Positions 1 through 64,000 of a DNA stretch of 64,000 nucleotides are shown here, piece by piece. The DNA is from Selaginella moellendorffii. Taxonomy: Eukaryota; Plantae; Lycopodiophyta. The notes below the pieces were generated by a model. That model was not told the origin of the DNA. It searched no databases and saw only the letters and a program-made list of their open reading frames with translations. Within the stretch, counting starts at the first letter, position 1. Each line of letters opens with the position of its first letter. The stretch is from positions 2,023,882-2,087,881 of the forward strand of contig NW_003314281.1 of the NCBI RefSeq assembly GCF_000143415.4, in the 5' to 3' direction. A program made the translations under genes and the position numbers.

Positions 1-949
1 AACAGCACCAGCATGCAGCAAGCCGGACGCTTCTGAGCGGCGGCGCCTCCCAAATCCTGAAAAGATAGAAAAGGAATGAGTACAAAGGTAAAAAAGGATG
101 AGAAACAAAAAAGATATGATCGTGCCTCTTTTGAAGGAACGTAGATGTAAGGAATGTCCGACTCTTCGCAGAGTATTGGCAAGTGTGTGATTACATCGAT
201 TGGTGAGATATCTCCTGCGATTACACAGAGCCTGCAAAGTAGAAAGATAGATCTGGCACTGTACGATTGCAAACTGGAAGCTCTTACCCCTTCTGTCCCC
301 GGCGAACAGCTTTTACGACCTCCTTTACTCCCCTCCTGAGTTGCTTGTTCTGAGCCGCTGCAAAAACAAAGACCGCAAATCTTGTCACATAAGAGAGTAA
401 TACTTGTAAGAAAAGATAACCTCAGACAGCGAATAGCAGCAGCAAGGCGAGAAAAATCCCACCTTTCAGCCGGTAATTCCAGAAAAATTAAGTCATCATA
501 GGCCTAAGGACCAAGAGCAGGAAAAAAACTTAAGAACGAAACACAGGGCCTCAGCCAGCCTAAAGTCGCAGCACCAAGGCGAAGCAAAACTTCGTCTTTC
601 AGCCGGTAATTCCAGAAAAACGAAACATCATCGGCCAAAAGAACAAAAAAAAAAGAGAGAGAAAAAAAGTGGAGAAATAAAGCAGAAAAGCCTCAGCAGC
701 CAAATCGCAGCATCAAGGCGAAGAGATCCTCGCCTTTAAGCCGGTAATTCCAGAATCAAAACGATCCAAACATCATCGGCTATTGCACGCATTCATTCTT
801 CCTTCTAGATCCATACCTCTCCGGACGAGCTTGAGCGTCTTCTTACAAAGGCGCTTGCCCGCTAGTGGCCTAGCGATGATCGACACATGCTGCCGCTTCT
901 TGCGATCCTTTTCCTTGTCCTTCTTGTTGCCCTCGCCGTCACTCACCAT
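1..949 (-). CDS. NHP2: H/ACA snoRNP subunit NHP2 (L7Ae family), 3' end outside the window
   Basis: Exons 949-817, 357-288, 231-126, 56-<1 splice to MVSDGEG...[96 protein letters not shown], with the L7Ae/NHP2 motifs intact. Confidence 0.93.
418..503 (-). ncRNA. Box C/D snoRNA, snoR77Y/snR77-like, copy 1
   Basis: Minus strand reads ATGATGA (C box), CTGGAATTACCGG then CTGA (D'), and a terminal CTGA (D). The guide is antisense to 18S rRNA CGGUAAUUCCAG. Confidence 0.85.
547..636 (-). ncRNA. Box C/D snoRNA, snoR77Y/snR77-like, copy 2
   Basis: GGCC terminal stem, ATGATGT C-box variant, same guide followed by CTGA, terminal CTGA. Confidence 0.85.
689..781 (-). ncRNA. Box C/D snoRNA, snoR77Y/snR77-like, copy 3
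   Basis: AGCC/GGCT terminal stem, ATGATGT C box, same guide followed by CTTA (D' variant), terminal CTGA. Confidence 0.8.
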
Positions 950-957
950 TGCCACAT

Positions 958-1004
958 AAAACCCTAGCCCCTAAACCCTAACCCCTAAATCATGAACCCT
1001 AAAC
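958..1004. promoter_or_regulatory. Telo-box cluster upstream of NHP2
   Basis: AAACCCTAG, AAACCCTAA and AACCCTAAA within 50 bp of the ATG. Telo-boxes are typical of plant ribosome-biogenesis genes. Confidence 0.65.
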
Positions 1005-3160
1005 ATTCTGGTCATCGCAAAGAACGACAAAGCTATCAAACCGTCAACTTTTCTTATAGTTTTTTGTTCAGTGGTGTTGGAACGTTAGGTCTCAGTGGTT
1101 GAAGCGTCCAAAGTATCTCTCTCCTTTTTTTTCTTTCTTTTGACGCATGGTCTTAAATGTCCTGTGCGTGCTTTTGATAACGACCAAGTTTGAAATGTAT
1201 GACACTCTTCCATGTTCCTTGTCCTGCAAAGTTTCACGTAGCTCCACACCGAAACACGAAATCTCCAACTTAACCTTTTGCGGCCAAGATCAAGAGCACT
1301 GAACGAAAACAAGTTCTCCCAGCCCAATGCGTGAATCAAAAGCCAACAGCCAGCGAAAAATGCGTGAGTTTTGGCCCCATGATTTTATTTCAGTCACATC
1401 CTTCTCATGAGACTGGCCTCCTGTTTGATCGATGCCAACAAAAGCTTGTGCTAGTGGATTCAACACGGAACATTCCACGGATCCTTCATGACAAAGTCAA
1501 CGTTTGGATCACGCTTCTAATCGCGTGTAACCCTCCAAAAGGCCCCCATGCTCCAGCGTTGAAGAAATCGGGATCGATCGTTCGTAGCTTTATTCGATTC
1601 AATCACGGAAGTTGAATCCAAACACATGTTGCTAAGAGCCACTGGCCAGCATCTGATCCTACGCAAAATAGAAAATCACTATCCAATTTCTTCTAGACTT
1701 CCAAATGTAGGGGAAGAAAGGTTGCAGGCGCAAAGATATGTTGACCCGGAAAATACTGAATGGTAAAATCTAGGATCATATTTTAGGGTTTATGCGAAAC
1801 TTCTAAAGTTCCGACGCGAGCTCCCTATGCCCCTAGAAAGCCACAGGACTTGTCGCGATGCCCTTGTCCCAAGATAAACACCAAGCGAGCACGTTTGAAT
1901 TTCCCGCCATTTTAAACTAAGGAGTTGAATAATCGGGGGTCTTCGTTTGCCCCAGAGCTTCGTAGTGTTATTTATTCTCGCATTGTCTCGCCGTTCGTCG
2001 TGTTCTTCGTCGCGTCGCCGCCGTCGTGATTCGCGGGACCGCCCTCGTTTGCTGTCGGCCCGGTAAGATGATCGATTGGCGTGGTTTGACGCAGATTTTG
2101 ATGTTCCTTTCGGTTAGGTCTGCTCGTTCTATCGATCGAGGTGCTCTAATCGATCGATCGTGAGTGGCGTGTATGCCGCTACTCCATCAGCCGCAAAGAT
2201 CCCGTGGAAATCGTCTTCGTTCCCAAATTTCCGCGCACAGGTGTCGCGTTTCTACAATTCCGTTGTGGGACTGACCGTGGGACTCTCTTAAAACAGAGAA
2301 AAGGAGGGAGGGAGGGACTGACCTCTCGCAACAACCACTGCTGTGAAAATATCCTTTGTGTCCGGGAGCGCTTTAAAGCACTGGGCAGGAAGAGCGCTTT
2401 GGATGGATGGCTGCTGGCTGGGCCGAGGATTTGAGGCGAACTTTTAAGCTCCGAATTTATCGGGCTCTCTCTCTCTCTCTCTCCTTTTCTTTTTCTTTCT
2501 GGTCCATCTCGAAACACCACTGCCTAATCGCGTGAAGTGCTCCAGAGCTTTCAGAGGTGGAGGAGAGGAGCTGTAGCAGCTGGTCTGAGAGGGACGCGCG
2601 GTTTATTACTGTGAAGGTATAGCTCCTCTCCTGGCAGATTGTTCTTGTTTGTTTTTTGTTTTCCGAAAAAAAAAAAAACCTCATGCGTGTCCGTTTTAAA
2701 TGCAGTTCGGTGGAGATTGTCACACTGGCATGTGTTGGGCGAATTCTCTAAAGGCTTCGCAAACTTACGGAAACGGCAAAAGAGGTCAAGATCTCTCAAC
2801 TTACGAGTGCTCGCTAGAAAGGTTGCGCTGCTGCTTTTGTTTTGTTCGTCCTTGGCCTTTTCTTTCTTCTTCGAGGTTTGCTTGCATCTATCGAGTCGAG
2901 CTGTGAGATAGACCTTGCGCTCGCTCAGTGCGCATTGCGCAACGTACTGACGAGGCCTTTTCCCTGAGCCTCTTTTTCCTTTCGAAAGTGAAACTCTGAA
3001 TCTTTGGTGGCGTCATGGCTTTAGTGGCAGTGGTCCATTCTAGCTGGCTACGTTCCTCGTAGGACTTGCTCGGTTTTCTTTGAAAAAAATGCGAGGCGGC
3101 ATAACCGGTCTCTGGGGCTAAACTGTTGTGTTTTTCCAGGCCTGAAAGCTTGAAGTGACG

Positions 3161-4734
3161 ATGACGATGATCGTGCGGGAGATGATTCTGCTGGATCAAG
3201 CGTGCTTCGAGCCGGATGATCCCCACAGCTTCAACGATGATTCAGGATGGTTGGGACCTCCCAGTGCTGTTCCATTCGCCTGGGAGCTGGCTCCTGGAAC
3301 TCCGAAGCAGGAGAGAAAATCAGCTCCTGAAGTGTCGGATTCAACAAGGGAGGCTTTCTCTGGAGAAGTTTGCAAGGCAATTGTCAAGGTTGAATCTGAA
3401 GGGGAGGACTCTGGCCCGTGGTACGACGAGCCGGACAGGCACTCAGTTCACATCTTAGAAAATGCCCCTCGCTCCTTCCTGGAGTGCCGGAACAGCGAAG
3501 TCTCAGGCGAGCCAGCGGATCATTTCAAGGGACGGACAGTCGCGTTCAAGTGGGAGATGGAGCCTGGCATACCGAGAGATCCATTGACGTGTCGGGAAGT
3601 TCTCGACTGCCCGCTTACGCCTCCGCCAGTGTTCCACTCCCGGAGCATGGTCGTGTACTCTAGCAGGAGCAGCAAGAAGACATTTTCTCTGTCCGAGAGA
3701 TTGAGAAGCTTGCTGTGGATACAGCCGCACAGGAAGCAGCCCGACTTTCAAACGCGCCTGAATCCTCCAGGAAGGGCTTCCTCGAAGACCACAAAGGCGA
3801 CGCTTCTGCTCAAGAATTCACCGCACAACGGCTCAAGCAATTCGCTGTCGAAGAAGAACGGTGCTGCTCATTCGGACGAGGAGGAGGACCTCTCACCAGT
3901 AAGTGTTTTGGATTACAACAGCTCCATGAGGTCCAGCAGCCACCCTGCGGATAACAGCAGCAACAGTAACAGGCTTTCGTCGGCGTCGTCCTCGAGACGC
4001 TCGCACTATCACACGCCGCAGCACTCTTTCTCCGGGGATGTCAACGCAGCAAACGTATCGTCGACAGGCAGCTTCACATCGTTCATCGGATCTAGCAAGC
4101 GAAGCAGTCTCTCCGCTCTTCTCATCCGGAGGAACAAGAACAGGGAGCCGACGGGCTGCTTGACGATGCTCCGCTCGAATTCATTCGCCACTACAAACGA
4201 CTCGTTTGAAGAGGCAGTGAGCGAGGTCAACAGCAGTGACAGATCCTCGTCTCTCAGCAGCGACGAGAATCACAAGAAGCCAGGCACCAACAAAGACTGT
4301 GGCGAGAGCTCCGACGAAGACGCTCGATCGGTTTACTTCTCGCCGGCTCCAAACATCGAGAGTCCGAGGAAGTCATTCTCGTTCCAGAGCAGAGCCATGG
4401 ACGACGAACGGGACGCCGCCAAGTTCAAGATCATTGACCGAGTCGACTCTCTGGAGACGATCGATCCGGGCTTTGCTCCATCGGAGCTTGGCGACGTTAG
4501 CTACCAGCGCAACATTCTCAACAGGATGACGAGCTGTGCTCGCTGGCAAAGGAAGCAGGCATCGATCAAGCAGACCAGGAGTGGCAGCCATCTCGTAAGT
4601 TCTTTCACTTCATTTTTTTATCAAGATCTCTGCTAACACTGAGTGTACCAAAAACAAAATCTCTGTTCCAGGCCAGGAGCTTGTTTGGGCGAGTGACAGT
4701 GTGCTGCTACGTCCCGCGTGAAGATCAATGCTGA
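3161..4734 (+). CDS. DUF688-like Ser-rich plant protein
   Basis: Two VPFxWExxPGxPK-type motifs (AVPFAWELAPGTPK, VAFKWEMEPGIPR). Exons 3161-4594 and 4672-4734 joined by a GT-AG intron. Confidence 0.75.
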
Positions 4735-5240
4735 TGGCATTCATGGTCGACTTATTAGAACTCAACAAAAGCCAGCCAGTTCGTGATAGGAACAAGTGCT
4801 GCGTGTAAAAACAAAATGAAAATACAAAAAATTCTCATTGCGGCGTGCTTTAAGCTTGCTGAATGTACTAAGATTTTCAACGGTAAATAGTTTGGGTGAA
4901 CAAAGTTTGGCAAGAACATATCTTGCAGAGAGATTTTAAGAACTTTGGTAGTTGCTTAGTGTTGGCAAGAAAGTATCTTGAAGAGGAACTTTGGTAGTTA
5001 GTTTAGAGGTTGGTAAGAAAATATCTTGAAGAGCATGGCTCGTGGACGAAGTTAAAGTTTAGTGATTTAAAGAAAGTATCAAGAAGAGCATGGACGACGA
5101 TCAAGAGATTTTAAACTTTATGGTTGTCTCCAGCACGGCCTAGACAAACTTCTCGATCTTTTGACAGTTCTCGAAGATCCAACCTTTACGCCAGCGTAAC
5201 GTCAAAACAAATTGTAATTCGAATAGCTCAGAGATTGAAT

Positions 5241-5313
5241 CGCCGCCCGAGGGGCTCGAACCCTCGGCCACAAGGTTAAGAGCCTTGCGCTCTGCCGACT
5301 GAGCTAGGGCGGC
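5241..5313 (-). tRNA. tRNA-Lys(CTT)
   Basis: GCCGCCCTAGCTCAGTCGGCAGAGCGCAAGGCTCTTAACCTTGTGGCCGAGGGTTCGAGCCCCTCGGGCGGCG: complete 73-nt cloverleaf, anticodon arm CAAGG-CTCTTAA-CCTTG. Confidence 0.96.
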
Positions 5314-5467
5314 ATTAGCGGGAAAGAGAGTCGTTTAATTCAAACTCGATATTTAAACACACTTTTCTGTTGCTGTATTTAGCGGTCATTTATAAAGAAA
5401 CCACTGCTTCGTTCCTCTTTTCCCCTTCCTTGCTCGAGCATTTCGTGTTTGTGACGCCCTCTCCACC

Positions 5468-6826
5468 ATGAGCAAGGACTTGGAGAATGGCAATGCCGCC
5501 AAGGATTTCTCTGAGCCGCCGCCGACGCCTCTCATCGATCTTGCGGAGCTCAAGTCGTGGTCGCTCTACCGGGCTTGCATCGTCGAGCTCGTTGCCACGC
5601 TCTTGTTCCTCTACATTGGCGTCACTGCGCTTATCGGGCACGCCAGGGCGCAGGCGGCCGCGGGCGGGGATTCTTGCGGCGGGATTGGGCTGCTGGGCGT
5701 CGCGTGGGTGTTCGGCGGCATGATCTTCGTCCTCGTCTACTGCACGGCCGGCGTCTCTGGTATGCATCGATTCATCCATCGCTTTCTTTCTCCGATTGCC
5801 CGGATTGTTTTGCCGCTTCTTTCACGTTTCTTGATTTTCAAAATAGTTCGTGCCGCCATTGGCGATTTCTTTACTCTGTTCTTCCCCAATTCTTCTCCGC
5901 GATCCAGCTTCCTCCCAAGAACAAGAAATCCCTGGGATCCATATCCGAGAGAGAGAGAGAGAGAGAGATCTCACAGATTTCTTCTGGCTGTGTAGGTGGT
6001 CATCTAAATCCTGCCGTTACATTTGGCATGTTCTTGGCCCGGAAGGTTTCGATTCCCCGTGCGCTGCTCTACGTTGCGTCCCAGGTCGCGGGCGCGATCT
6101 TTGGGGCGGGGCTGGCCAAAGGCTTCCAGGCCAGCTTCTACAATGGCAACATGGGTGGCGCCACTTTCATCCAGAATGGCTACACCAAAGCCGAGGGACT
6201 GGGCGCTGAGATCATCGGGACTTTTGTGCTCGCTTACACTGTCTTCTCCGCCACTGATCCCAAACGAGTTGCTCGTGACTCTCACGTTCCGGTAAGTGTT
6301 TCTCACGCCTCTTTTCCACCTTTTTCCTCTTTCATCCTGAATAGTCATTCATTCTTAGTCCCTTTTTCTTGCTCTTTTTCTCCTGTGCTTCTGGATTCAT
6401 GCCGAGCGCCAAAAAGAGAGGAAAAGAAACAAGGACCGACTCAGGTTGATCGTGACTCCCTGCTTGACTTACAGGGAACTTGACTGACTCAGACTTAGCA
6501 GCCGCGGGTTGCAGTGGAACTAATCAGTTCTAGTTTTGATTTTCAGGTCCTCGCTCCGCTCCCGATCGGATTCGCCGTGTTCATGGTTCACCTGGCTCTG
6601 CTGCCCGTGACTGGCTCGAGTGTGAATCCGGCTCGCAGCTTTGCAACGGCTGTCATCTACAATAACAGCAGAGTTTGGAACGATCAGGTAAGTTGTTCTT
6701 CCGCATTTAATTCGCAGCCGAAAGAAAGAAAAAATTCGTTTGTTTGGATCGCCAGTGGGTTTACTGGGTTGGACCGCTTCTTGGAGCTGCGCTCGCCGCA
6801 ATGTATCATCAATACATTCTTCGCGG
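5468..6826 (+). CDS. PIP: Plasma-membrane intrinsic protein (PIP aquaporin), 3' end lost in the N gap
   Basis: Exons 5468-5759, 5996-6291, 6547-6687, 6756->6826. Motifs [33 protein letters not shown] and conserved PIP intron positions. Confidence 0.95.
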
Positions 6827-6959
6827 NNNNNNNNNNNNNNNNNNNNNNNNNNNNNNNNNNNNNNNNNNNNNNNNNNNNNNNNNNNNNNNNNNNNNNNNNN
6901 NNNNNNNNNNNNNNNNNNNNNNNNNNNNNNNNNNNNNNNNNNNNNNNNNNNNNNNNNNN
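6827..6959. other. Assembly gap
   Basis: Run of N. Confidence 1.
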
Positions 6960-7043
6960 AACAATGTTTACACACAAGCAAAGCAAGCACAAGAAAAACT
7001 ATTTACTTGAATCCACCACACTCGTATAGACACACAAGTAATT

Positions 7044-7964
7044 TTAGATGGGAGCTACCTTGCTAAAGAGACGCAAGATTCCAAACGTGACAAGCATTGC
7101 CATCCATCCTCCCAGCACGACCCTTGCAATCGACTTTGGCAGCGGGCTCCCGCCCATCCACGCCCCAATCGCCCCGAAAATGAAGAGCCCAGCGCTGGTT
7201 GACACCGCCAATGCGATCATCCGGAGCTTGAATCCCTCCACAAACGCCCCGGCAAGCAGGGGAATCATCCCCCCGGAGGAAAACGCGGTTGCGGACGCGA
7301 GCGCTGCCTGGATAGGATTGGCGAGATCATCCACATCGATCCCGAGCTCCTCCCGCGCGTGGATTTTCACGGGATCCTCCCGCGAGAGCTCCTCGGCGAC
7401 CTGGCGCGCCAATCCATAGTGTAGCCCCCGCGTGACGTAGATCTGCGTGAGTTCCTCCAGCTCCTTGGCCACGGCCTCGGGGCCCGACTGGAATTCCTTG
7501 CGCTCTTTCTCGATGTCGCTCAATTCGGTGTCGCGCTGCGAGGAGACGGAGACGTACTCACCGATCGCCATGCTGCAAGCGCCCGCGACGAGGACCGCGA
7601 TGCCGGCAAGCACCGCGGCGCCATTGCGAGCTCCGGTCATGGCGATCATGGATGAGGCGGTGGAGACGAGGCCATCGTTGGCGCCCAGGACGAGAGCTCG
7701 CAGCCATGGCGCGCGGTGGGAGTAGTGGAAGTGGCCATTGGGGTGGAGGGGATCGACACCGGGATCGACTTGCGGCGAGCGTGCTGGAGTTCGAATCGGG
7801 TGGCGGAATGGAGATGGGGAGTACCTTGGCGTGTGGAAGACTCCCGGGGAGAAGTGTGGCGATGCGCTCTCTGGATCGTTTCTGCTGCGGAATGGCGACG
7901 TGATGAGCTCGGATTTTGGCACGGAATTGTCCACCTTGTGGAGATTGCGATGCTCCATCTTCAT
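7044..7964 (-). CDS. VIT1/CCC1-family vacuolar iron transporter-like protein (nodulin-21/VTL type), intronless
   Basis: RAPWLRALVLGANDGLVS, AGACSMAIGEYVSVSSQRD and HAREELG motifs. Confidence 0.92.
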   Translation of the reverse strand: MKMEHRNLHKVDNSVPKSELITSPFRSRNDPESASPHFSPGVFHTPRYSPSPFRHPIRTPARSPQVDPGVDPLHPNGHFHYSHRAPWLRALVLGANDGLVSTASSMIAMTGARNGAAVLAGIAVLVAGACSMAIGEYVSVSSQRDTELSDIEKERKEFQSGPEAVAKELEELTQIYVTRGLHYGLARQVAEELSREDPVKIHAREELGIDVDDLANPIQAALASATAFSSGGMIPLLAGAFVEGFKLRMIALAVSTSAGLFIFGAIGAWMGGSPLPKSIARVVLGGWMAMLVTFGILRLFSKVAPI

Positions 7965-8315
7965 GGTAGGATTGACGAGAAAAGAGAGAATGGCTTCGAA
8001 GATTTGCAAAATTTTTTGCAAAGAATGAGTGGGAGATTGGACTGGAAGAGATTTACGTGTTTATAAAGCAAGCCATGGGTGGAAGGAGAAATGACTATAT
8101 GGTGTAGCTAAGTTCTAGTATAGCGCAGGCGTTTTCCAGGGAAGAGTGATTTCCAGCACGAGCACTACACAAAGCGAATAAGCTGCCGCAAGAATAGTTC
8201 ATCTAGTTTGTAGCAGTGAAATTGGAGGGAAATTTTTGTAATGTATACCCCCCATTCCGGGGTTTGGCATATGCCTGTTTGGAAAATTTAGGGTTCTAGG
8301 TACTCTTCCCCAGCT

Positions 8316-11300
8316 ATGGAGACGATAGTGGACGATCTCGGCGCTAGCGATTCTGGTGGCACCGATGCCGGGACCGCAGGGTCGATCAGCTCCTCCTCGC
8401 CGCTGGGAGCGGTGTTTGCGTTCTGGAAAGGTACTGTGCTGTGTGATTTCGTTGCGAGGAATCCCGCATTTTGCTTGTGGATGCGCCAGATTTCGATCTG
8501 GAGAAGGAGAAAGCGAAGCTGGACGAGCAGGGTATTAAGATCGGGGAGAATCAGGACTCGAGCTTGAAGAACAGGCGGAAGCTTGCCGAGAGCACGAGAG
8601 GTGAGCTTTGTTTGGGGATTTTAGAGCGCGGGAGATCTGTGGTTTGCCTTGCTTTACAGAATTTAAGAAGGCTGAAAACGAGGAGAAGATCAAGCAAATT
8701 CCTGGGCTGCTCAAGGGATACCAGGAAGAGGTTGACAATCTAACCAAGCGTGCCAAGTATGGCGAGACTTCGTTCCTCAGCATATATCAAAAGCTTTTTG
8801 AAGCTCCTGATCCAGCTCCTCTACTCGAGCATGCTACTGTAAGTGTTTTTTTTTCCTTTTGCGTTTATGTCTAATGAAACAAGGCGATTTTTATCCGCGA
8901 TTTAGACGTCGACGGCAAGAGTTTCGGAGCTGGAGTCGGAGAACAGGAAAATGCGGCAAGAGCTGGAAGAGTTTAGGACTGAAGCTGCTCATTTAAAGAA
9001 CCAACAAGCCACATTGCGCAGGCTAGAGGAAAGGAACAGGCAGCTTGAGCTACAAGTGAGTCACTAACGTTTATAACGGCTTCTTATTATCTTGTGGAAT
9101 CATTTTCAGATGGAAGAAAAGGTAAAGGAGCTTGTGGAAATGAAACAGCGCAATCTGGCCGAGGAGAACCAGAAGATTCTTGAAGTTCTCAAGGAAAGGT
9201 ATGGTATTGGCGACGTAGTTTCTAGTATCTGACTCTATATGCATCACTTGCAGAGAAAGCTCTCTTCAGGAACAGTTACGGGCTGCGCACGATAGCGTGC
9301 AAAGTATGCAGCGGTTGCACGAGTTTGGACAGAGCCAGTTGTTTGAGCTCCGAGCACAATCTGGTTCGTGAGTTTTTCTACCTTGCCTATGCTGAATCTC
9401 TTGGTGTTTGCAGAGGAAGAGCGTGCAGCAAAACAAGCGGAACTTACTCTCTTAAGTGACGAGGTTGAAAGAGCTCAAAGCCGCTTATTAAGTCTTGAGC
9501 GAGAGAAGGTATGCCCACAGCGTTTATAACCCCACCTACAGTTAACTTAATACTTATTAGGATCATTTACGTTCTCAATTGCAAGCTGCTGGTAGCCAAG
9601 AAGAGGAACTCAAAACAAGGTGCTAGCCCTCTAGTCGATGCAAGCTTCATCTGTTTTATGATATGCTTATTTGAGCAGGCAAGACATGGACACGAGTAAC
9701 ACGTTGGAAGCTTCTTTGGACGCAAAGGAAAAGATCATCTCCGAGCTGCATGCGGAACTTCGTAATTTGGAATCTGCACTTTCAAATCAGAAGAATGAAC
9801 ACATTGCAGAGATCAGAAAGCTAAATGCCTACATTCATGATAAGGTACCTGTTAAACTATGTCGTCATGGTTTATTTACGTGTGTTGCACTGGCAGGAAA
9901 ACACGCTGCAAAATTTGCAAAAGGAACTTGCAGAGAGACCTACATCTAAACAGTTGGATGATCTTAGGAAGCAAGTGAAAATACTTCAGGTATTTGTTTA
10001 GTCTTCTGCACGTGAAACTTAAATGAGTCACATTTGTTAGGCGGTTGGATACAATTTAATCGAAACGGAAGACTGGGATGCTGCAGCGCAAGGACAAGAG
10101 ATAAGTAAACTTGAAAGCTTACTATTGGACAAAAACCGGAAGCTGGAGCATGAACTTACACAAATCAAGGCATGTTCTCTGGATTGCAACTTGTTGACTT
10201 TTCCTTCTGACGATGTTTAACTAGGTACAACTTTCTGAAAGGAAAACTGCACAAGATACCGCTGAAGGAAAAAGCAAAGAGTTAGAGGCGGAGGTTGAAC
10301 GGCAACGAAGGCTTATTTCAAAACTTGAAGAAGACATATTAAAGGTCTGACGTGCAAAGCATAAGCTCCTGATATTTTCTTTTTCTTTCAGGGTTACAAT
10401 TCCACTGACAGAAGGGCGAACAAGATAGATGACTGGGACTTATCAGACTCAGGAATTACCGATCTTATTGAGGTAATGAGCTTTTAGTCCTCTGCCGCTG
10501 TCGCTTTTATTCATTTGTATACGGACAGCATGGGCACAACAGTCAAGCAGCGGGAAACCAGTTTCAAGAACCAAACTCCATGCTGGAAGTAATCTGTAGC
10601 CAGCGTGATCGTTTCCGCCAAAGGCTAAGAGAATCAGAAGAGGTAGTTGTAATAGTATCATCTTAGTGTCCTTTACCATTTCTTTTGCAGGAGCTAAGAC
10701 AAACAAGGGATAAAAACGCTGTCCTTTTAACAGAATTAAACAAGTGCAAGGCGGACAACTTAAAGCTGTATGAGAAAATACGTTATATTCAAGACTATAC
10801 GAAGGAACGTCCTCTTTCTAGAGGAACCAAGAAGGTTTTCCATAATTTTTTACTCTTTTTTTGTCTAATGTTTACACGTAATTCAGAAAATCGATGATCT
10901 GGAAGGTGGCATGGTCTCAGATATTGAATCGAAGTACAAGAAAATTTACGAAGATGACATAAACCCTTTCGCTGCGTTTTCAAGAAAGGTAGCTATTCCA
11001 TACTTAACATCTATTGTTGCTGATGTCTTGATTTGGAAAGGAAAAAGAACGGAAGTACAAAGACCTGGGGATTAGAGACAAAATTACGCTTTTAAGCGGA
11101 CGCTTCTTGCTCGGAAATAAGTAAGTCATCTGCGCTGAAACATTTTCCATTCATCCCCTTCTTCAGATACGCCCGGACGTTTGTTTTCTTCTATTCTATC
11201 GGACTGCACTTGCTTGTTTTTGCAAGTCTATACAAGTTTTCATCAGTCAGCTATCACAAGTAAGCGGTTCAAAATGTATATCTAATCTAACTGTCATTCT

Positions 11301-11393
11301 CTGGTTTGTAGTGTTACCAAAGATGCAAGCTTTAGAACCGAAATGTTAAAGAACGCATCACAATTGTCCTCCCCAGATAACCCCCTACAGTAG
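8316..11393 (+). CDS. CASP: Golgin CASP (CUX1/COY1-type coiled-coil protein with C-terminal TM), about 20 exons
   Basis: Spliced peptides FWKDFDLEKEK...RRKLAESTREFKK, YQEEVDNLTKRAKYGETSFL, KADNLKLYEKIRYIQDY, YEDDINPFAAF, YARTFVFFYSIGLHLLVF. Introns about 50-60 nt. Confidence 0.9.
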
Positions 11394-11655
11394 TAGACTT
11401 CTCGGTTTGTAAATAACGGGTAAGTGTTTGCAGTCTTAAAAGTCAACTTACTAATACTTGCCTTTCAATCTACAACTCAGTTCTTCCAAATCTTGACGAT
11501 GTTCTCCTGCTTCGATAGCAAGCCAAAGGTGCCTCAAAGCTAAGTGTCTGAATTAGTTCGACATACTTATGTTTTTTTTTTCCTTTTTGTTCAGCATATT
11601 AAGTACTGCCGTATGCTATACTCTAGAGAGCTCATTTGTGTCAGAAGAGGCCGCA

Positions 11656-12990
11656 ATGAGCTCCGAATCTCCGAAGTCGGTCGATGGTGTCAAGAGCCGC
11701 ATTGCTCCATATGGCCTGTGGTTGCTGATTGCGCTTGTGGCTACGAATCTCTTGACGCTCTACACTTTTGCTATTCATCCGGCAAGCGGATCTGAGCTGT
11801 TCTACTCGGGAAGCAGAGATACTAGTCATTCAGTCGCGAAGCTCAACGAGGCACTGGACAATCTCGAGGTAACCCAGAGAGAACTTCTTCGAGTGAAGCA
11901 GGAGTTGAGTGAGTCCTTATCTCTCCTGGACGCACTGTCCAGAGGCAAAGCAGCAGGGGACAGGCCTAGAGATGGAGATGACTGCCAGTGCTTTATATCC
12001 AAAAAAGACGACTTTCCACGAGCAGATGAGTTTCAGAAGCTGGTCACTCCACAAATGCTCCCTCTGGGATTTAGCTCGCAGCTCAAGACCGACGCTCTTA
12101 CGTCTCCAGTCGGGCACGCCTGCCTGATGCACAAGGAAGATCTGGAAGAGTACATGCAGTACAAAGCTGGGGAGCTTTGCCCCGACGACGAATCTCTCAC
12201 TCAGAAGCTGCTAACAGGTGGCTGTGAGCCTCTTCCTCGAAGGAGATGCTTCGCTAGATTGCCTGCCGGCTACAAGGAGCCCTTCCCTGTGCCAAAGTCG
12301 TTTTGGACTTCTCCACCCGACGAGAACATCATCTGGACCGCCTACACTTGCAAGAGCTTCGAGTGCCTCAATGCCAGGAAGAAAAAGCGTATTTTCGCCG
12401 ACTGCCTCGACTGCTTCGATCTTGAAGGCAGGGAATCCGAGCGCTGGGCTGGAAGTGCTACTGCTGGTGGTGGCCTGGATCTCTCGATCGAAGAGGTGCT
12501 ATCGTTCAAGCCCGGGGGCTCCATCCGGATCGGTCTGGACATTGGCGGGGGCAGCGGCACGTTTGCAGTGAGGATGCGAGAGCACAACGTGACCATCGTC
12601 ACCACGACGCTCAACTTCGACGGGCCTTTCAACAGCTTCATCGCTCTTCGAGGCGTGATCCCGCTCTACCTCACGGTCTCGCAGCGCTTCCCCTTCTTCG
12701 ACAACACTCTAGACATCGTCCACTCGATGCACGTCCTCAGCAACTGGATCCCGCTGGGGATGCTCGACTTCATACTGTTCGACATCGATCGGATCCTCAG
12801 GCCCGGGGGGATCCTCTGGCTGGATCACTTCTTTTGCATCGAGAACCAGCTCAACGAGGTTTACATCCCCATGATCGAGAGGCTGGGCTACAAGAAGCTG
12901 CGGTGGACCGTGGGGAAGAAGCTGGATCGTGGGCCGGAGCTCATGGAGAGATATCTTACTGCCGTGTTGGAGAAGCCATTTACCAGGTAG
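11656..12990 (+). CDS. Membrane-anchored SAM-dependent methyltransferase (plant Methyltransf_29-like), intronless
   Basis: N-terminal TM and coiled coil, GCEPLPRRRC, IRIGLDIGGGSGTFA, FDNTLDIVHSMHVL, DRILRPGG. Confidence 0.9.
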   Translation: MSSESPKSVDGVKSRIAPYGLWLLIALVATNLLTLYTFAIHPASGSELFYSGSRDTSHSVAKLNEALDNLEVTQRELLRVKQELSESLSLLDALSRGKAAGDRPRDGDDCQCFISKKDDFPRADEFQKLVTPQMLPLGFSSQLKTDALTSPVGHACLMHKEDLEEYMQYKAGELCPDDESLTQKLLTGGCEPLPRRRCFARLPAGYKEPFPVPKSFWTSPPDENIIWTAYTCKSFECLNARKKKRIFADCLDCFDLEGRESERWAGSATAGGGLDLSIEEVLSFKPGGSIRIGLDIGGGSGTFAVRMREHNVTIVTTTLNFDGPFNSFIALRGVIPLYLTVSQRFPFFDNTLDIVHSMHVLSNWIPLGMLDFILFDIDRILRPGGILWLDHFFCIENQLNEVYIPMIERLGYKKLRWTVGKKLDRGPELMERYLTAVLEKPFTR

Positions 12991-13399
12991 AAAAAAAATG
13001 CTAGATGCTATCTGTCACCGAGTGTGCACGATGTGATTTGAAAGCCAGACAGTTTTGAAACGTCCAGACAAGCTTTTCGTTAAAGTCAAGAGGTCTCCAA
13101 CTTCAGTATTGTCAGGACAATTGGATTAAAAACTTCTGTGATATATGAGAATTTACTAAGAAAATTATTATGAATTAAAAGTTTTAAATCTTTAAAATAT
13201 TAGAAAATTTTAAAGCAAAAGAGAGTGTCAGCATCAAGAATTTCTTTTGTTACTTAATCCTTATATCACTTTGCTGATGTGATTGGCAGACCATAGGGTG
13301 ACTTCATTTAGACAGCGTGATAGCCACTTAAGTATATATGCAATGCCAATCGTTGATAAATGATGTAGCTATAAGAACATCCTTGGAGAAACCAAGAAC

Positions 13400-13830
13400 G
13401 ATAAATTTACCGTAGCCTTTGCGGCCTAATTTTTCTTGCACCTTCAATGCATGACACACAAATGGTCTCATGAACAAAAGCAATCCCGGAAAGGAAGTGA
13501 GACAGTAGAAAAGAACGCATCTCTTTCAGAACAGACGTGAGAAATATCACAGCAGAGAATTGCAGAAGCTCCAGTATGTCTCAGAATTGGATAACAGCAT
13601 CAGCATTTGGAAGCTAGAGCAGAAATCCAAGGAATTAATTCAAACAATGTAGATAAAAGAAGATTAAGGAGCTCGCTCCAGTATTACCAGGTAATGCAAT
13701 GCATCAGGAGGTAAACGAGGCAATTACGAAGCACATGAGGAACATAGAGGACTGCCGCAGGGAATATCATCTTGCAAATAAATTTCTTCCACCACAATCA
13801 AGATCACCTTGGATTGCCTCTTGAACTTGC
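13400..13830 (-). pseudogene. Relic of the DIS3/RRP44 N-terminus (CR3/PIN)
   Basis: KRQSKVILIVVEEIYLQDDIPCGSPLCSSC resembles the DIS3 motif VREHYLRDDIxCG..C..C. Downstream PIN-like traces (AVIFLTSVLKE) are interrupted by stops. Confidence 0.55.
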
Positions 13831-16800
13831 AAGGAATCTGCCTGAGCACCAAGGCATTTAGGATGATAATAAATCGTGGTGGCACACAACAGCCCACTGA
13901 CGTGGTTTCTCCAAATTTAACTATATGGAACACCCCAGTGATATAAATAGGACTTCCAATATGAAAAAACTATATAAATTACATTATCTAGTTTGGCATA
14001 TAGTTTTATCGTATGAGGTTTGAAATAATTTTTTAATGATTTTTATAATAGTGCTTTATCTGGATTTAGATATATATTTTTTATATAGTTTATGTATTAG
14101 TGTGACAAATACTTTTTAGTATAGTGTCTTACTTTGTTTTTTCATCAAATGCTATATGATTTTTCATATGATAAATATCTAGGATTTTATTTAGTTTTTG
14201 AAAAATAAATACATATGTGTTTAAGATATAGTTAATTATATAGTCAATTATTAAATTCAATATGTCGTTTAGAAAAATAATTTTCTTTAATTTTACATAT
14301 ATTTATGATTTGATTTAGCTATATAGTTTTTACATGCTTCCATTTATCTCATAAAATATTTCAATGTTTTGAATAATTAACATACTCTCATTTCAAGTAT
14401 TTATCACCTATATTCCTATCACCAAATGCCCAACATTTAAAGCATGTCTAGCAAGATACTTTAAATTTTCTTATATTTTTGTTTTTATTTCGCAAGGTAG
14501 TTGGTAGAACTTGTCTTTCATCTTGTAAAACTATTTAATATTGTGAAGGGTAACTTCCTTTTCAATGAGTAGCTTGAGGATTCCTTTTAAAATATTTATG
14601 TCCAAATTTTTAAATTTGGCCTCACACAAGAACCAAATTAATCATACATATTACTTGCTTAAATGAAAATTAAAATACCTATTTCATCTTTTATAAAGTG
14701 TTTGGGCTTGTTTATAGAGGCTTCAAAGTTACCATTCTTTGTTTTCATTCTTCTACAATAAAAATTAGCTTAGAACATATTTAAATATGTTAGAAAATCT
14801 TTATTCACCTCATCTTATGCTACAAAGGTAGGTTGTTGAGGCTTTTGAATGACACTAGCCTTAGTATTAACATCACTTTCTAGAGCTTTGAATTTATAGA
14901 GAAACTATATAGTAAAATATTTAAAACCATACAATAATCTACCTTTAGAAGGGCTTTCAACAATGGGGAGAACATTCTTTCATGCTCTGAAATTTAGCTC
15001 AAAACATGAACTTTTTGCCCTAGAATATGGGGTAGAAGGGGAATATACCCCTGTGCTCATGCCCCTTAAAAGTGGAATATTCCAGGGAATCTCACTTAAA
15101 GCTCTAAGCCATCTCCTAACAGGTGACTATAAGGAAATATACTTGCTCTATCACGCATGAAAACCCATGGCCAAAGTGTTGGTGTAGACTCCAAAATGAT
15201 GCCTTCTATTGGCAATTGCTGTGAGGAAAATAAACCAAAGAAAAGAGAAAAAGAACAAAGAGAGTGTGGAGTTCTAGATCAAGGGGAAATCACATGGGAA
15301 AACTTAACAAAAGAACTAGACACTAAAACAAAAGGAGACAAAAGTGGAGAAAAGAAAAATGAAAATAAAATAAATAAAAGAAAAAAAAACAAAGGAAAAA
15401 AATAAACAGAAGGTGGAAACATAAAATTAAGTCGAAAAACCACTTACCTAGACTCTAACTTAAAGCCTCTTCACCTCTGAAAAGTGCCTCAAACATAACT
15501 CAATTACTCTCAAAGTTCCAAAGGAATGAAGTAATGTAAGTGAATATGTTACCTGAGAATAGTCACTTTAAGAATGATGGAAGACAATAGCCTAGCAAAT
15601 GAATGGTAGAATATAGTGATGACTAATTTTAATAGAGTGATTATGGAGGGGATCTGGCAACTTGTGAATATGGTCAAAATGGTTAGCAGTATGTGTGCTT
15701 GTCGCAGAAGAAGGAAATGCTCACAGTCTTTGAGGGCATCTACTACTAGAGGAATGTGGTATTGGGTAAAATGTTTGCCCAAAGTCATGCCTAGTCTCTT
15801 GTGTGCATCAAGTCCAAATGGCTCTCAAAAATCAATTGTTAAGTGTCTTGGATTTGCCTGTACTTGTGCATTGAGATAATCTTTGTTATATCTTGAGTTT
15901 GGCACTTTAGATTTTGCTGCTCCTGGTGTGTCTACTAGGGATCTCTAAAATCATGTGTAAATGGTGAGAAAAGTGAAGAAATGTGGACTAGGCAATTGTA
16001 GTGAGTGGTAAATTTTGGTGTAGCAAGTAGAAGAATGAATATATTGTGACTGTGAGTGATAAAGAGTGATGTTGATGATAGATGGAGTGAAATCATATGA
16101 AGAAAACTTAGGAACCGTGAGTAGCAAACCATGAAATGGATAAGCTCTCAAACAAGAAGAGTTGATGCAGCCTCAAGGTGAAAGCCCAGGCTCATGTTTG
16201 CTCCACTTATAGGATCACGTCCTAGAAGAGAGAAGAAAAGAGGTGAAAGAAAAGAAAAAGAAAGAAAAAACAAGGGATAAAAAGAATAATAGAAAAGAAG
16301 TCATTGCAAAGATGTGTCCATGAAGCTTCAAACTGTTGTATGTAGTATGGAAGGAAGTGTCTCTAAAGTAGTGAATTCAATCCAAAGCACTCATAAGAAT
16401 CTAGTAGGTAAATGAAGTGTTGGTGGCTATAAAGATGCCATGATCACTGTGGGTGATGCCACCACTAGTATCTTATGGCTGAAGAGGTCCAATATGACAT
16501 CCCAAGGCTGGAAAAGCTTTGGAAAAGAGCTGGGTTGGTGGTGGAGAAAAAGTGCAACTCTCACCACTTTTGGTTGATAGATAATTTGCAAGTTTTTGGC
16601 CTGTATGCACCTCATCCATTTATTGTATTAGAGTGTTGTGGACTATGATAGAGGGTTAAAGAAGGTGTAGAGAAAAAGTCATAGCTGAAAATAGCCTCTA
16701 AGTCATTACAAATGTGTTCTCATCATTGCTTATAAGGTCACACAATAAAGTCTATGTGCTTTGTAGACTTTTCTGTAAAGGCACAATTAGTACAACATCA

Positions 16801-17702
16801 CAAAATGTTGGGTCAATCTCAAGTGAAGTGGCCTCATCTAGTGGCCAAGGCTGCATCTCTACCTCATTTGGATGGGCTTTGTTCTCCACAAGCTTAGAAG
16901 CTATTGTTTTTACTTGAAAACTCATGTGAAGTTTGCTCTTGTTAATAGAGTTGTGTGGAATCTCTGAGCTAAGAAAAATTGGATTTAACACTTCTAGTTG
17001 TGTGAGAAAGTATTGTAAAGTGTCCTCTTGTGTCCTTGTAATAGGATTTGTCTCAAGAAAGTCATTCTCCACAAAAATTGTGTTCTCCTCCAAGTTAGGC
17101 ATTTATGGAATCTCAAGAATCTTGTTTGAATATTTTGCTTCCTTGATCTTGAGTGAGTATGGTGATGTGGAGTAGATAGAGGAGAAGGCAAGGGACAAGG
17201 TTGTCCAGTCTGTATGCAAAAAATTGATCATATTGCATCATAAAGACTAAAATTCCATTATTATGTTGGCAATTGACAAAGAAGCAATATATTGTTGTGG
17301 AGAGTGTCAAGACCCTTGACAAGATCAAGATTGGAAAATGCAAAAAGACAAAGAGAAAAGCTAGTGGAAACAAAGAAGAGGCCTTAGACTGGCGTTGATT
17401 CAGATTGTGGAGAAATGGAACAAGGCTAACCTATATATACTATAGGTTGATGAAGCTCCACCACTCTTGGATCGAGGACGGCCTAAATATAGCTGAGGTC
17501 GAGGAGGCACCACATCATCATCAGGAATGTGGCTCGAGACTTAGGAATCGGGAAGTGTCTCGAGAGTCAGGAATAGAAAAGTGTCTCGAGAATCAGGAAT
17601 AGGGAAGTGTCTCAAGAGTCAGGAATGTGGTCTGTAGGTCAGGAATCCGGCGAGAGTCAGGAATGTGGCAAGAATTGGGGGATTCCTGACAGCACCCCCT
17701 CC

Positions 17703-20700
17703 TCAAGAACGAGTGGAACGAGGATGTGAACAAGAACGAAGAGGAGGATGAGATGAGCGGCGAGGGATGGGAGATGGAGAAAAAGAATGAGGACTGGGAC
17801 GAGAAGGATAGTGGCGGTGGAAGTCCTGAACAAGGTCAAGAGAATGAAGCAGGTTGTCTGCAGGTTCCCAAGTGCATTCCTCAGGTCCGTAACCCTTCCA
17901 GTCCACCAGATAGTAGAGTTTAGACCGTGAAATCTTGGAATCAAGGATGTCCTGAACCTCGTACTCAGACCCATCCTCGAGCTGCACTGGTGGAGGCGGA
18001 GGAATGACCCAATTTGGAATAGGATTGGGAATATAAGGCTCAAGGAGAGAGGAGTGAAAAACGGGGTGAATTTGATATGAGGAGGGAAGTGCAAGGCGAT
18101 AAGTGACAGGATTAATGATGGCAGAGATAGGGAAAGGACCAAGGCGTTTGAAATCGAGTTTTGGACAGGGCCTGGTGGTGGAGATATTTCGCCTGAGGAG
18201 CCAGACTTTATCCCCGATATTGTAAGGGGGACAATCCTGACGATGGACATTGGCAAATGTTTTATGAAATTCCTGAGCACGATGGAGGTGGAAGGAGATG
18301 GAGTTGTGGATTTCCTGGAGGTTGGAGATAAATGCCTCAGAGCAGGGATTTGAACGAGAGGATTTAGATGGAGAAGGAAGTGAGAGATTGAATCGAGGAT
18401 TTCGGCCAGAGTTCGCAAAGAAGGGGGAAACTCGAAGAGAGGAGTGAACAGAGTTGTTATAGGAGAACTCAGCAAGGGGAAGGATATCGAACCAGTTATC
18501 CTGATGATAGTTGATGAAGCACCTCAAGAATTGTTCCAACGTCTGAATCGTTCGCTTGGACTGCCCATCAGTTTGAGGATGATATGCCGAAGAGAGGTTG
18601 GCCTTCACTCCAAGCAGCTGCAAAAACTGTTGCCAGAAATGAGAGATGAACTGAGGCCCCCGATCCGAAACCACATCTGTAGGAATCCCATGAAGTCGGA
18701 AAATTTCCCTGAATACCAGTTTTGCCATGTCCTCGCCCGAAAACTCCTTGGTACATGGCAAGAAGTGCGCCATCTTTGTGAAGCGATCCACCATGACTAA
18801 AATGCTGTTGAAGCCTCCAGAACTCGGAAGATCACTCAAGAAATCCATGGAGATGGATTCCCAAGGACCTAAAGGGACCGGAAGGGAACGAAGCAAACCT
18901 GAAGGAAGGTGGCGAGGTACCTTATTCCGGGCACAAGTGTCACAGGAGGTAACAAAAGCTTTGATGTAGTCGTCCATGTGAGGCCACCAAAAGTCCCGTG
19001 CAACTAGCTCATAGGTTTTCGCAATGCCGAAGTGACCAGCAGTTGGGCTATCGTGGCACGCCATCAGGACCAACCTTCGAGCATCACCTTCAGGAATGTA
19101 AAGCTGCTCCCCACGGTACAATAAGCCATCTAAGAACTCAAACTCGTCAAATCGCCGGCAGTCAGGAGTCACTGGGTGTCCAGCCTGAAGATGGGGGAAA
19201 ATGTCGCTAGCGAGATCATCGGATTGAAAATCGTTTCTGATTGCATCCATCAAGGAGGAGTCCTGAGGGGCTAGGGAAATTGCCATAACTTGAAGCCGAT
19301 CAGGACCGAGGATAACTTGATCCTGTTGATCGAAGGCAGGATTACCAGGCCTGAGACTGAGATAGGAGCGCCTTGAAAGAGCATTAGGAAGGCCTTGAAA
19401 CTTTCCAGGTCTGTACTTGATAACAAAGTCAAACCGACTCAAGAATTGTGCTCACCTTGCTTGATGACGGCTTAAAACTCGGGAAGTGGCAAAGTACTCG
19501 AGATTTTTGTGATCCATCCAGACTGTTGTTTGATGGCTCGCCCCCTCCAAGAAACGGCGCCACTCTCCAAAGGAATCCACGATGGCAAGGAGCTCCTTGT
19601 CATGGATTTCGTAATTGATCTCCGCAAGCTGGAATTTCCGAGAATGGAAAGTGACCAGATGAAGTTCGTGATCCGCTCCGAGTTGAGACAGCACAGCAAC
19701 AATGGCAAAGTCGGAGGCGTCAGCCTCGATGAAGAAAGGTTGTGAGGAATCAGCATGGATCAAGACAGGAGCAGAACTGAAGGCCGCCTTGAGTGTGTCG
19801 AAGGCCTGCTGGGCAGCAGCAGACCAAGAGAAGGGAACATCCTTGCGAGTGAGATGTGTGAGAGGAAGGACAATGTTAGAGTAGTGATCAATGAATTTGC
19901 GGTAGAAGTTGGCGAAGCCAAGGAAAACCTGAACGTCCGACATTGATTGTGGAGGCTCCCATTCGAGAATAGTCTTGACTTTGGCAGGATCCATCGTGAT
20001 ACCCTCAGGAGTGACAATGTACCCAAGGAACTCCACAGACTGCTGATCAAAGGAACATTTCTCAAGCTTCGCGTATAGGCCGTGTTCTCGCAGCTTCGCT
20101 AGCACCTTGCGAACATGTTCGTCATGCTCCTCCTGAGTTTTTGAGTAGATGAGGATGTCATCGAGATAGACGATCACCATCTGATCAAGAAACTCCCGAA
20201 AGACGTCATTCGCCATGTGTTGGAAAACTGCTGGAGCATTTGTCAAGCCAAATGGCATGACAGTGTACTCGAAGTGGCCATAGTGGGTTCGGAATGCAGT
20301 CTTCCATTCATCACCAGGCCGGATCCGGATCAGGTTGTATGCTCCACGGAGGTCGATCTTGGTGAAGAAGCGGGCACCGCCGAGGCGTTCCAACAAGTCC
20401 AAGATCAGGGGCAGCGGATAACGGTTCCGAACAGTCACCTTGTTCAAACCTCGGTAGTCGATGACTAGCCGCAAGCTCCCATCCTTCTTCTTGACAAAGA
20501 AGACAGGCGCTCCAGCCGGGGACTGCGAATGCTGAATGTAGCCCGAGGCAAGGTTCTCATCCACGTACTCTTTGAGGGCCTTGAGCTCGGACGGGGATAA
20601 CCCATAGATAGGCCCCCACGGAGGTGACGCTCCTTCCTGTAAATCAATGGGACAATCATAAGGCCGATGAATAGGCAGTACACTAGCTTTTTTCTTGTCA

Positions 20701-21461
20701 AACACATCCCCAAAATCATGATACTTCTTAGGAAGACTGACAGAAGAAACATGCAAAGCAAAAAGAAAAAGAGGTTCTTCATGAAGGAGTTCTTTCATAG
20801 TGATTGTGGAGATAGGAGGAGGCGTACGATTAAATGGAATGATGAGACGAGAATACGGTCCAGTGTAAGATGGAAGAGAGGAAAAAGAAGAGGGTGAAAA
20901 CTTTATAGAGTCAAGAACAGAACCCCGATTTGAGTTTAGGGAACTTTTCCTGATTCGGACTCGATGAACAGCAAGGGAAGCCGTGGGAGAGATGAGCTGT
21001 AATTCCTTCCAACAAATCTGAGGCTGATGTAGTTGGAACCAAGGAAGACCGAGCACCACAGAGGAGGACTTGCTGTTGATGATGTTGAAGGCGATATCGG
21101 TGACGGTGGACCCGATGTGTACTTGAACGGGCAACGTTTCCCTAAGTCCAGAAGATGGAGACACAAAATGCCCGCTGATGCCTTCAACCCTCAAATCCCG
21201 TATGGTAGGAGAAAGAGGAACGTGATGTCGGGCAGCAAAGTCCGTGTCCATGAAGCAGGAAGTTGCACCCGAGTCCAGTAATGCCAAAGCCTTGAGTCCT
21301 GATTGTCCGGTGAAAGAAAGGAGACATGGGACACGGAAGTTGCGGGAATTGGTGGTGGCTTTGATGAAGGGTGGTGAGAAGCTTGATAAAGAAGAAAAGT
21401 GATTTTTATTCGGGGAGTCCAAACAGACAGCTCCTACTCTATTTGGACAGGGTCGTTTCCC
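17703..21461 (-). pseudogene. Element A pol, -1 frame to gag, one nonsense mutation
   Basis: LLDSGAT protease, YLDD RT, RNase H, integrase and chromodomain (YEVQDIL..YLVDWKGY..TWEP). In-frame TGA at 19454-19452 replaces the conserved Trp (HQAR*AQFL). Confidence 0.9.
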
Positions 21462-22456
21462 GACTGCAATAGAGGTGGACTTTGAGGCAGAGTGAACTCG
21501 AGCAGTCGAGGAGGCTTCTTGGGACATACAGCTGCTTTGTGATTAGGATCAGCACAATAGAGGCAAAGATTATGAGATATTCGACGTTGCTTCTCAGCAG
21601 GACTCAACTTCCCTCTAATGAGTCGGGGAGTACCAGAAATATCCATTGGAACCAGAGCAGTAGGTTCAGGAGTATGCCCCGAAGACTCAAGCTGGGATTC
21701 CTGAGTCTGGGACGGAAAAACAGCGGTGCGGCGACTTTCCTGACGACGTTCAAAGAGACGATTGTCACATCGAACAGCTTTGTTGATGGCATCCGACAAG
21801 TCCTTGGGATCCTCCATGGTGAGCAACAAATCCTTGACACCGTTGTTGAGGCCGAAACGAAATTGGTCAATCAAGGCCCTCTCATCCCACTGAGTGTCCA
21901 AAGCAAGGAGTTGGAACTCTGCAGCGTAGATCGAGGTAGGACGAGACCCCTGAGAGAGACGTCTCATCTTTGTGGTAGCAGCCCGAACCCGATCCGTCTC
22001 ACCAAAACATGCTTCGAGCTTCTCTTTGAACAATTGAAGATCCATCAGCTCTGGAACCACGACCCCTTTCATGCTCTTCTCCAGAAGAGGAGAAAACCAT
22101 GACAAAGCTGCACCTTCAAGCAACATCCCAATCGCGCCGATTTGAGACTCGGGAGTAGGGTACCGCCAATGTTGAACTGCGAAGATCAACTCCATCTGGT
22201 TCAGGAATCTGCGAAGCTCTGAACGCTTGTTTGAAAATTTTGCCGGGAAGCTCACCTTCGGTTCAGGAACTTTGCTGGATCCTTGAGCCGAAAGTGAAGC
22301 AAGCTCTTGCTGCATGTGAAGAAGGGTCGCCTTCAGCTCGGTATTCTCAGACTGGATTTTTGCAAGGACTTCAGCAAAGAAATCAGGATGGCTTGGAGAC
22401 TCCATTGGCAAGAAGAAAGGAAAAAGGGGGAATAAAAGGCAAAGGTAATCAAACAA
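21434..22456 (-). CDS. Element A Gag with CCHC zinc knuckle
   Basis: Retrotransposon gag domain and CLYCADPNHKAAVC. Confidence 0.9.
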   Translation of the reverse strand: MFDYLCLLFPLFPFFLPMESPSHPDFFAEVLAKIQSENTELKATLLHMQQELASLSAQGSSKVPEPKVSFPAKFSNKRSELRRFLNQMELIFAVQHWRYPTPESQIGAIGMLLEGAALSWFSPLLEKSMKGVVVPELMDLQLFKEKLEACFGETDRVRAATTKMRRLSQGSRPTSIYAAEFQLLALDTQWDERALIDQFRFGLNNGVKDLLLTMEDPKDLSDAINKAVRCDNRLFERRQESRRTAVFPSQTQESQLESSGHTPEPTALVPMDISGTPRLIRGKLSPAEKQRRISHNLCLYCADPNHKAAVCPKKPPRLLEFTLPQSPPLLQSGNDPVQIE

Positions 22457-23597
22457 TCAAAACGAGCTAAATCAAAAAACAAAAAAACACAATCTGAATC
22501 AAACTGTCAAGACCCCTGACAAGATCAAGATTAGAAAATGCAAAAAGACAAAGAGAAAAGCTAGTGGAAACAAAGAAGAGGCCTTAGACTGGCGTTGATT
22601 CAGATTGTGGAGAAATGGAACAAGGCTAACCTATATATACTATAGGTTGATGAAGCTCCACCACTCTTGGATCGAGGACGGCCTAAATATAGCTGAGGTC
22701 GAGGAGGCGCCACATCATCATCAAGAATGTGGCTCGAGACTCAGGAATCGGGAAGTGTCTCGAGAGTCAGGAATAGGAAAGTGTCTCGAGAGTCAGGAAT
22801 AGGGAAGTGTCTCGAGAGTCAGGAATGTGGTCTGCAGGTCAGGAATCCGGCGAGAGTCAGGAATGTGGCAAGAATTGGGGGATTCCTGACAGAGAGGAAC
22901 TTGATGGCACTATTTTTTATTTTAACATTGCTACTGAGAGTTTATATGTTTCTTTAAGGGTATAAACTTTTTTATTGATTTTCTTGTCTCAAGTGGTGAG
23001 TTGTGTGTTCAGGAGGTTAAACCATGTAAATTTTTATTTATCTTGTGGTGTTTGAAGTATTTTATACTAGGAGGTTGTTTTCCAAGCTTTAAATACTTTT
23101 TTTTAATTTTCCCATTTTTGCCTTGATAAAAATTCCTCTTCCAATGCTTTTTTTATCCACTTTTTCTTCTTCTACAATATTTCCTCCTCATATTTCTCAC
23201 TTTCTCCTTTTTTCTGATGCTTCAAACTTTTTTTTCTTCTTTAGAGGGGGTAAAAGGGATAGATAAGAGTCCAACTCCAAAGATAAAGTGAGGACAAATA
23301 GATATAGTAGTGAAGCAAAGACGAATAACATAAATTGTGGAGTGAGGACTAACATAGCAAGTTTAAACAGAATATTTAACCCTAACATAATGAGGCTGAA
23401 TAAATGTAGTAGTGGAGTGAGACCTAACATAAATGACAAAGTCCTAATGGAATTGGTGCTTTAAAACTTTTCTTCGTTCAAGGAAGGGAATATAGGATAT
23501 AGAGGACAATTTTGACTTCCTCTATATATAGTGTTAGATGAGGATGAAGGTTAGGAGGGTCAGTTAATATGGGTCTTGGATGTTGACCAAAGAGAAG

Positions 23598-23870
23598 TGT
23601 CAACTTTTGAATTTGAACTACCCAAGAAATCACCCAACCTAATATTACTCAAACTTAAGGATATTTAACCCAAGTATCCCAAAATCTTTAACCCATTGGA
23701 AGGTACATTTATATTTATGGGCACTTTCCTTTTATATTTAAAACTTTATAGATTGTCTTTCAAGTTATTTTTCTTAATTGTTTACAATCCACTACACTTT
23801 TCTACAATTTCATGCCCTTGTAAACAAAAGTTAAGAGTCATAGCTCTCCCAAGAGTGCTTTTTTGACATC
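23598..23870 (-). mobile_element. Old Cassandra-like TRIM remnant (one LTR plus part of the internal domain), interrupted by C1
   Basis: Degenerate match to 27899-28180, including the 5S-like tract. Confidence 0.75.
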
Positions 23871-26800
23871 TGTCCCAAATATGATTTCAAGTATCGAAAT
23901 ATACTTGTCAGCTAATCTTTATAGACATTTTCTCCTTACTGCCATGATGGTAAAAGATTTATACAATTGGATTCCTTTATCAATCCCTTTTGTGCTAGTG
24001 AAGGTAATTGGATATCTAGAGTGTACTTAGACTAGACAAGTATAAAGATGGAATTCCTATGTGCTATTAGCTAAGTATACTTAGCCCAGTAAGAAGTTCC
24101 CATTTTATTGTATCTTATATTGGCTAGTGATAAAAACCTTTACGTATTAAATGTAATCCCTCAATATCATTATATAGTATTGTACCACATTACCCAAGCC
24201 TATGAATTGGTTCTGTTTCGGTTCCATATATTATTTATGATAAATGTTTAGATCTACTCAAGAGGCATATCTACAAAATATAGAGAGTGTCTTGAACCCT
24301 ATGGTGTTGTTCTTATGACTTAATTTACAATCTACCACCATTCCATTCCATACTTAGTAAGTTTTCATGCTTGTCCAAAGACTAACTTGTAAGACTAGGG
24401 TGAAAGCCCAAAGCATGCATTCTGTAAAGGGGGGGGGTTCCAAATGTATAGTAGGGATAATGGTTTGAAATATAAGTGATCATCTAAGATATTAGTTTAG
24501 CTTCCATTAAGTTGTGTTGCTCCTTGTTTTATGTCTGGCTTGGGTCTAAACTCAAGCTCTATGTTGCTCTAGTCGGTGGGGTACCCTTTTCTTTGCATAG
24601 GGGATATTGAGTGCATACTGGACTTTTATTTTATAGTGTAATAGGCTTAGATTTTAGCTCCAAATTCAGATGTGCTACATTTAGTACTTGGTTAGATTAG
24701 TATAAAGGTTGTGGTGGGTTTTAAATAAATAGTAAGGATAGTGGTTTGAAGCATAAGTAACCATCTGAGACATTAGTTTGGCGTTGGATTGTGTCACTCT
24801 TTGTTTTGCATTTGGCTTAGGTTTAAGCTTAAGCTCTATGTTGCTTTAGTCGATGGGGTACCCTTCTCTTTGCGTTAGACCACCGGTATGCTGAAATTGT
24901 TCTAAATATTTTCTAACATTGTTTTGCATATAGAAGCTGGATACAGGGAGTTAGTGCTCATAGAGGATATTGAGTGCATACTGGACCCTCATTTTATACC
25001 GTAATGGGCTTGGATTTTAACTCCAAATTCAGATGTGCTACATTTGGTATATGGTCAAATTACTATAAAGGTTGTGGTGGATTCTAAATGTATAATAGAG
25101 ATAATGATTTGAAACATAAGTGATTATTTGAGACATTAGTTAAGCTTCTATTGGGTTATATCGCTCCTTGTTCTATGTTTAGCTTGGGTTTAAACCCAAC
25201 CTCCATGTTGCTCTAGTCAGTGGGGTACCTTTTTCCTTGCGTTAGGCCACCAGTATACTAAAATTGTGTCAGACACTATCTAACACTATTTTGCATGTAA
25301 GACCTAAATATGGGGAGTTGGTGCTTATAGGGGATATTAAGTGCATACTAGACTGTCATTTGTAGCATAATAGGCAACTCAAATTCAGATGTGCTACATT
25401 TGGTATTAGAAGAATTATCTTAGCAATTCCTATCCAATTTTTTTTTTTGACTCGAGTTACATATATAGAGACCTTTTTAGTAGATCTAAAGCAACCTATA
25501 TAGGATTAGTTAAATTGCACTATTCAGTAAGAACATTGTATATATGTTTAGTTATTGATAAAGGTATGTATGTAGTTGGTAAATAGCAAAAAGGAACTAT
25601 GTTGATGATATTGAAACCTTTAAATAAGCAAATCAAGAGAAGGAAATTTTTATTGGAGATGCTATAGAAGAAGTAGAGGCTGAGTTATAAAAGGAAAAGC
25701 CCAATGCTGCAGCACTACAGAATACTACTTAAGACATTGAGATAAAAAATTTGTGAAAGGAAGTTCATAAATTGAATAAAGAGAATAATTAGAAGAAGAA
25801 AGAAAATAAAGCAATTAAACTAGCTAAACCTAAGTAACTAAACTCCTATTCAAGTTTTAAGGATAGTGAAGTTTTACAACTACCCCCAGTTATATGAGTT
25901 TTAAAGTTCAAACCCCTGAAACCACCCAACTTCAGAGGGATGTAGGACTATTAGGTTTTGGAAGATTGAGTTTACGATATTGAAAATTATTTTATAGCAG
26001 TAGACATGGATGATCATACAAAGATTGCATATGCCCAATCCTTTCTCAGCGATTATGCTGAAACTTGATGGTGCCTCGGTTTAATCTTGGCTTGAGACTT
26101 CATACAGAGTTGTGGTTGTTAAAGCATTATAGGGACCTTATGCACTATGTTAATGCATTTGCTCAAAAGTGCATTATAATTACAAATATAAGTGATGAAG
26201 ATGCTAAAAGTTATTTCTTAAAAAGTTTAAATTTATTTTTTTGCAATGAGATTTTGAAGGTTAAGCTAAAGACATACCTGAAGTGTAAGGAGGTAGCAAA
26301 AAAAGTTGCCTTTTAATCACTCGGTCATAAAACAGTATCAGTAGCCATATATTGGTATCTCGAACAAAAATAAGAACTCTAAGAATAAACAAGGTGACTG
26401 AAAATAGAGAGTGGAAGGGAAATTCTACTCTAGAGGCTCACAGACAATGGTTAAGCTACTAGTGGTTGGTGATCACTAGTAGCTTCTTCTAATTTTGGAC
26501 CCTTTGTTCCTCCTCCTAGTGGGTACAAGTAGCAATAACCTGCAAAACTTGCTTTTAGCAAAATAGGTAATGTGTGTCATTACTTTCATTATGGAGAGGC
26601 AGAACATAGGATCTTGGAATGTCCCAACAAACATAAAATAAAGTCTCACGTCAATGTTATAAGGGAAGATGGTGGTGGTGAAGCTGAAGGGGTTGAAAAA
26701 TTGATTAATGTAGATTAAGAGGAAGAGAATATAAGTTACTTTCCTTAATCTTTTCTTAGAGTTAATGCAAGCATTGATTTATTGATGTATTTTGTAGGTT

Positions 26801-27898
26801 TGTCTATGGATATTAACTCTAAGTGATGATTGACATGGGAGGCATGCACAACGTGATATCCAAAGCCTTAGTTAAGTTATTAGGATTGAAAGTTGAGCAA
26901 ATGTCACGCATACACTTCCGATTTGCACAAGGTGGGCAAGTAGCTAGGAAATTTATGAGTGATGTTCTAATAAAGATATTTAAGTGGAAAAAAAGATTGG
27001 ATTTGGTAATGTTAAAGATACAAGACTTTCAAATGGTGTTTGGTATGGATTTCTTTAATAAATATATCAAAGGGATATATAGTGCTGGACAAAGTTGTAT
27101 TATATTGAGGTCAAAAGGACATTTTAATATGTCTTTCCAATTGCAAAGTGCTCCTTAGGGAATTGGGATGCTAAATTCTTAATTGCAAGAGCCACTCAAA
27201 AAGTAGTTAAAAAAAGATGTCAAACCTTCTGGGTTTAAGCCATGGCAGCTAAGGGTGATGTTAACCCAGTTTAAATTAGTGATAGAGTTAATCCTATACC
27301 AAAGAAAATATTGAAGTTATTGATAAGGAATTAGGATATCTTTCTAAAGGATTTGTCATTAGAGCTACTCTCTAGTTATGAGATTGATTATCGGATTGAA
27401 ATTGTTCTAGGTTTTAAACTACCTACTCAAACTCCAAGGCTTGAAGATCAAGGAGATGGTTGAACTTAAGAAGTAACTCACTGTTGTGAATGTGACTTCG
27501 GGTATCAAAAGATACTTGTCAGTCAATCCTTATGGACATTTTTTCTTTATTGCCACGACGATAGAAGGTTGGTATTACTGGTTCTCTTTATTAGTCCTTC
27601 TTGTCCAAGTGTTAGTAAACTAAATTTAGCATCTGTACTTAGCCAAACGAGCATAAGGAAGGAATTCTTAAGTGTTTATTTTGCCAAGCATACTTGGCCC
27701 GGCTTGTTAGTTCTCTTTTGCTTTGTCTTGCACTGGCTTGACAAGAACCATTGCGTATTGAGACTAGTCCCTCAATATTGCTGGATAATAGCTTACCGTG
27801 TCTACTAAACACCTTCGTTATCATGCCTTTTGTGTTAGTCTCATTTCGGTTCCAAATGCTATTTATAGAAAGTGTCTAGATTTGCTCATTTGGCATAT

Positions 27899-28491
27899 TG
27901 TAAGCTCCTGAGTTTGGACTTCCTGGGAGGTCACCCAGCCCAGTACTATTCAAACCCAAGGACGCTTAACCCCAAGTATCCCAAGACCCTTAATCGATTG
28001 GAAAACGGGGTGCACTCTTATTCATGGGCCCTTTCCCTTTATATTTGAACCCCATGGACCGTCTCTCAAGTCGTTCTCTTTGGTTGCTTACAATCCACCA
28101 CGCTTCCCTGCAAGTTCACGCCCTCGTGAATGGAAGTTGAGAGCCGCAGCTCTCTCGAGAGCCTCGCTCTCTTGACACCCTACCCCTCAGGTCGAGCCCA
28201 GCGGGAGCAAACTGGACCAGCCAGATGTCAATCAACATGTGGTGTGATTCCCCTAGCCAACCAATAGAGTCGGACCCGAGACCTCTCTGATACCAAATGT
28301 AAGCTCCTGAGTTTGGACTTCCTGGGAGGTCACCCAGCCCAGTACTATTCAAACCCAAAGATGCTTAACCCCAAGTATCCCAAGACCCTTAATCGATTGG
28401 AAAAGGGGGTGCACTCTTATTCATGGGCCCTTTCCCTTTATATTTGAACCCCATGGACCGTCTCTCAAGTCGTTCTCTTTCGTTACTTACA
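27899..28491 (-). mobile_element. Cassandra-like TRIM (5S rRNA-derived tract in the LTRs)
   Basis: 194-bp LTRs 27899-28092 and 28298-28491, TSD CATAT, Met PBS TGGTATCAGAG, PPT. LTR contains GTTAAGCGTCCTTGGGTTTGAATAGTACTGGGCTGGGTGACCTCCCAGGAAGTCC. Confidence 0.93.
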
Positions 28492-30436
28492 CATATCTAC
28501 AGATCGGCCTGAACACAATGGTGTTCGTTCCGTGTCCAAATTCGCAATTTAGGGATATTCCACATTTAGTAAGTTTTGAGCTTGTCCTAGATACTAACTC
28601 CTGGTATTAAGGGAGGTTTGGGGTGAAAGCCCAAAACATGTGTTCCTCAAGGGGGGGGGGGGGGGGGGGGCGGCTATGGGGGGTTCCAAATGTATAGTAG
28701 GGATAGTGGTTGGATTGCATGTTCGACCACCTGAGATATTAGTTTGGCTCCCGCTGGGCTGTGTCGCACTTTGTTCTGCGTCTGGCTTGGGTTTAAGCCC
28801 AAGCTTCACGCTACTCTAGTCGGTGGGGTACCCTCCTCCTTGTGTGAGGCCACCGTTATGCCAAAATTGTGCCAGATTCCGTCTCACACCATTTTGCATG
28901 CAAGTGTTGGATACGGGGAGTTAGAGCTCATGGGATTGTACCGAACCCTCGTTTCGTAGCGTAACAGGCTTGGCGTTCGGCTCCAAATTCATGTATGCTA
29001 TATTTGGTATCAAAAGAAAGTTCTCAGCGATTCCTATCCAACTTTTGTCAGATTTTCTGACTCAAGTTGCATATGCAGAGACTTTTCTAGTAGATTCAAA
29101 GCGACCAGTGTAGGATTAGTTGGATTGCACCATTTGGTAAGAATGTTGTATGCATACTTAGTTACTGATAGAGGCACGCATGCAGCTAGTGGGATGGTGA
29201 AAAGGAACCGTATTGATGACGCTGAAACCTTTAGACGGGCGAATCGAGAGGAGGAAACTCTTGTTAGAGATGCTGCAGAAGAAGTTGAGGTTGAGGCTGA
29301 GTTGGAAGAGGAAGAGCTAGATGCTGCAACACTGTAGCATATGGCTCAGGAAGTCGAGATTGAAAATTTGTGCAGGGAGATTCGCAAATTGAAGAAGGAG
29401 AACAAAAAGAGGAAGAAAGAAGCTGAGGCTGCTAAACTAGCTAAAACTAAGCAACCGGACTCCTCTTCAAGTTCTGAGGATGATGAAGTTCTGCAACCGC
29501 CCCCGATTGCACGATTCAAAGTTCAAGCCTCCGAAACCACTCAATTTCAAAGGCATGCGGGACTATCAGGTTTTGGAAGACTAGGTTTACGATATAGAAA
29601 ACTATTTTATAGCAGCAGACGTAGATGATCATACGAAAGTTGCGTGCGCACAATCCTTTCTTACCGATCATGCTAAAACTTGGTGGCACCAGGTGTGTGC
29701 TGAAAAAGGGCAGACTAGAAGTTGGACTAAGATGCGGTCTCATATCTGTAAAGAATACTTGTTGGATGATCTTGGTTTGATACTTCGCGTGGAGCTACGG
29801 CAATTAAAGCAGCGAGGGGACCTCATGCATTATGTTAATGTGTTTGCTCAGAAACGCATTATGATTGTAAATATGAGTGACGGAGTTATTTTCTTGAGGG
29901 TTTAAGTTCACTTTCTCGCAATGAGATTTTGAAGTTTAAGTTGAAGATGTATCTAGAGTGTAAGGAGGCAGCGTAGCAAATTGCCTTTAATCACTCTCTT
30001 ATGAAACAATATTAACAACCGTATGCTAGTACCTCGGACAAGAATAAAAATTCTAGGAATAAATAAGGTGACTGGAAATAGAGGGTGGAAGGTAGGTTCT
30101 CCCCTAGAGGCTCACAAGCTACGGTTAACAAAGGTGGTGGTGGCTAGAGACCACCAGAAGCTTTTTTTGGTCCTAGGCCCTCTGTTCCTCCTCCTAGGAA
30201 TGGGTAGTGTGGGTCATTGCTTCCATTGTGGAGAGTTGGGACATACGTCCTTGGAATGTCCCAACAAGTATAAGACAAGGTCTCATATTAATGTCATGAG
30301 GGAAGACAGTGGTGGTGAAGCTGAAGGGGTTGACAAGTTGGTCAATGCAAACTATAAGGAAGAGGAGGTGAGTTACTTTTGTTTCTTTCCTCAAGTTTTT
30401 CTCACAGTCAATTCAAACACTGATCCGTTGATGTAT

Positions 30437-31112
30437 TGTAGCGCACCTTATCTCTCTCCCCTTAAGCTAACTAGAAAAGGGGCAATTGCTTGATGAGAGA
30501 GCCCTTAGTGGCTATTTTATCCCCATTTATCTCCCAAGGTTCCAAGGATCCATGGTGACAGTATATCCAAATCTCATCCCATGATCACATGCGCTACACT
30601 CACCCCCCCTTCAGAGATGTCAATGTCCTCATTGACTATTGACTAACAACCCCTACTGAGCCAAGGGGAACCAACACCTCCATTTCCGCACTCAATCTAC
30701 CAATCCTTCCATTGTGTAGACCAGCTATTCCATGTGAGGCAACTAGTCATCCACCCGTACCACAGTCCCACAGTGGATACCTTCGTCCGTGGATACTCCA
30801 CACAAGAGGAAGGACATACGCATGGATGCCCAATACATACGATTTCAAATTTAGGGGTAGGAATATACCTTGCTCAAGGGTATATTATACTTTTAAGTAG
30901 CCACTAATCAATGGGAATCGAATCCGTGCCATTTGCTCTTTGATACCAACTGTAGCGCACCTTATCTCTCTCCCCTTAAGCCAACTAAAAAAGGGGCAAT
31001 TGCTTGATGAGAGAGCCCTTAGTGGCTATTTTATCCCCATTTATCTCCCAAGGTTCCAAGGATCCACGGTGACAGTATATCCAAATCTCATCCCATGATC
31101 ACATACGCTACA
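30437..31112 (-). mobile_element. TRIM, second family (no 5S tract)
   Basis: 162-bp LTRs 30437-30598 and 30951-31112 (TGTAGCG...CGCTACA), TSD TGTAT, PBS TGGTATCA, PPT GAAGGGGGGGTGAG, non-coding interior. Confidence 0.93.
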
Positions 31113-32267
31113 TGTATCTAGTAGGCTTTGTCCGTAAACACCGAATCCGAGTGATAATTGACACAGGAGCTACACACAGCGTGATATCCGAAGACTTAGT
31201 TAAGTTGTTAGGATTGAATGCTAAACAAATGTCACCTATGCACTTTCGGTTTGGGGAAGGTGGGCAAGTAGCTAGAAAATTTGTGAGTGATGTTCCAATA
31301 AAAATATCCAAGTGGAAAGAAAGAGTGGACTTGGTAGCGTTGAAGATACCAGATTTTCAGATGGTGTTTGGTATGGACTTCTTCAACAAATATATAAAAA
31401 GAATTTATGGTGCTGAACAAAGTCGTATCACTTTGAAGTCAGAAGGACATCCCGATGTGTCCTTCCAGTTGCAAAAGCACTCCTTAAAGGATTGGGATGC
31501 AAAGTTTCTGATTGCGAGAGCCGCTCAAAAAGCAACTAAGAAGGGATGTTGAACCTTTTGGGTTCAAGTGATGGAATCTAAGAGTGTGGGTGACTTAGTT
31601 CGAATTGGTGATGGAGTTGATCCTATACCAAAGAAGATATTGGAGTTGTTAGCGCGGAATCAAGATATCTTCTTGAAGGATTTGCCATCAGGGCTACCTC
31701 CTAGCTGTGAGGTTGATCATCAGATCGAGGTTATTCTGGGTTCTAAACCACCTACGAAATCTCTGTATCGTTTGAACATCAAGGAGATGGCTGAACTCAA
31801 GAAGCAACTCACAGAACTTCTTGATAAAAGTCATATCCGACCAAGCAAGTCACTTTATGGAGCACCATCCTTTTTATTATGAAAAATGATGGAACGATGA
31901 GGATGTGTATCGACTATTGGGCACTCAACAAGATCACGGTCAAAAACAATTATCTTTTGCCTCGCATTGATGACTTGTTTGATCAACTCTTAAAGGCTAA
32001 GTATTTTACACGACTTGATTTGCAGTCCGGGTATCATTAGATACAGGTGGCAGATCAGGATTTGGAGAAGATAGCCTTTAAGACTTGGTATGGATCTTAT
32101 GAGTTCCTGATCATGCCATTTGGGTTATGCAATACTCTGGCAACATTTAGCACTATGATGGATAGAATATTCGGAGATTACTGTAAGGAACCGACTCCCC
32201 GAGATGTCGTAGGCTAAAGGATCCCCAAAAAGCTTGACCGAAATGACAAAGAGTTCATCGGATGGGA

Positions 32268-32545
32268 CCAAGTCGAGGATCGAGTCCAAGACCGACTCTA
32301 GGACCGAGTTCGAGATAGAGTCCGGAATCGAGTCCGAGACCGACTCGGGGACCGAGTTCGAGTCCGAGTTCGAGACCGAGTTCGAGACGGAGTCCGGATC
32401 CGAAATCGGGTCCGAGACCGAGTCCGAGGTCGAGTCCGAGGTCGGGTCCGAGGTCGGGTCCGAGATCGAGTCCGTGATCGAGTCCGAACCCGAATCCGAA
32501 GTCGGATCCGAAATCGGGTCCGAGATCGAGCCAGAGACTAAGTCC
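32268..32545. repeat. CpG-rich hexamer array (CCGAGT/CCGAGA) in LTR U3; also at 38651-38928 and 39713-39875
   Basis: Direct hexamer periodicity is visible and gives the spurious ESES/SDSD ORFs. Confidence 0.9.
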
Positions 32546-33388
32546 AAATACTAATACGGGTCAAGGGGTGAAAGCCCAAAGCGTGCGTCTCCCAGGGGGG
32601 GGGGGCTGCAGGGGGTTCCAAAAGTATAGTAGGGATAGTGAGGTCCAGGAACCAGTTTAGAAGGGACTCTCCAGTTGGGCTTCCAAACCGACTTGAGGTT
32701 GGGACTGGGACCGAGGGGCCTTGGGTGGGAGTGAGCATGGACTTGGCTGGTGCCGGAGGGGCCATCCAAGGAAGTGCTCAAGAGCAGCTCCCACTCCCGA
32801 AAGGGAAACCGATTGCGGTGCTCCCGGCCCAGGTGGAGTGGTGCCCCACTTGAGTACCTTGTGGCTCATTGGTCCTCGCCCTTCCGGGGGCTTGGGCCTT
32901 TCCTTCGGGATGGAAGTGGGGGGGTAGAGGTACCCATACCGGGCCGTTAGGCCACGGTGTTTCGCCCCGACGTCCCGAAGCAAGTGCTGCACCCAAGGCT
33001 TGGGATTTAGAGGGTCCCATGATCAAGCCTTGTGGTACCTTGGGGTGTTAGGAATCTGGAGGCTTGGTGTGCTTGGCTGCTTGTGCCTGCGGGGAGTGTA
33101 GCCGAACCTTAAGTCCAGTCTAACCCGGGGAGGGGGATTGGGAGAGATTTGGGAATCCGTAGATGGATGGCTAACACTCCGTTGCTCGTGCAGTAAGTAG
33201 CTGAAACCAAGTAGGAGCTGGCACCATAGGCGAGAACCTTGGCGAGGGAACTTAGCACAAGCCAAGGCGGAGTTGGTCGGATAGGCGAGGTAAGCTGGCA
33301 AATTGGAAAGGAAAAATTTGTGGCTTACAATTTGGTATCGGAGCCTCTTCCTCAGTTCTAGCGAAGGATAGAGGCGGATTGCTGGGAG

Positions 33389-36300
33389 ATGGCAAGGGCA
33401 GGACGTAAGCGAACCCAGGCGGAGACGGAACCTCCTCCAGAGCTGGAGCCTCCTGTCGAACAGGAGGCGATGGATGAGGAATCCTTGCATGAGGAGGACT
33501 CCAGTGAGGCAACTTCCAAACAGGAGTCTGGTGGTGAGGTTCGGTCGTCCAAGGCTCGATTGGATGTTCTAGAAGGACAATTGGCACAGACCAATGCCCT
33601 GCTAGAGACTCTCGTACGCAAGCTAAAGCGTGACGAGAAGCGGAAGAAAAAGCGAAAGACTGCGGATGCTGGCAGCGCAGAAGGTGCGGACCCTTCGGCA
33701 GGGACTGAGGCAAAACCAGACAAGGTCGAACAGACCGAAGTGGAATCAGTCCCTCAGGCAGTTCCCAAGTACAAACCGAAGCCCCCACCGGTCTTCAAGG
33801 GAGTGAACGACTATAAGGTGGTGGAGGATTGGTTTTACGATATGGAGGACTACTTCCGAGCGTTGCGATTACCGAGCTCGGAGAAGGTCCCATGTGCAAA
33901 ACCATACTTGGCAGATAATGCCAAGTCTTGGTGGAGAACAACGGAGGCCAACGAAGGACCGGTGGCCACTTGGGAAATGATGAAGGCGAGGATCCGCGCA
34001 ACATACGTTCCTCCGAATGCCACTCTGCATCTGAGAGATGAGCTGAGTAGGCTGAAGCAGACTGGAACCATCCAGGAATATGTGAATGGGTTCATGGCAA
34101 AGAGGATACTTGTCACGGACATGGGGGATATGGATGCGTTCCATGCCTTTATATCAGGTTTGCAAACCTGGGCTCGCGGTGAGGTGATGCGCTGGAACCC
34201 GACCAACTACAAGGAAGCGTTGGATGCGGCCATCAAGGTGCATTTCAACGATAACCTGCGAAAGGGGAACACGACGGGGTCGGGATCCACGTTTCACAAA
34301 GGGGCCAAACCGAGGGGAACATATAGCAGGGGGAAATTCAAGAAGAGTTTCTCTAAGAATGAGTCCTCGGGATTCCGGAAAGGCAAATCCGGTGGCCAGC
34401 GAGCAAGTACGTGGGGGAGTCAAGCGAAAAGAGACAAACCCACGGATAAGAAGGTCAAGTCATATAGCAGCGTGGGAAACAACGTATGCTACAACTGCGG
34501 TGAAGCGGGACACTTTTCGAGGGAATGTCCCTACCCGAAGAAGGCCAGAGCCAATATGGCCATCAAGTCGGGTGAAGTCCAAAATGAGGTATGTGATCCA
34601 GTCCCTAACTCAAAGTTACTCATTACACGAGCAACTTTGGTAGAGAGTCGTTCGCGACATCTACTAGCCCTCCGAGGGAAGCTCGGAGGTAGCGTTGTTA
34701 AGATCCTTATTGACACGGGTGCTTCGGATAATTTTGTGGCTGCAAACATAGTCCGGCAAGCCGGACTAACGGTGCAGCGGCTAGGCGAACCAAGGACTAT
34801 AGAGTTTGTTCAAGGTAGCCAAAGCACCGATGAGGTACTTCGACAAGCGAGAGTCGAAGTGGGGACTTGGAAGGTGGACATGGATTTCACCGTGTTGGAC
34901 ATGGCGGGATTTGACGTGATCTTCGGAATAGACTGGTTCAATCGATTCGTGGTAGCCCTGCATGGTCAAGGTAGAAACCTTGTGGTACTGGCGAATGCCC
35001 AAGGAAGAAGATCTAGGGTGGAAGCCCAGGATCTAAAGGTAGGGCAAAGCAAGGCCAAAGAATCCTGCTTAAACCTGGTGTCCACGAGAGGACAACTCAC
35101 TAAAGGACTAAGGCAGCCTTTTTGTGCTTACTCTCGGTGAAGAGTGACAAAAAGACAAGAACGGGAGAAGTGCCTTTAGTGATCCAGCGAGTGTTGGACC
35201 AATTCCAGGATACCATGCCGGAGGAGCTACCGGCGGGGTTGCCCCCCGCACGACCGATAGAACATAAGATTGAGCTGGTCGAGGGCGCTGAGGCAGTGGT
35301 TCGTCCACCCTATCGTTTGAACGAAAAGGAACTCAAGGAGCTCAAGTGCCAACTAGAGGAGTTGGTGGACAAAGGGTATATTAGGTTGAGCAAGTCGCCG
35401 TATGGGGCGCCGGTATTATTTGTGAAAAAGAAAGATGGATCTATGCGCATGTGCATAGATTACCGGTTGCTCAACAAGTATACCAAGAAGAACAAGTACC
35501 CTTTGCCAAGGATTGAGGACCTGTTCGATAGGTTGGGAAAGGCAAAATACTTCTCGAGGATTGACCTAAGGTCAGGATACTACCAGATCAGGGTAGCTGA
35601 GGAAGATGTCGAGAAGACAACCTGTCGAACAAGGTATGGGAGCTTTGAGTTTCTAGTGATGCCCTTTGGGCTCTGCAATGCGCCGGCAACGTTTTCGGCG
35701 TTGATGAACCACATCTTTGTACCCTATCTGGATCACTTCGTGGTCGTCTATATTGACGACATCCTGATCTATAGCGAGACGCTAGAGGAGCATGCCGAAC
35801 ACTTGGCGAAGGTGTTTGAGAAACTAAGGGAACACAAACTGTATGCTAAAGAGAGCAAATGTGACTTTGCTCAACAAGAGGTAAAGTTTCTCGGGCATGT
35901 GGTGGGCCAGGACGGGCTCAAGGTGGACCCGGAGAAGGTCCAAGCGATCCAGGAATGGGAGCGACCATCGAATGTACATGAGTTGAGGGCGTTCCTGGGG
36001 CTATGCAACTACTATCGAAAGTTTATCAGACACTATTCGAGAGTAGCCCTGCCCTTAACGGACCAAACAGGAAAAGGGAAGATGGTATGGACAGCAGAAT
36101 GCGAGGCGGCATTCGTCCACCTCAAAGGGAAGTTGAGGAAGGCTCCCGTATTGGCATTACCAGACTTTGGTAAGGACTTTGAGGTAGAAACGGATGCTTC
36201 GGACTTTGCGTTGGGCGCAGTTTTGAAGCAGGACAACCATCCGGTAGCGTTCTTCTCGAAGAAGCTGGACAAGGCTCAACGGAAGTGGCCTGCCCACGAG

Positions 36301-38161
36301 AAGGAATTGTTTGCGGTGGTCAAGGCACTCAAGGAGTGGCGACACTACCTTGGGAGACACTTCAAGGTTTACACGGACAATGTGGCAACGAAACACTTCT
36401 TGTCACAGCCCGACCTAAAAGGGAAACAAGGTCGGTGGGCCAATGCCTTGGCTGAGTTTGATTGCGAGATTCTGTACAAGCCTGGGAAGAGCAACATCGT
36501 GGCGGATGCGCTAAGTCGAAAAGCGAGCTTGAGGTTGGCAATATCCAGCGCAACAGCAACCTTCTGGGACGATGTGCGGACAGCATATGAGAACGATGGT
36601 CTAGCACAAGAAGTGTTGCTGAGGAATCTAGAGGCGCGGGAAGCTCACCAGAGGGGTGAGCTGCCAACGGAAGAGAAAACGGGCTATGCGGAACGCAACG
36701 GACTCATCTATTACAAGCAAACGAGGGTGTATGTTCCAGAAGGGGAACTAAGGAAGGTGGCCTTAGAAGAGTGTCATGACGGACCTCTTGCGGGACACGG
36801 CGGAGTGCCCAAGACAATGGGCTTACTCAAAAGGAAGTACCATTGGCCAGATATGGCTAAGGACATCCAAGACTATGTAAAGACATGCCCAACATGTCAG
36901 CAGGTAAAAGCCGTGACTAAGGCTAGTGGGGGCTTGTTGCAAAGCATCCCCATTCCAGATCGCCCGTGGAAATGTCTTACGATGGACTTCATCACGGGAC
37001 TCCCCCCAAGCGAGGGGTTTGATGCGATATTCGTGGTGGTGGACCGATTTTCGAAAATGGCACATTTCATACCCACCACAACGGAAATGTGGATGCGGAA
37101 GGTGTGGCGAAGCTGTTCTTCGAACAAGTGGTTCGAGTGCGGGGAAGGCCGGAAGAGATTATCTCAGATCGAGATAAGATCTTCACCAGTAGGTTCTGGA
37201 GGACTCTCCTGGAACAGTATCGCACCAAGTTGAAATTCAGCACAGCCTATCACCCACAGACAGGTATGGGGTATTGAGTCAAGTTGTTGGCACTAACACT
37301 TCTTGACAGACGGACAAACGGAAAGGGTGAATAGGCAGCTGGAGGATTATTTGCGATGCTATGTCTCGGGAGACCAGACCGATTGGGTAAGTCATTTGGG
37401 ACTTGCGGAAATGTGTTATAACAACTCACCACATTCGAGTATCGGGGTGAGTCCATGGGAAGTCATCAATGGGCGAGCTATTGAAGGTCCTGTGGAACTC
37501 GGCGTGGCCGAGTATCATGGAGAGTTGCCCGCGGTGGAGGCATTCACGGCGGAAAGACTCAGCATTTGGAATCTAGTGAGGGATTCCTTGGAACGGGCTC
37601 AACAAAGGCAAACCAAATACGCGAACCAGAAGCGTCGGGATGTAGAGTTCCAAGCTGGGGAGAAGGTGTGGCTGAACACCAAGAACCTCAGACTACCAAG
37701 TGGGATCAGTCGAAAGTTGACCCAAAGGTAAAGATGCATGTATTCCCGTAAATGAATTGATCTTGAGTTCCTTAAGCAGGTTCGCGGGGCCTTACGAGAT
37801 TGAGGCACGAATCGGTAAAGTGGCTTACCGACTCCGACTTCCTCGAGAGATGGGGAAGATGCACCCAGTGTTCCACGTGAACTTACTCAAGCCGTACTTT
37901 GAGGATCCGCTTCGCAAGGACCAAGTGAGACCTTTACCTGAGGTTATCCAAGGGGAAGAGGAATACGAAGTCGAGGCCATCCTCAATGCGCGCAAGAGCA
38001 AGCGACAAGGACGCGAGGTGAGAGAGTTCCATGTGAAGTGGAAAGGATTTCCACACTGCGAAGCAACATGGGAACCGGAGGAGAACCTAGCGAACGCGCG
38101 AGATCTAGTGGAGGAATTTCTGCAAGGCAGAACTCTATGTACTTATGCAAAATTCAATTAA
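33389..38161 (+). CDS. Element D Gag-Pol with introns 37264-37309 and 37728-37779 and apparent frameshifts near 35110 and 37087
   Basis: [31 protein letters not shown], spliced [12 protein letters not shown] and RKLTQRFAGPY, chromodomain YEVEAIL..VKWKGF..TWEP. Confidence 0.85.
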
Positions 38162-38255
38162 AAATATCAGTTTGCAAAGTTGAGCTAATGGCATATGTTG
38201 GGACCCGAAGGCGCGCCAAAGGTAAGCTAATTAGCATGGGTTGGATAGGTCGACC

Positions 38256-38500
38256 AGGCGTAGGGCACTACGCCCGACTCCCCGCGGGGATGTCGAATCC
38301 GTAGACGTATTCTACGGAGGTTGGGTTCGAGTCCCAACCCCCTAGTAAAGCAAGGCTGGGTTCAAGTCCCGACCCTATACTAGGGCGTGGTGAAGTGAGG
38401 AATATAGGGACACCTATATTCCGTTGTCATGGGCTCTTGGCCGGGGAGGCTAACTTAGGCACACCGCTAAGTGGGGGGATGCCCCCGGAGACATGGACAA
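38256..38500 (+). ncRNA. Putative structured cis-acting RNA in the 3' UTR of element D
   Basis: Series of hairpins including two T-loop hairpins and a multi-stem module that covaries with 43341-43456 and 43525-43637. Confidence 0.7.
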
Positions 38501-39712
38501 CAAGTCGTAGGATAAAACGAGACGTTCGATGTGGGCATCGAACTTCTTCTATGGGTGGTGGAGTTGTAAGGAACCGACTCCCCGAGATGTCGTAGGCTAA
38601 AGGATCCCCAAAAAGCTTGACCGAAATGACAAAGAGTTCATCGGATGGGACCAAGTCGAGGATCGAGTCCAAGACCGACTCTAGGACCGAGTTCGAGATA
38701 GAGTCCGGAATCGAGTCCGAGACCGACTCGGGGACCGAGTTCGAGTCCGAGTTCGAGACCGAGTTCGAGACGGAGTCCGGATCCGAAATCGGGTCCGAGA
38801 CCGAGTCCGAGGTCGAGTCCGAGGTCGGGTCCGAGGTCGGGTCCGAGATCGAGTCCGTGATCGAGTCCGAACCCGAATCCGAAGTCGGATCCGAAATCGG
38901 GTCCGAGATCGAGCCAGAGACTAAGTCCAAATACTAATACGGGTCAAGGGGTGAAAGCCCAAAGCGTGCGTCTCCCAGGGGGGGGGGGCTGCAGGGGGTT
39001 CCAAAAGTATAGTAGGGATAGTGAGGTCCAGGAACCAGTTTAGAAGGGACTCTCCAGTTGGGCTTCCAAACCGACTTGAGGTTGGGACTGGGACCGAGGG
39101 GCCTTGGGTGGGAGTGAGCATGGACTTGGCTGGAGCCGGAGGGGCCATCCAAGGAAGTGCTCAAGAGCAGCTCCCACTCCCGAAAGGGAAACCGATTGCG
39201 GTGCTCCCGGCTCAGGTGGAGTGGTGCCCCACTTGAGTACCTTGTGGCTCATTGGTCCTCGCCCTTCCGGGGGCTTGGGCCTTTCCTTCGGGATGGAAGT
39301 GGGGGGGTAGAGGTACCCATACCGGGCCGTTAGGCCACGGTGTTTCGCCCCGACGTCCCGAAGCAAGTGCTGCACCCAAGGCTTGGGATTTAGAGGGTCC
39401 CATGATCAAGCCTTGTGGTACCTTGGGGTGTTAGGAATCTGGAGGCTTGGTGTGCTTGGCTGCTTGTGCCTGCGGGGAGTGTAGCCGAACCTTAAATCCA
39501 GTCTAACCCGGGGAGGGGGATTGGGAGAGATTTGGGAATCCGTAGATGGATGGCTAACACTTCGTTGCTCGTGCAGTAAGTAGCTGAAACCAAGTAGTAG
39601 CTGGCACCATAGGCGAGAACCTTGGCGAGGGAACTTAGCACAAGCCAAGGCGGAGTTGGTCGGATAGGCGAGGTAAGCTGGCAAATTGGAAAGGAAAAAT
39701 TTGTGGCTTACA

Positions 39713-42700
39713 ACCGAGACCGGAACCGAGACCGGGACCGAGACCGAGACCGAGACCGAGATCGGGACCGAGACCGAGACCGAGGCCGAGGCCAAGACCG
39801 AGCCCGAGCCCGAGTCCGAGTCCGAATCCGAGTCCGAGTCCGAGTCCGAATCCGAGTCCGAGTCCGAGTCCGGAGCCTGAGAGGGTGAAAGCCCAAAGCG
39901 TTCGTCTCCCAGACCCTGGGGGGTTTGGTGAGCTCCAAAAGTATAGTAGGGGGAGGACTGCAGTGGAGCCAGTTTGGCCAGGAAAGGCCAGTTTGGCCCA
40001 GGAAGGCCGGACCCAGTGTTGGGTGATGAGCTGCCCACTGGGAAGTCCAAGACTAGAGTGAACACGGACTGACAAGTGGGGTAGCTTGGTGAAGTGTTCA
40101 AGAGCCGGCTCTAGTTCCCCCGGGAGATCGACTGGGCGATGCTCCCAATCCAAGTGTGGGTGGCACTACCTACTTGGATACCTGGTGTGGCTCAACGGAA
40201 CCCGCTCTAAGCCCATGGCTAGAGCACCCAAGGGCAGAAGGCGAGGAGAGTACCCAGGTGGCTCGCGTAAGGCCACGGTGTTCTGAAATGTTGTCCCAAA
40301 GGCCCAGACTGTGGAAAGGAAGAGGAGCAGTCCTCTGGGGTAGTGACCAAGGACACAGTCGTGTGGTGAGGAAGTCCCAAAGGACTGTGGGACTTAGTGG
40401 TCGGGCCTGTGGGTCTCGATCCAGTGGCAGTGTTGGCAAACACGACCAGGGGCAGAAAGGGACTTAGTGGGGACTGACAGAGGGATATTGGGGAAGGCTA
40501 TCTCCTTGTCGGTGGGCATCCTAAGGATGCTAAGGAGTGGATCTGAGATGACCACTCATGGATGGTTTGCCTAGTCTTGGAGAGCCAAGACTGTGATGCA
40601 AGTGGTATTGGACTACCAGTGTGGCAAAGGTGATTGGGCATGGCCTTAGCGTAACGGGCTGCTATGTCGGTGGTACCTTTGAGTGTCGGTCATGGGATCG
40701 GACACGTGGAGCACTTGGACCAAGTGCAAATGTTGAGTGGCATGGATGCCATTCTCGGGGCTAGCAAGTCCCAAGTCCTGGATTGGACTTATGGAGGTTG
40801 TGAATGAGACTCCTCCAAGTGGTCGGAGGTGTGGTTAAGTGACTAAAGTAGAATGGAAATTTTAGTCGCTTACAATTTGGTATCAGAGCTGTTCCTTAGT
40901 GTGACTTTTATTGGTGCTCAAGTATATCACCACTAGTGTTGGCATCGGAAGGTCCAAGGAGTGGGCCTATCCTTGAGGAGTAGCAAGTCGGGAAGACATG
41001 GCTCTCCATTACAGTTCATGTGTGAACTTGTAGACGAGGTGGTGGATAGAAAAGGGTCAATAATGGAACGATTTTGGGATCTTGGGAACAGTGCAAGGTT
41101 TTCCTCATATAGTTGAGGTTGGTGCTCATGAATGTGAGACCAAAGGTAATGACCGTGGAAGGTCAAATACGGAAGAGGACTCAAGTCCTTGAAATGGTAG
41201 CCGGGGCTACCTTTAATAAATGCTGGAACAACCCAAGGAGTTGGGGGGTGTACTTAGAGATGAGTGGTATTCCCATCGCATGGACAAGTAGTCCTAAGGG
41301 GCAAAAGTTGCCCCCAGAGAACAAAATCAAGTGTCGGAGTAACACTTGTGAAAATAGTCCTTTTGAGTAGGACAGGAATGCAAGAAGTGTATTCCAGTGA
41401 GCTAGTGCCTCACAAGTAGGACCTTACGGGTCGGTGGATTAACCAAGTCCAAAACTGCTGGATGACTCAAGTAGAGTCAAGGGATGGTCCTAAAAGGACT
41501 GATGGAAGCATTTGGACTGAGGTGTGTTGTACCCCACAAAGGATGGGGGGGGGGGGGGATCATAAGATTCAAGGATGAGAATAGAGAGTATCTTATCGAT
41601 GGCAAAATGTGCCATGCTAAAGTTATGGGAAAGGTGTTTCCAGAAGAAAACAACTTTGACACAAAGTTGTGTGTGACCTCTATGGTGTAGTGCTAACGGA
41701 TGGTTGGCATGAGAAAGAGCGGTGTTGGTCTTGGCAAAGACTTAAACACGAAGGGGAAGTGTCATAGAGGTAGGCTCGTGGAGTTGATGGTGTGAAGACA
41801 CCAAATGTGCCAAGATGTGATACCTTGAGGCTATGTTGGTGGGTTCATGAGAACCCCTTGCCAAAGGAATCCCAATGGAAATGGGAATGGCATAGCCTAA
41901 GCGGCAGAGCATATAGTTGGAGTGCGGTGACCCAGATAATGATGGAGGTGTGCAAGCACCAAGCAATGAGTTGTAGGACTTGACAATTATGAGGAAACTA
42001 AGCAAGAGGTGCAAAATAACTGGTTAAACGGGTAGAAGGTAGCTACCCAAGACTTCTAGCATAGGGAAGTCGGATATACCCTTACGGGGGATAAGTTACT
42101 TGTGTTGCGATATAGTAGGTCAATGTCATAAAAGGAAATACTCATTGTCAAGAAAGCCATCATTGGGACACCCGAACACTCTAGAACACCAGAAGGTGGT
42201 GTTTGATGTCGCGAGGGTAATGGATAAAGCCCAAGGGACTAAGTCCCTAGCGAATGATGGATAGAAGGTGCTATCCAAATGTCCAAGGTTGCGGAGACAG
42301 GAGAGGACTGTCTACCCGAGTTGGACAAAGCCAAAAATGGAATTTTGGCAAGGCTAGTGATGGGCATGTAAAGGCCCATAAGCAACAATGTAATCCCAGT
42401 GTGTTGGATTATAAGGTGAGCATACCCGGATTGAGGAACCACTCCCTAGGTTATTGGGTAGGTTCATCCCTAAGAATACTTGCTAAGGCATGATAGAAAG
42501 TGCAAAGCTATCCTCCTGGTCTGGAGGAGAATGACCAAAGGAAAGGTGTGAAGCCAAAAAGCAAGAAGTAAAGGGATAGAACCGAACCATAGGAATCAAA
42601 GGGCATAACCAAGGTTGGTTATGCCAGCTGGGACTGGAGAATCAAGAGGGTGCTCGAGGATGTTGTTGCTAACAACCGTGATGCCATAGAGAGTCTAAAA

Positions 42701-44543
42701 TATGGAATTGTCCATGTTAGACTATATGGCAACTATAAAGCTTGCGAAAGGGGAGGCCTTAGCAAGCTGAGGGACAAAGTTCCTTCAAGGTTCCCAAAGA
42801 CGATTCTAGGTAGCATAGTACCTAGAAAGGCCAAGTGTAAATGGTTCATGGAACGCGCGAAATCAGAGTGGCGCAGCAGAAGCGTGGTCTTGAAGCTTGC
42901 CATGAGGCAAGGTTATCAAGGTTAGGGAAGTAGTTCCCGAGTGTTCAAAGAGAGGGCTTTGAACAAAAGTTGATGGTCAAGGACTTTCACGCTTATGCAG
43001 GAACCATGTTACAATGGTCGGAGAACTTGCCAAGTGAGATTGGCACGTCGGGGGAACAAAGACCCTAGTTGAAGGTGATAACTTCAAAAAGGGTGGGCCA
43101 TGGGGCCGAGCATGGAGGAGTCCATGCATGATCACAGACATGTCAAGTGAGAGGACTTGGCAGTGTGGAGGAACTAGGTTCCTAAGCTGTGATCTGTAGC
43201 GCGCTTTAAAAATAGGTTGGTGCACCGGTGTGGGGAGTCACACCAGGCATCTAGTGTGATGCCGTCCGTAGATGCATATACGGAGGTTGGGTTCGAGTCC
43301 CGACCCTCTACTGCTTGGGTTCGAGTCCCAAATCACTAGGGCGTGGTGATGGTTTGGAATATGAGGACACTCATATTTCGGTGGTCATGGACTCTCAGTG
43401 GGGAGACTGGTTTGGGCACACCGCCAAGCGAGGGATGCCTCGGAGTCGTGATGCACGGTTAGATTGCTTAGTGTGAAAGCTCAGCATATCTAACTTGAAC
43501 ACTTTGGTGCAAGTGGCACCAAGGTCGTGGTGAGTGAGATGGGGACACCTAATCTCAGTTGCTATGAACCCTTGGCCGTAAGGGCTAGCTTGGGTGCACC
43601 GCCAAGTGTGGGGGATGCCCCCGGGGTTATAGTCAACAACTTGGAGGTCTAGAAAACCAAGTACCTCTTGGCAACTCTGTTAAGGTGCCAAGGTGAGATC
43701 ACTAGGTGATCTTATGGCCAGATAAGGACAAGGTCCTTGGTTGGCTAAGGAATGAAGTTCCTGGTTCAAAATGTTGAAATTGAACTGTTTAAGGTGGTGT
43801 GGCTTGGTCGTGATAACCAAGTGGGAAGAGCACCTAAGGGAAATAAACTATGTCCGTGCGATGGCATAGTGAGTCCGAGGAAAGTAGTCTCTATAAAAGA
43901 CCCATGGGAGGGTCACGAAGTTGGGCCGTGGATAGAGCCCATAGCAGAAGATGCTAAAGAGACGTACTAGGGGTGAACGTCCTCCGGACTTGGCAAAGAA
44001 GAGTCTTTGCTATGGAACCGAAACAATACCTCAAGGAGGGAGGTAGAGATTCGATGTTGCTTGGTGCAACAATCAACGGATAGGAGCAAAAGATGAGTGG
44101 CCAAGATAGGGCCGTGGAATCCCTTGGAAGGAATCCAAGTGACAAAGTTAGGCGAGGAACACTAATGTGTTGGACACTAACAAGTTGCGGGAAAGGAAGT
44201 GTGTTTCCAAGGAGGGATTCCGAAATGCTCCGATTTGGCGAAAGTGGAAGCTCCAAGGGAGGGAGCGGTAAGGTAGCCAAATGATAGGGCCATGAACAGC
44301 CCTAGCACAAAGTATGATAACTGGAACTTTGGCACGAAATAGAAGAGAGGATGATGGTGCCCTCGAGTAGAGAACTTCCTAGGATGGGAAGTGGAGTTGC
44401 ACAAAAGGTGCAAGGCAAGGTGTCGGAGACACCTAGGAAATTGACTCCAAGAAGTCAAAATTCAAAGTTCCAAAGTGCAAAGGTTATATCGATGGAAATT
44501 GAGACTACTCGAGAAGGAGTAGTGGGATTGACTTAGAGAAGGG
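39713..44543 (+). mobile_element. Element D': non-autonomous (LARD-like) relative of D, 5'-truncated LTR, runs into the N gap
   Basis: LTR remainder 39713-40874 ends GCTTACA, followed by PBS TGGTATCAGAGC. The 3.7-kb interior has no recognisable gag/pol but contains D-like 3' UTR modules. Confidence 0.78.
43225..43637 (+). ncRNA. Homologous structured RNA region in D' (T-loop pair plus two copies of the multi-stem module)
   Basis: Same order of stems and loops as 38256-38500, with compensatory substitutions. Confidence 0.7.
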
Positions 44544-44643
44544 NNNNNNNNNNNNNNNNNNNNNNNNNNNNNNNNNNNNNNNNNNNNNNNNNNNNNNNNN
44601 NNNNNNNNNNNNNNNNNNNNNNNNNNNNNNNNNNNNNNNNNNN
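44544..44643. other. Assembly gap; probably hides the 3' end of D' and the RT-RH part of C2
   Basis: Run of 100 N. Confidence 1.
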
Positions 44644-47133
44644 TATGATACTTTGATGGTGGTTGTGGATCGGCTGTCGAAGATTGCACACTTCATTCCA
44701 ACTGTGGGAATAGTGAATGCGAAACAAGCAGCAAAGCTCTTTTTCCATGAAGTAGTGCGGTTTCGTGGTCTTCCTGAAGAGATGATCTCAGATAGAAATT
44801 CGAGATTTATGGGGAAGTTTTGGGGCACACTATTCCAGTTATTCAGTACCAAGTTGAAGTTTAGTACAGCTTATCATCCTCAAACTGATGGGTAGACCAA
44901 ACGTGTGAATGCTCAAGTTGAGGATTATCTGCAGTACTATGTCACGGCAGACCAACGTGACTGGGTTGAGCATTTAGAGAGTAGAAATCTTTTATAACAA
45001 CACATTTCACAGCATTATTGGCTGTTTTCCATGGGAGATGCTGCAAGGGAATGTTGGTGGGGTTCCTCAACAGATTGTTGTACCGAAATCAATGTTCGAA
45101 GTGTTGGTCTCAGCCGTTGAGACTTATGCAGAGCAACTACGCCAAGGTTGGTCTAGAGCTACTGAGGCGATGGGCAAAGCTCAAGATAGGTATCGACGTG
45201 ATAAGGATCAGCATCGTCAAGATGTATCCTATCAAGTGGGAGATCAAGTGTGGCTATCTTCTTGGAACTTGAACATTAAGGGATCTTTATCTCGGAAGCT
45301 GTTACCGAGATATGTTGGACCCTATCAGGTGTTTAGGCGCATTGGTAATGTATCCTATCAGTTGGATCTTCCTGTGGAGATGTCCAATGTTCATAATGTA
45401 TTTCATGCCAATCTCTTAGCTCCTTACACTATAGATGATGCACGTCAAGTGGAGATTCATCCACCACCAGAAGTTGTGGATGACAAACTTGAATATGAAG
45501 TGGAAACTATTTTGGGTACACGCTAGTTTAAATGTGTTAAACATCAAGAGTATCTAGTTAAGTGGAAAGGTTACCTTTCTTGTAAATCAACTTGGGAGCC
45601 TTTTAGGAATCTTGCACATGCTCATGAGCTTGTCATGGAGTATGAGAATTGTAATAAAGATTAGCTTTTGTAAATCTTATAATAAATTTTGTAAATTAAT
45701 AAAGTAATATAGTTCTATAAATCCAAGTTTTGTTTCTTTCTTTTGTTAGTACTTAGGTCAGTTTTGGTAGGCTGATTTCGCACTTTCGTGCATGGGTCCA
45801 ATCCATAACCATGGGGATAATTATTATAGACTGATCACAAGTCCTCGCCTCTCTCTCAATGACTTATTTTTGAAAAAGGGGCATGGTCGTGTAAACAACT
45901 TAATTTGCCAGTTTATAATAGTTATCTAAATCTTCCCAACAGGGTTGATTTCTTGCTTAGGGGAAATTGGGCCTTTGGCCTTCTCTTTATGTCCCTATGG
46001 GCAGGGATGTATCATTCCTTTGTAAGTTGAGTGGTACTTGGAGTAGCAAGGGTGGCTAACTCTATTAGTCATTTCCTTGTCAGTGATGGCCGGAGGGTGT
46101 TTGAGTATTAACGTCTTTATATGTAGAGGAGAGGTCGTTCCATAACTCATTTAAGTCAGTGTATTTCCCACATAGTGTGCTTTCCGTTAACTTTCGGGAA
46201 TTGTTTCTTTGATGGTTTGCTAGACTTGGGTATGCATCGACGAGGACATCGATCTTCCCCAAGGGGGGGGAGAGTGTCGTAAATGTGACTTCGGGTATCA
46301 AAAGATACTTGTTAGCCAGTCTTTATGAACATTCTTTCCTTATTGCCATGACAGCAGAAGGTTGGTACTGTTGGTTCCCTTTATTAGCCCCTCTTGTCCC
46401 AATGTTAGTAAACTAAACTTAGCATTTGTACTTGGCTGGATGAGCATAAGAAAGGAATTCCTAAGTGTCTATTTAGCCAAGCATACTTGGCTCGACTTGT
46501 TAGTTCTCTTTTGCTTTATCTTGCACTAGCTTGGCAAAAACCCTTGCGTATTGAGACTAGTCCCTCAATATCGCCAGATGGTAGCTTACCGTGTATACTA
46601 AACACCTTCTCTATCATGCCCTTTGTGTTAGTCTCATTTCGGTTCCAAATGCTATTTATAGAAAGTGTCTAGATTCACTCATTTAGCATATCTACGGAAT
46701 GTAGAGATCAGTCTGAACATAATAGTGTTTGTCCCATATCCAAATTTGCAATCTAGAGACATTCCACATTTAGTAAGTTTTGAGCTTGTCCCAGAGACTA
46801 ACTCCTGGTACTAAGGGAGGCTTGGGGTGAAAGCCCAAAGTGTGTGTTCCTCAAGGGGAAGGGGGGGTGGGGGGGTTGTAGGGGGTTCCAAATGTATAGT
46901 AGGGATAGTGGTTGGAATGCATGTTTAACCTGAGATATTAATTTGGCTCTCGCTGGGTTGTATCGCTCCTTGTTCTGCGTCCTGCTTAGGTCTAAGCTCA
47001 AGCTCCATGCTGCTTTAGTCCGTGGGGTACCCTCCTCCTTGCATTGGGCCATCGGTATGCCAAAATTGTGCCAGACTCCGTCTGATATCATTTTGCGTGC
47101 AGGTGCTAAATATAAGGAGCTGGTGCTCGTGGG

Positions 47134-47687
47134 TGTAAGCTCTTGAATTTGGACTTCCCAGGAGGTCACCCAGCCTAGTACTATTCAAACCCAAGGACAC
47201 TTAACCCCAAATATCCCAAAACCCTTAACCAATTGGAAAAGGGAGTGCACTTTTGTTCATAGGCCTTTTCCTTTTATATTTGAACCCCATGGATCGTCTC
47301 TCGAGTCGTTCTCTTTGGTTATTTACAATCCACCACGCTTCTCTACAAGTTCACGCCCTCATGCGCTCTATTGACACCCTACCCTCGAGTCGAGCCCAAC
47401 GGGAGCAAATTGGACTAGCTAGATGTCAATCAACATGTGGTGTGATTCCCTTAGCCAACCAACAAAGTCAGACCTAAGACCTCTCTGATACTAAATGTAA
47501 GTTCTTGAATTTAGACTTCCCAGGAGGTCACCCAACCCAATACTATTCAAACCCAAAGACACTTAACCCCAAATATCCCAAGACCCTTAACCAATTGAAA
47601 AAGGGGGTGCACTCTTGTTCATGGGCCTTTTCCCTCTATTTAAACCCCATAGATCGTCTCTTGAGTTGTTCCTTTTGGTTGCTTACA
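47134..47687 (-). mobile_element. Cassandra-like TRIM, third copy, in the 3' LTR of C2
   Basis: LTRs 47134-47327 and 47496-47687, TSD GTGGG/ATGGG, 5S-like tract, internal deletion relative to 27899-28491. Confidence 0.9.
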
Positions 47688-50529
47688 ATGGGATTGTACT
47701 GGACTTTTATTTCATAGCGTAACGGGCTTGGAGTTCAGCTCCAAATTCAGGTGCGCTACACTTATATAGCTTTTTTATAAAAGTTATATTTGACTAAGTA
47801 AATCACTTTATAAAACACTAGTCTTTTTTGTTATGAAAGAGGATGGTACTATGAGTATATGTATCAATTATTGGGCTCTTAACAAGATCATAGTCAAAAA
47901 CAATTATTGTTTGCCTCGTATTGATAACTTGTTTAACTAACTCTTAAAGGTTAAGTATTTTATGTGAATATCATTAAATATGGGTGGCAGATCAAGATGT
48001 GGAGAAGACAACCTTTAAGACTTGTTACGGGTCTTATGAGCTCCTTGTTATATTATTTGGGTTATATAATGTTATAGTAACATTCAATACAATAATGGAT
48101 AGAATATTTTGAGATTATTTGGACACATTTGTTGTTCTATATATCAATGATGTTCTAGGCTTTAATGAAAAGTTGGAGGATCACTTAAAACACTTAGAGT
48201 TGGTGTTTCAAAAGTTATGAGAGAATAAATTATATATTAAGGAGATTAAATGCACTTTTAGTCAATTACGTGTGAAATTTCTTGGGAATATAGTTGGTGA
48301 TGGCATAGTCGAGATGGATCTAAAGAAAGTGGAAAGTGGTGAAGTTCTAAGATATCCTAACCACTGTATCAAATGTTCATTCTTTTTTTGGTTTGACAAA
48401 ATACTATTGCAAGTTTATTCATAATTTTGCAAGTATTGCTTCCAATAAAATTGTGATAATGTGGTTGGTGTTATGCTAAAGCAATGCAATTATCATATTG
48501 CATTTTACTCCAAGAATTAGATGAAACTCAACAAAGATAGCCTACACACAAGAAAAAGATCTTTGTTATAGTGTCGGCACTAAAACATTGGAGACATTAT
48601 TTGGGTGGACATACCAAGGTTTATACAAATAATAACATACTAAGTTACTTTGCAATGCAGCCAAAGCTTATGCTAAAGCAGGCTTATTGGCAAAAAAAAC
48701 TTGCTAAATTTAATACTGAAATCATTTATAAACTTGATAAAAACAATGTTGTTCTAGATGCATTGAGTTGTCAAGTGTAATTTCAAACAATGTCAACAAT
48801 CAATTTAGACTGGTTAGAGGATGTTCAGGTTTTATATGAAAGTGATTCGTTGGCAAAGGCATCTTGCATGGCACTGTACACTATGGATATTGCTCATCAA
48901 GGGGAGATTTGTCCACTATCAGATGTTGTAGATGGTGCACTTGAGTATGAAGTTGAAACTATTTTAGATTCCTGATTTCAAAGATGATCTCATATGAAGG
49001 AATATCTTATTAAGTGAAAAGATTACTTTTGTAACACTTTGTAATAAATCTTGCAAATCAATAAAATAATATATTTCTTTTAATCCAAAATTTGTTTTGT
49101 TCATTAGTTTTAGGTTAGTTTTAGTAAACTAAATTTGGCACTTTGATGTATAGGTTCAATTTATAGCCATAAGGATAATTATTATAGACTAATCACATCA
49201 CCTCTCTTTTGTTGACCCATTTTTTAAAAAGGGTGTGCTTATGTAAATAACTTCATCTATTAGTTTATAATAGTTGTTTAAATCTTCTCAATAGGGTTGA
49301 TTTCTACTAAAGGGAGTTGGGCCTTTGGCTCTCTCCTTATATCCCTACAAGCATGGATGTATCATTGGTTTGTAAACTAAGTGGTACTCGGAGCAATAAG
49401 GGTGGTGTTGCTAACTGGTTTGACATCTACAAATTTTATTAGAAATTTGTTGAAGTAAGCTGATGTTTACATGAAAACTAGTGAGAAAGTTACTTTTTTT
49501 TATAGATTTTAGTAACTTTCAAAAAGATAATAAAGCTTCACCATACCTTAATTCTCTTTCCTAAAGGACCATAAATGTAAACTATTAGGATTCTATCTTT
49601 TACACCCTATTATCTTATCCTATTATTCTAACCTGGTGCCTAACCATCTAGACAAAGCAAAAGACAAATGAGTCCTTGATTCTTGTAGAAAAAGGAAGTA
49701 GCAATGCCAAGGGAGCACAATTGTATCTAAGTAAAACTTAACAGCAGTGTTAAAGCCAAAATCCACTAGGGACAAAATGGAACCAACTCTAAAACTAGAA
49801 AGAAATCAACTGAAATAACCTCTTGACTTCCCATGTCAATCAGTCCCTAAAACCTCCAGGGATAACTTTCTGACAAGGCTCATACACTTTGATAACTTGA
49901 TGCTTGCTTCAAACATTCCACTCTATAAAAACCTAGACACCATATCACAAGCCTTTAAAACGTTTTAGCATTTTCATTGCTTTGTTTGTTTTAGGGTTTT
50001 TTTTGGGTATGGTGGAATAGACATAGGCACTAGAATTGGGGGTAAGGGGGAACTTGAAAATTTCTCTCGCTCTCCCATCGTAGTGTCTTCACAGCAACCG
50101 CATTGTCTCCCTCGTCCACGCCTTTGTCGCACTTGTGCATTGCATGCTCTCTCTCCATGACTGGCACCGGCCCTTCTCTTGCCTTGCCCACGCAGGTGAG
50201 AGGAAGAAATTCTCACACCTGAAAGAAAGATGAGATCTTCGGAGCAATCAAGGTATCATCTACGATTTCTTGTGCTGTCTTATGAAAAGCCTCACTCTTT
50301 CTAGTTTTAGCTGGCTTTAGTTGGGGATTTCGGCCTTAACGTTGCTCCAGTTTTACTCGGACGCATTTCAGCCATATCCCCTCAAAAGGGAGAGTAACAA
50401 ACCTCCATCTCTCATGAACACGGTAAACCAGCTTCTTTCTCTTCCAACACAACGACAAGTTTTTCGATGTAGTGCAGAGGAGAACCAAAGATTCCTGTTG
50501 ATTTAAGGGTTAAGTTTAGGGTTACGGTT

Positions 50530-51813
50530 ATGGCGGTCAGGAGGTTTTTCAGGAAGTTTTTCAATCGAACATCAGAGCCGAATGATCTGGCGGTCAGGAA
50601 GTTTTACAATCGAACATCAGAGCTGAATGATCTAAGGAATCACCTCACTCCCGTGGACATCGGGCATCCGGGTAAGATGGTTCTTGTGACGGGGCCAAGG
50701 CAATCGGGCAAATCGGCGCTTCTTCAAGAGTTCTGTTCTAGGCAGCGTGCCGGCGACTACCCTGGTGTTCCAGCCTTCGTTGACATGCGGGAGTGGAGCA
50801 ACATCGACCCCTCAAAGTTTTGGATTAACTTAGGTGCCAGTTTTGAAAAGTCTCTTCAGCTCAAAGGAAAAGCGCCTGCAAAGCTGGGTCTCAAAGTCTT
50901 TTCGATGCCGAAGCTACGGCGACTTGGTTTGGGTCTCGATGTCGTGTCTTCGAAGCAGGATCCCATCGGCAGGGTGATGGCTGGTTTAGAGGAGTACACG
51001 TCCGCCATGAGAATGGACATGCCGGGTTTCCTCAATGGATTTCCCACGATATTCATCGACGAAGCTGATGCTCTGGCTAGCTGGACCAGAACCGCAGGGG
51101 GTGTTCAGGAGCTGGATTACCTATTGCGGTTCCTGGTGCGGATCTCTAAGCAGGAGAATGCAGCTAACGTGGTTTTGGCTTCATCAGAAAACTTCTTTAA
51201 GAAATGGTTGTGTGACATGGAACCCTTCCTTGGTCATAAGGTCGTCCGCGCAAGTGTTGGTCACTTCAACGAAGAGGAGGCCAAAGAGTTCGTGAGGCAG
51301 GGCCTCCAGGAATCAGACTTGAACCGGGAGGGGCTTGAAGCGGAGGTGCTTGCGATTTGGGATGACGTTTATGCTCACTACGGGGGAGCCATTATGTTGC
51401 TGTATGATCTTCTCCACATGGCACTACGCTCACAGCCTGGTGAAGTCTGCAAAAACTGGGAGGTGGCGAAGCAGCAGTGCATGAACGAAGCGACGTGCCT
51501 AGTCGAAGAAGGTTTTCATCCTAACAATATGGGCAAAGCTAACAAGATGGTCAAAGCTGCTGCGTGGACGCCTGATGACTGGAAGAATGTGGTGGGAGCC
51601 ATGGCAGCTACCGAGGATGGAGTTCTCCCCTTCCATTCACTGTCTGTGTCTGGTCTTGAATCAATGGTCCGTTACAATTTCCTCGAATACAGGGAGCCGA
51701 CCGGTTGGGACAAAGACATCAAAGCCATATCGACTCCGATCTTCATGCCAGTCACAAGAGCTCAGCATCTGGCAATGAGACAAGTTGTAACTCGACCCAG
51801 TCGACACAACTGA
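50530..51813 (+). CDS. P-loop NTPase of the ATPase_2 (archaeal ATPase/STAND-like) type, intronless
   Basis: FYNRTSELNDL (FxxRxxE), Walker A GPRQSGKS, Walker B IFIDEAD, VVLASS sensor, YGG in the helical region. Confidence 0.8.
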   Translation: MAVRRFFRKFFNRTSEPNDLAVRKFYNRTSELNDLRNHLTPVDIGHPGKMVLVTGPRQSGKSALLQEFCSRQRAGDYPGVPAFVDMREWSNIDPSKFWINLGASFEKSLQLKGKAPAKLGLKVFSMPKLRRLGLGLDVVSSKQDPIGRVMAGLEEYTSAMRMDMPGFLNGFPTIFIDEADALASWTRTAGGVQELDYLLRFLVRISKQENAANVVLASSENFFKKWLCDMEPFLGHKVVRASVGHFNEEEAKEFVRQGLQESDLNREGLEAEVLAIWDDVYAHYGGAIMLLYDLLHMALRSQPGEVCKNWEVAKQQCMNEATCLVEEGFHPNNMGKANKMVKAAAWTPDDWKNVVGAMAATEDGVLPFHSLSVSGLESMVRYNFLEYREPTGWDKDIKAISTPIFMPVTRAQHLAMRQVVTRPSRHN

Positions 51814-52539
51814 ATTATGGTTGGAATAAATCACTCTAATAAAGTGTTATGTTACTCTAATAAAATATTATGGTTGGATTTTGTTCCTAGCAATGAACTT
51901 ACAGGCAGCCTTCCATACAAGGTAAGCTGTTCGTGTGAAAATAGCATCCGACTGTCTGAATTGGCCAAGTGGGCCCTCCTACTTAGAAGAAGATGTCCTA
52001 CCACACTTTTTTTATTACTTTGCCACGCTTGCCCGTGCTGTTAAGTCCAGTCAACAGGCCTGGGCTCTCCTGTTGACGTTGAGAGTGAGACCTTATCTTT
52101 ATGAGGTAAGGTACAAATATCCATTGTCAAGCTAAATGTATAAATTGTTATTTGCATAGGGATTTTGGAAGTCCCACTTTGAATACAACTAAAAATCTTC
52201 AAGACCAAAACTACTATAAGTTACTTTGCAACTTATTTTGAAATTTCAAAGTTGACAGTGTAGAAGTACATAACACTCATCGATGCCAATCAAAGGGGTG
52301 TATATAAGAAACAAAGGTGCAATCATGTTTGGGCTAATGCTTTTATGAATCATGCTAGTGCAAACTAAAGGATTATCAATTCCCACTGTGGTGTAAGATA
52401 TTGTTTTAGTCAACACCAATTACACCAGACTTTAGCTATATATAATCCAGCTAAACTTCAATAAAGACACATGATTAGAATTCACTATAAATACTTAAAT
52501 GACACATTTATGCATTGTGTGATATAGATTATAAATTTA

Positions 52540-52998
52540 TTCTATAAATTGTGATCATGGGATGAGATTTGGATATACTATTAACCTTAAATGGGAATAA
52601 AATAGCCATTAAAGACTATTTCATTAAGCAAACCTATATCCTAAACAATCACATTGGTGGAGATGAGAGGCATTTATATATGGTATTTGAGTAAATGGTA
52701 TGAGTTTGATTTCCATTAATTAATTAGTGGCTATTTAAAAATATAATATATTCTTTAGTAAGGTATTTTTCACCCCTAAATTTGAAATCATACTTCTTGG
52801 GTATTTATGTGTATGTCCTTCCTTTATGAATGATTAATTCCCTAGCTAATCTGCACAATAAAAGGATTTGTAGATTCAATGCTGAAATGAAGAATTTTAA
52901 CATCTCTAAAGAGGGGGTATATCTTATATGTGATCATGGGACAAAATTTAAATATACTGTTATTGTAATAATTACCTCTTTCTAGAGTTGGCTTACAA
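52540..52998 (+). mobile_element. Degenerate copy of TRIM family 2
   Basis: Reverse-complement similarity to 30437-31112 (TGTGATCATGGGATGAGATTTGGATATACT; CCCCTAAATTTGAAATC). Confidence 0.7.
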
Positions 52999-53349
52999 TT
53001 AATCTTGATATGCATTAAAAAAGTTTTACCACATTATAGAACAAGAATAATATAATGACAATTTATTTTATGATTTTAAACAAGTTTTTGGTTTGAGGCT
53101 GATAACCAACCCTATTAATACACATTCTAAAGAAGAGAATTTTTACATTTTACTTCACAATCTTTATTTTCTTCTTTTATTCTCTAGAAGACTCAATCAA
53201 AACATCCAAGTCACCCACCATATCCTTGAAGTATTTCTTCTTGCTATACTCCTAATAAAACACAATAAGATTGCTTTATTTGTCACATTTGAGCAGATAG
53301 AATACTAATGGATTTTCAAAGTTTTGCTTAGAAGTACAATACTCGTCAA

Positions 53350-54491
53350 TCAGTGTCTAATTGCCTCAGTGATGGAGAAAGGATCTGCTTCAAAGAATCT
53401 CACGCTTCCAAATCCACATGATTCCAGCAAATTTTTCCATCCAGTTTTCGTTCTCTGGTACCGCTGGCTCCCCGACAAGAACATCATATCAAGCTGCAAG
53501 TGTAACTCCTTGCCTTCGTCCATGACCATGTCACAAATGATGATTTTCCCATCTGATTCGAGGGCCGAGTGACAGTTCTTGACGATCTTTGCCGCATCAG
53601 CATCCGCAAACATGTGTAAGAAACTCTGCGCTCAAACACATCTGATGTAAGATAGAAAAGAAACTAATGCCCTCACTTTCAAGAAAATGCCATCCCCAGG
53701 TGGAACGAAGTCCATAGCATCTCCGGGAACGTTTTCCACACCTGATAGAGTTTTCAGCAAGATCCAAGAAGAACTACAGATCATTACAAACTCGTACCTG
53801 GATATGCTGGAGCATTTGCAATGACCCGAGGAAGATCGAAGTTCACAGCCTGGATGTGCGGGTAGAGCCGCACAATCTGAGCCAGAAACGAGCCCGTGTC
53901 ACCCCCAACGTCGACAAGCCTCTTGACGCTCTTGAAACCATCGTAGACTCGCGTAACAGTAGCAGAGGTTGCCGTGCTTATACTCAGCCTGAAGTCTTCG
54001 ATAACTTTCCAAAACTCTGGATGCGCTGCCACATAGTCCTGAGGTTCCATTCCATGAGCTTCCACAAAAGCATTGGAGTCGCCCGGCCGCTTGATGGCAG
54101 CATCTACATGTTGCCACGAACGCTGAGTGACTTCGGACGTGCAGAAGGAGAGAATGCCCCCCACGAAGACGTCACTGCTAGAGCCATGGCTGACCAGCAG
54201 CCTGGACATGGGAGTGAGGCCATAGCGAGCTCCGTTGAGAGCGAGCACCTTCTTGAAGACGAGAAACCTGAGGAGTCGGAACAGCCTCTCGGCCTGGATG
54301 CTATCTGCATCGTGCTTGATCCGTAGCTCCTGAATGATCTCGTCCAGAGTGGCTCCTTGCTCCGACGAGAACTTGGACACGATGTTGAAGATGTCGAGCT
54401 TGACTGCGGCCTTGAGAGCGAAGGGCGCTGCAAATCCCAGTGTGAGGCTCCAAAACTGGCTGTACGCTTCCATTTGCTCGCTCGTCGCCAT
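53350..54491 (-). CDS. COMT-like class II O-methyltransferase, copy 1 (about 344 aa)
   Basis: Exons 54491-53798, 53741-53677, 53625-53350 in frame. Dimerisation domain LKAAVKLDIF, LVDVGGDTG, FDLPRVI, GDAM, KSFLHMF. Confidence 0.92.
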
Positions 54492-55044
54492 TGCGAATTG
54501 CTGCTTGGTTGCTCTGTTTGATGGAAGAACGACCCCACCCTCGTTTCTTATCGGTGATGAAGTGTCGAACAGGGCGAACTTGCCGCGGAGCTGCGGCCGC
54601 ACCTTCCAAGAACCTCAAACATTTGTAGAATAATAGTCTCTAGATCTCAGCGTGAGGACCTCTCTCGAAACCATGAATCGAATTCTTACCATAGTTCCCT
54701 GCGACAATTTTCTCAGCAATCGTGGAGAAGCGGAAGGAAGAGATACCTGCCTAACGTAGAAGCTCCATCGAATATCTCGAAAGCGGTACGACCACTCTCA
54801 ATCGTGGCGGAGGAAGAGATACCAGTTTTAATGTAGCCATCGAAATATCTTCCATAACGGCACCGATCGAGTACCTGTCTCTCAATCGCTAGAAATTTCA
54901 CTTTCCTGTGCTGGAGGAGGCCAAAGACGGCAGCAGATCCATCCTCTGATCAGCGCCCGGCGACAGGATCGCGTTGCCGCTCTCAAGAATGCGTTATAAA
55001 CCCTAGGTTTGATAGTCACTCTGTTATTAGGGTTTATAGCAAAG

Positions 55045-55884
55045 ATGACTTTCATGGACAAGCTAATGCGCGCAGTGGCGGCACTCGAGTACAAGGCGCA
55101 GCACCGCGACGATCTCGACTGTGAGGCCTTCAACAAGCGCCCAGAGCTTACACTCGGCACCAACTGGAGCATGGACAAATTTGACAGGTATTGCGAGCGC
55201 TACAAGCTCTTCTCCAAGTGTATCTTCCGCCACGGCCGGGTCATCGTGGTGGACGCTGGGTACACCAATCTGAGGTACGCCATAGTCATGTCACAGGTTA
55301 GCATTGCGCTCCAGCCGGCCGTTGGCATCCCCTGGCCATTCCAGCCCAAGGGATCCAACCGAGTGGTGAGATACTTGTCCCTGGGTGCCAGCCATCGATC
55401 TGTGATTCCAGGGCCGCCCCGGATCTTTGTGAGCGTCGGAGAGTACCAGACCTTGCCGGAGCTTCTCTCGTATGTGGACTCTTACATCCAGGAGCCAGGC
55501 TCAAAGCTCCAGTACCTCTTGGTGCTGAAGTTCTACCCCGGGTCGGGCAACCGGATGGTGGCCGTGATCTACGAGATCGTCGGCAGTGGTGGTGGCGAGG
55601 GTGGTGCCATGGTTACAAGTGCTAGCGCTGTGTCCTTTGGAGATGAGGCGCTGTTCCCGGAGACTCTGGCTTTCCTGGCGGAGCGGGAGATCCCAGTGAC
55701 TGGTGTGGGACTCGGTGGAGAGAGGTGTGACAGAATTGGAATCCCGAGTTACCAGATTAAACTTGCCACTGCGAAAGTTCTTGAGGGAGGAGACCTTGGG
55801 CTTCCAGAGATCCGGGACAAGGGAGACAACCTGATATTGGATCTCTACATTATCCAGGCTGCATACGGATGCCGTTGTCTGTGA
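55045..55884 (+). CDS. Uma2-like/Crinkler-type restriction-endonuclease-fold protein, possibly inactive, intronless
   Basis: Pattern PRIFVSVGEYQTLPEL...YLLVLKFY...VSFG...YQIKL...LILDLYIIQ resembles eukaryotic Uma2-like REases (my recognition, no search). No clear PD motif and the Glu is replaced by Ser. Confidence 0.55.
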   Translation: MTFMDKLMRAVAALEYKAQHRDDLDCEAFNKRPELTLGTNWSMDKFDRYCERYKLFSKCIFRHGRVIVVDAGYTNLRYAIVMSQVSIALQPAVGIPWPFQPKGSNRVVRYLSLGASHRSVIPGPPRIFVSVGEYQTLPELLSYVDSYIQEPGSKLQYLLVLKFYPGSGNRMVAVIYEIVGSGGGEGGAMVTSASAVSFGDEALFPETLAFLAEREIPVTGVGLGGERCDRIGIPSYQIKLATAKVLEGGDLGLPEIRDKGDNLILDLYIIQAAYGCRCL

Positions 55885-55954
55885 AACTGGTTCTTCGTCT
55901 AGTTTTGGTTTGGCTTGCTAGCTTTCCTTGAAATGAAATTGAGAAAGGAATAGC

Positions 55955-56290
55955 AGGCCCGGCGCACGATAGCAGCATTGGGGTGAGCGCGTGAGTACAC
56001 GCAACACACCATGCGATCCGGGCCATTGCCCCAGAACTTCAGCGCGATCACAAATCGGCATGATGGCAACGCGAAATACTCCTCGCATCTGCAGAAAACA
56101 AGCGCGATCACAAATGGCACAACGGCAACACGAAATCCTCTGCACCTGCGGAAAACGCCCTGAAGCGACTGACTTGTGGCAACTTCCACAAAGCCAGATG
56201 GAGCATCAACAGTACCATCCGGCTGCTGCATGCGGATCGTGACGTCGGGTTCCCTCCTCACGTTTGGTGCAAGATACGCGACGATCAAGA
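55955..56290 (-). pseudogene. Fragment of a second Uma2-like REase with intact catalytic motif
   Basis: RREPDVTI...PSGFVEVATSQSL...FVIALKFW...RMVCCVY. A likely C-terminal piece lies on the + strand at about 57110-57360 (YQVRIP...YHIDLYLVQ). Confidence 0.55.
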
Positions 56291-57709
56291 AGACACACTA
56301 GCTTCCATAGCCGGAGCGTGAAGGAAGCGAATCCCAATTACATTCTGCCATCTGTAAAGTACCGTAAAAGACCAGGTCAAGAAAGGTCAAAACTTCTTCC
56401 CGCCACGATCGCTAGAGCTTGGAGCTTAGGGCTAAGAGATTGTAGATTCGCTGCTGCTGCATTTTTTGTCCAACGCAGTAAGTAAAGATCTCTGTTAGAA
56501 ATGGAGAAAGTGATCGGTACTTAGTTTCTTCGCCATTGCTGAGAGAACATCTGAGAATTCGATTCATGGTCTTCGCCTTTGAAGGATCAGTGATGTCACA
56601 ATTCCCGTTTCGAGGTTCTTGGAAGGTGCGCCACTTCATCACAACAGTTCTGGGGTCGTTCTTCCATCAAACAGAGCAAGCAAGGAGCGATTCGCAGTGG
56701 CGAGGAGCGAGCAAATGGAAGCGTACAGTCAGTTCTGGAGCCTCACACTGGGATTTGCAGCGCACAGTGAAGCTCGACATCGTCAACAGATATCCTGTCC
56801 AAGTTCTTCTCCGGAAGCCCAAGGTCTCCTCCCCCGAGAACTTTGGCAGTGGCAAGCTTAATCTGATAACTCGGGATGCCAATTCTGTCACAGCTCTCTC
56901 CACCAAGTCCCACACCAGTCACTGGGATCTCCCGCTCCGCCAAGAAAGCCAGAGTCTCCGGGAACAGCACCTCCTCTCCAAAAGACACAGCGTTAGCACT
57001 CGTAGCCACGGCACCACCATCACCGCCACCACCGCCGACGATCTCGTAGACCACGGCCACAGATGTATGAGCTCGGGACAAACGAGATAATGTCGGCTGC
57101 GAGATTGCCGAGAACGATATATAGATATCTACTCTTTGATTTAGACCAGACTACTACTTACTGCTCCGTTCTTCCCTGGATTCGATGTGGGACCAATTTG
57201 ATACGCAGAGGATCGTGGGCTTTAATGCTGGAGATCAGACTGTATCAAGTACGTATTCCCGGAAATTGGATCTTTGGCAATCAACCTGTCCCTCCCCAAG
57301 CTCAAGCCGTGTATCACATCGACCTCTACCTTGTTCAACGCGCGTTTCACGAGCAAATAGGAAAGGCCGAGCCTTTCTTGTTTCGTGCTACTAGGGTTTA
57401 GGTGAGTTTTCTAACGTTGAGGATTTCTACCAAGAGCCAGCGCTCGGCCGGGTCATCGTGGTCGAAGCTGGGAGAGTTACGCCACGGCCTTAGCAGTGTG
57501 CTCCAGCCGGCCTTTGGCATCTCCAGCCCAAGGGATCCAACCGAGTGGTGAGATTGTCCCTGGGTGCCAGCCATCGATCAGTGTTTCCAGGGCCGCCCCG
57601 GATCTAACTCTTGTAACCAAAAGGCTTGCTTCACAGAAACATATTCCGTTACCAAAACTAGACGACCTCAGGTAAAACTTGAGGTACTCGAGCCCGGATC
57701 CTAAAAATA

Positions 57710-57942
57710 CGGGCTTTGGAGAAGGTGCTCTGGAGCCTGATCTGCTACTGCGACTTGGGACTGGCACTGTCCTCGGCCACGAGAGGAACTTGTCCATCTT
57801 CCACGGAAGCCAATCTTGCTCTCCGTGGTACCTAGTCAGTCATAAGTAAATTACTGGTGTTGTAACTTTCGGAGCTGGAAAAGCCTTGACGTGCCGGGAC
57901 GTGTAGTATCGCAAGCTCGATATCTCTTCGGTAGTGAACCTC
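57710..57942 (-). pseudogene. Collapsed remnant of the GH1 beta-glucosidase
   Basis: Collinear pieces matching about 62000-62085, 62473-62500, 62545-62650 and 62677-62711, joined by deletions. Confidence 0.8.
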
Positions 57943-59830
57943 GTGGCAAAATGGCAAAGTTAATCTCGTTGGCTCGCAGTAATTGATTTAATTCCAGCAT
58001 TGCACTGCGGAACACAAAAGGCAAAAGTAATTTTCTTTATCAACTGCAAAAGCTTACGCACGTCTTCAATGTCAAGTTTTAGCTTCAGCCCTCGCAAGTT
58101 CTCCAACAAGAAGACTTTAAAGTGGATGTGTCAACTCCTCGTATCTGCAAACAGAGAACAGTGAAGAAGCAGCCACAACTTTAAACCAGACCTGCTCATC
58201 ATTATCTCCATGTTCCATCGCTAGGAAGAGGACTACCACTTGTTTGCTCAGGAAATGCCTTCAACATCCTGAAGAGACATGAGAACAGATAAAGAAAAAC
58301 ACAAATAGTGGAAAAAGGAACTTCAAGGAACCTGCTCAAAGATTCTGCAGTTAATCGAACGTCACCTACTTCTGCTGACGCTTTCGAAATGTTTCGAGAG
58401 GTCGTCCCTGATAGACAAGAGCTGAAAACGTTAGTGTCTGATATTAATCACGAGCAAAAATTACCGCTTCCTCAACGTGCTCTTGGTAGAAATCTTTTAT
58501 GGCTTCTGCACCTTGTCGGATCCAGTTCAAAGTCGTCACTACCAGCCAACCGGGTATTCTTATTGGGCCTCTCATACGAAGGCAACTGCAGTCACTTAAG
58601 CTAGTCAGGAAGTACAAGTTCTTACATGCACTCTTTGATGTTGCTGAGATTTGCACGTAAGCACCGAACGACCCATCTCAATTTCTTCGTCCATCCAATC
58701 TCGTTTGGACATGATTTCTTTCGGTACGTAAGCGACATACAGGCGGGCCTTCACGTCGTAGTAAACATTCTATACACGAAAAACAAATTAAACTATGGAT
58801 TGATTAGCACGACTCTACTTACAGGAGGTAAAGCGTAATTTCTTTGAGTTGCATCGTAGACACTTGTCGAAGCAGCCCTGATCAGAAATGAAGGAAACAT
58901 GAAAAAGAACTTTTCTTGACAGAGTGCAATACCTGAGTCAGCAGTACTGCAAGCTGCTCCTGAATGATTCCAAGCATCGTTATGCTCTCGGTAATTCGAC
59001 ACGACGCATCATACACCAGCTTTTGAGTCGCAGAGCTTTCGGAGATTAAGGCACGAATCATGCAGGCCAAGCCTTCCACAAAGGCGTGAGGACCTCTCTC
59101 CAGACCATGAATCGAATTCTCATCATGTCAGCTCCCTGTGACAAAATTCCTGGAACATAAAGAAGAAAAACAAGGAGCAAACCTGAGATCGATGCTCATG
59201 GAGGCCAGGAAGAAGGTAGCAGCACTCATTCTTCCATCTCGCAAAGTCAATGCCGACTCAGCAGCGCCTCAGTCACGAAGCCCCAAACCCTAAGGTTTTA
59301 ACGTCTCAAGAAAGATGGAACAGAGCTCCATGGCCAGATTGCCATGGCCGGAGATTGTAGATGCCAGACCCACGCGGATTGTGGCAATTTGGCAACGGCA
59401 AATTGCTTGCGGGCTCTGCCGCATATTCTTGGAATCAAGAGCCATTTACATTCTTCGAGTGTTTTGGAGAAGCCATCTACCAGGTAGAAATAGAAGCCTA
59501 TCTCTCGACTGATTTTACTTCCATCGCAAAATGCCGCTTTCTTACAATCAATTACATTACGACTATGTTTCGATTGTCGTCTCGCCATCTTAGCTCCGGC
59601 CAGCCTTGTTTTTGTATTCCATTCGCAACATGGAAAAGATTTTATCGCTAGAACATTAGATTTGGGTAAGCTTCCAGATTTTGATATTAAGTTCCTATAC
59701 ACTTTGAGATCATTGTTTCATTGACAACAATTATATGCTGTATTTGTTGAATATGTGCTCAATACTTCGACAATGTTATGAATGTGATTTTCAAAGTTTT
59801 AATTTCGAGTACAAGGATAATACTCGTCAA

Positions 59831-60963
59831 TCAATGTTTAACTGCCTCAGTGATGGAGAAAGGATCTGCTTCAAAGAATCTCACGCTTCCGAATCCACAT
59901 GATTCCAGCAAATTTTTCCATCCAGCTTTCGTTCTCTGGTACCGCTGGCTCCCCGACAAGAACATCATATCAAGCTGCAAGTGTAACTCCTTGCCTTCGT
60001 CCATGACCATGTCACAAATGATGATTTTCCCATCTGATTCGAGGGCCGAGTGACAGTTCTTGACGATCTTTGCCGCATCAGCATCCGCAAACATGTGTAA
60101 GAAACTCTGCGCTCAAACACATCTGATGTAAGATAGAAAAGAAACTAATGCCCTCACTTTCAAGAAAATGCCATCCCCAGGTGGAACGAAGTCCATAGCG
60201 TCTCCGGGAACGTTTTCCACGCCTGATAGAATTTTCAGCAAGATCCAAGAAGAACTACAGATCATTACAAACTCGTACCTGGATATGCTGGAGCATTTGA
60301 AATGACCCGAGGAAGATCGAAGTTCACAGCCTGGATATGCGGGTAGAGCCGCACAATCTGAGCCAGAAACGAGCCCGTGTCACCCCCAACGTCGACAAGC
60401 CTCTTGACGCTCTTGAAACCATCGTAGACTCGCGTAATAGTAGCAAACGTTGCCGTGCTTACACTCAGCCTGATAACTTTCCAAAACTCTGGATGCGCTG
60501 CCACATAGTCCTGAGGTTCCATTCCATGAGCTTCCACAAAAGCATTGGAGTCGCCCGGCCGCTTGATGGCAGCGTCTACATGTTGCCACGAGAGCTGAGT
60601 GACTTCGGACGTGCAGAAGGAGAGAATGCCCCCCACGAAGAAGTCGTTGCTAGTGCCGTGGCTGACCAGCAGCCTGGACATGGGAGTGAGGCCATAGCGA
60701 TCTCCGTTGAGAGCGAGCACCTTCTTGAAGACGAGAAACCTGAGGAGTCGGAACAGCCTCTCGGCCTGGATGCTATCTGCATCGTGCTTGATCCGTAGCT
60801 CCTGAATGATCTCGTCCAGAGTGGCTCCTTGCTCCGACGAGAACTTGGACACGATGTTGAAGATGTCGAGCTTGACTGCGGCCTTGAGAGCGAAGGGCGC
60901 TGCAAATCCCAGTGTGAGGCTCCAGAACTGACTATATGCTTCCATTTGCTCGCTCCTCGCCAT
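59831..60963 (-). CDS. COMT-like O-methyltransferase, copy 2
   Basis: Near-identical to copy 1 with the same introns and a 9-nt in-frame deletion (EDF). Confidence 0.92.
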
Positions 60964-61539
60964 TGCGAATCGCTGCTTGGTTGCTCTGTCTGATGGAAGA
61001 ACGACCCCACCCTCGTTTCTTATAGGTGATGCAGTGTCGACATGATCTCTTCTTTTGAAGAGCGGGAACTTGTCGCGGAGCTGCGGCCGCACCTTCCAAG
61101 AACCTCAAACATTTGGAGAATAGTAGTCTCTTGGTTCACGAGATCTCAGCGTGAGGACCTCTCTCGAAACCATGAATCGAATTCTTACCATAGTTCCCTG
61201 CGACAATTTTCTCAGCAATCGTGGGGAAGCGGAAGGAAGAGATACCTGCCTAACGTAGCAGCTCCATCGAAATATCTCGAAAGCAGTACGACCACTCTCA
61301 ATCGTCGCGGGAGGAAGAGACACCAGTTAATGTAGCCATCGAAATATCTTCCACCGATCAAGTACCGATCACTCCCAAGCGCTAGAAATTTCACTTTCCT
61401 GTGCTGGAGGAGGCCAGAGAATCCTCTGACCAGCGCCCGGCGACAGCCCGCATCTGGCCTGGATCGCGTTGCCGCTCTCAAGAATGCATTATAAACCCTA
61501 GGGTTGATAGTCACTCTGTTTATAGGGTTTATGTTTATA

Positions 61540-61830
61540 GGGTGCCGTGGTTACGAGTCTTTTGGAGAGGAGTTATTCCCAGAGACTCTGGCTCGCTTGG
61601 AGATTCCAGTGAATGGTGTGGGATTCGGTGGAGATAAGTGATTGGAATCCCGAATTACCAACTTGAACTCGCCACCGCAAAAGTTCTTGAGGGAGGAGAG
61701 ATCCGGGACAAGGGAGACAACCTGATACTGGATCTCTACATTATCCAGGCTGCATATGGATGCCGTTGTCTGTGAAACTGCTTCTTCTTCTAGTTTTGTT
61801 GGCTTGCTAGCTTTCCTTGAAATGAAATTG
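61540..61830 (+). pseudogene. Deleted copy of the Uma2-like gene (3' part)
   Basis: Matches about 55600-55945 with deletions. Confidence 0.8.
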
Positions 61831-61952
61831 AGATACAGTAGATATCTTGAATGTTTTCTTGAATGGATTTATATGACAATCTCGCAGCTGACATTATCTC
61901 GCTTGTTCCGAGCTCATGCATCTGTGAAGAACGCGAGCGTACCTCGCAAGCA

Positions 61953-63827
61953 TCACCGAGTTACCTTGACTGGATGAATCTGCGAAGACCGCCTCTTGGC
62001 TGGCTTTGGAGAAGGCGCTCTGGAGCCTGATCTGCTGCTTGCCGGAGACTGCGACTTGGGAGTGGCACTGTCCTCGGCCACCGAGAGCCTCCGCAACCAT
62101 TTGACAGCTTTGAGGGGCTCCGCCTCCAGCGTCTTGGACTGCGACATGAGAAGCGTTGTGAACCACAACACGCTGGCTTTGGGCTGCCTCTTCAAGTCCA
62201 GGTCCTCTTGGTCCACGAAGAACAGGCCGAACTTCTTGGTGTAGCCCTGCGACCACTCGAAGTTGTCCACCAGCGACCACACAAAGTATCCCCGGACGTC
62301 CGCACCCTTCCGCATTGCTCTCACCACCGCGGCCATGTAGCCTTGGTGGTACCTGATGCGCTTCGTGTCATGCAAGCGCTCGGGCAGCGGGATTGTTTTG
62401 TCGTCCTGGTCGTCCATGCCGTTTTCGGTGATAAAGATTGGTGGCCGGTTGTACCTGTCGGTTATCCAGTTGAGGAACTTCTCCATCCCCCACGGAACCA
62501 TGTAGAGCCACTCTGAAGCCGCTCGCTCTCCAATCGGCACCCCCATCTTGCTCTCCGTGGCAGTCACGACGGCCTGGTCGGTGAAGTAATTCACCGGTGT
62601 TGTAACTTTGGGAGCTGGAGCAGCCTTGACGTACCGGGACGTGTAGTGATTAATTCCAATGTAGTCGAGTGAGCGTCGCAAGCTCGATATCTCTTCGGCA
62701 GTGAACCTCGGCAACCTGTCCCCAACGTTCTGTCTCATGCACTCCGGATAGTCACCGAAGAAAATGGGATCTAGAAGCCAGCCAAGCTGAAACTCGATAC
62801 GTCGCTGCGCGGCCTGCTGGTCCTCAGGGGACTCCGTGAAAGGCTCGGACCACTCGCCATCGCAAGCCAGACCAATCACACCACCTTGCTCGGACTGGAA
62901 CTTTTTCCTGTATATTTCCACAGCTGCAGCGTGAGCCAGGAGCGCGTGGTGAACCGCAAGATATGGTTCCACCGCTGAATCACCGGCTGGAGACCTGGAC
63001 TTGTCCGAGCACCTTCCAGGAGCATGGACGCCTGTCCCGTAACCGTTGACGCAAAACTGTGCCGGCTCGTTCAGCGTGATCCACTTCTTCACCCTGTTCC
63101 CAAATCTTGCAAAGCAAATCTCTGCGTAGCCTGCAAAGTAGTCCACCACTCGAGGATTTATCCAGCCTCCCACAATTGGTGCATCGTCGTGGATTCTCTG
63201 CGGAAGATCCCAATGGTAGAGTGTAACAAACGGCTCCAATCCTTTGCTGAGAAGCTTGTCAATGAGATGGTTGTAGTACTCCACACCTTTCTCATTCACG
63301 GAGCAGGAAGTGCCACCCATTCCGTCTGGGATGATCCGAGACCAGGAAATTGAAAACCTGTACGCGTTCATACCCATCTCGGACATCAAGTTGACGTCTT
63401 CCTTGTACTTGTGATACTGGTCCACTGACTTGTAGCCATTGCGACCGTCAGCAATCCGTCCAGGTACGTTGCAGAAAACATCCCAGATGGACAGTCCTCG
63501 GCCACCTTTTTTCGAAGCTCCTTCCACTTGATACGCGGACGTTGCAGTCCCGAAGGTAAAATCGTCCGGGAAATCCACGCGACGGACCTCATCGTATTCA
63601 GCAACAATTCCAGGAGGCCCGCCTTCGCTGCTGCTTGATGGTGACGGGGAGTTCACGTCCAGGATCAGGGAACGACGAGCTGAAGAACTCATCCACACCT
63701 GTTCAAGGGTCTGAATTCCTCCAGAAGAACCAGCATCATCTTCGTGTGTTGCGGCATTGTCGGAGGCTTGATGGACGTCATCCGCTGGACTACCGGGGTC
63801 ATCCTCTGTTGCTTCCTGTTCCTCCAT
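61953..63827 (-). CDS. BGLU: Glycoside hydrolase family 1 beta-glucosidase, intronless, 624 aa
   Basis: FTFGTATSAYQVEG, YRFSISWSRI, TLYHWDLP, TLNEP (acid/base), ITENG (nucleophile), WSLVDNFEW. Confidence 0.96.
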   Translation of the reverse strand: MEEQEATEDDPGSPADDVHQASDNAATHEDDAGSSGGIQTLEQVWMSSSARRSLILDVNSPSPSSSSEGGPPGIVAEYDEVRRVDFPDDFTFGTATSAYQVEGASKKGGRGLSIWDVFCNVPGRIADGRNGYKSVDQYHKYKEDVNLMSEMGMNAYRFSISWSRIIPDGMGGTSCSVNEKGVEYYNHLIDKLLSKGLEPFVTLYHWDLPQRIHDDAPIVGGWINPRVVDYFAGYAEICFARFGNRVKKWITLNEPAQFCVNGYGTGVHAPGRCSDKSRSPAGDSAVEPYLAVHHALLAHAAAVEIYRKKFQSEQGGVIGLACDGEWSEPFTESPEDQQAAQRRIEFQLGWLLDPIFFGDYPECMRQNVGDRLPRFTAEEISSLRRSLDYIGINHYTSRYVKAAPAPKVTTPVNYFTDQAVVTATESKMGVPIGERAASEWLYMVPWGMEKFLNWITDRYNRPPIFITENGMDDQDDKTIPLPERLHDTKRIRYHQGYMAAVVRAMRKGADVRGYFVWSLVDNFEWSQGYTKKFGLFFVDQEDLDLKRQPKASVLWFTTLLMSQSKTLEAEPLKAVKWLRRLSVAEDSATPKSQSPASSRSGSRAPSPKPAKRRSSQIHPVKVTR

Positions 63828-64000
63828 CTATCTAGCTCCAAAATTGTAACTGAATTTTGCGCGCGGACGCAAAAATATGGATTTCGCGCGACGACGTCAT
63901 GTGTCACCGGCTCGAATCCTGACAGTGCCACTTTCACTAGAGTCTCGGAACTGGAGCAATACACTCGTACAGTCGTCCCATCCGAGCAGTTATCAAGAGC

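Follow-up and report, generated by a model that had tools for sequence, protein, structure and literature searches.

The window analysed here, a stretch of 64,000 nucleotides from a gene-dense plant genome (Selaginella moellendorffii), raises the question of what a compact fold is doing just upstream of the purine tract of one LTR retrotransposon (element D), and why a relative with no recognisable coding sequence (element D') carries it as well. The original prediction took the fold to be a cis-acting element of the genomic RNA, a claim that is well supported by covariation, by a bias towards the sense strand and by its being the sole internal sequence that D' retains; we consider it very probable that the module is a functional cis RNA element. 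Which function it serves can be answered with less confidence, and the answer depends on the elements that carry it.

Element D (32182..39712, forward strand, as are all features below unless stated otherwise) is a young Ty3/gypsy chromovirus of 7.53 kb with LTRs (32182-33329 and 38565-39712) that are 1148 nt long, end in TG..CA and differ at 5 positions. A tRNA-Met PBS (33333-33344) and the gag start (33389) follow the 5' LTR, and a purine tract of G11 (38553-38563) precedes the 3' LTR. It encodes gag (with a CCHC knuckle in Gag), protease, RT, RNase H, integrase and a chromodomain; the reading frame is interrupted near 35105 and 37086, and three ORFs span 3886, 318 and 309 nt, with the Pfam Chromo match in the last. 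In a quick RT tree of 43 rows, D groups with four unnamed proteins (SH-aLRT 93), and this group is sister (97) to a clade of ~1540-aa elements bearing angiosperm names, which we take to be Galadriel. The anatomy fits that of SM1-Galahad in the part of its publication available to us (PMC3350952): 7.53 vs. ~7.5 kb, LTRs of 1148 vs. 1076/1146 nt, a poly-G tract and a Met-type PBS in both, a main ORF of 3886 nt from start to stop vs. 3885 bp, and later ORFs of 318 and 309 nt vs. 316 and 309 bp, with the chromodomain again in the last; the match is one of description (size, ORFs, PBS) and not of sequence identity. The family is a very abundant one: in a single DNA run 66,288 contigs fell on 5.3 kb of D, and depth in that run is similar over pol and over the module. 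A second chromovirus in the window (17305-22892, minus strand), with 388-nt LTRs, one stop in pol and an RT that groups with fungal and vertebrate elements (Tcn1-like), has no module.

The core of the module, recognised by sequence, fold and covariation, occurs once in D (38386..38501) and twice in tandem in D' (D'1, 43342..43456; D'2, 43526..43637), so that its retention and duplication in D', claimed at the outset, holds; the stems, loops and positions described then are likewise all present in these three cores. In the common fold, an unpaired CGTGGTGA is followed by a 9-10 bp hairpin with a GACA loop and by an interrupted helix of 13-14 bp closing three hairpins, which makes a four-way junction in all three copies. 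The parts lie in D at 38386-38393 (invariant strand), 38399-38422 (P2, the GACA hairpin), 38423-38437/38487-38501 (P3, the closing helix), 38438-38452 (P4), 38453-38472 (P5, with its loop at 38459-38466) and 38473-38486 (P6); the GACA stem of D'2 has a single bulged A. Folded alone, D reaches -51.9 kcal/mol (z = -4.0) and takes the common fold (-51.3), which lies 2.0 (D'1) and 5.4 kcal/mol (D'2) above the MFE in the other copies. Fold z-scores alone fail to single out the module, as many windows of D and D' beat their shuffles. The leading strand, predicted to be invariant, is indeed the same in the three copies, but at the final A of CGTGGTGA 2-4% of the family depth carries another letter. 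A covariance model built from the three cores (R1) found no fourth copy in the window.

The stems change yet keep pairing, as had been proposed: in the model-fitted alignment the tool counts 11 of 39 pairs altered on both sides, a number that 0 of 500 shuffles reach and that drops to 0-4 in slid controls. With pairs set by hand, the comparison of D with D'1 (37 pairs) has 23 unchanged, 5 changed on one side and 8 changed on both sides with pairing kept, and 1 broken; the corresponding numbers are 28, 4, 6 and 0 for D and D'2 (38 pairs) and 18, 6, 11 and 0 for D'1 and D'2 (35 pairs). When the same substitutions are scattered at random, a mean of 8-12 pairs break (P ~2-4e-5 in all three pairwise comparisons); both alignments lean to structure and hold only three related copies from one host, and the margin is wide. 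The 192 stem cells comprise 171 Watson-Crick pairs, 16 G-U and 1 C-A, and this G-U bias points to sense-strand RNA rather than a DNA hairpin. Changes on both sides are found also in the long-range helix P3, where palindrome correction in DNA would not readily produce them. Among 27 rows of family variants, 8 are A>G or T>C; stem pairs survive in 5 of these, 2 lie at unpaired positions and 1 falls in a weak 2-bp segment, which is weak support for pairing because A>G in an A-U pair always yields G-U. The other 19 are mostly CG/CHG decay, and the two CG letters in the loop of P5 are among them (up to 8%).

The unit that D and D'1 share begins ~130 nt before the core, with three hairpins and two T-arm-like hairpins. 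This upstream chain spans 38257..38385 in D (T-arm-like hairpins 38319-38339 and 38356-38372, loops TTCRAGT) and 43227..43341 in D'1 (43285-43305 and 43315-43331), giving each unit two T-arms with a 7-nt T-loop, and loose ends in reads suggest family members with a further such hairpin; D'2 repeats the core alone, without canonical T-arms. Covariation is weaker here than in the core (3 changes on both sides and 3 breaks in 38 pairs, P ~0.01). Against Rfam, the chain of D'1 gives two sub-threshold matches, to tRNA-Sec (E = 3.3) and to the tymovirus TLS (E = 9.1). The module is internal, an acceptor arm, a 3'-terminal CCA and a full tRNA fold are absent from it, and ARAGORN finds only a tRNA-Lys at 5240. 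When D is scanned against D' in 200-nt windows, the module region scores 242-467 where the null maximum is 129, and the remaining internal windows of D score at most 142, except the PBS-adjacent one; LTR, PBS region and module unit are thus the only parts well above the null, with flanks diverged past alignment.

Element D' (39713..44543) consists, as far as it is visible, of a 5'-truncated LTR related to that of D (39713-40874), a PBS (40878-40889) and a non-coding internal region that runs into an assembly gap (44544-44643), which hides its 3' end; the element is at least 4.8 kb long, with 900 nt or more between its module and that hidden end. The 3.6 kb after the PBS yield 0 Pfam matches in six frames and none by tblastn, which bears out, for the part up to the N gap at 44544, the claim that D' has lost recognisable coding sequence. 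LARD elements reportedly have a conserved internal structure, said to have been described by Kalendar in 2004. D' resembles them in being likewise longer than 4 kb, with an LTR and a PBS and no coding region (PMC4350172, in the part accessible to us), and differs in that a discrete module is common to D' and a putative autonomous partner, D' being visible to the assembly gap only. At 39712-39713 the 3' LTR of D abuts the truncated LTR of D' without a target-site duplication, and this junction is either a recombination product or an assembly join. Further strong predicted hairpins of D' (42900-43220 and 43640-43730, z down to -5.4) are absent from D. A fragment at 42862..42888 of D' resembles the 5' end of a tRNA and ends in GCGTGGT, the same letters as the invariant strand of the module; it agrees at 18 of 19 letters with a small RNA of wheat catalogued as a novel miRNA. 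We take the fragment to be the 5' end of the plant initiator tRNA, probably captured from the primer tRNA; a full initiator tRNA was not found in the sequence collections searched.

The LTRs hold a candidate partner for the module. A 13-nt block, present in the 5' LTR (32949..32961) and 3' LTR (39332..39344) of D and identical in the LTR of D' (40270..40282), is complementary to both invariant module strands, and it is the longest of six exact blocks of at least 9 nt common to the two LTRs downstream of a TATA-like box. Its left half can pair with the leading strand (GCCACG with CGTGGT, -10.1 kcal/mol) and its right half with the P5 loop (CGGTGT with ACACCG, -8.7 kcal/mol), 6 bp each with an overlap of 2 nt, against -6.1 kcal/mol for the local pairing of strand and loop. 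Random 13-mers fit both strands at a frequency of 9e-5, the match having been noticed before it was tested. Scored regardless of conservation, the block is the top site among 7,061 windows in D and among 918 in the D' LTR; of the 4,571 in D' only the D'2 loop region itself outranks it, and the change in the D'2 loop leaves a G-U pair with the block. Because the tRNA-like fragment ends in GCGTGGT like the invariant strand, the block is complementary to that fragment too (42882-42888). Module strands and LTR block are all invariant across D and D', with zero covariation between them in these two elements. In D the block sits in a local hairpin of -16.6 kcal/mol and remains there on cofolding, and cofolding pairs block and module only in D'1; the local pairing partner of the block differs between D and D', the block itself being identical. 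Depending on where the R/U5 boundaries fall, it may lie at one or both ends of the RNA.

The same strands enter the local pseudoknot of the original prediction, in which TGGTG pairs with CACCG of the P5 loop. The complementarity stands (by chance in 1.1-2.3% of random 8-mers), but its five pairs are identical in all three copies and, since they never vary, covariation lends them no support. Predictions leave the loop of P5 open in D and D'1, and in nested folding the invariant strand takes other local partners in D'1 and D'2. We lean towards the local pseudoknot being formed. Since the invariant strands pair better with the LTR block, the likeliest role shifts from export, which had been suggested, to end-to-end pairing. 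Dimerisation, another early suggestion, loses ground: its palindrome type is not conserved, a palindromic loop occurring in D'2 only.

We therefore tentatively favour, at a little short of an even chance, a model in which the module joins the ends of the RNA via the LTR block as a signal for reverse transcription or packaging. Directly supported in it are the covarying scaffold, its retention by the non-coding D' and the complementarity. The scaffold would present CGTGGT and the P5 loop, these would rest in the local pseudoknot, and the Gag nucleocapsid would swap that pseudoknot for pairing with the LTR block, with the T-arm mimics serving as putative protein-recognition sites; such a three-way pairing would account for three invariant strands amid covarying stems. 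In Ty1, reverse transcription cannot be initiated without pairing of CYC5 with CYC3, and the D stem of the primer is a further complement of CYC5 (PMC4974528, consulted in part). The likeness extends to complementary segments near the presumed two ends of the RNA and to a 5' partner with complementarity to the primer tRNA or, here, to the tRNA-like fragment of D'. In contrast to Ty1 and Ty3, as that part of the source describes them, the 5' partner here is an LTR segment upstream of the PBS, and the 3' partner is divided between two strands on a 250-nt covarying scaffold with T-arm mimics, the pairing being predicted. The module may work like the end signals of Ty1/Ty3 or like the MusD MTE, which is an analogy and not an assignment to either. 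End-joining, export and packaging are not mutually exclusive roles.

The most serious rival is that the module acts in nuclear export or stability of unspliced RNA in the manner of the MusD MTE or a CTE, the functional tertiary contact being the local pseudoknot. We regard this as possible but distinctly unlikely to be the main role, and what keeps it serious is a pair of intron-like inserts in the integrase of D: one of 46 nt (37264..37309, GT..AG, with a CTAAC branch-like motif) and one of 52 nt (37728..37779, GT..AG). Both are poorer in G+C than the sequence around them, interrupt conserved integrase motifs and cause a frameshift, and both are absent from homologs and from two other elements in the window. 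The published main ORF of SM1-Galahad ends at a stop inside insert 1, so that the inserts look family-wide, and the published ORF lengths match retention of both (PMC3350952, in the part available); section 2.1 of that paper treats the integrase as an ORF followed by two short ones and mentions neither a structure in the 3' UTR nor an LTR partner nor a non-coding derivative, and introns and splicing are not named in the main text. If the inserts are introns, integrase would come from spliced RNA and unspliced RNA would be copied, hence the need for unspliced-RNA handling invoked in the original prediction; retention in the published ORFs would likewise mean that intron-retaining RNA must be exported and copied.

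The inserts are candidate introns only, which weighs against export. None of the best 15 of 106 joints (one DNA run, counting incomplete) skips them, and a scan for host-type short introns, with criteria that were too strict, missed both. In RNA runs, 12 and 1 reads fell on D (two runs) and 0 on the module (a third), with about 12% of each run read, no joints and no control gene. A separate candidate, an intron at the gag-PR/RT junction, was ruled out, as homology continues through it. An older relative in the window has neither inserts nor module, which agrees with export, but this co-occurrence is one comparison with a decayed element. Export would also leave the conserved complementary LTR block and the T-arms unexplained. 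The MTE requires a kissing contact and a pseudoknot (PMC5767303), and MTE, CTE and RTE are likewise structured cis elements of LTR elements, in RNA that must leave the nucleus unspliced (PMC5767303, PMC12786077; accessible parts of both); the counterpart of their tertiary pairing would be the candidate pseudoknot. The likeness is one in kind only, the export role here being a candidate one, and the module has no Rfam match. According to the accessible part of a 2025 review, export of plant LTR-retrotransposon RNA has not been directly studied, and plant elements are generally intron-less, with Ogre and EVADE as exceptions (PMC12786077).

A bolder form of the end-joining model would bring the inserts into it. 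The module could be a three-way RNA switch, in which the tRNA-mimicking strand and the loop alternate among local pseudoknot, LTR pairing and exchange with the primer tRNA, and which would couple end-joining and priming to the selection of unspliced genomes. We hold this to be unlikely, at roughly one chance in several.

Slightly less likely still is a stand-alone packaging or tRNA-mimic signal, in which the T-arm mimics and purine-rich loops serve as direct binding sites for Gag or reverse transcriptase and the LTR match is incidental, taken together with a variant in which the primer tRNA docks on the P5 loop, after the manner of the bipartite PBS of Ty3. The two T-arm-like hairpins of D and D'1, the further one suggested by loose ends, and the weak tRNA-Sec and tymovirus TLS likeness fit such a signal. 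A T-loop mimic is known from box B of bromoviruses. The 7-nt TTCRAGT loops give the T-arm hairpins a likeness to viral tRNA-like structures, as described in the part of PMC10424219 available, from which the module differs in being internal, in having no acceptor arm or 3' CCA, in its two tandem T-arms and in staying below Rfam thresholds. The CCHC knuckle in Gag and the PBS segments that Ty3 has in its 3' UTR (PMC4974528, in part) fit as well. Against it, D'2 keeps the core without canonical T-arms, the loop pairs weakly with the tRNA-like fragment (-6.5 kcal/mol), and a signal present in spliced and unspliced RNA alike cannot alone explain retention of the inserts.

Two readings are highly improbable. 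The motif GGTTCRAGTCC, which matches the B-box consensus, occurs twice in D, twice in D'1 and nowhere else in the window, and tandem B boxes might recruit TFIIIC/Pol III at the DNA level, as a promoter or chromatin barrier, the folds being a by-product or the outcome of palindrome correction. However, an A box 30-60 nt upstream of a B box is missing, the A-box-like matches all falling between the B boxes or past them; D lacks a T4 terminator over 2.5 kb, and the core is free of B boxes. The G-U bias and P3 covariation need single-stranded sense RNA. A translation enhancer or a self-cleaving ribozyme of an undescribed class would suit the compact four-way junction, the invariant tetraloops and the possible pseudoknot, but D' has no protein to translate, Rfam match and hammerhead core are both absent, and cutting just upstream of the purine tract would presumably break the template. 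Neutral shared descent with no function, for which the many windows of D and D' that outfold shuffles and the restriction to three alignable copies might speak, is scarcely credible with 8, 6 and 11 changes on both sides against 1, 0 and 0 breaks in a sequence whose neighbours have diverged past alignment.

That the module matches no described motif, as originally stated, agrees with Rfam 15, in which no family reaches its gathering threshold and no hit covers the core, and with the literature, where the texts searched, mostly from outside the subscription journals and without figures and supplements, gave no account of such a fold. Model R1 recognised 0 of 100 scored loci in viral contigs (98 of at least 120 loose-pattern loci plus 2 T-loop-pattern loci) and 0 of 37 T-loop-pattern loci in metagenome contigs, which were mostly tandem tRNAs, and the pol protein of D has no relative in the viral contigs; since the search patterns were narrow, absence of homologs elsewhere does not follow. 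The window has other RNA-like matches on its minus strand: four sub-threshold Rfam matches to 5S rRNA in two paired repeats (27902-27989, 28301-28388, 47137-47224 and 47499-47586), of a kind that Cassandra-type elements carry, and a cluster of three C/D-box snoRNA-like matches at 420-782 (snoR77Y, below threshold). It also has long open frames at 50473-51813 and 61953-63827, with an archaeal-type/STAND ATPase domain and a glycosyl hydrolase family 1 domain.

The cis signals for export, packaging and priming of plant LTR-retrotransposon RNA are largely undefined, and a covarying fold with a named LTR partner and a natural deletion derivative gives probing and compensatory experiments something definite to work on. 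The inserts would imply that a very abundant family makes integrase from spliced RNA and copies unspliced RNA, as retroviruses do. If true, the three-way switch would give plant LTR retrotransposons their first replication signal with a defined structure, and it would account for the survival of spliceosomal introns inside an integrase despite mass copying through RNA.
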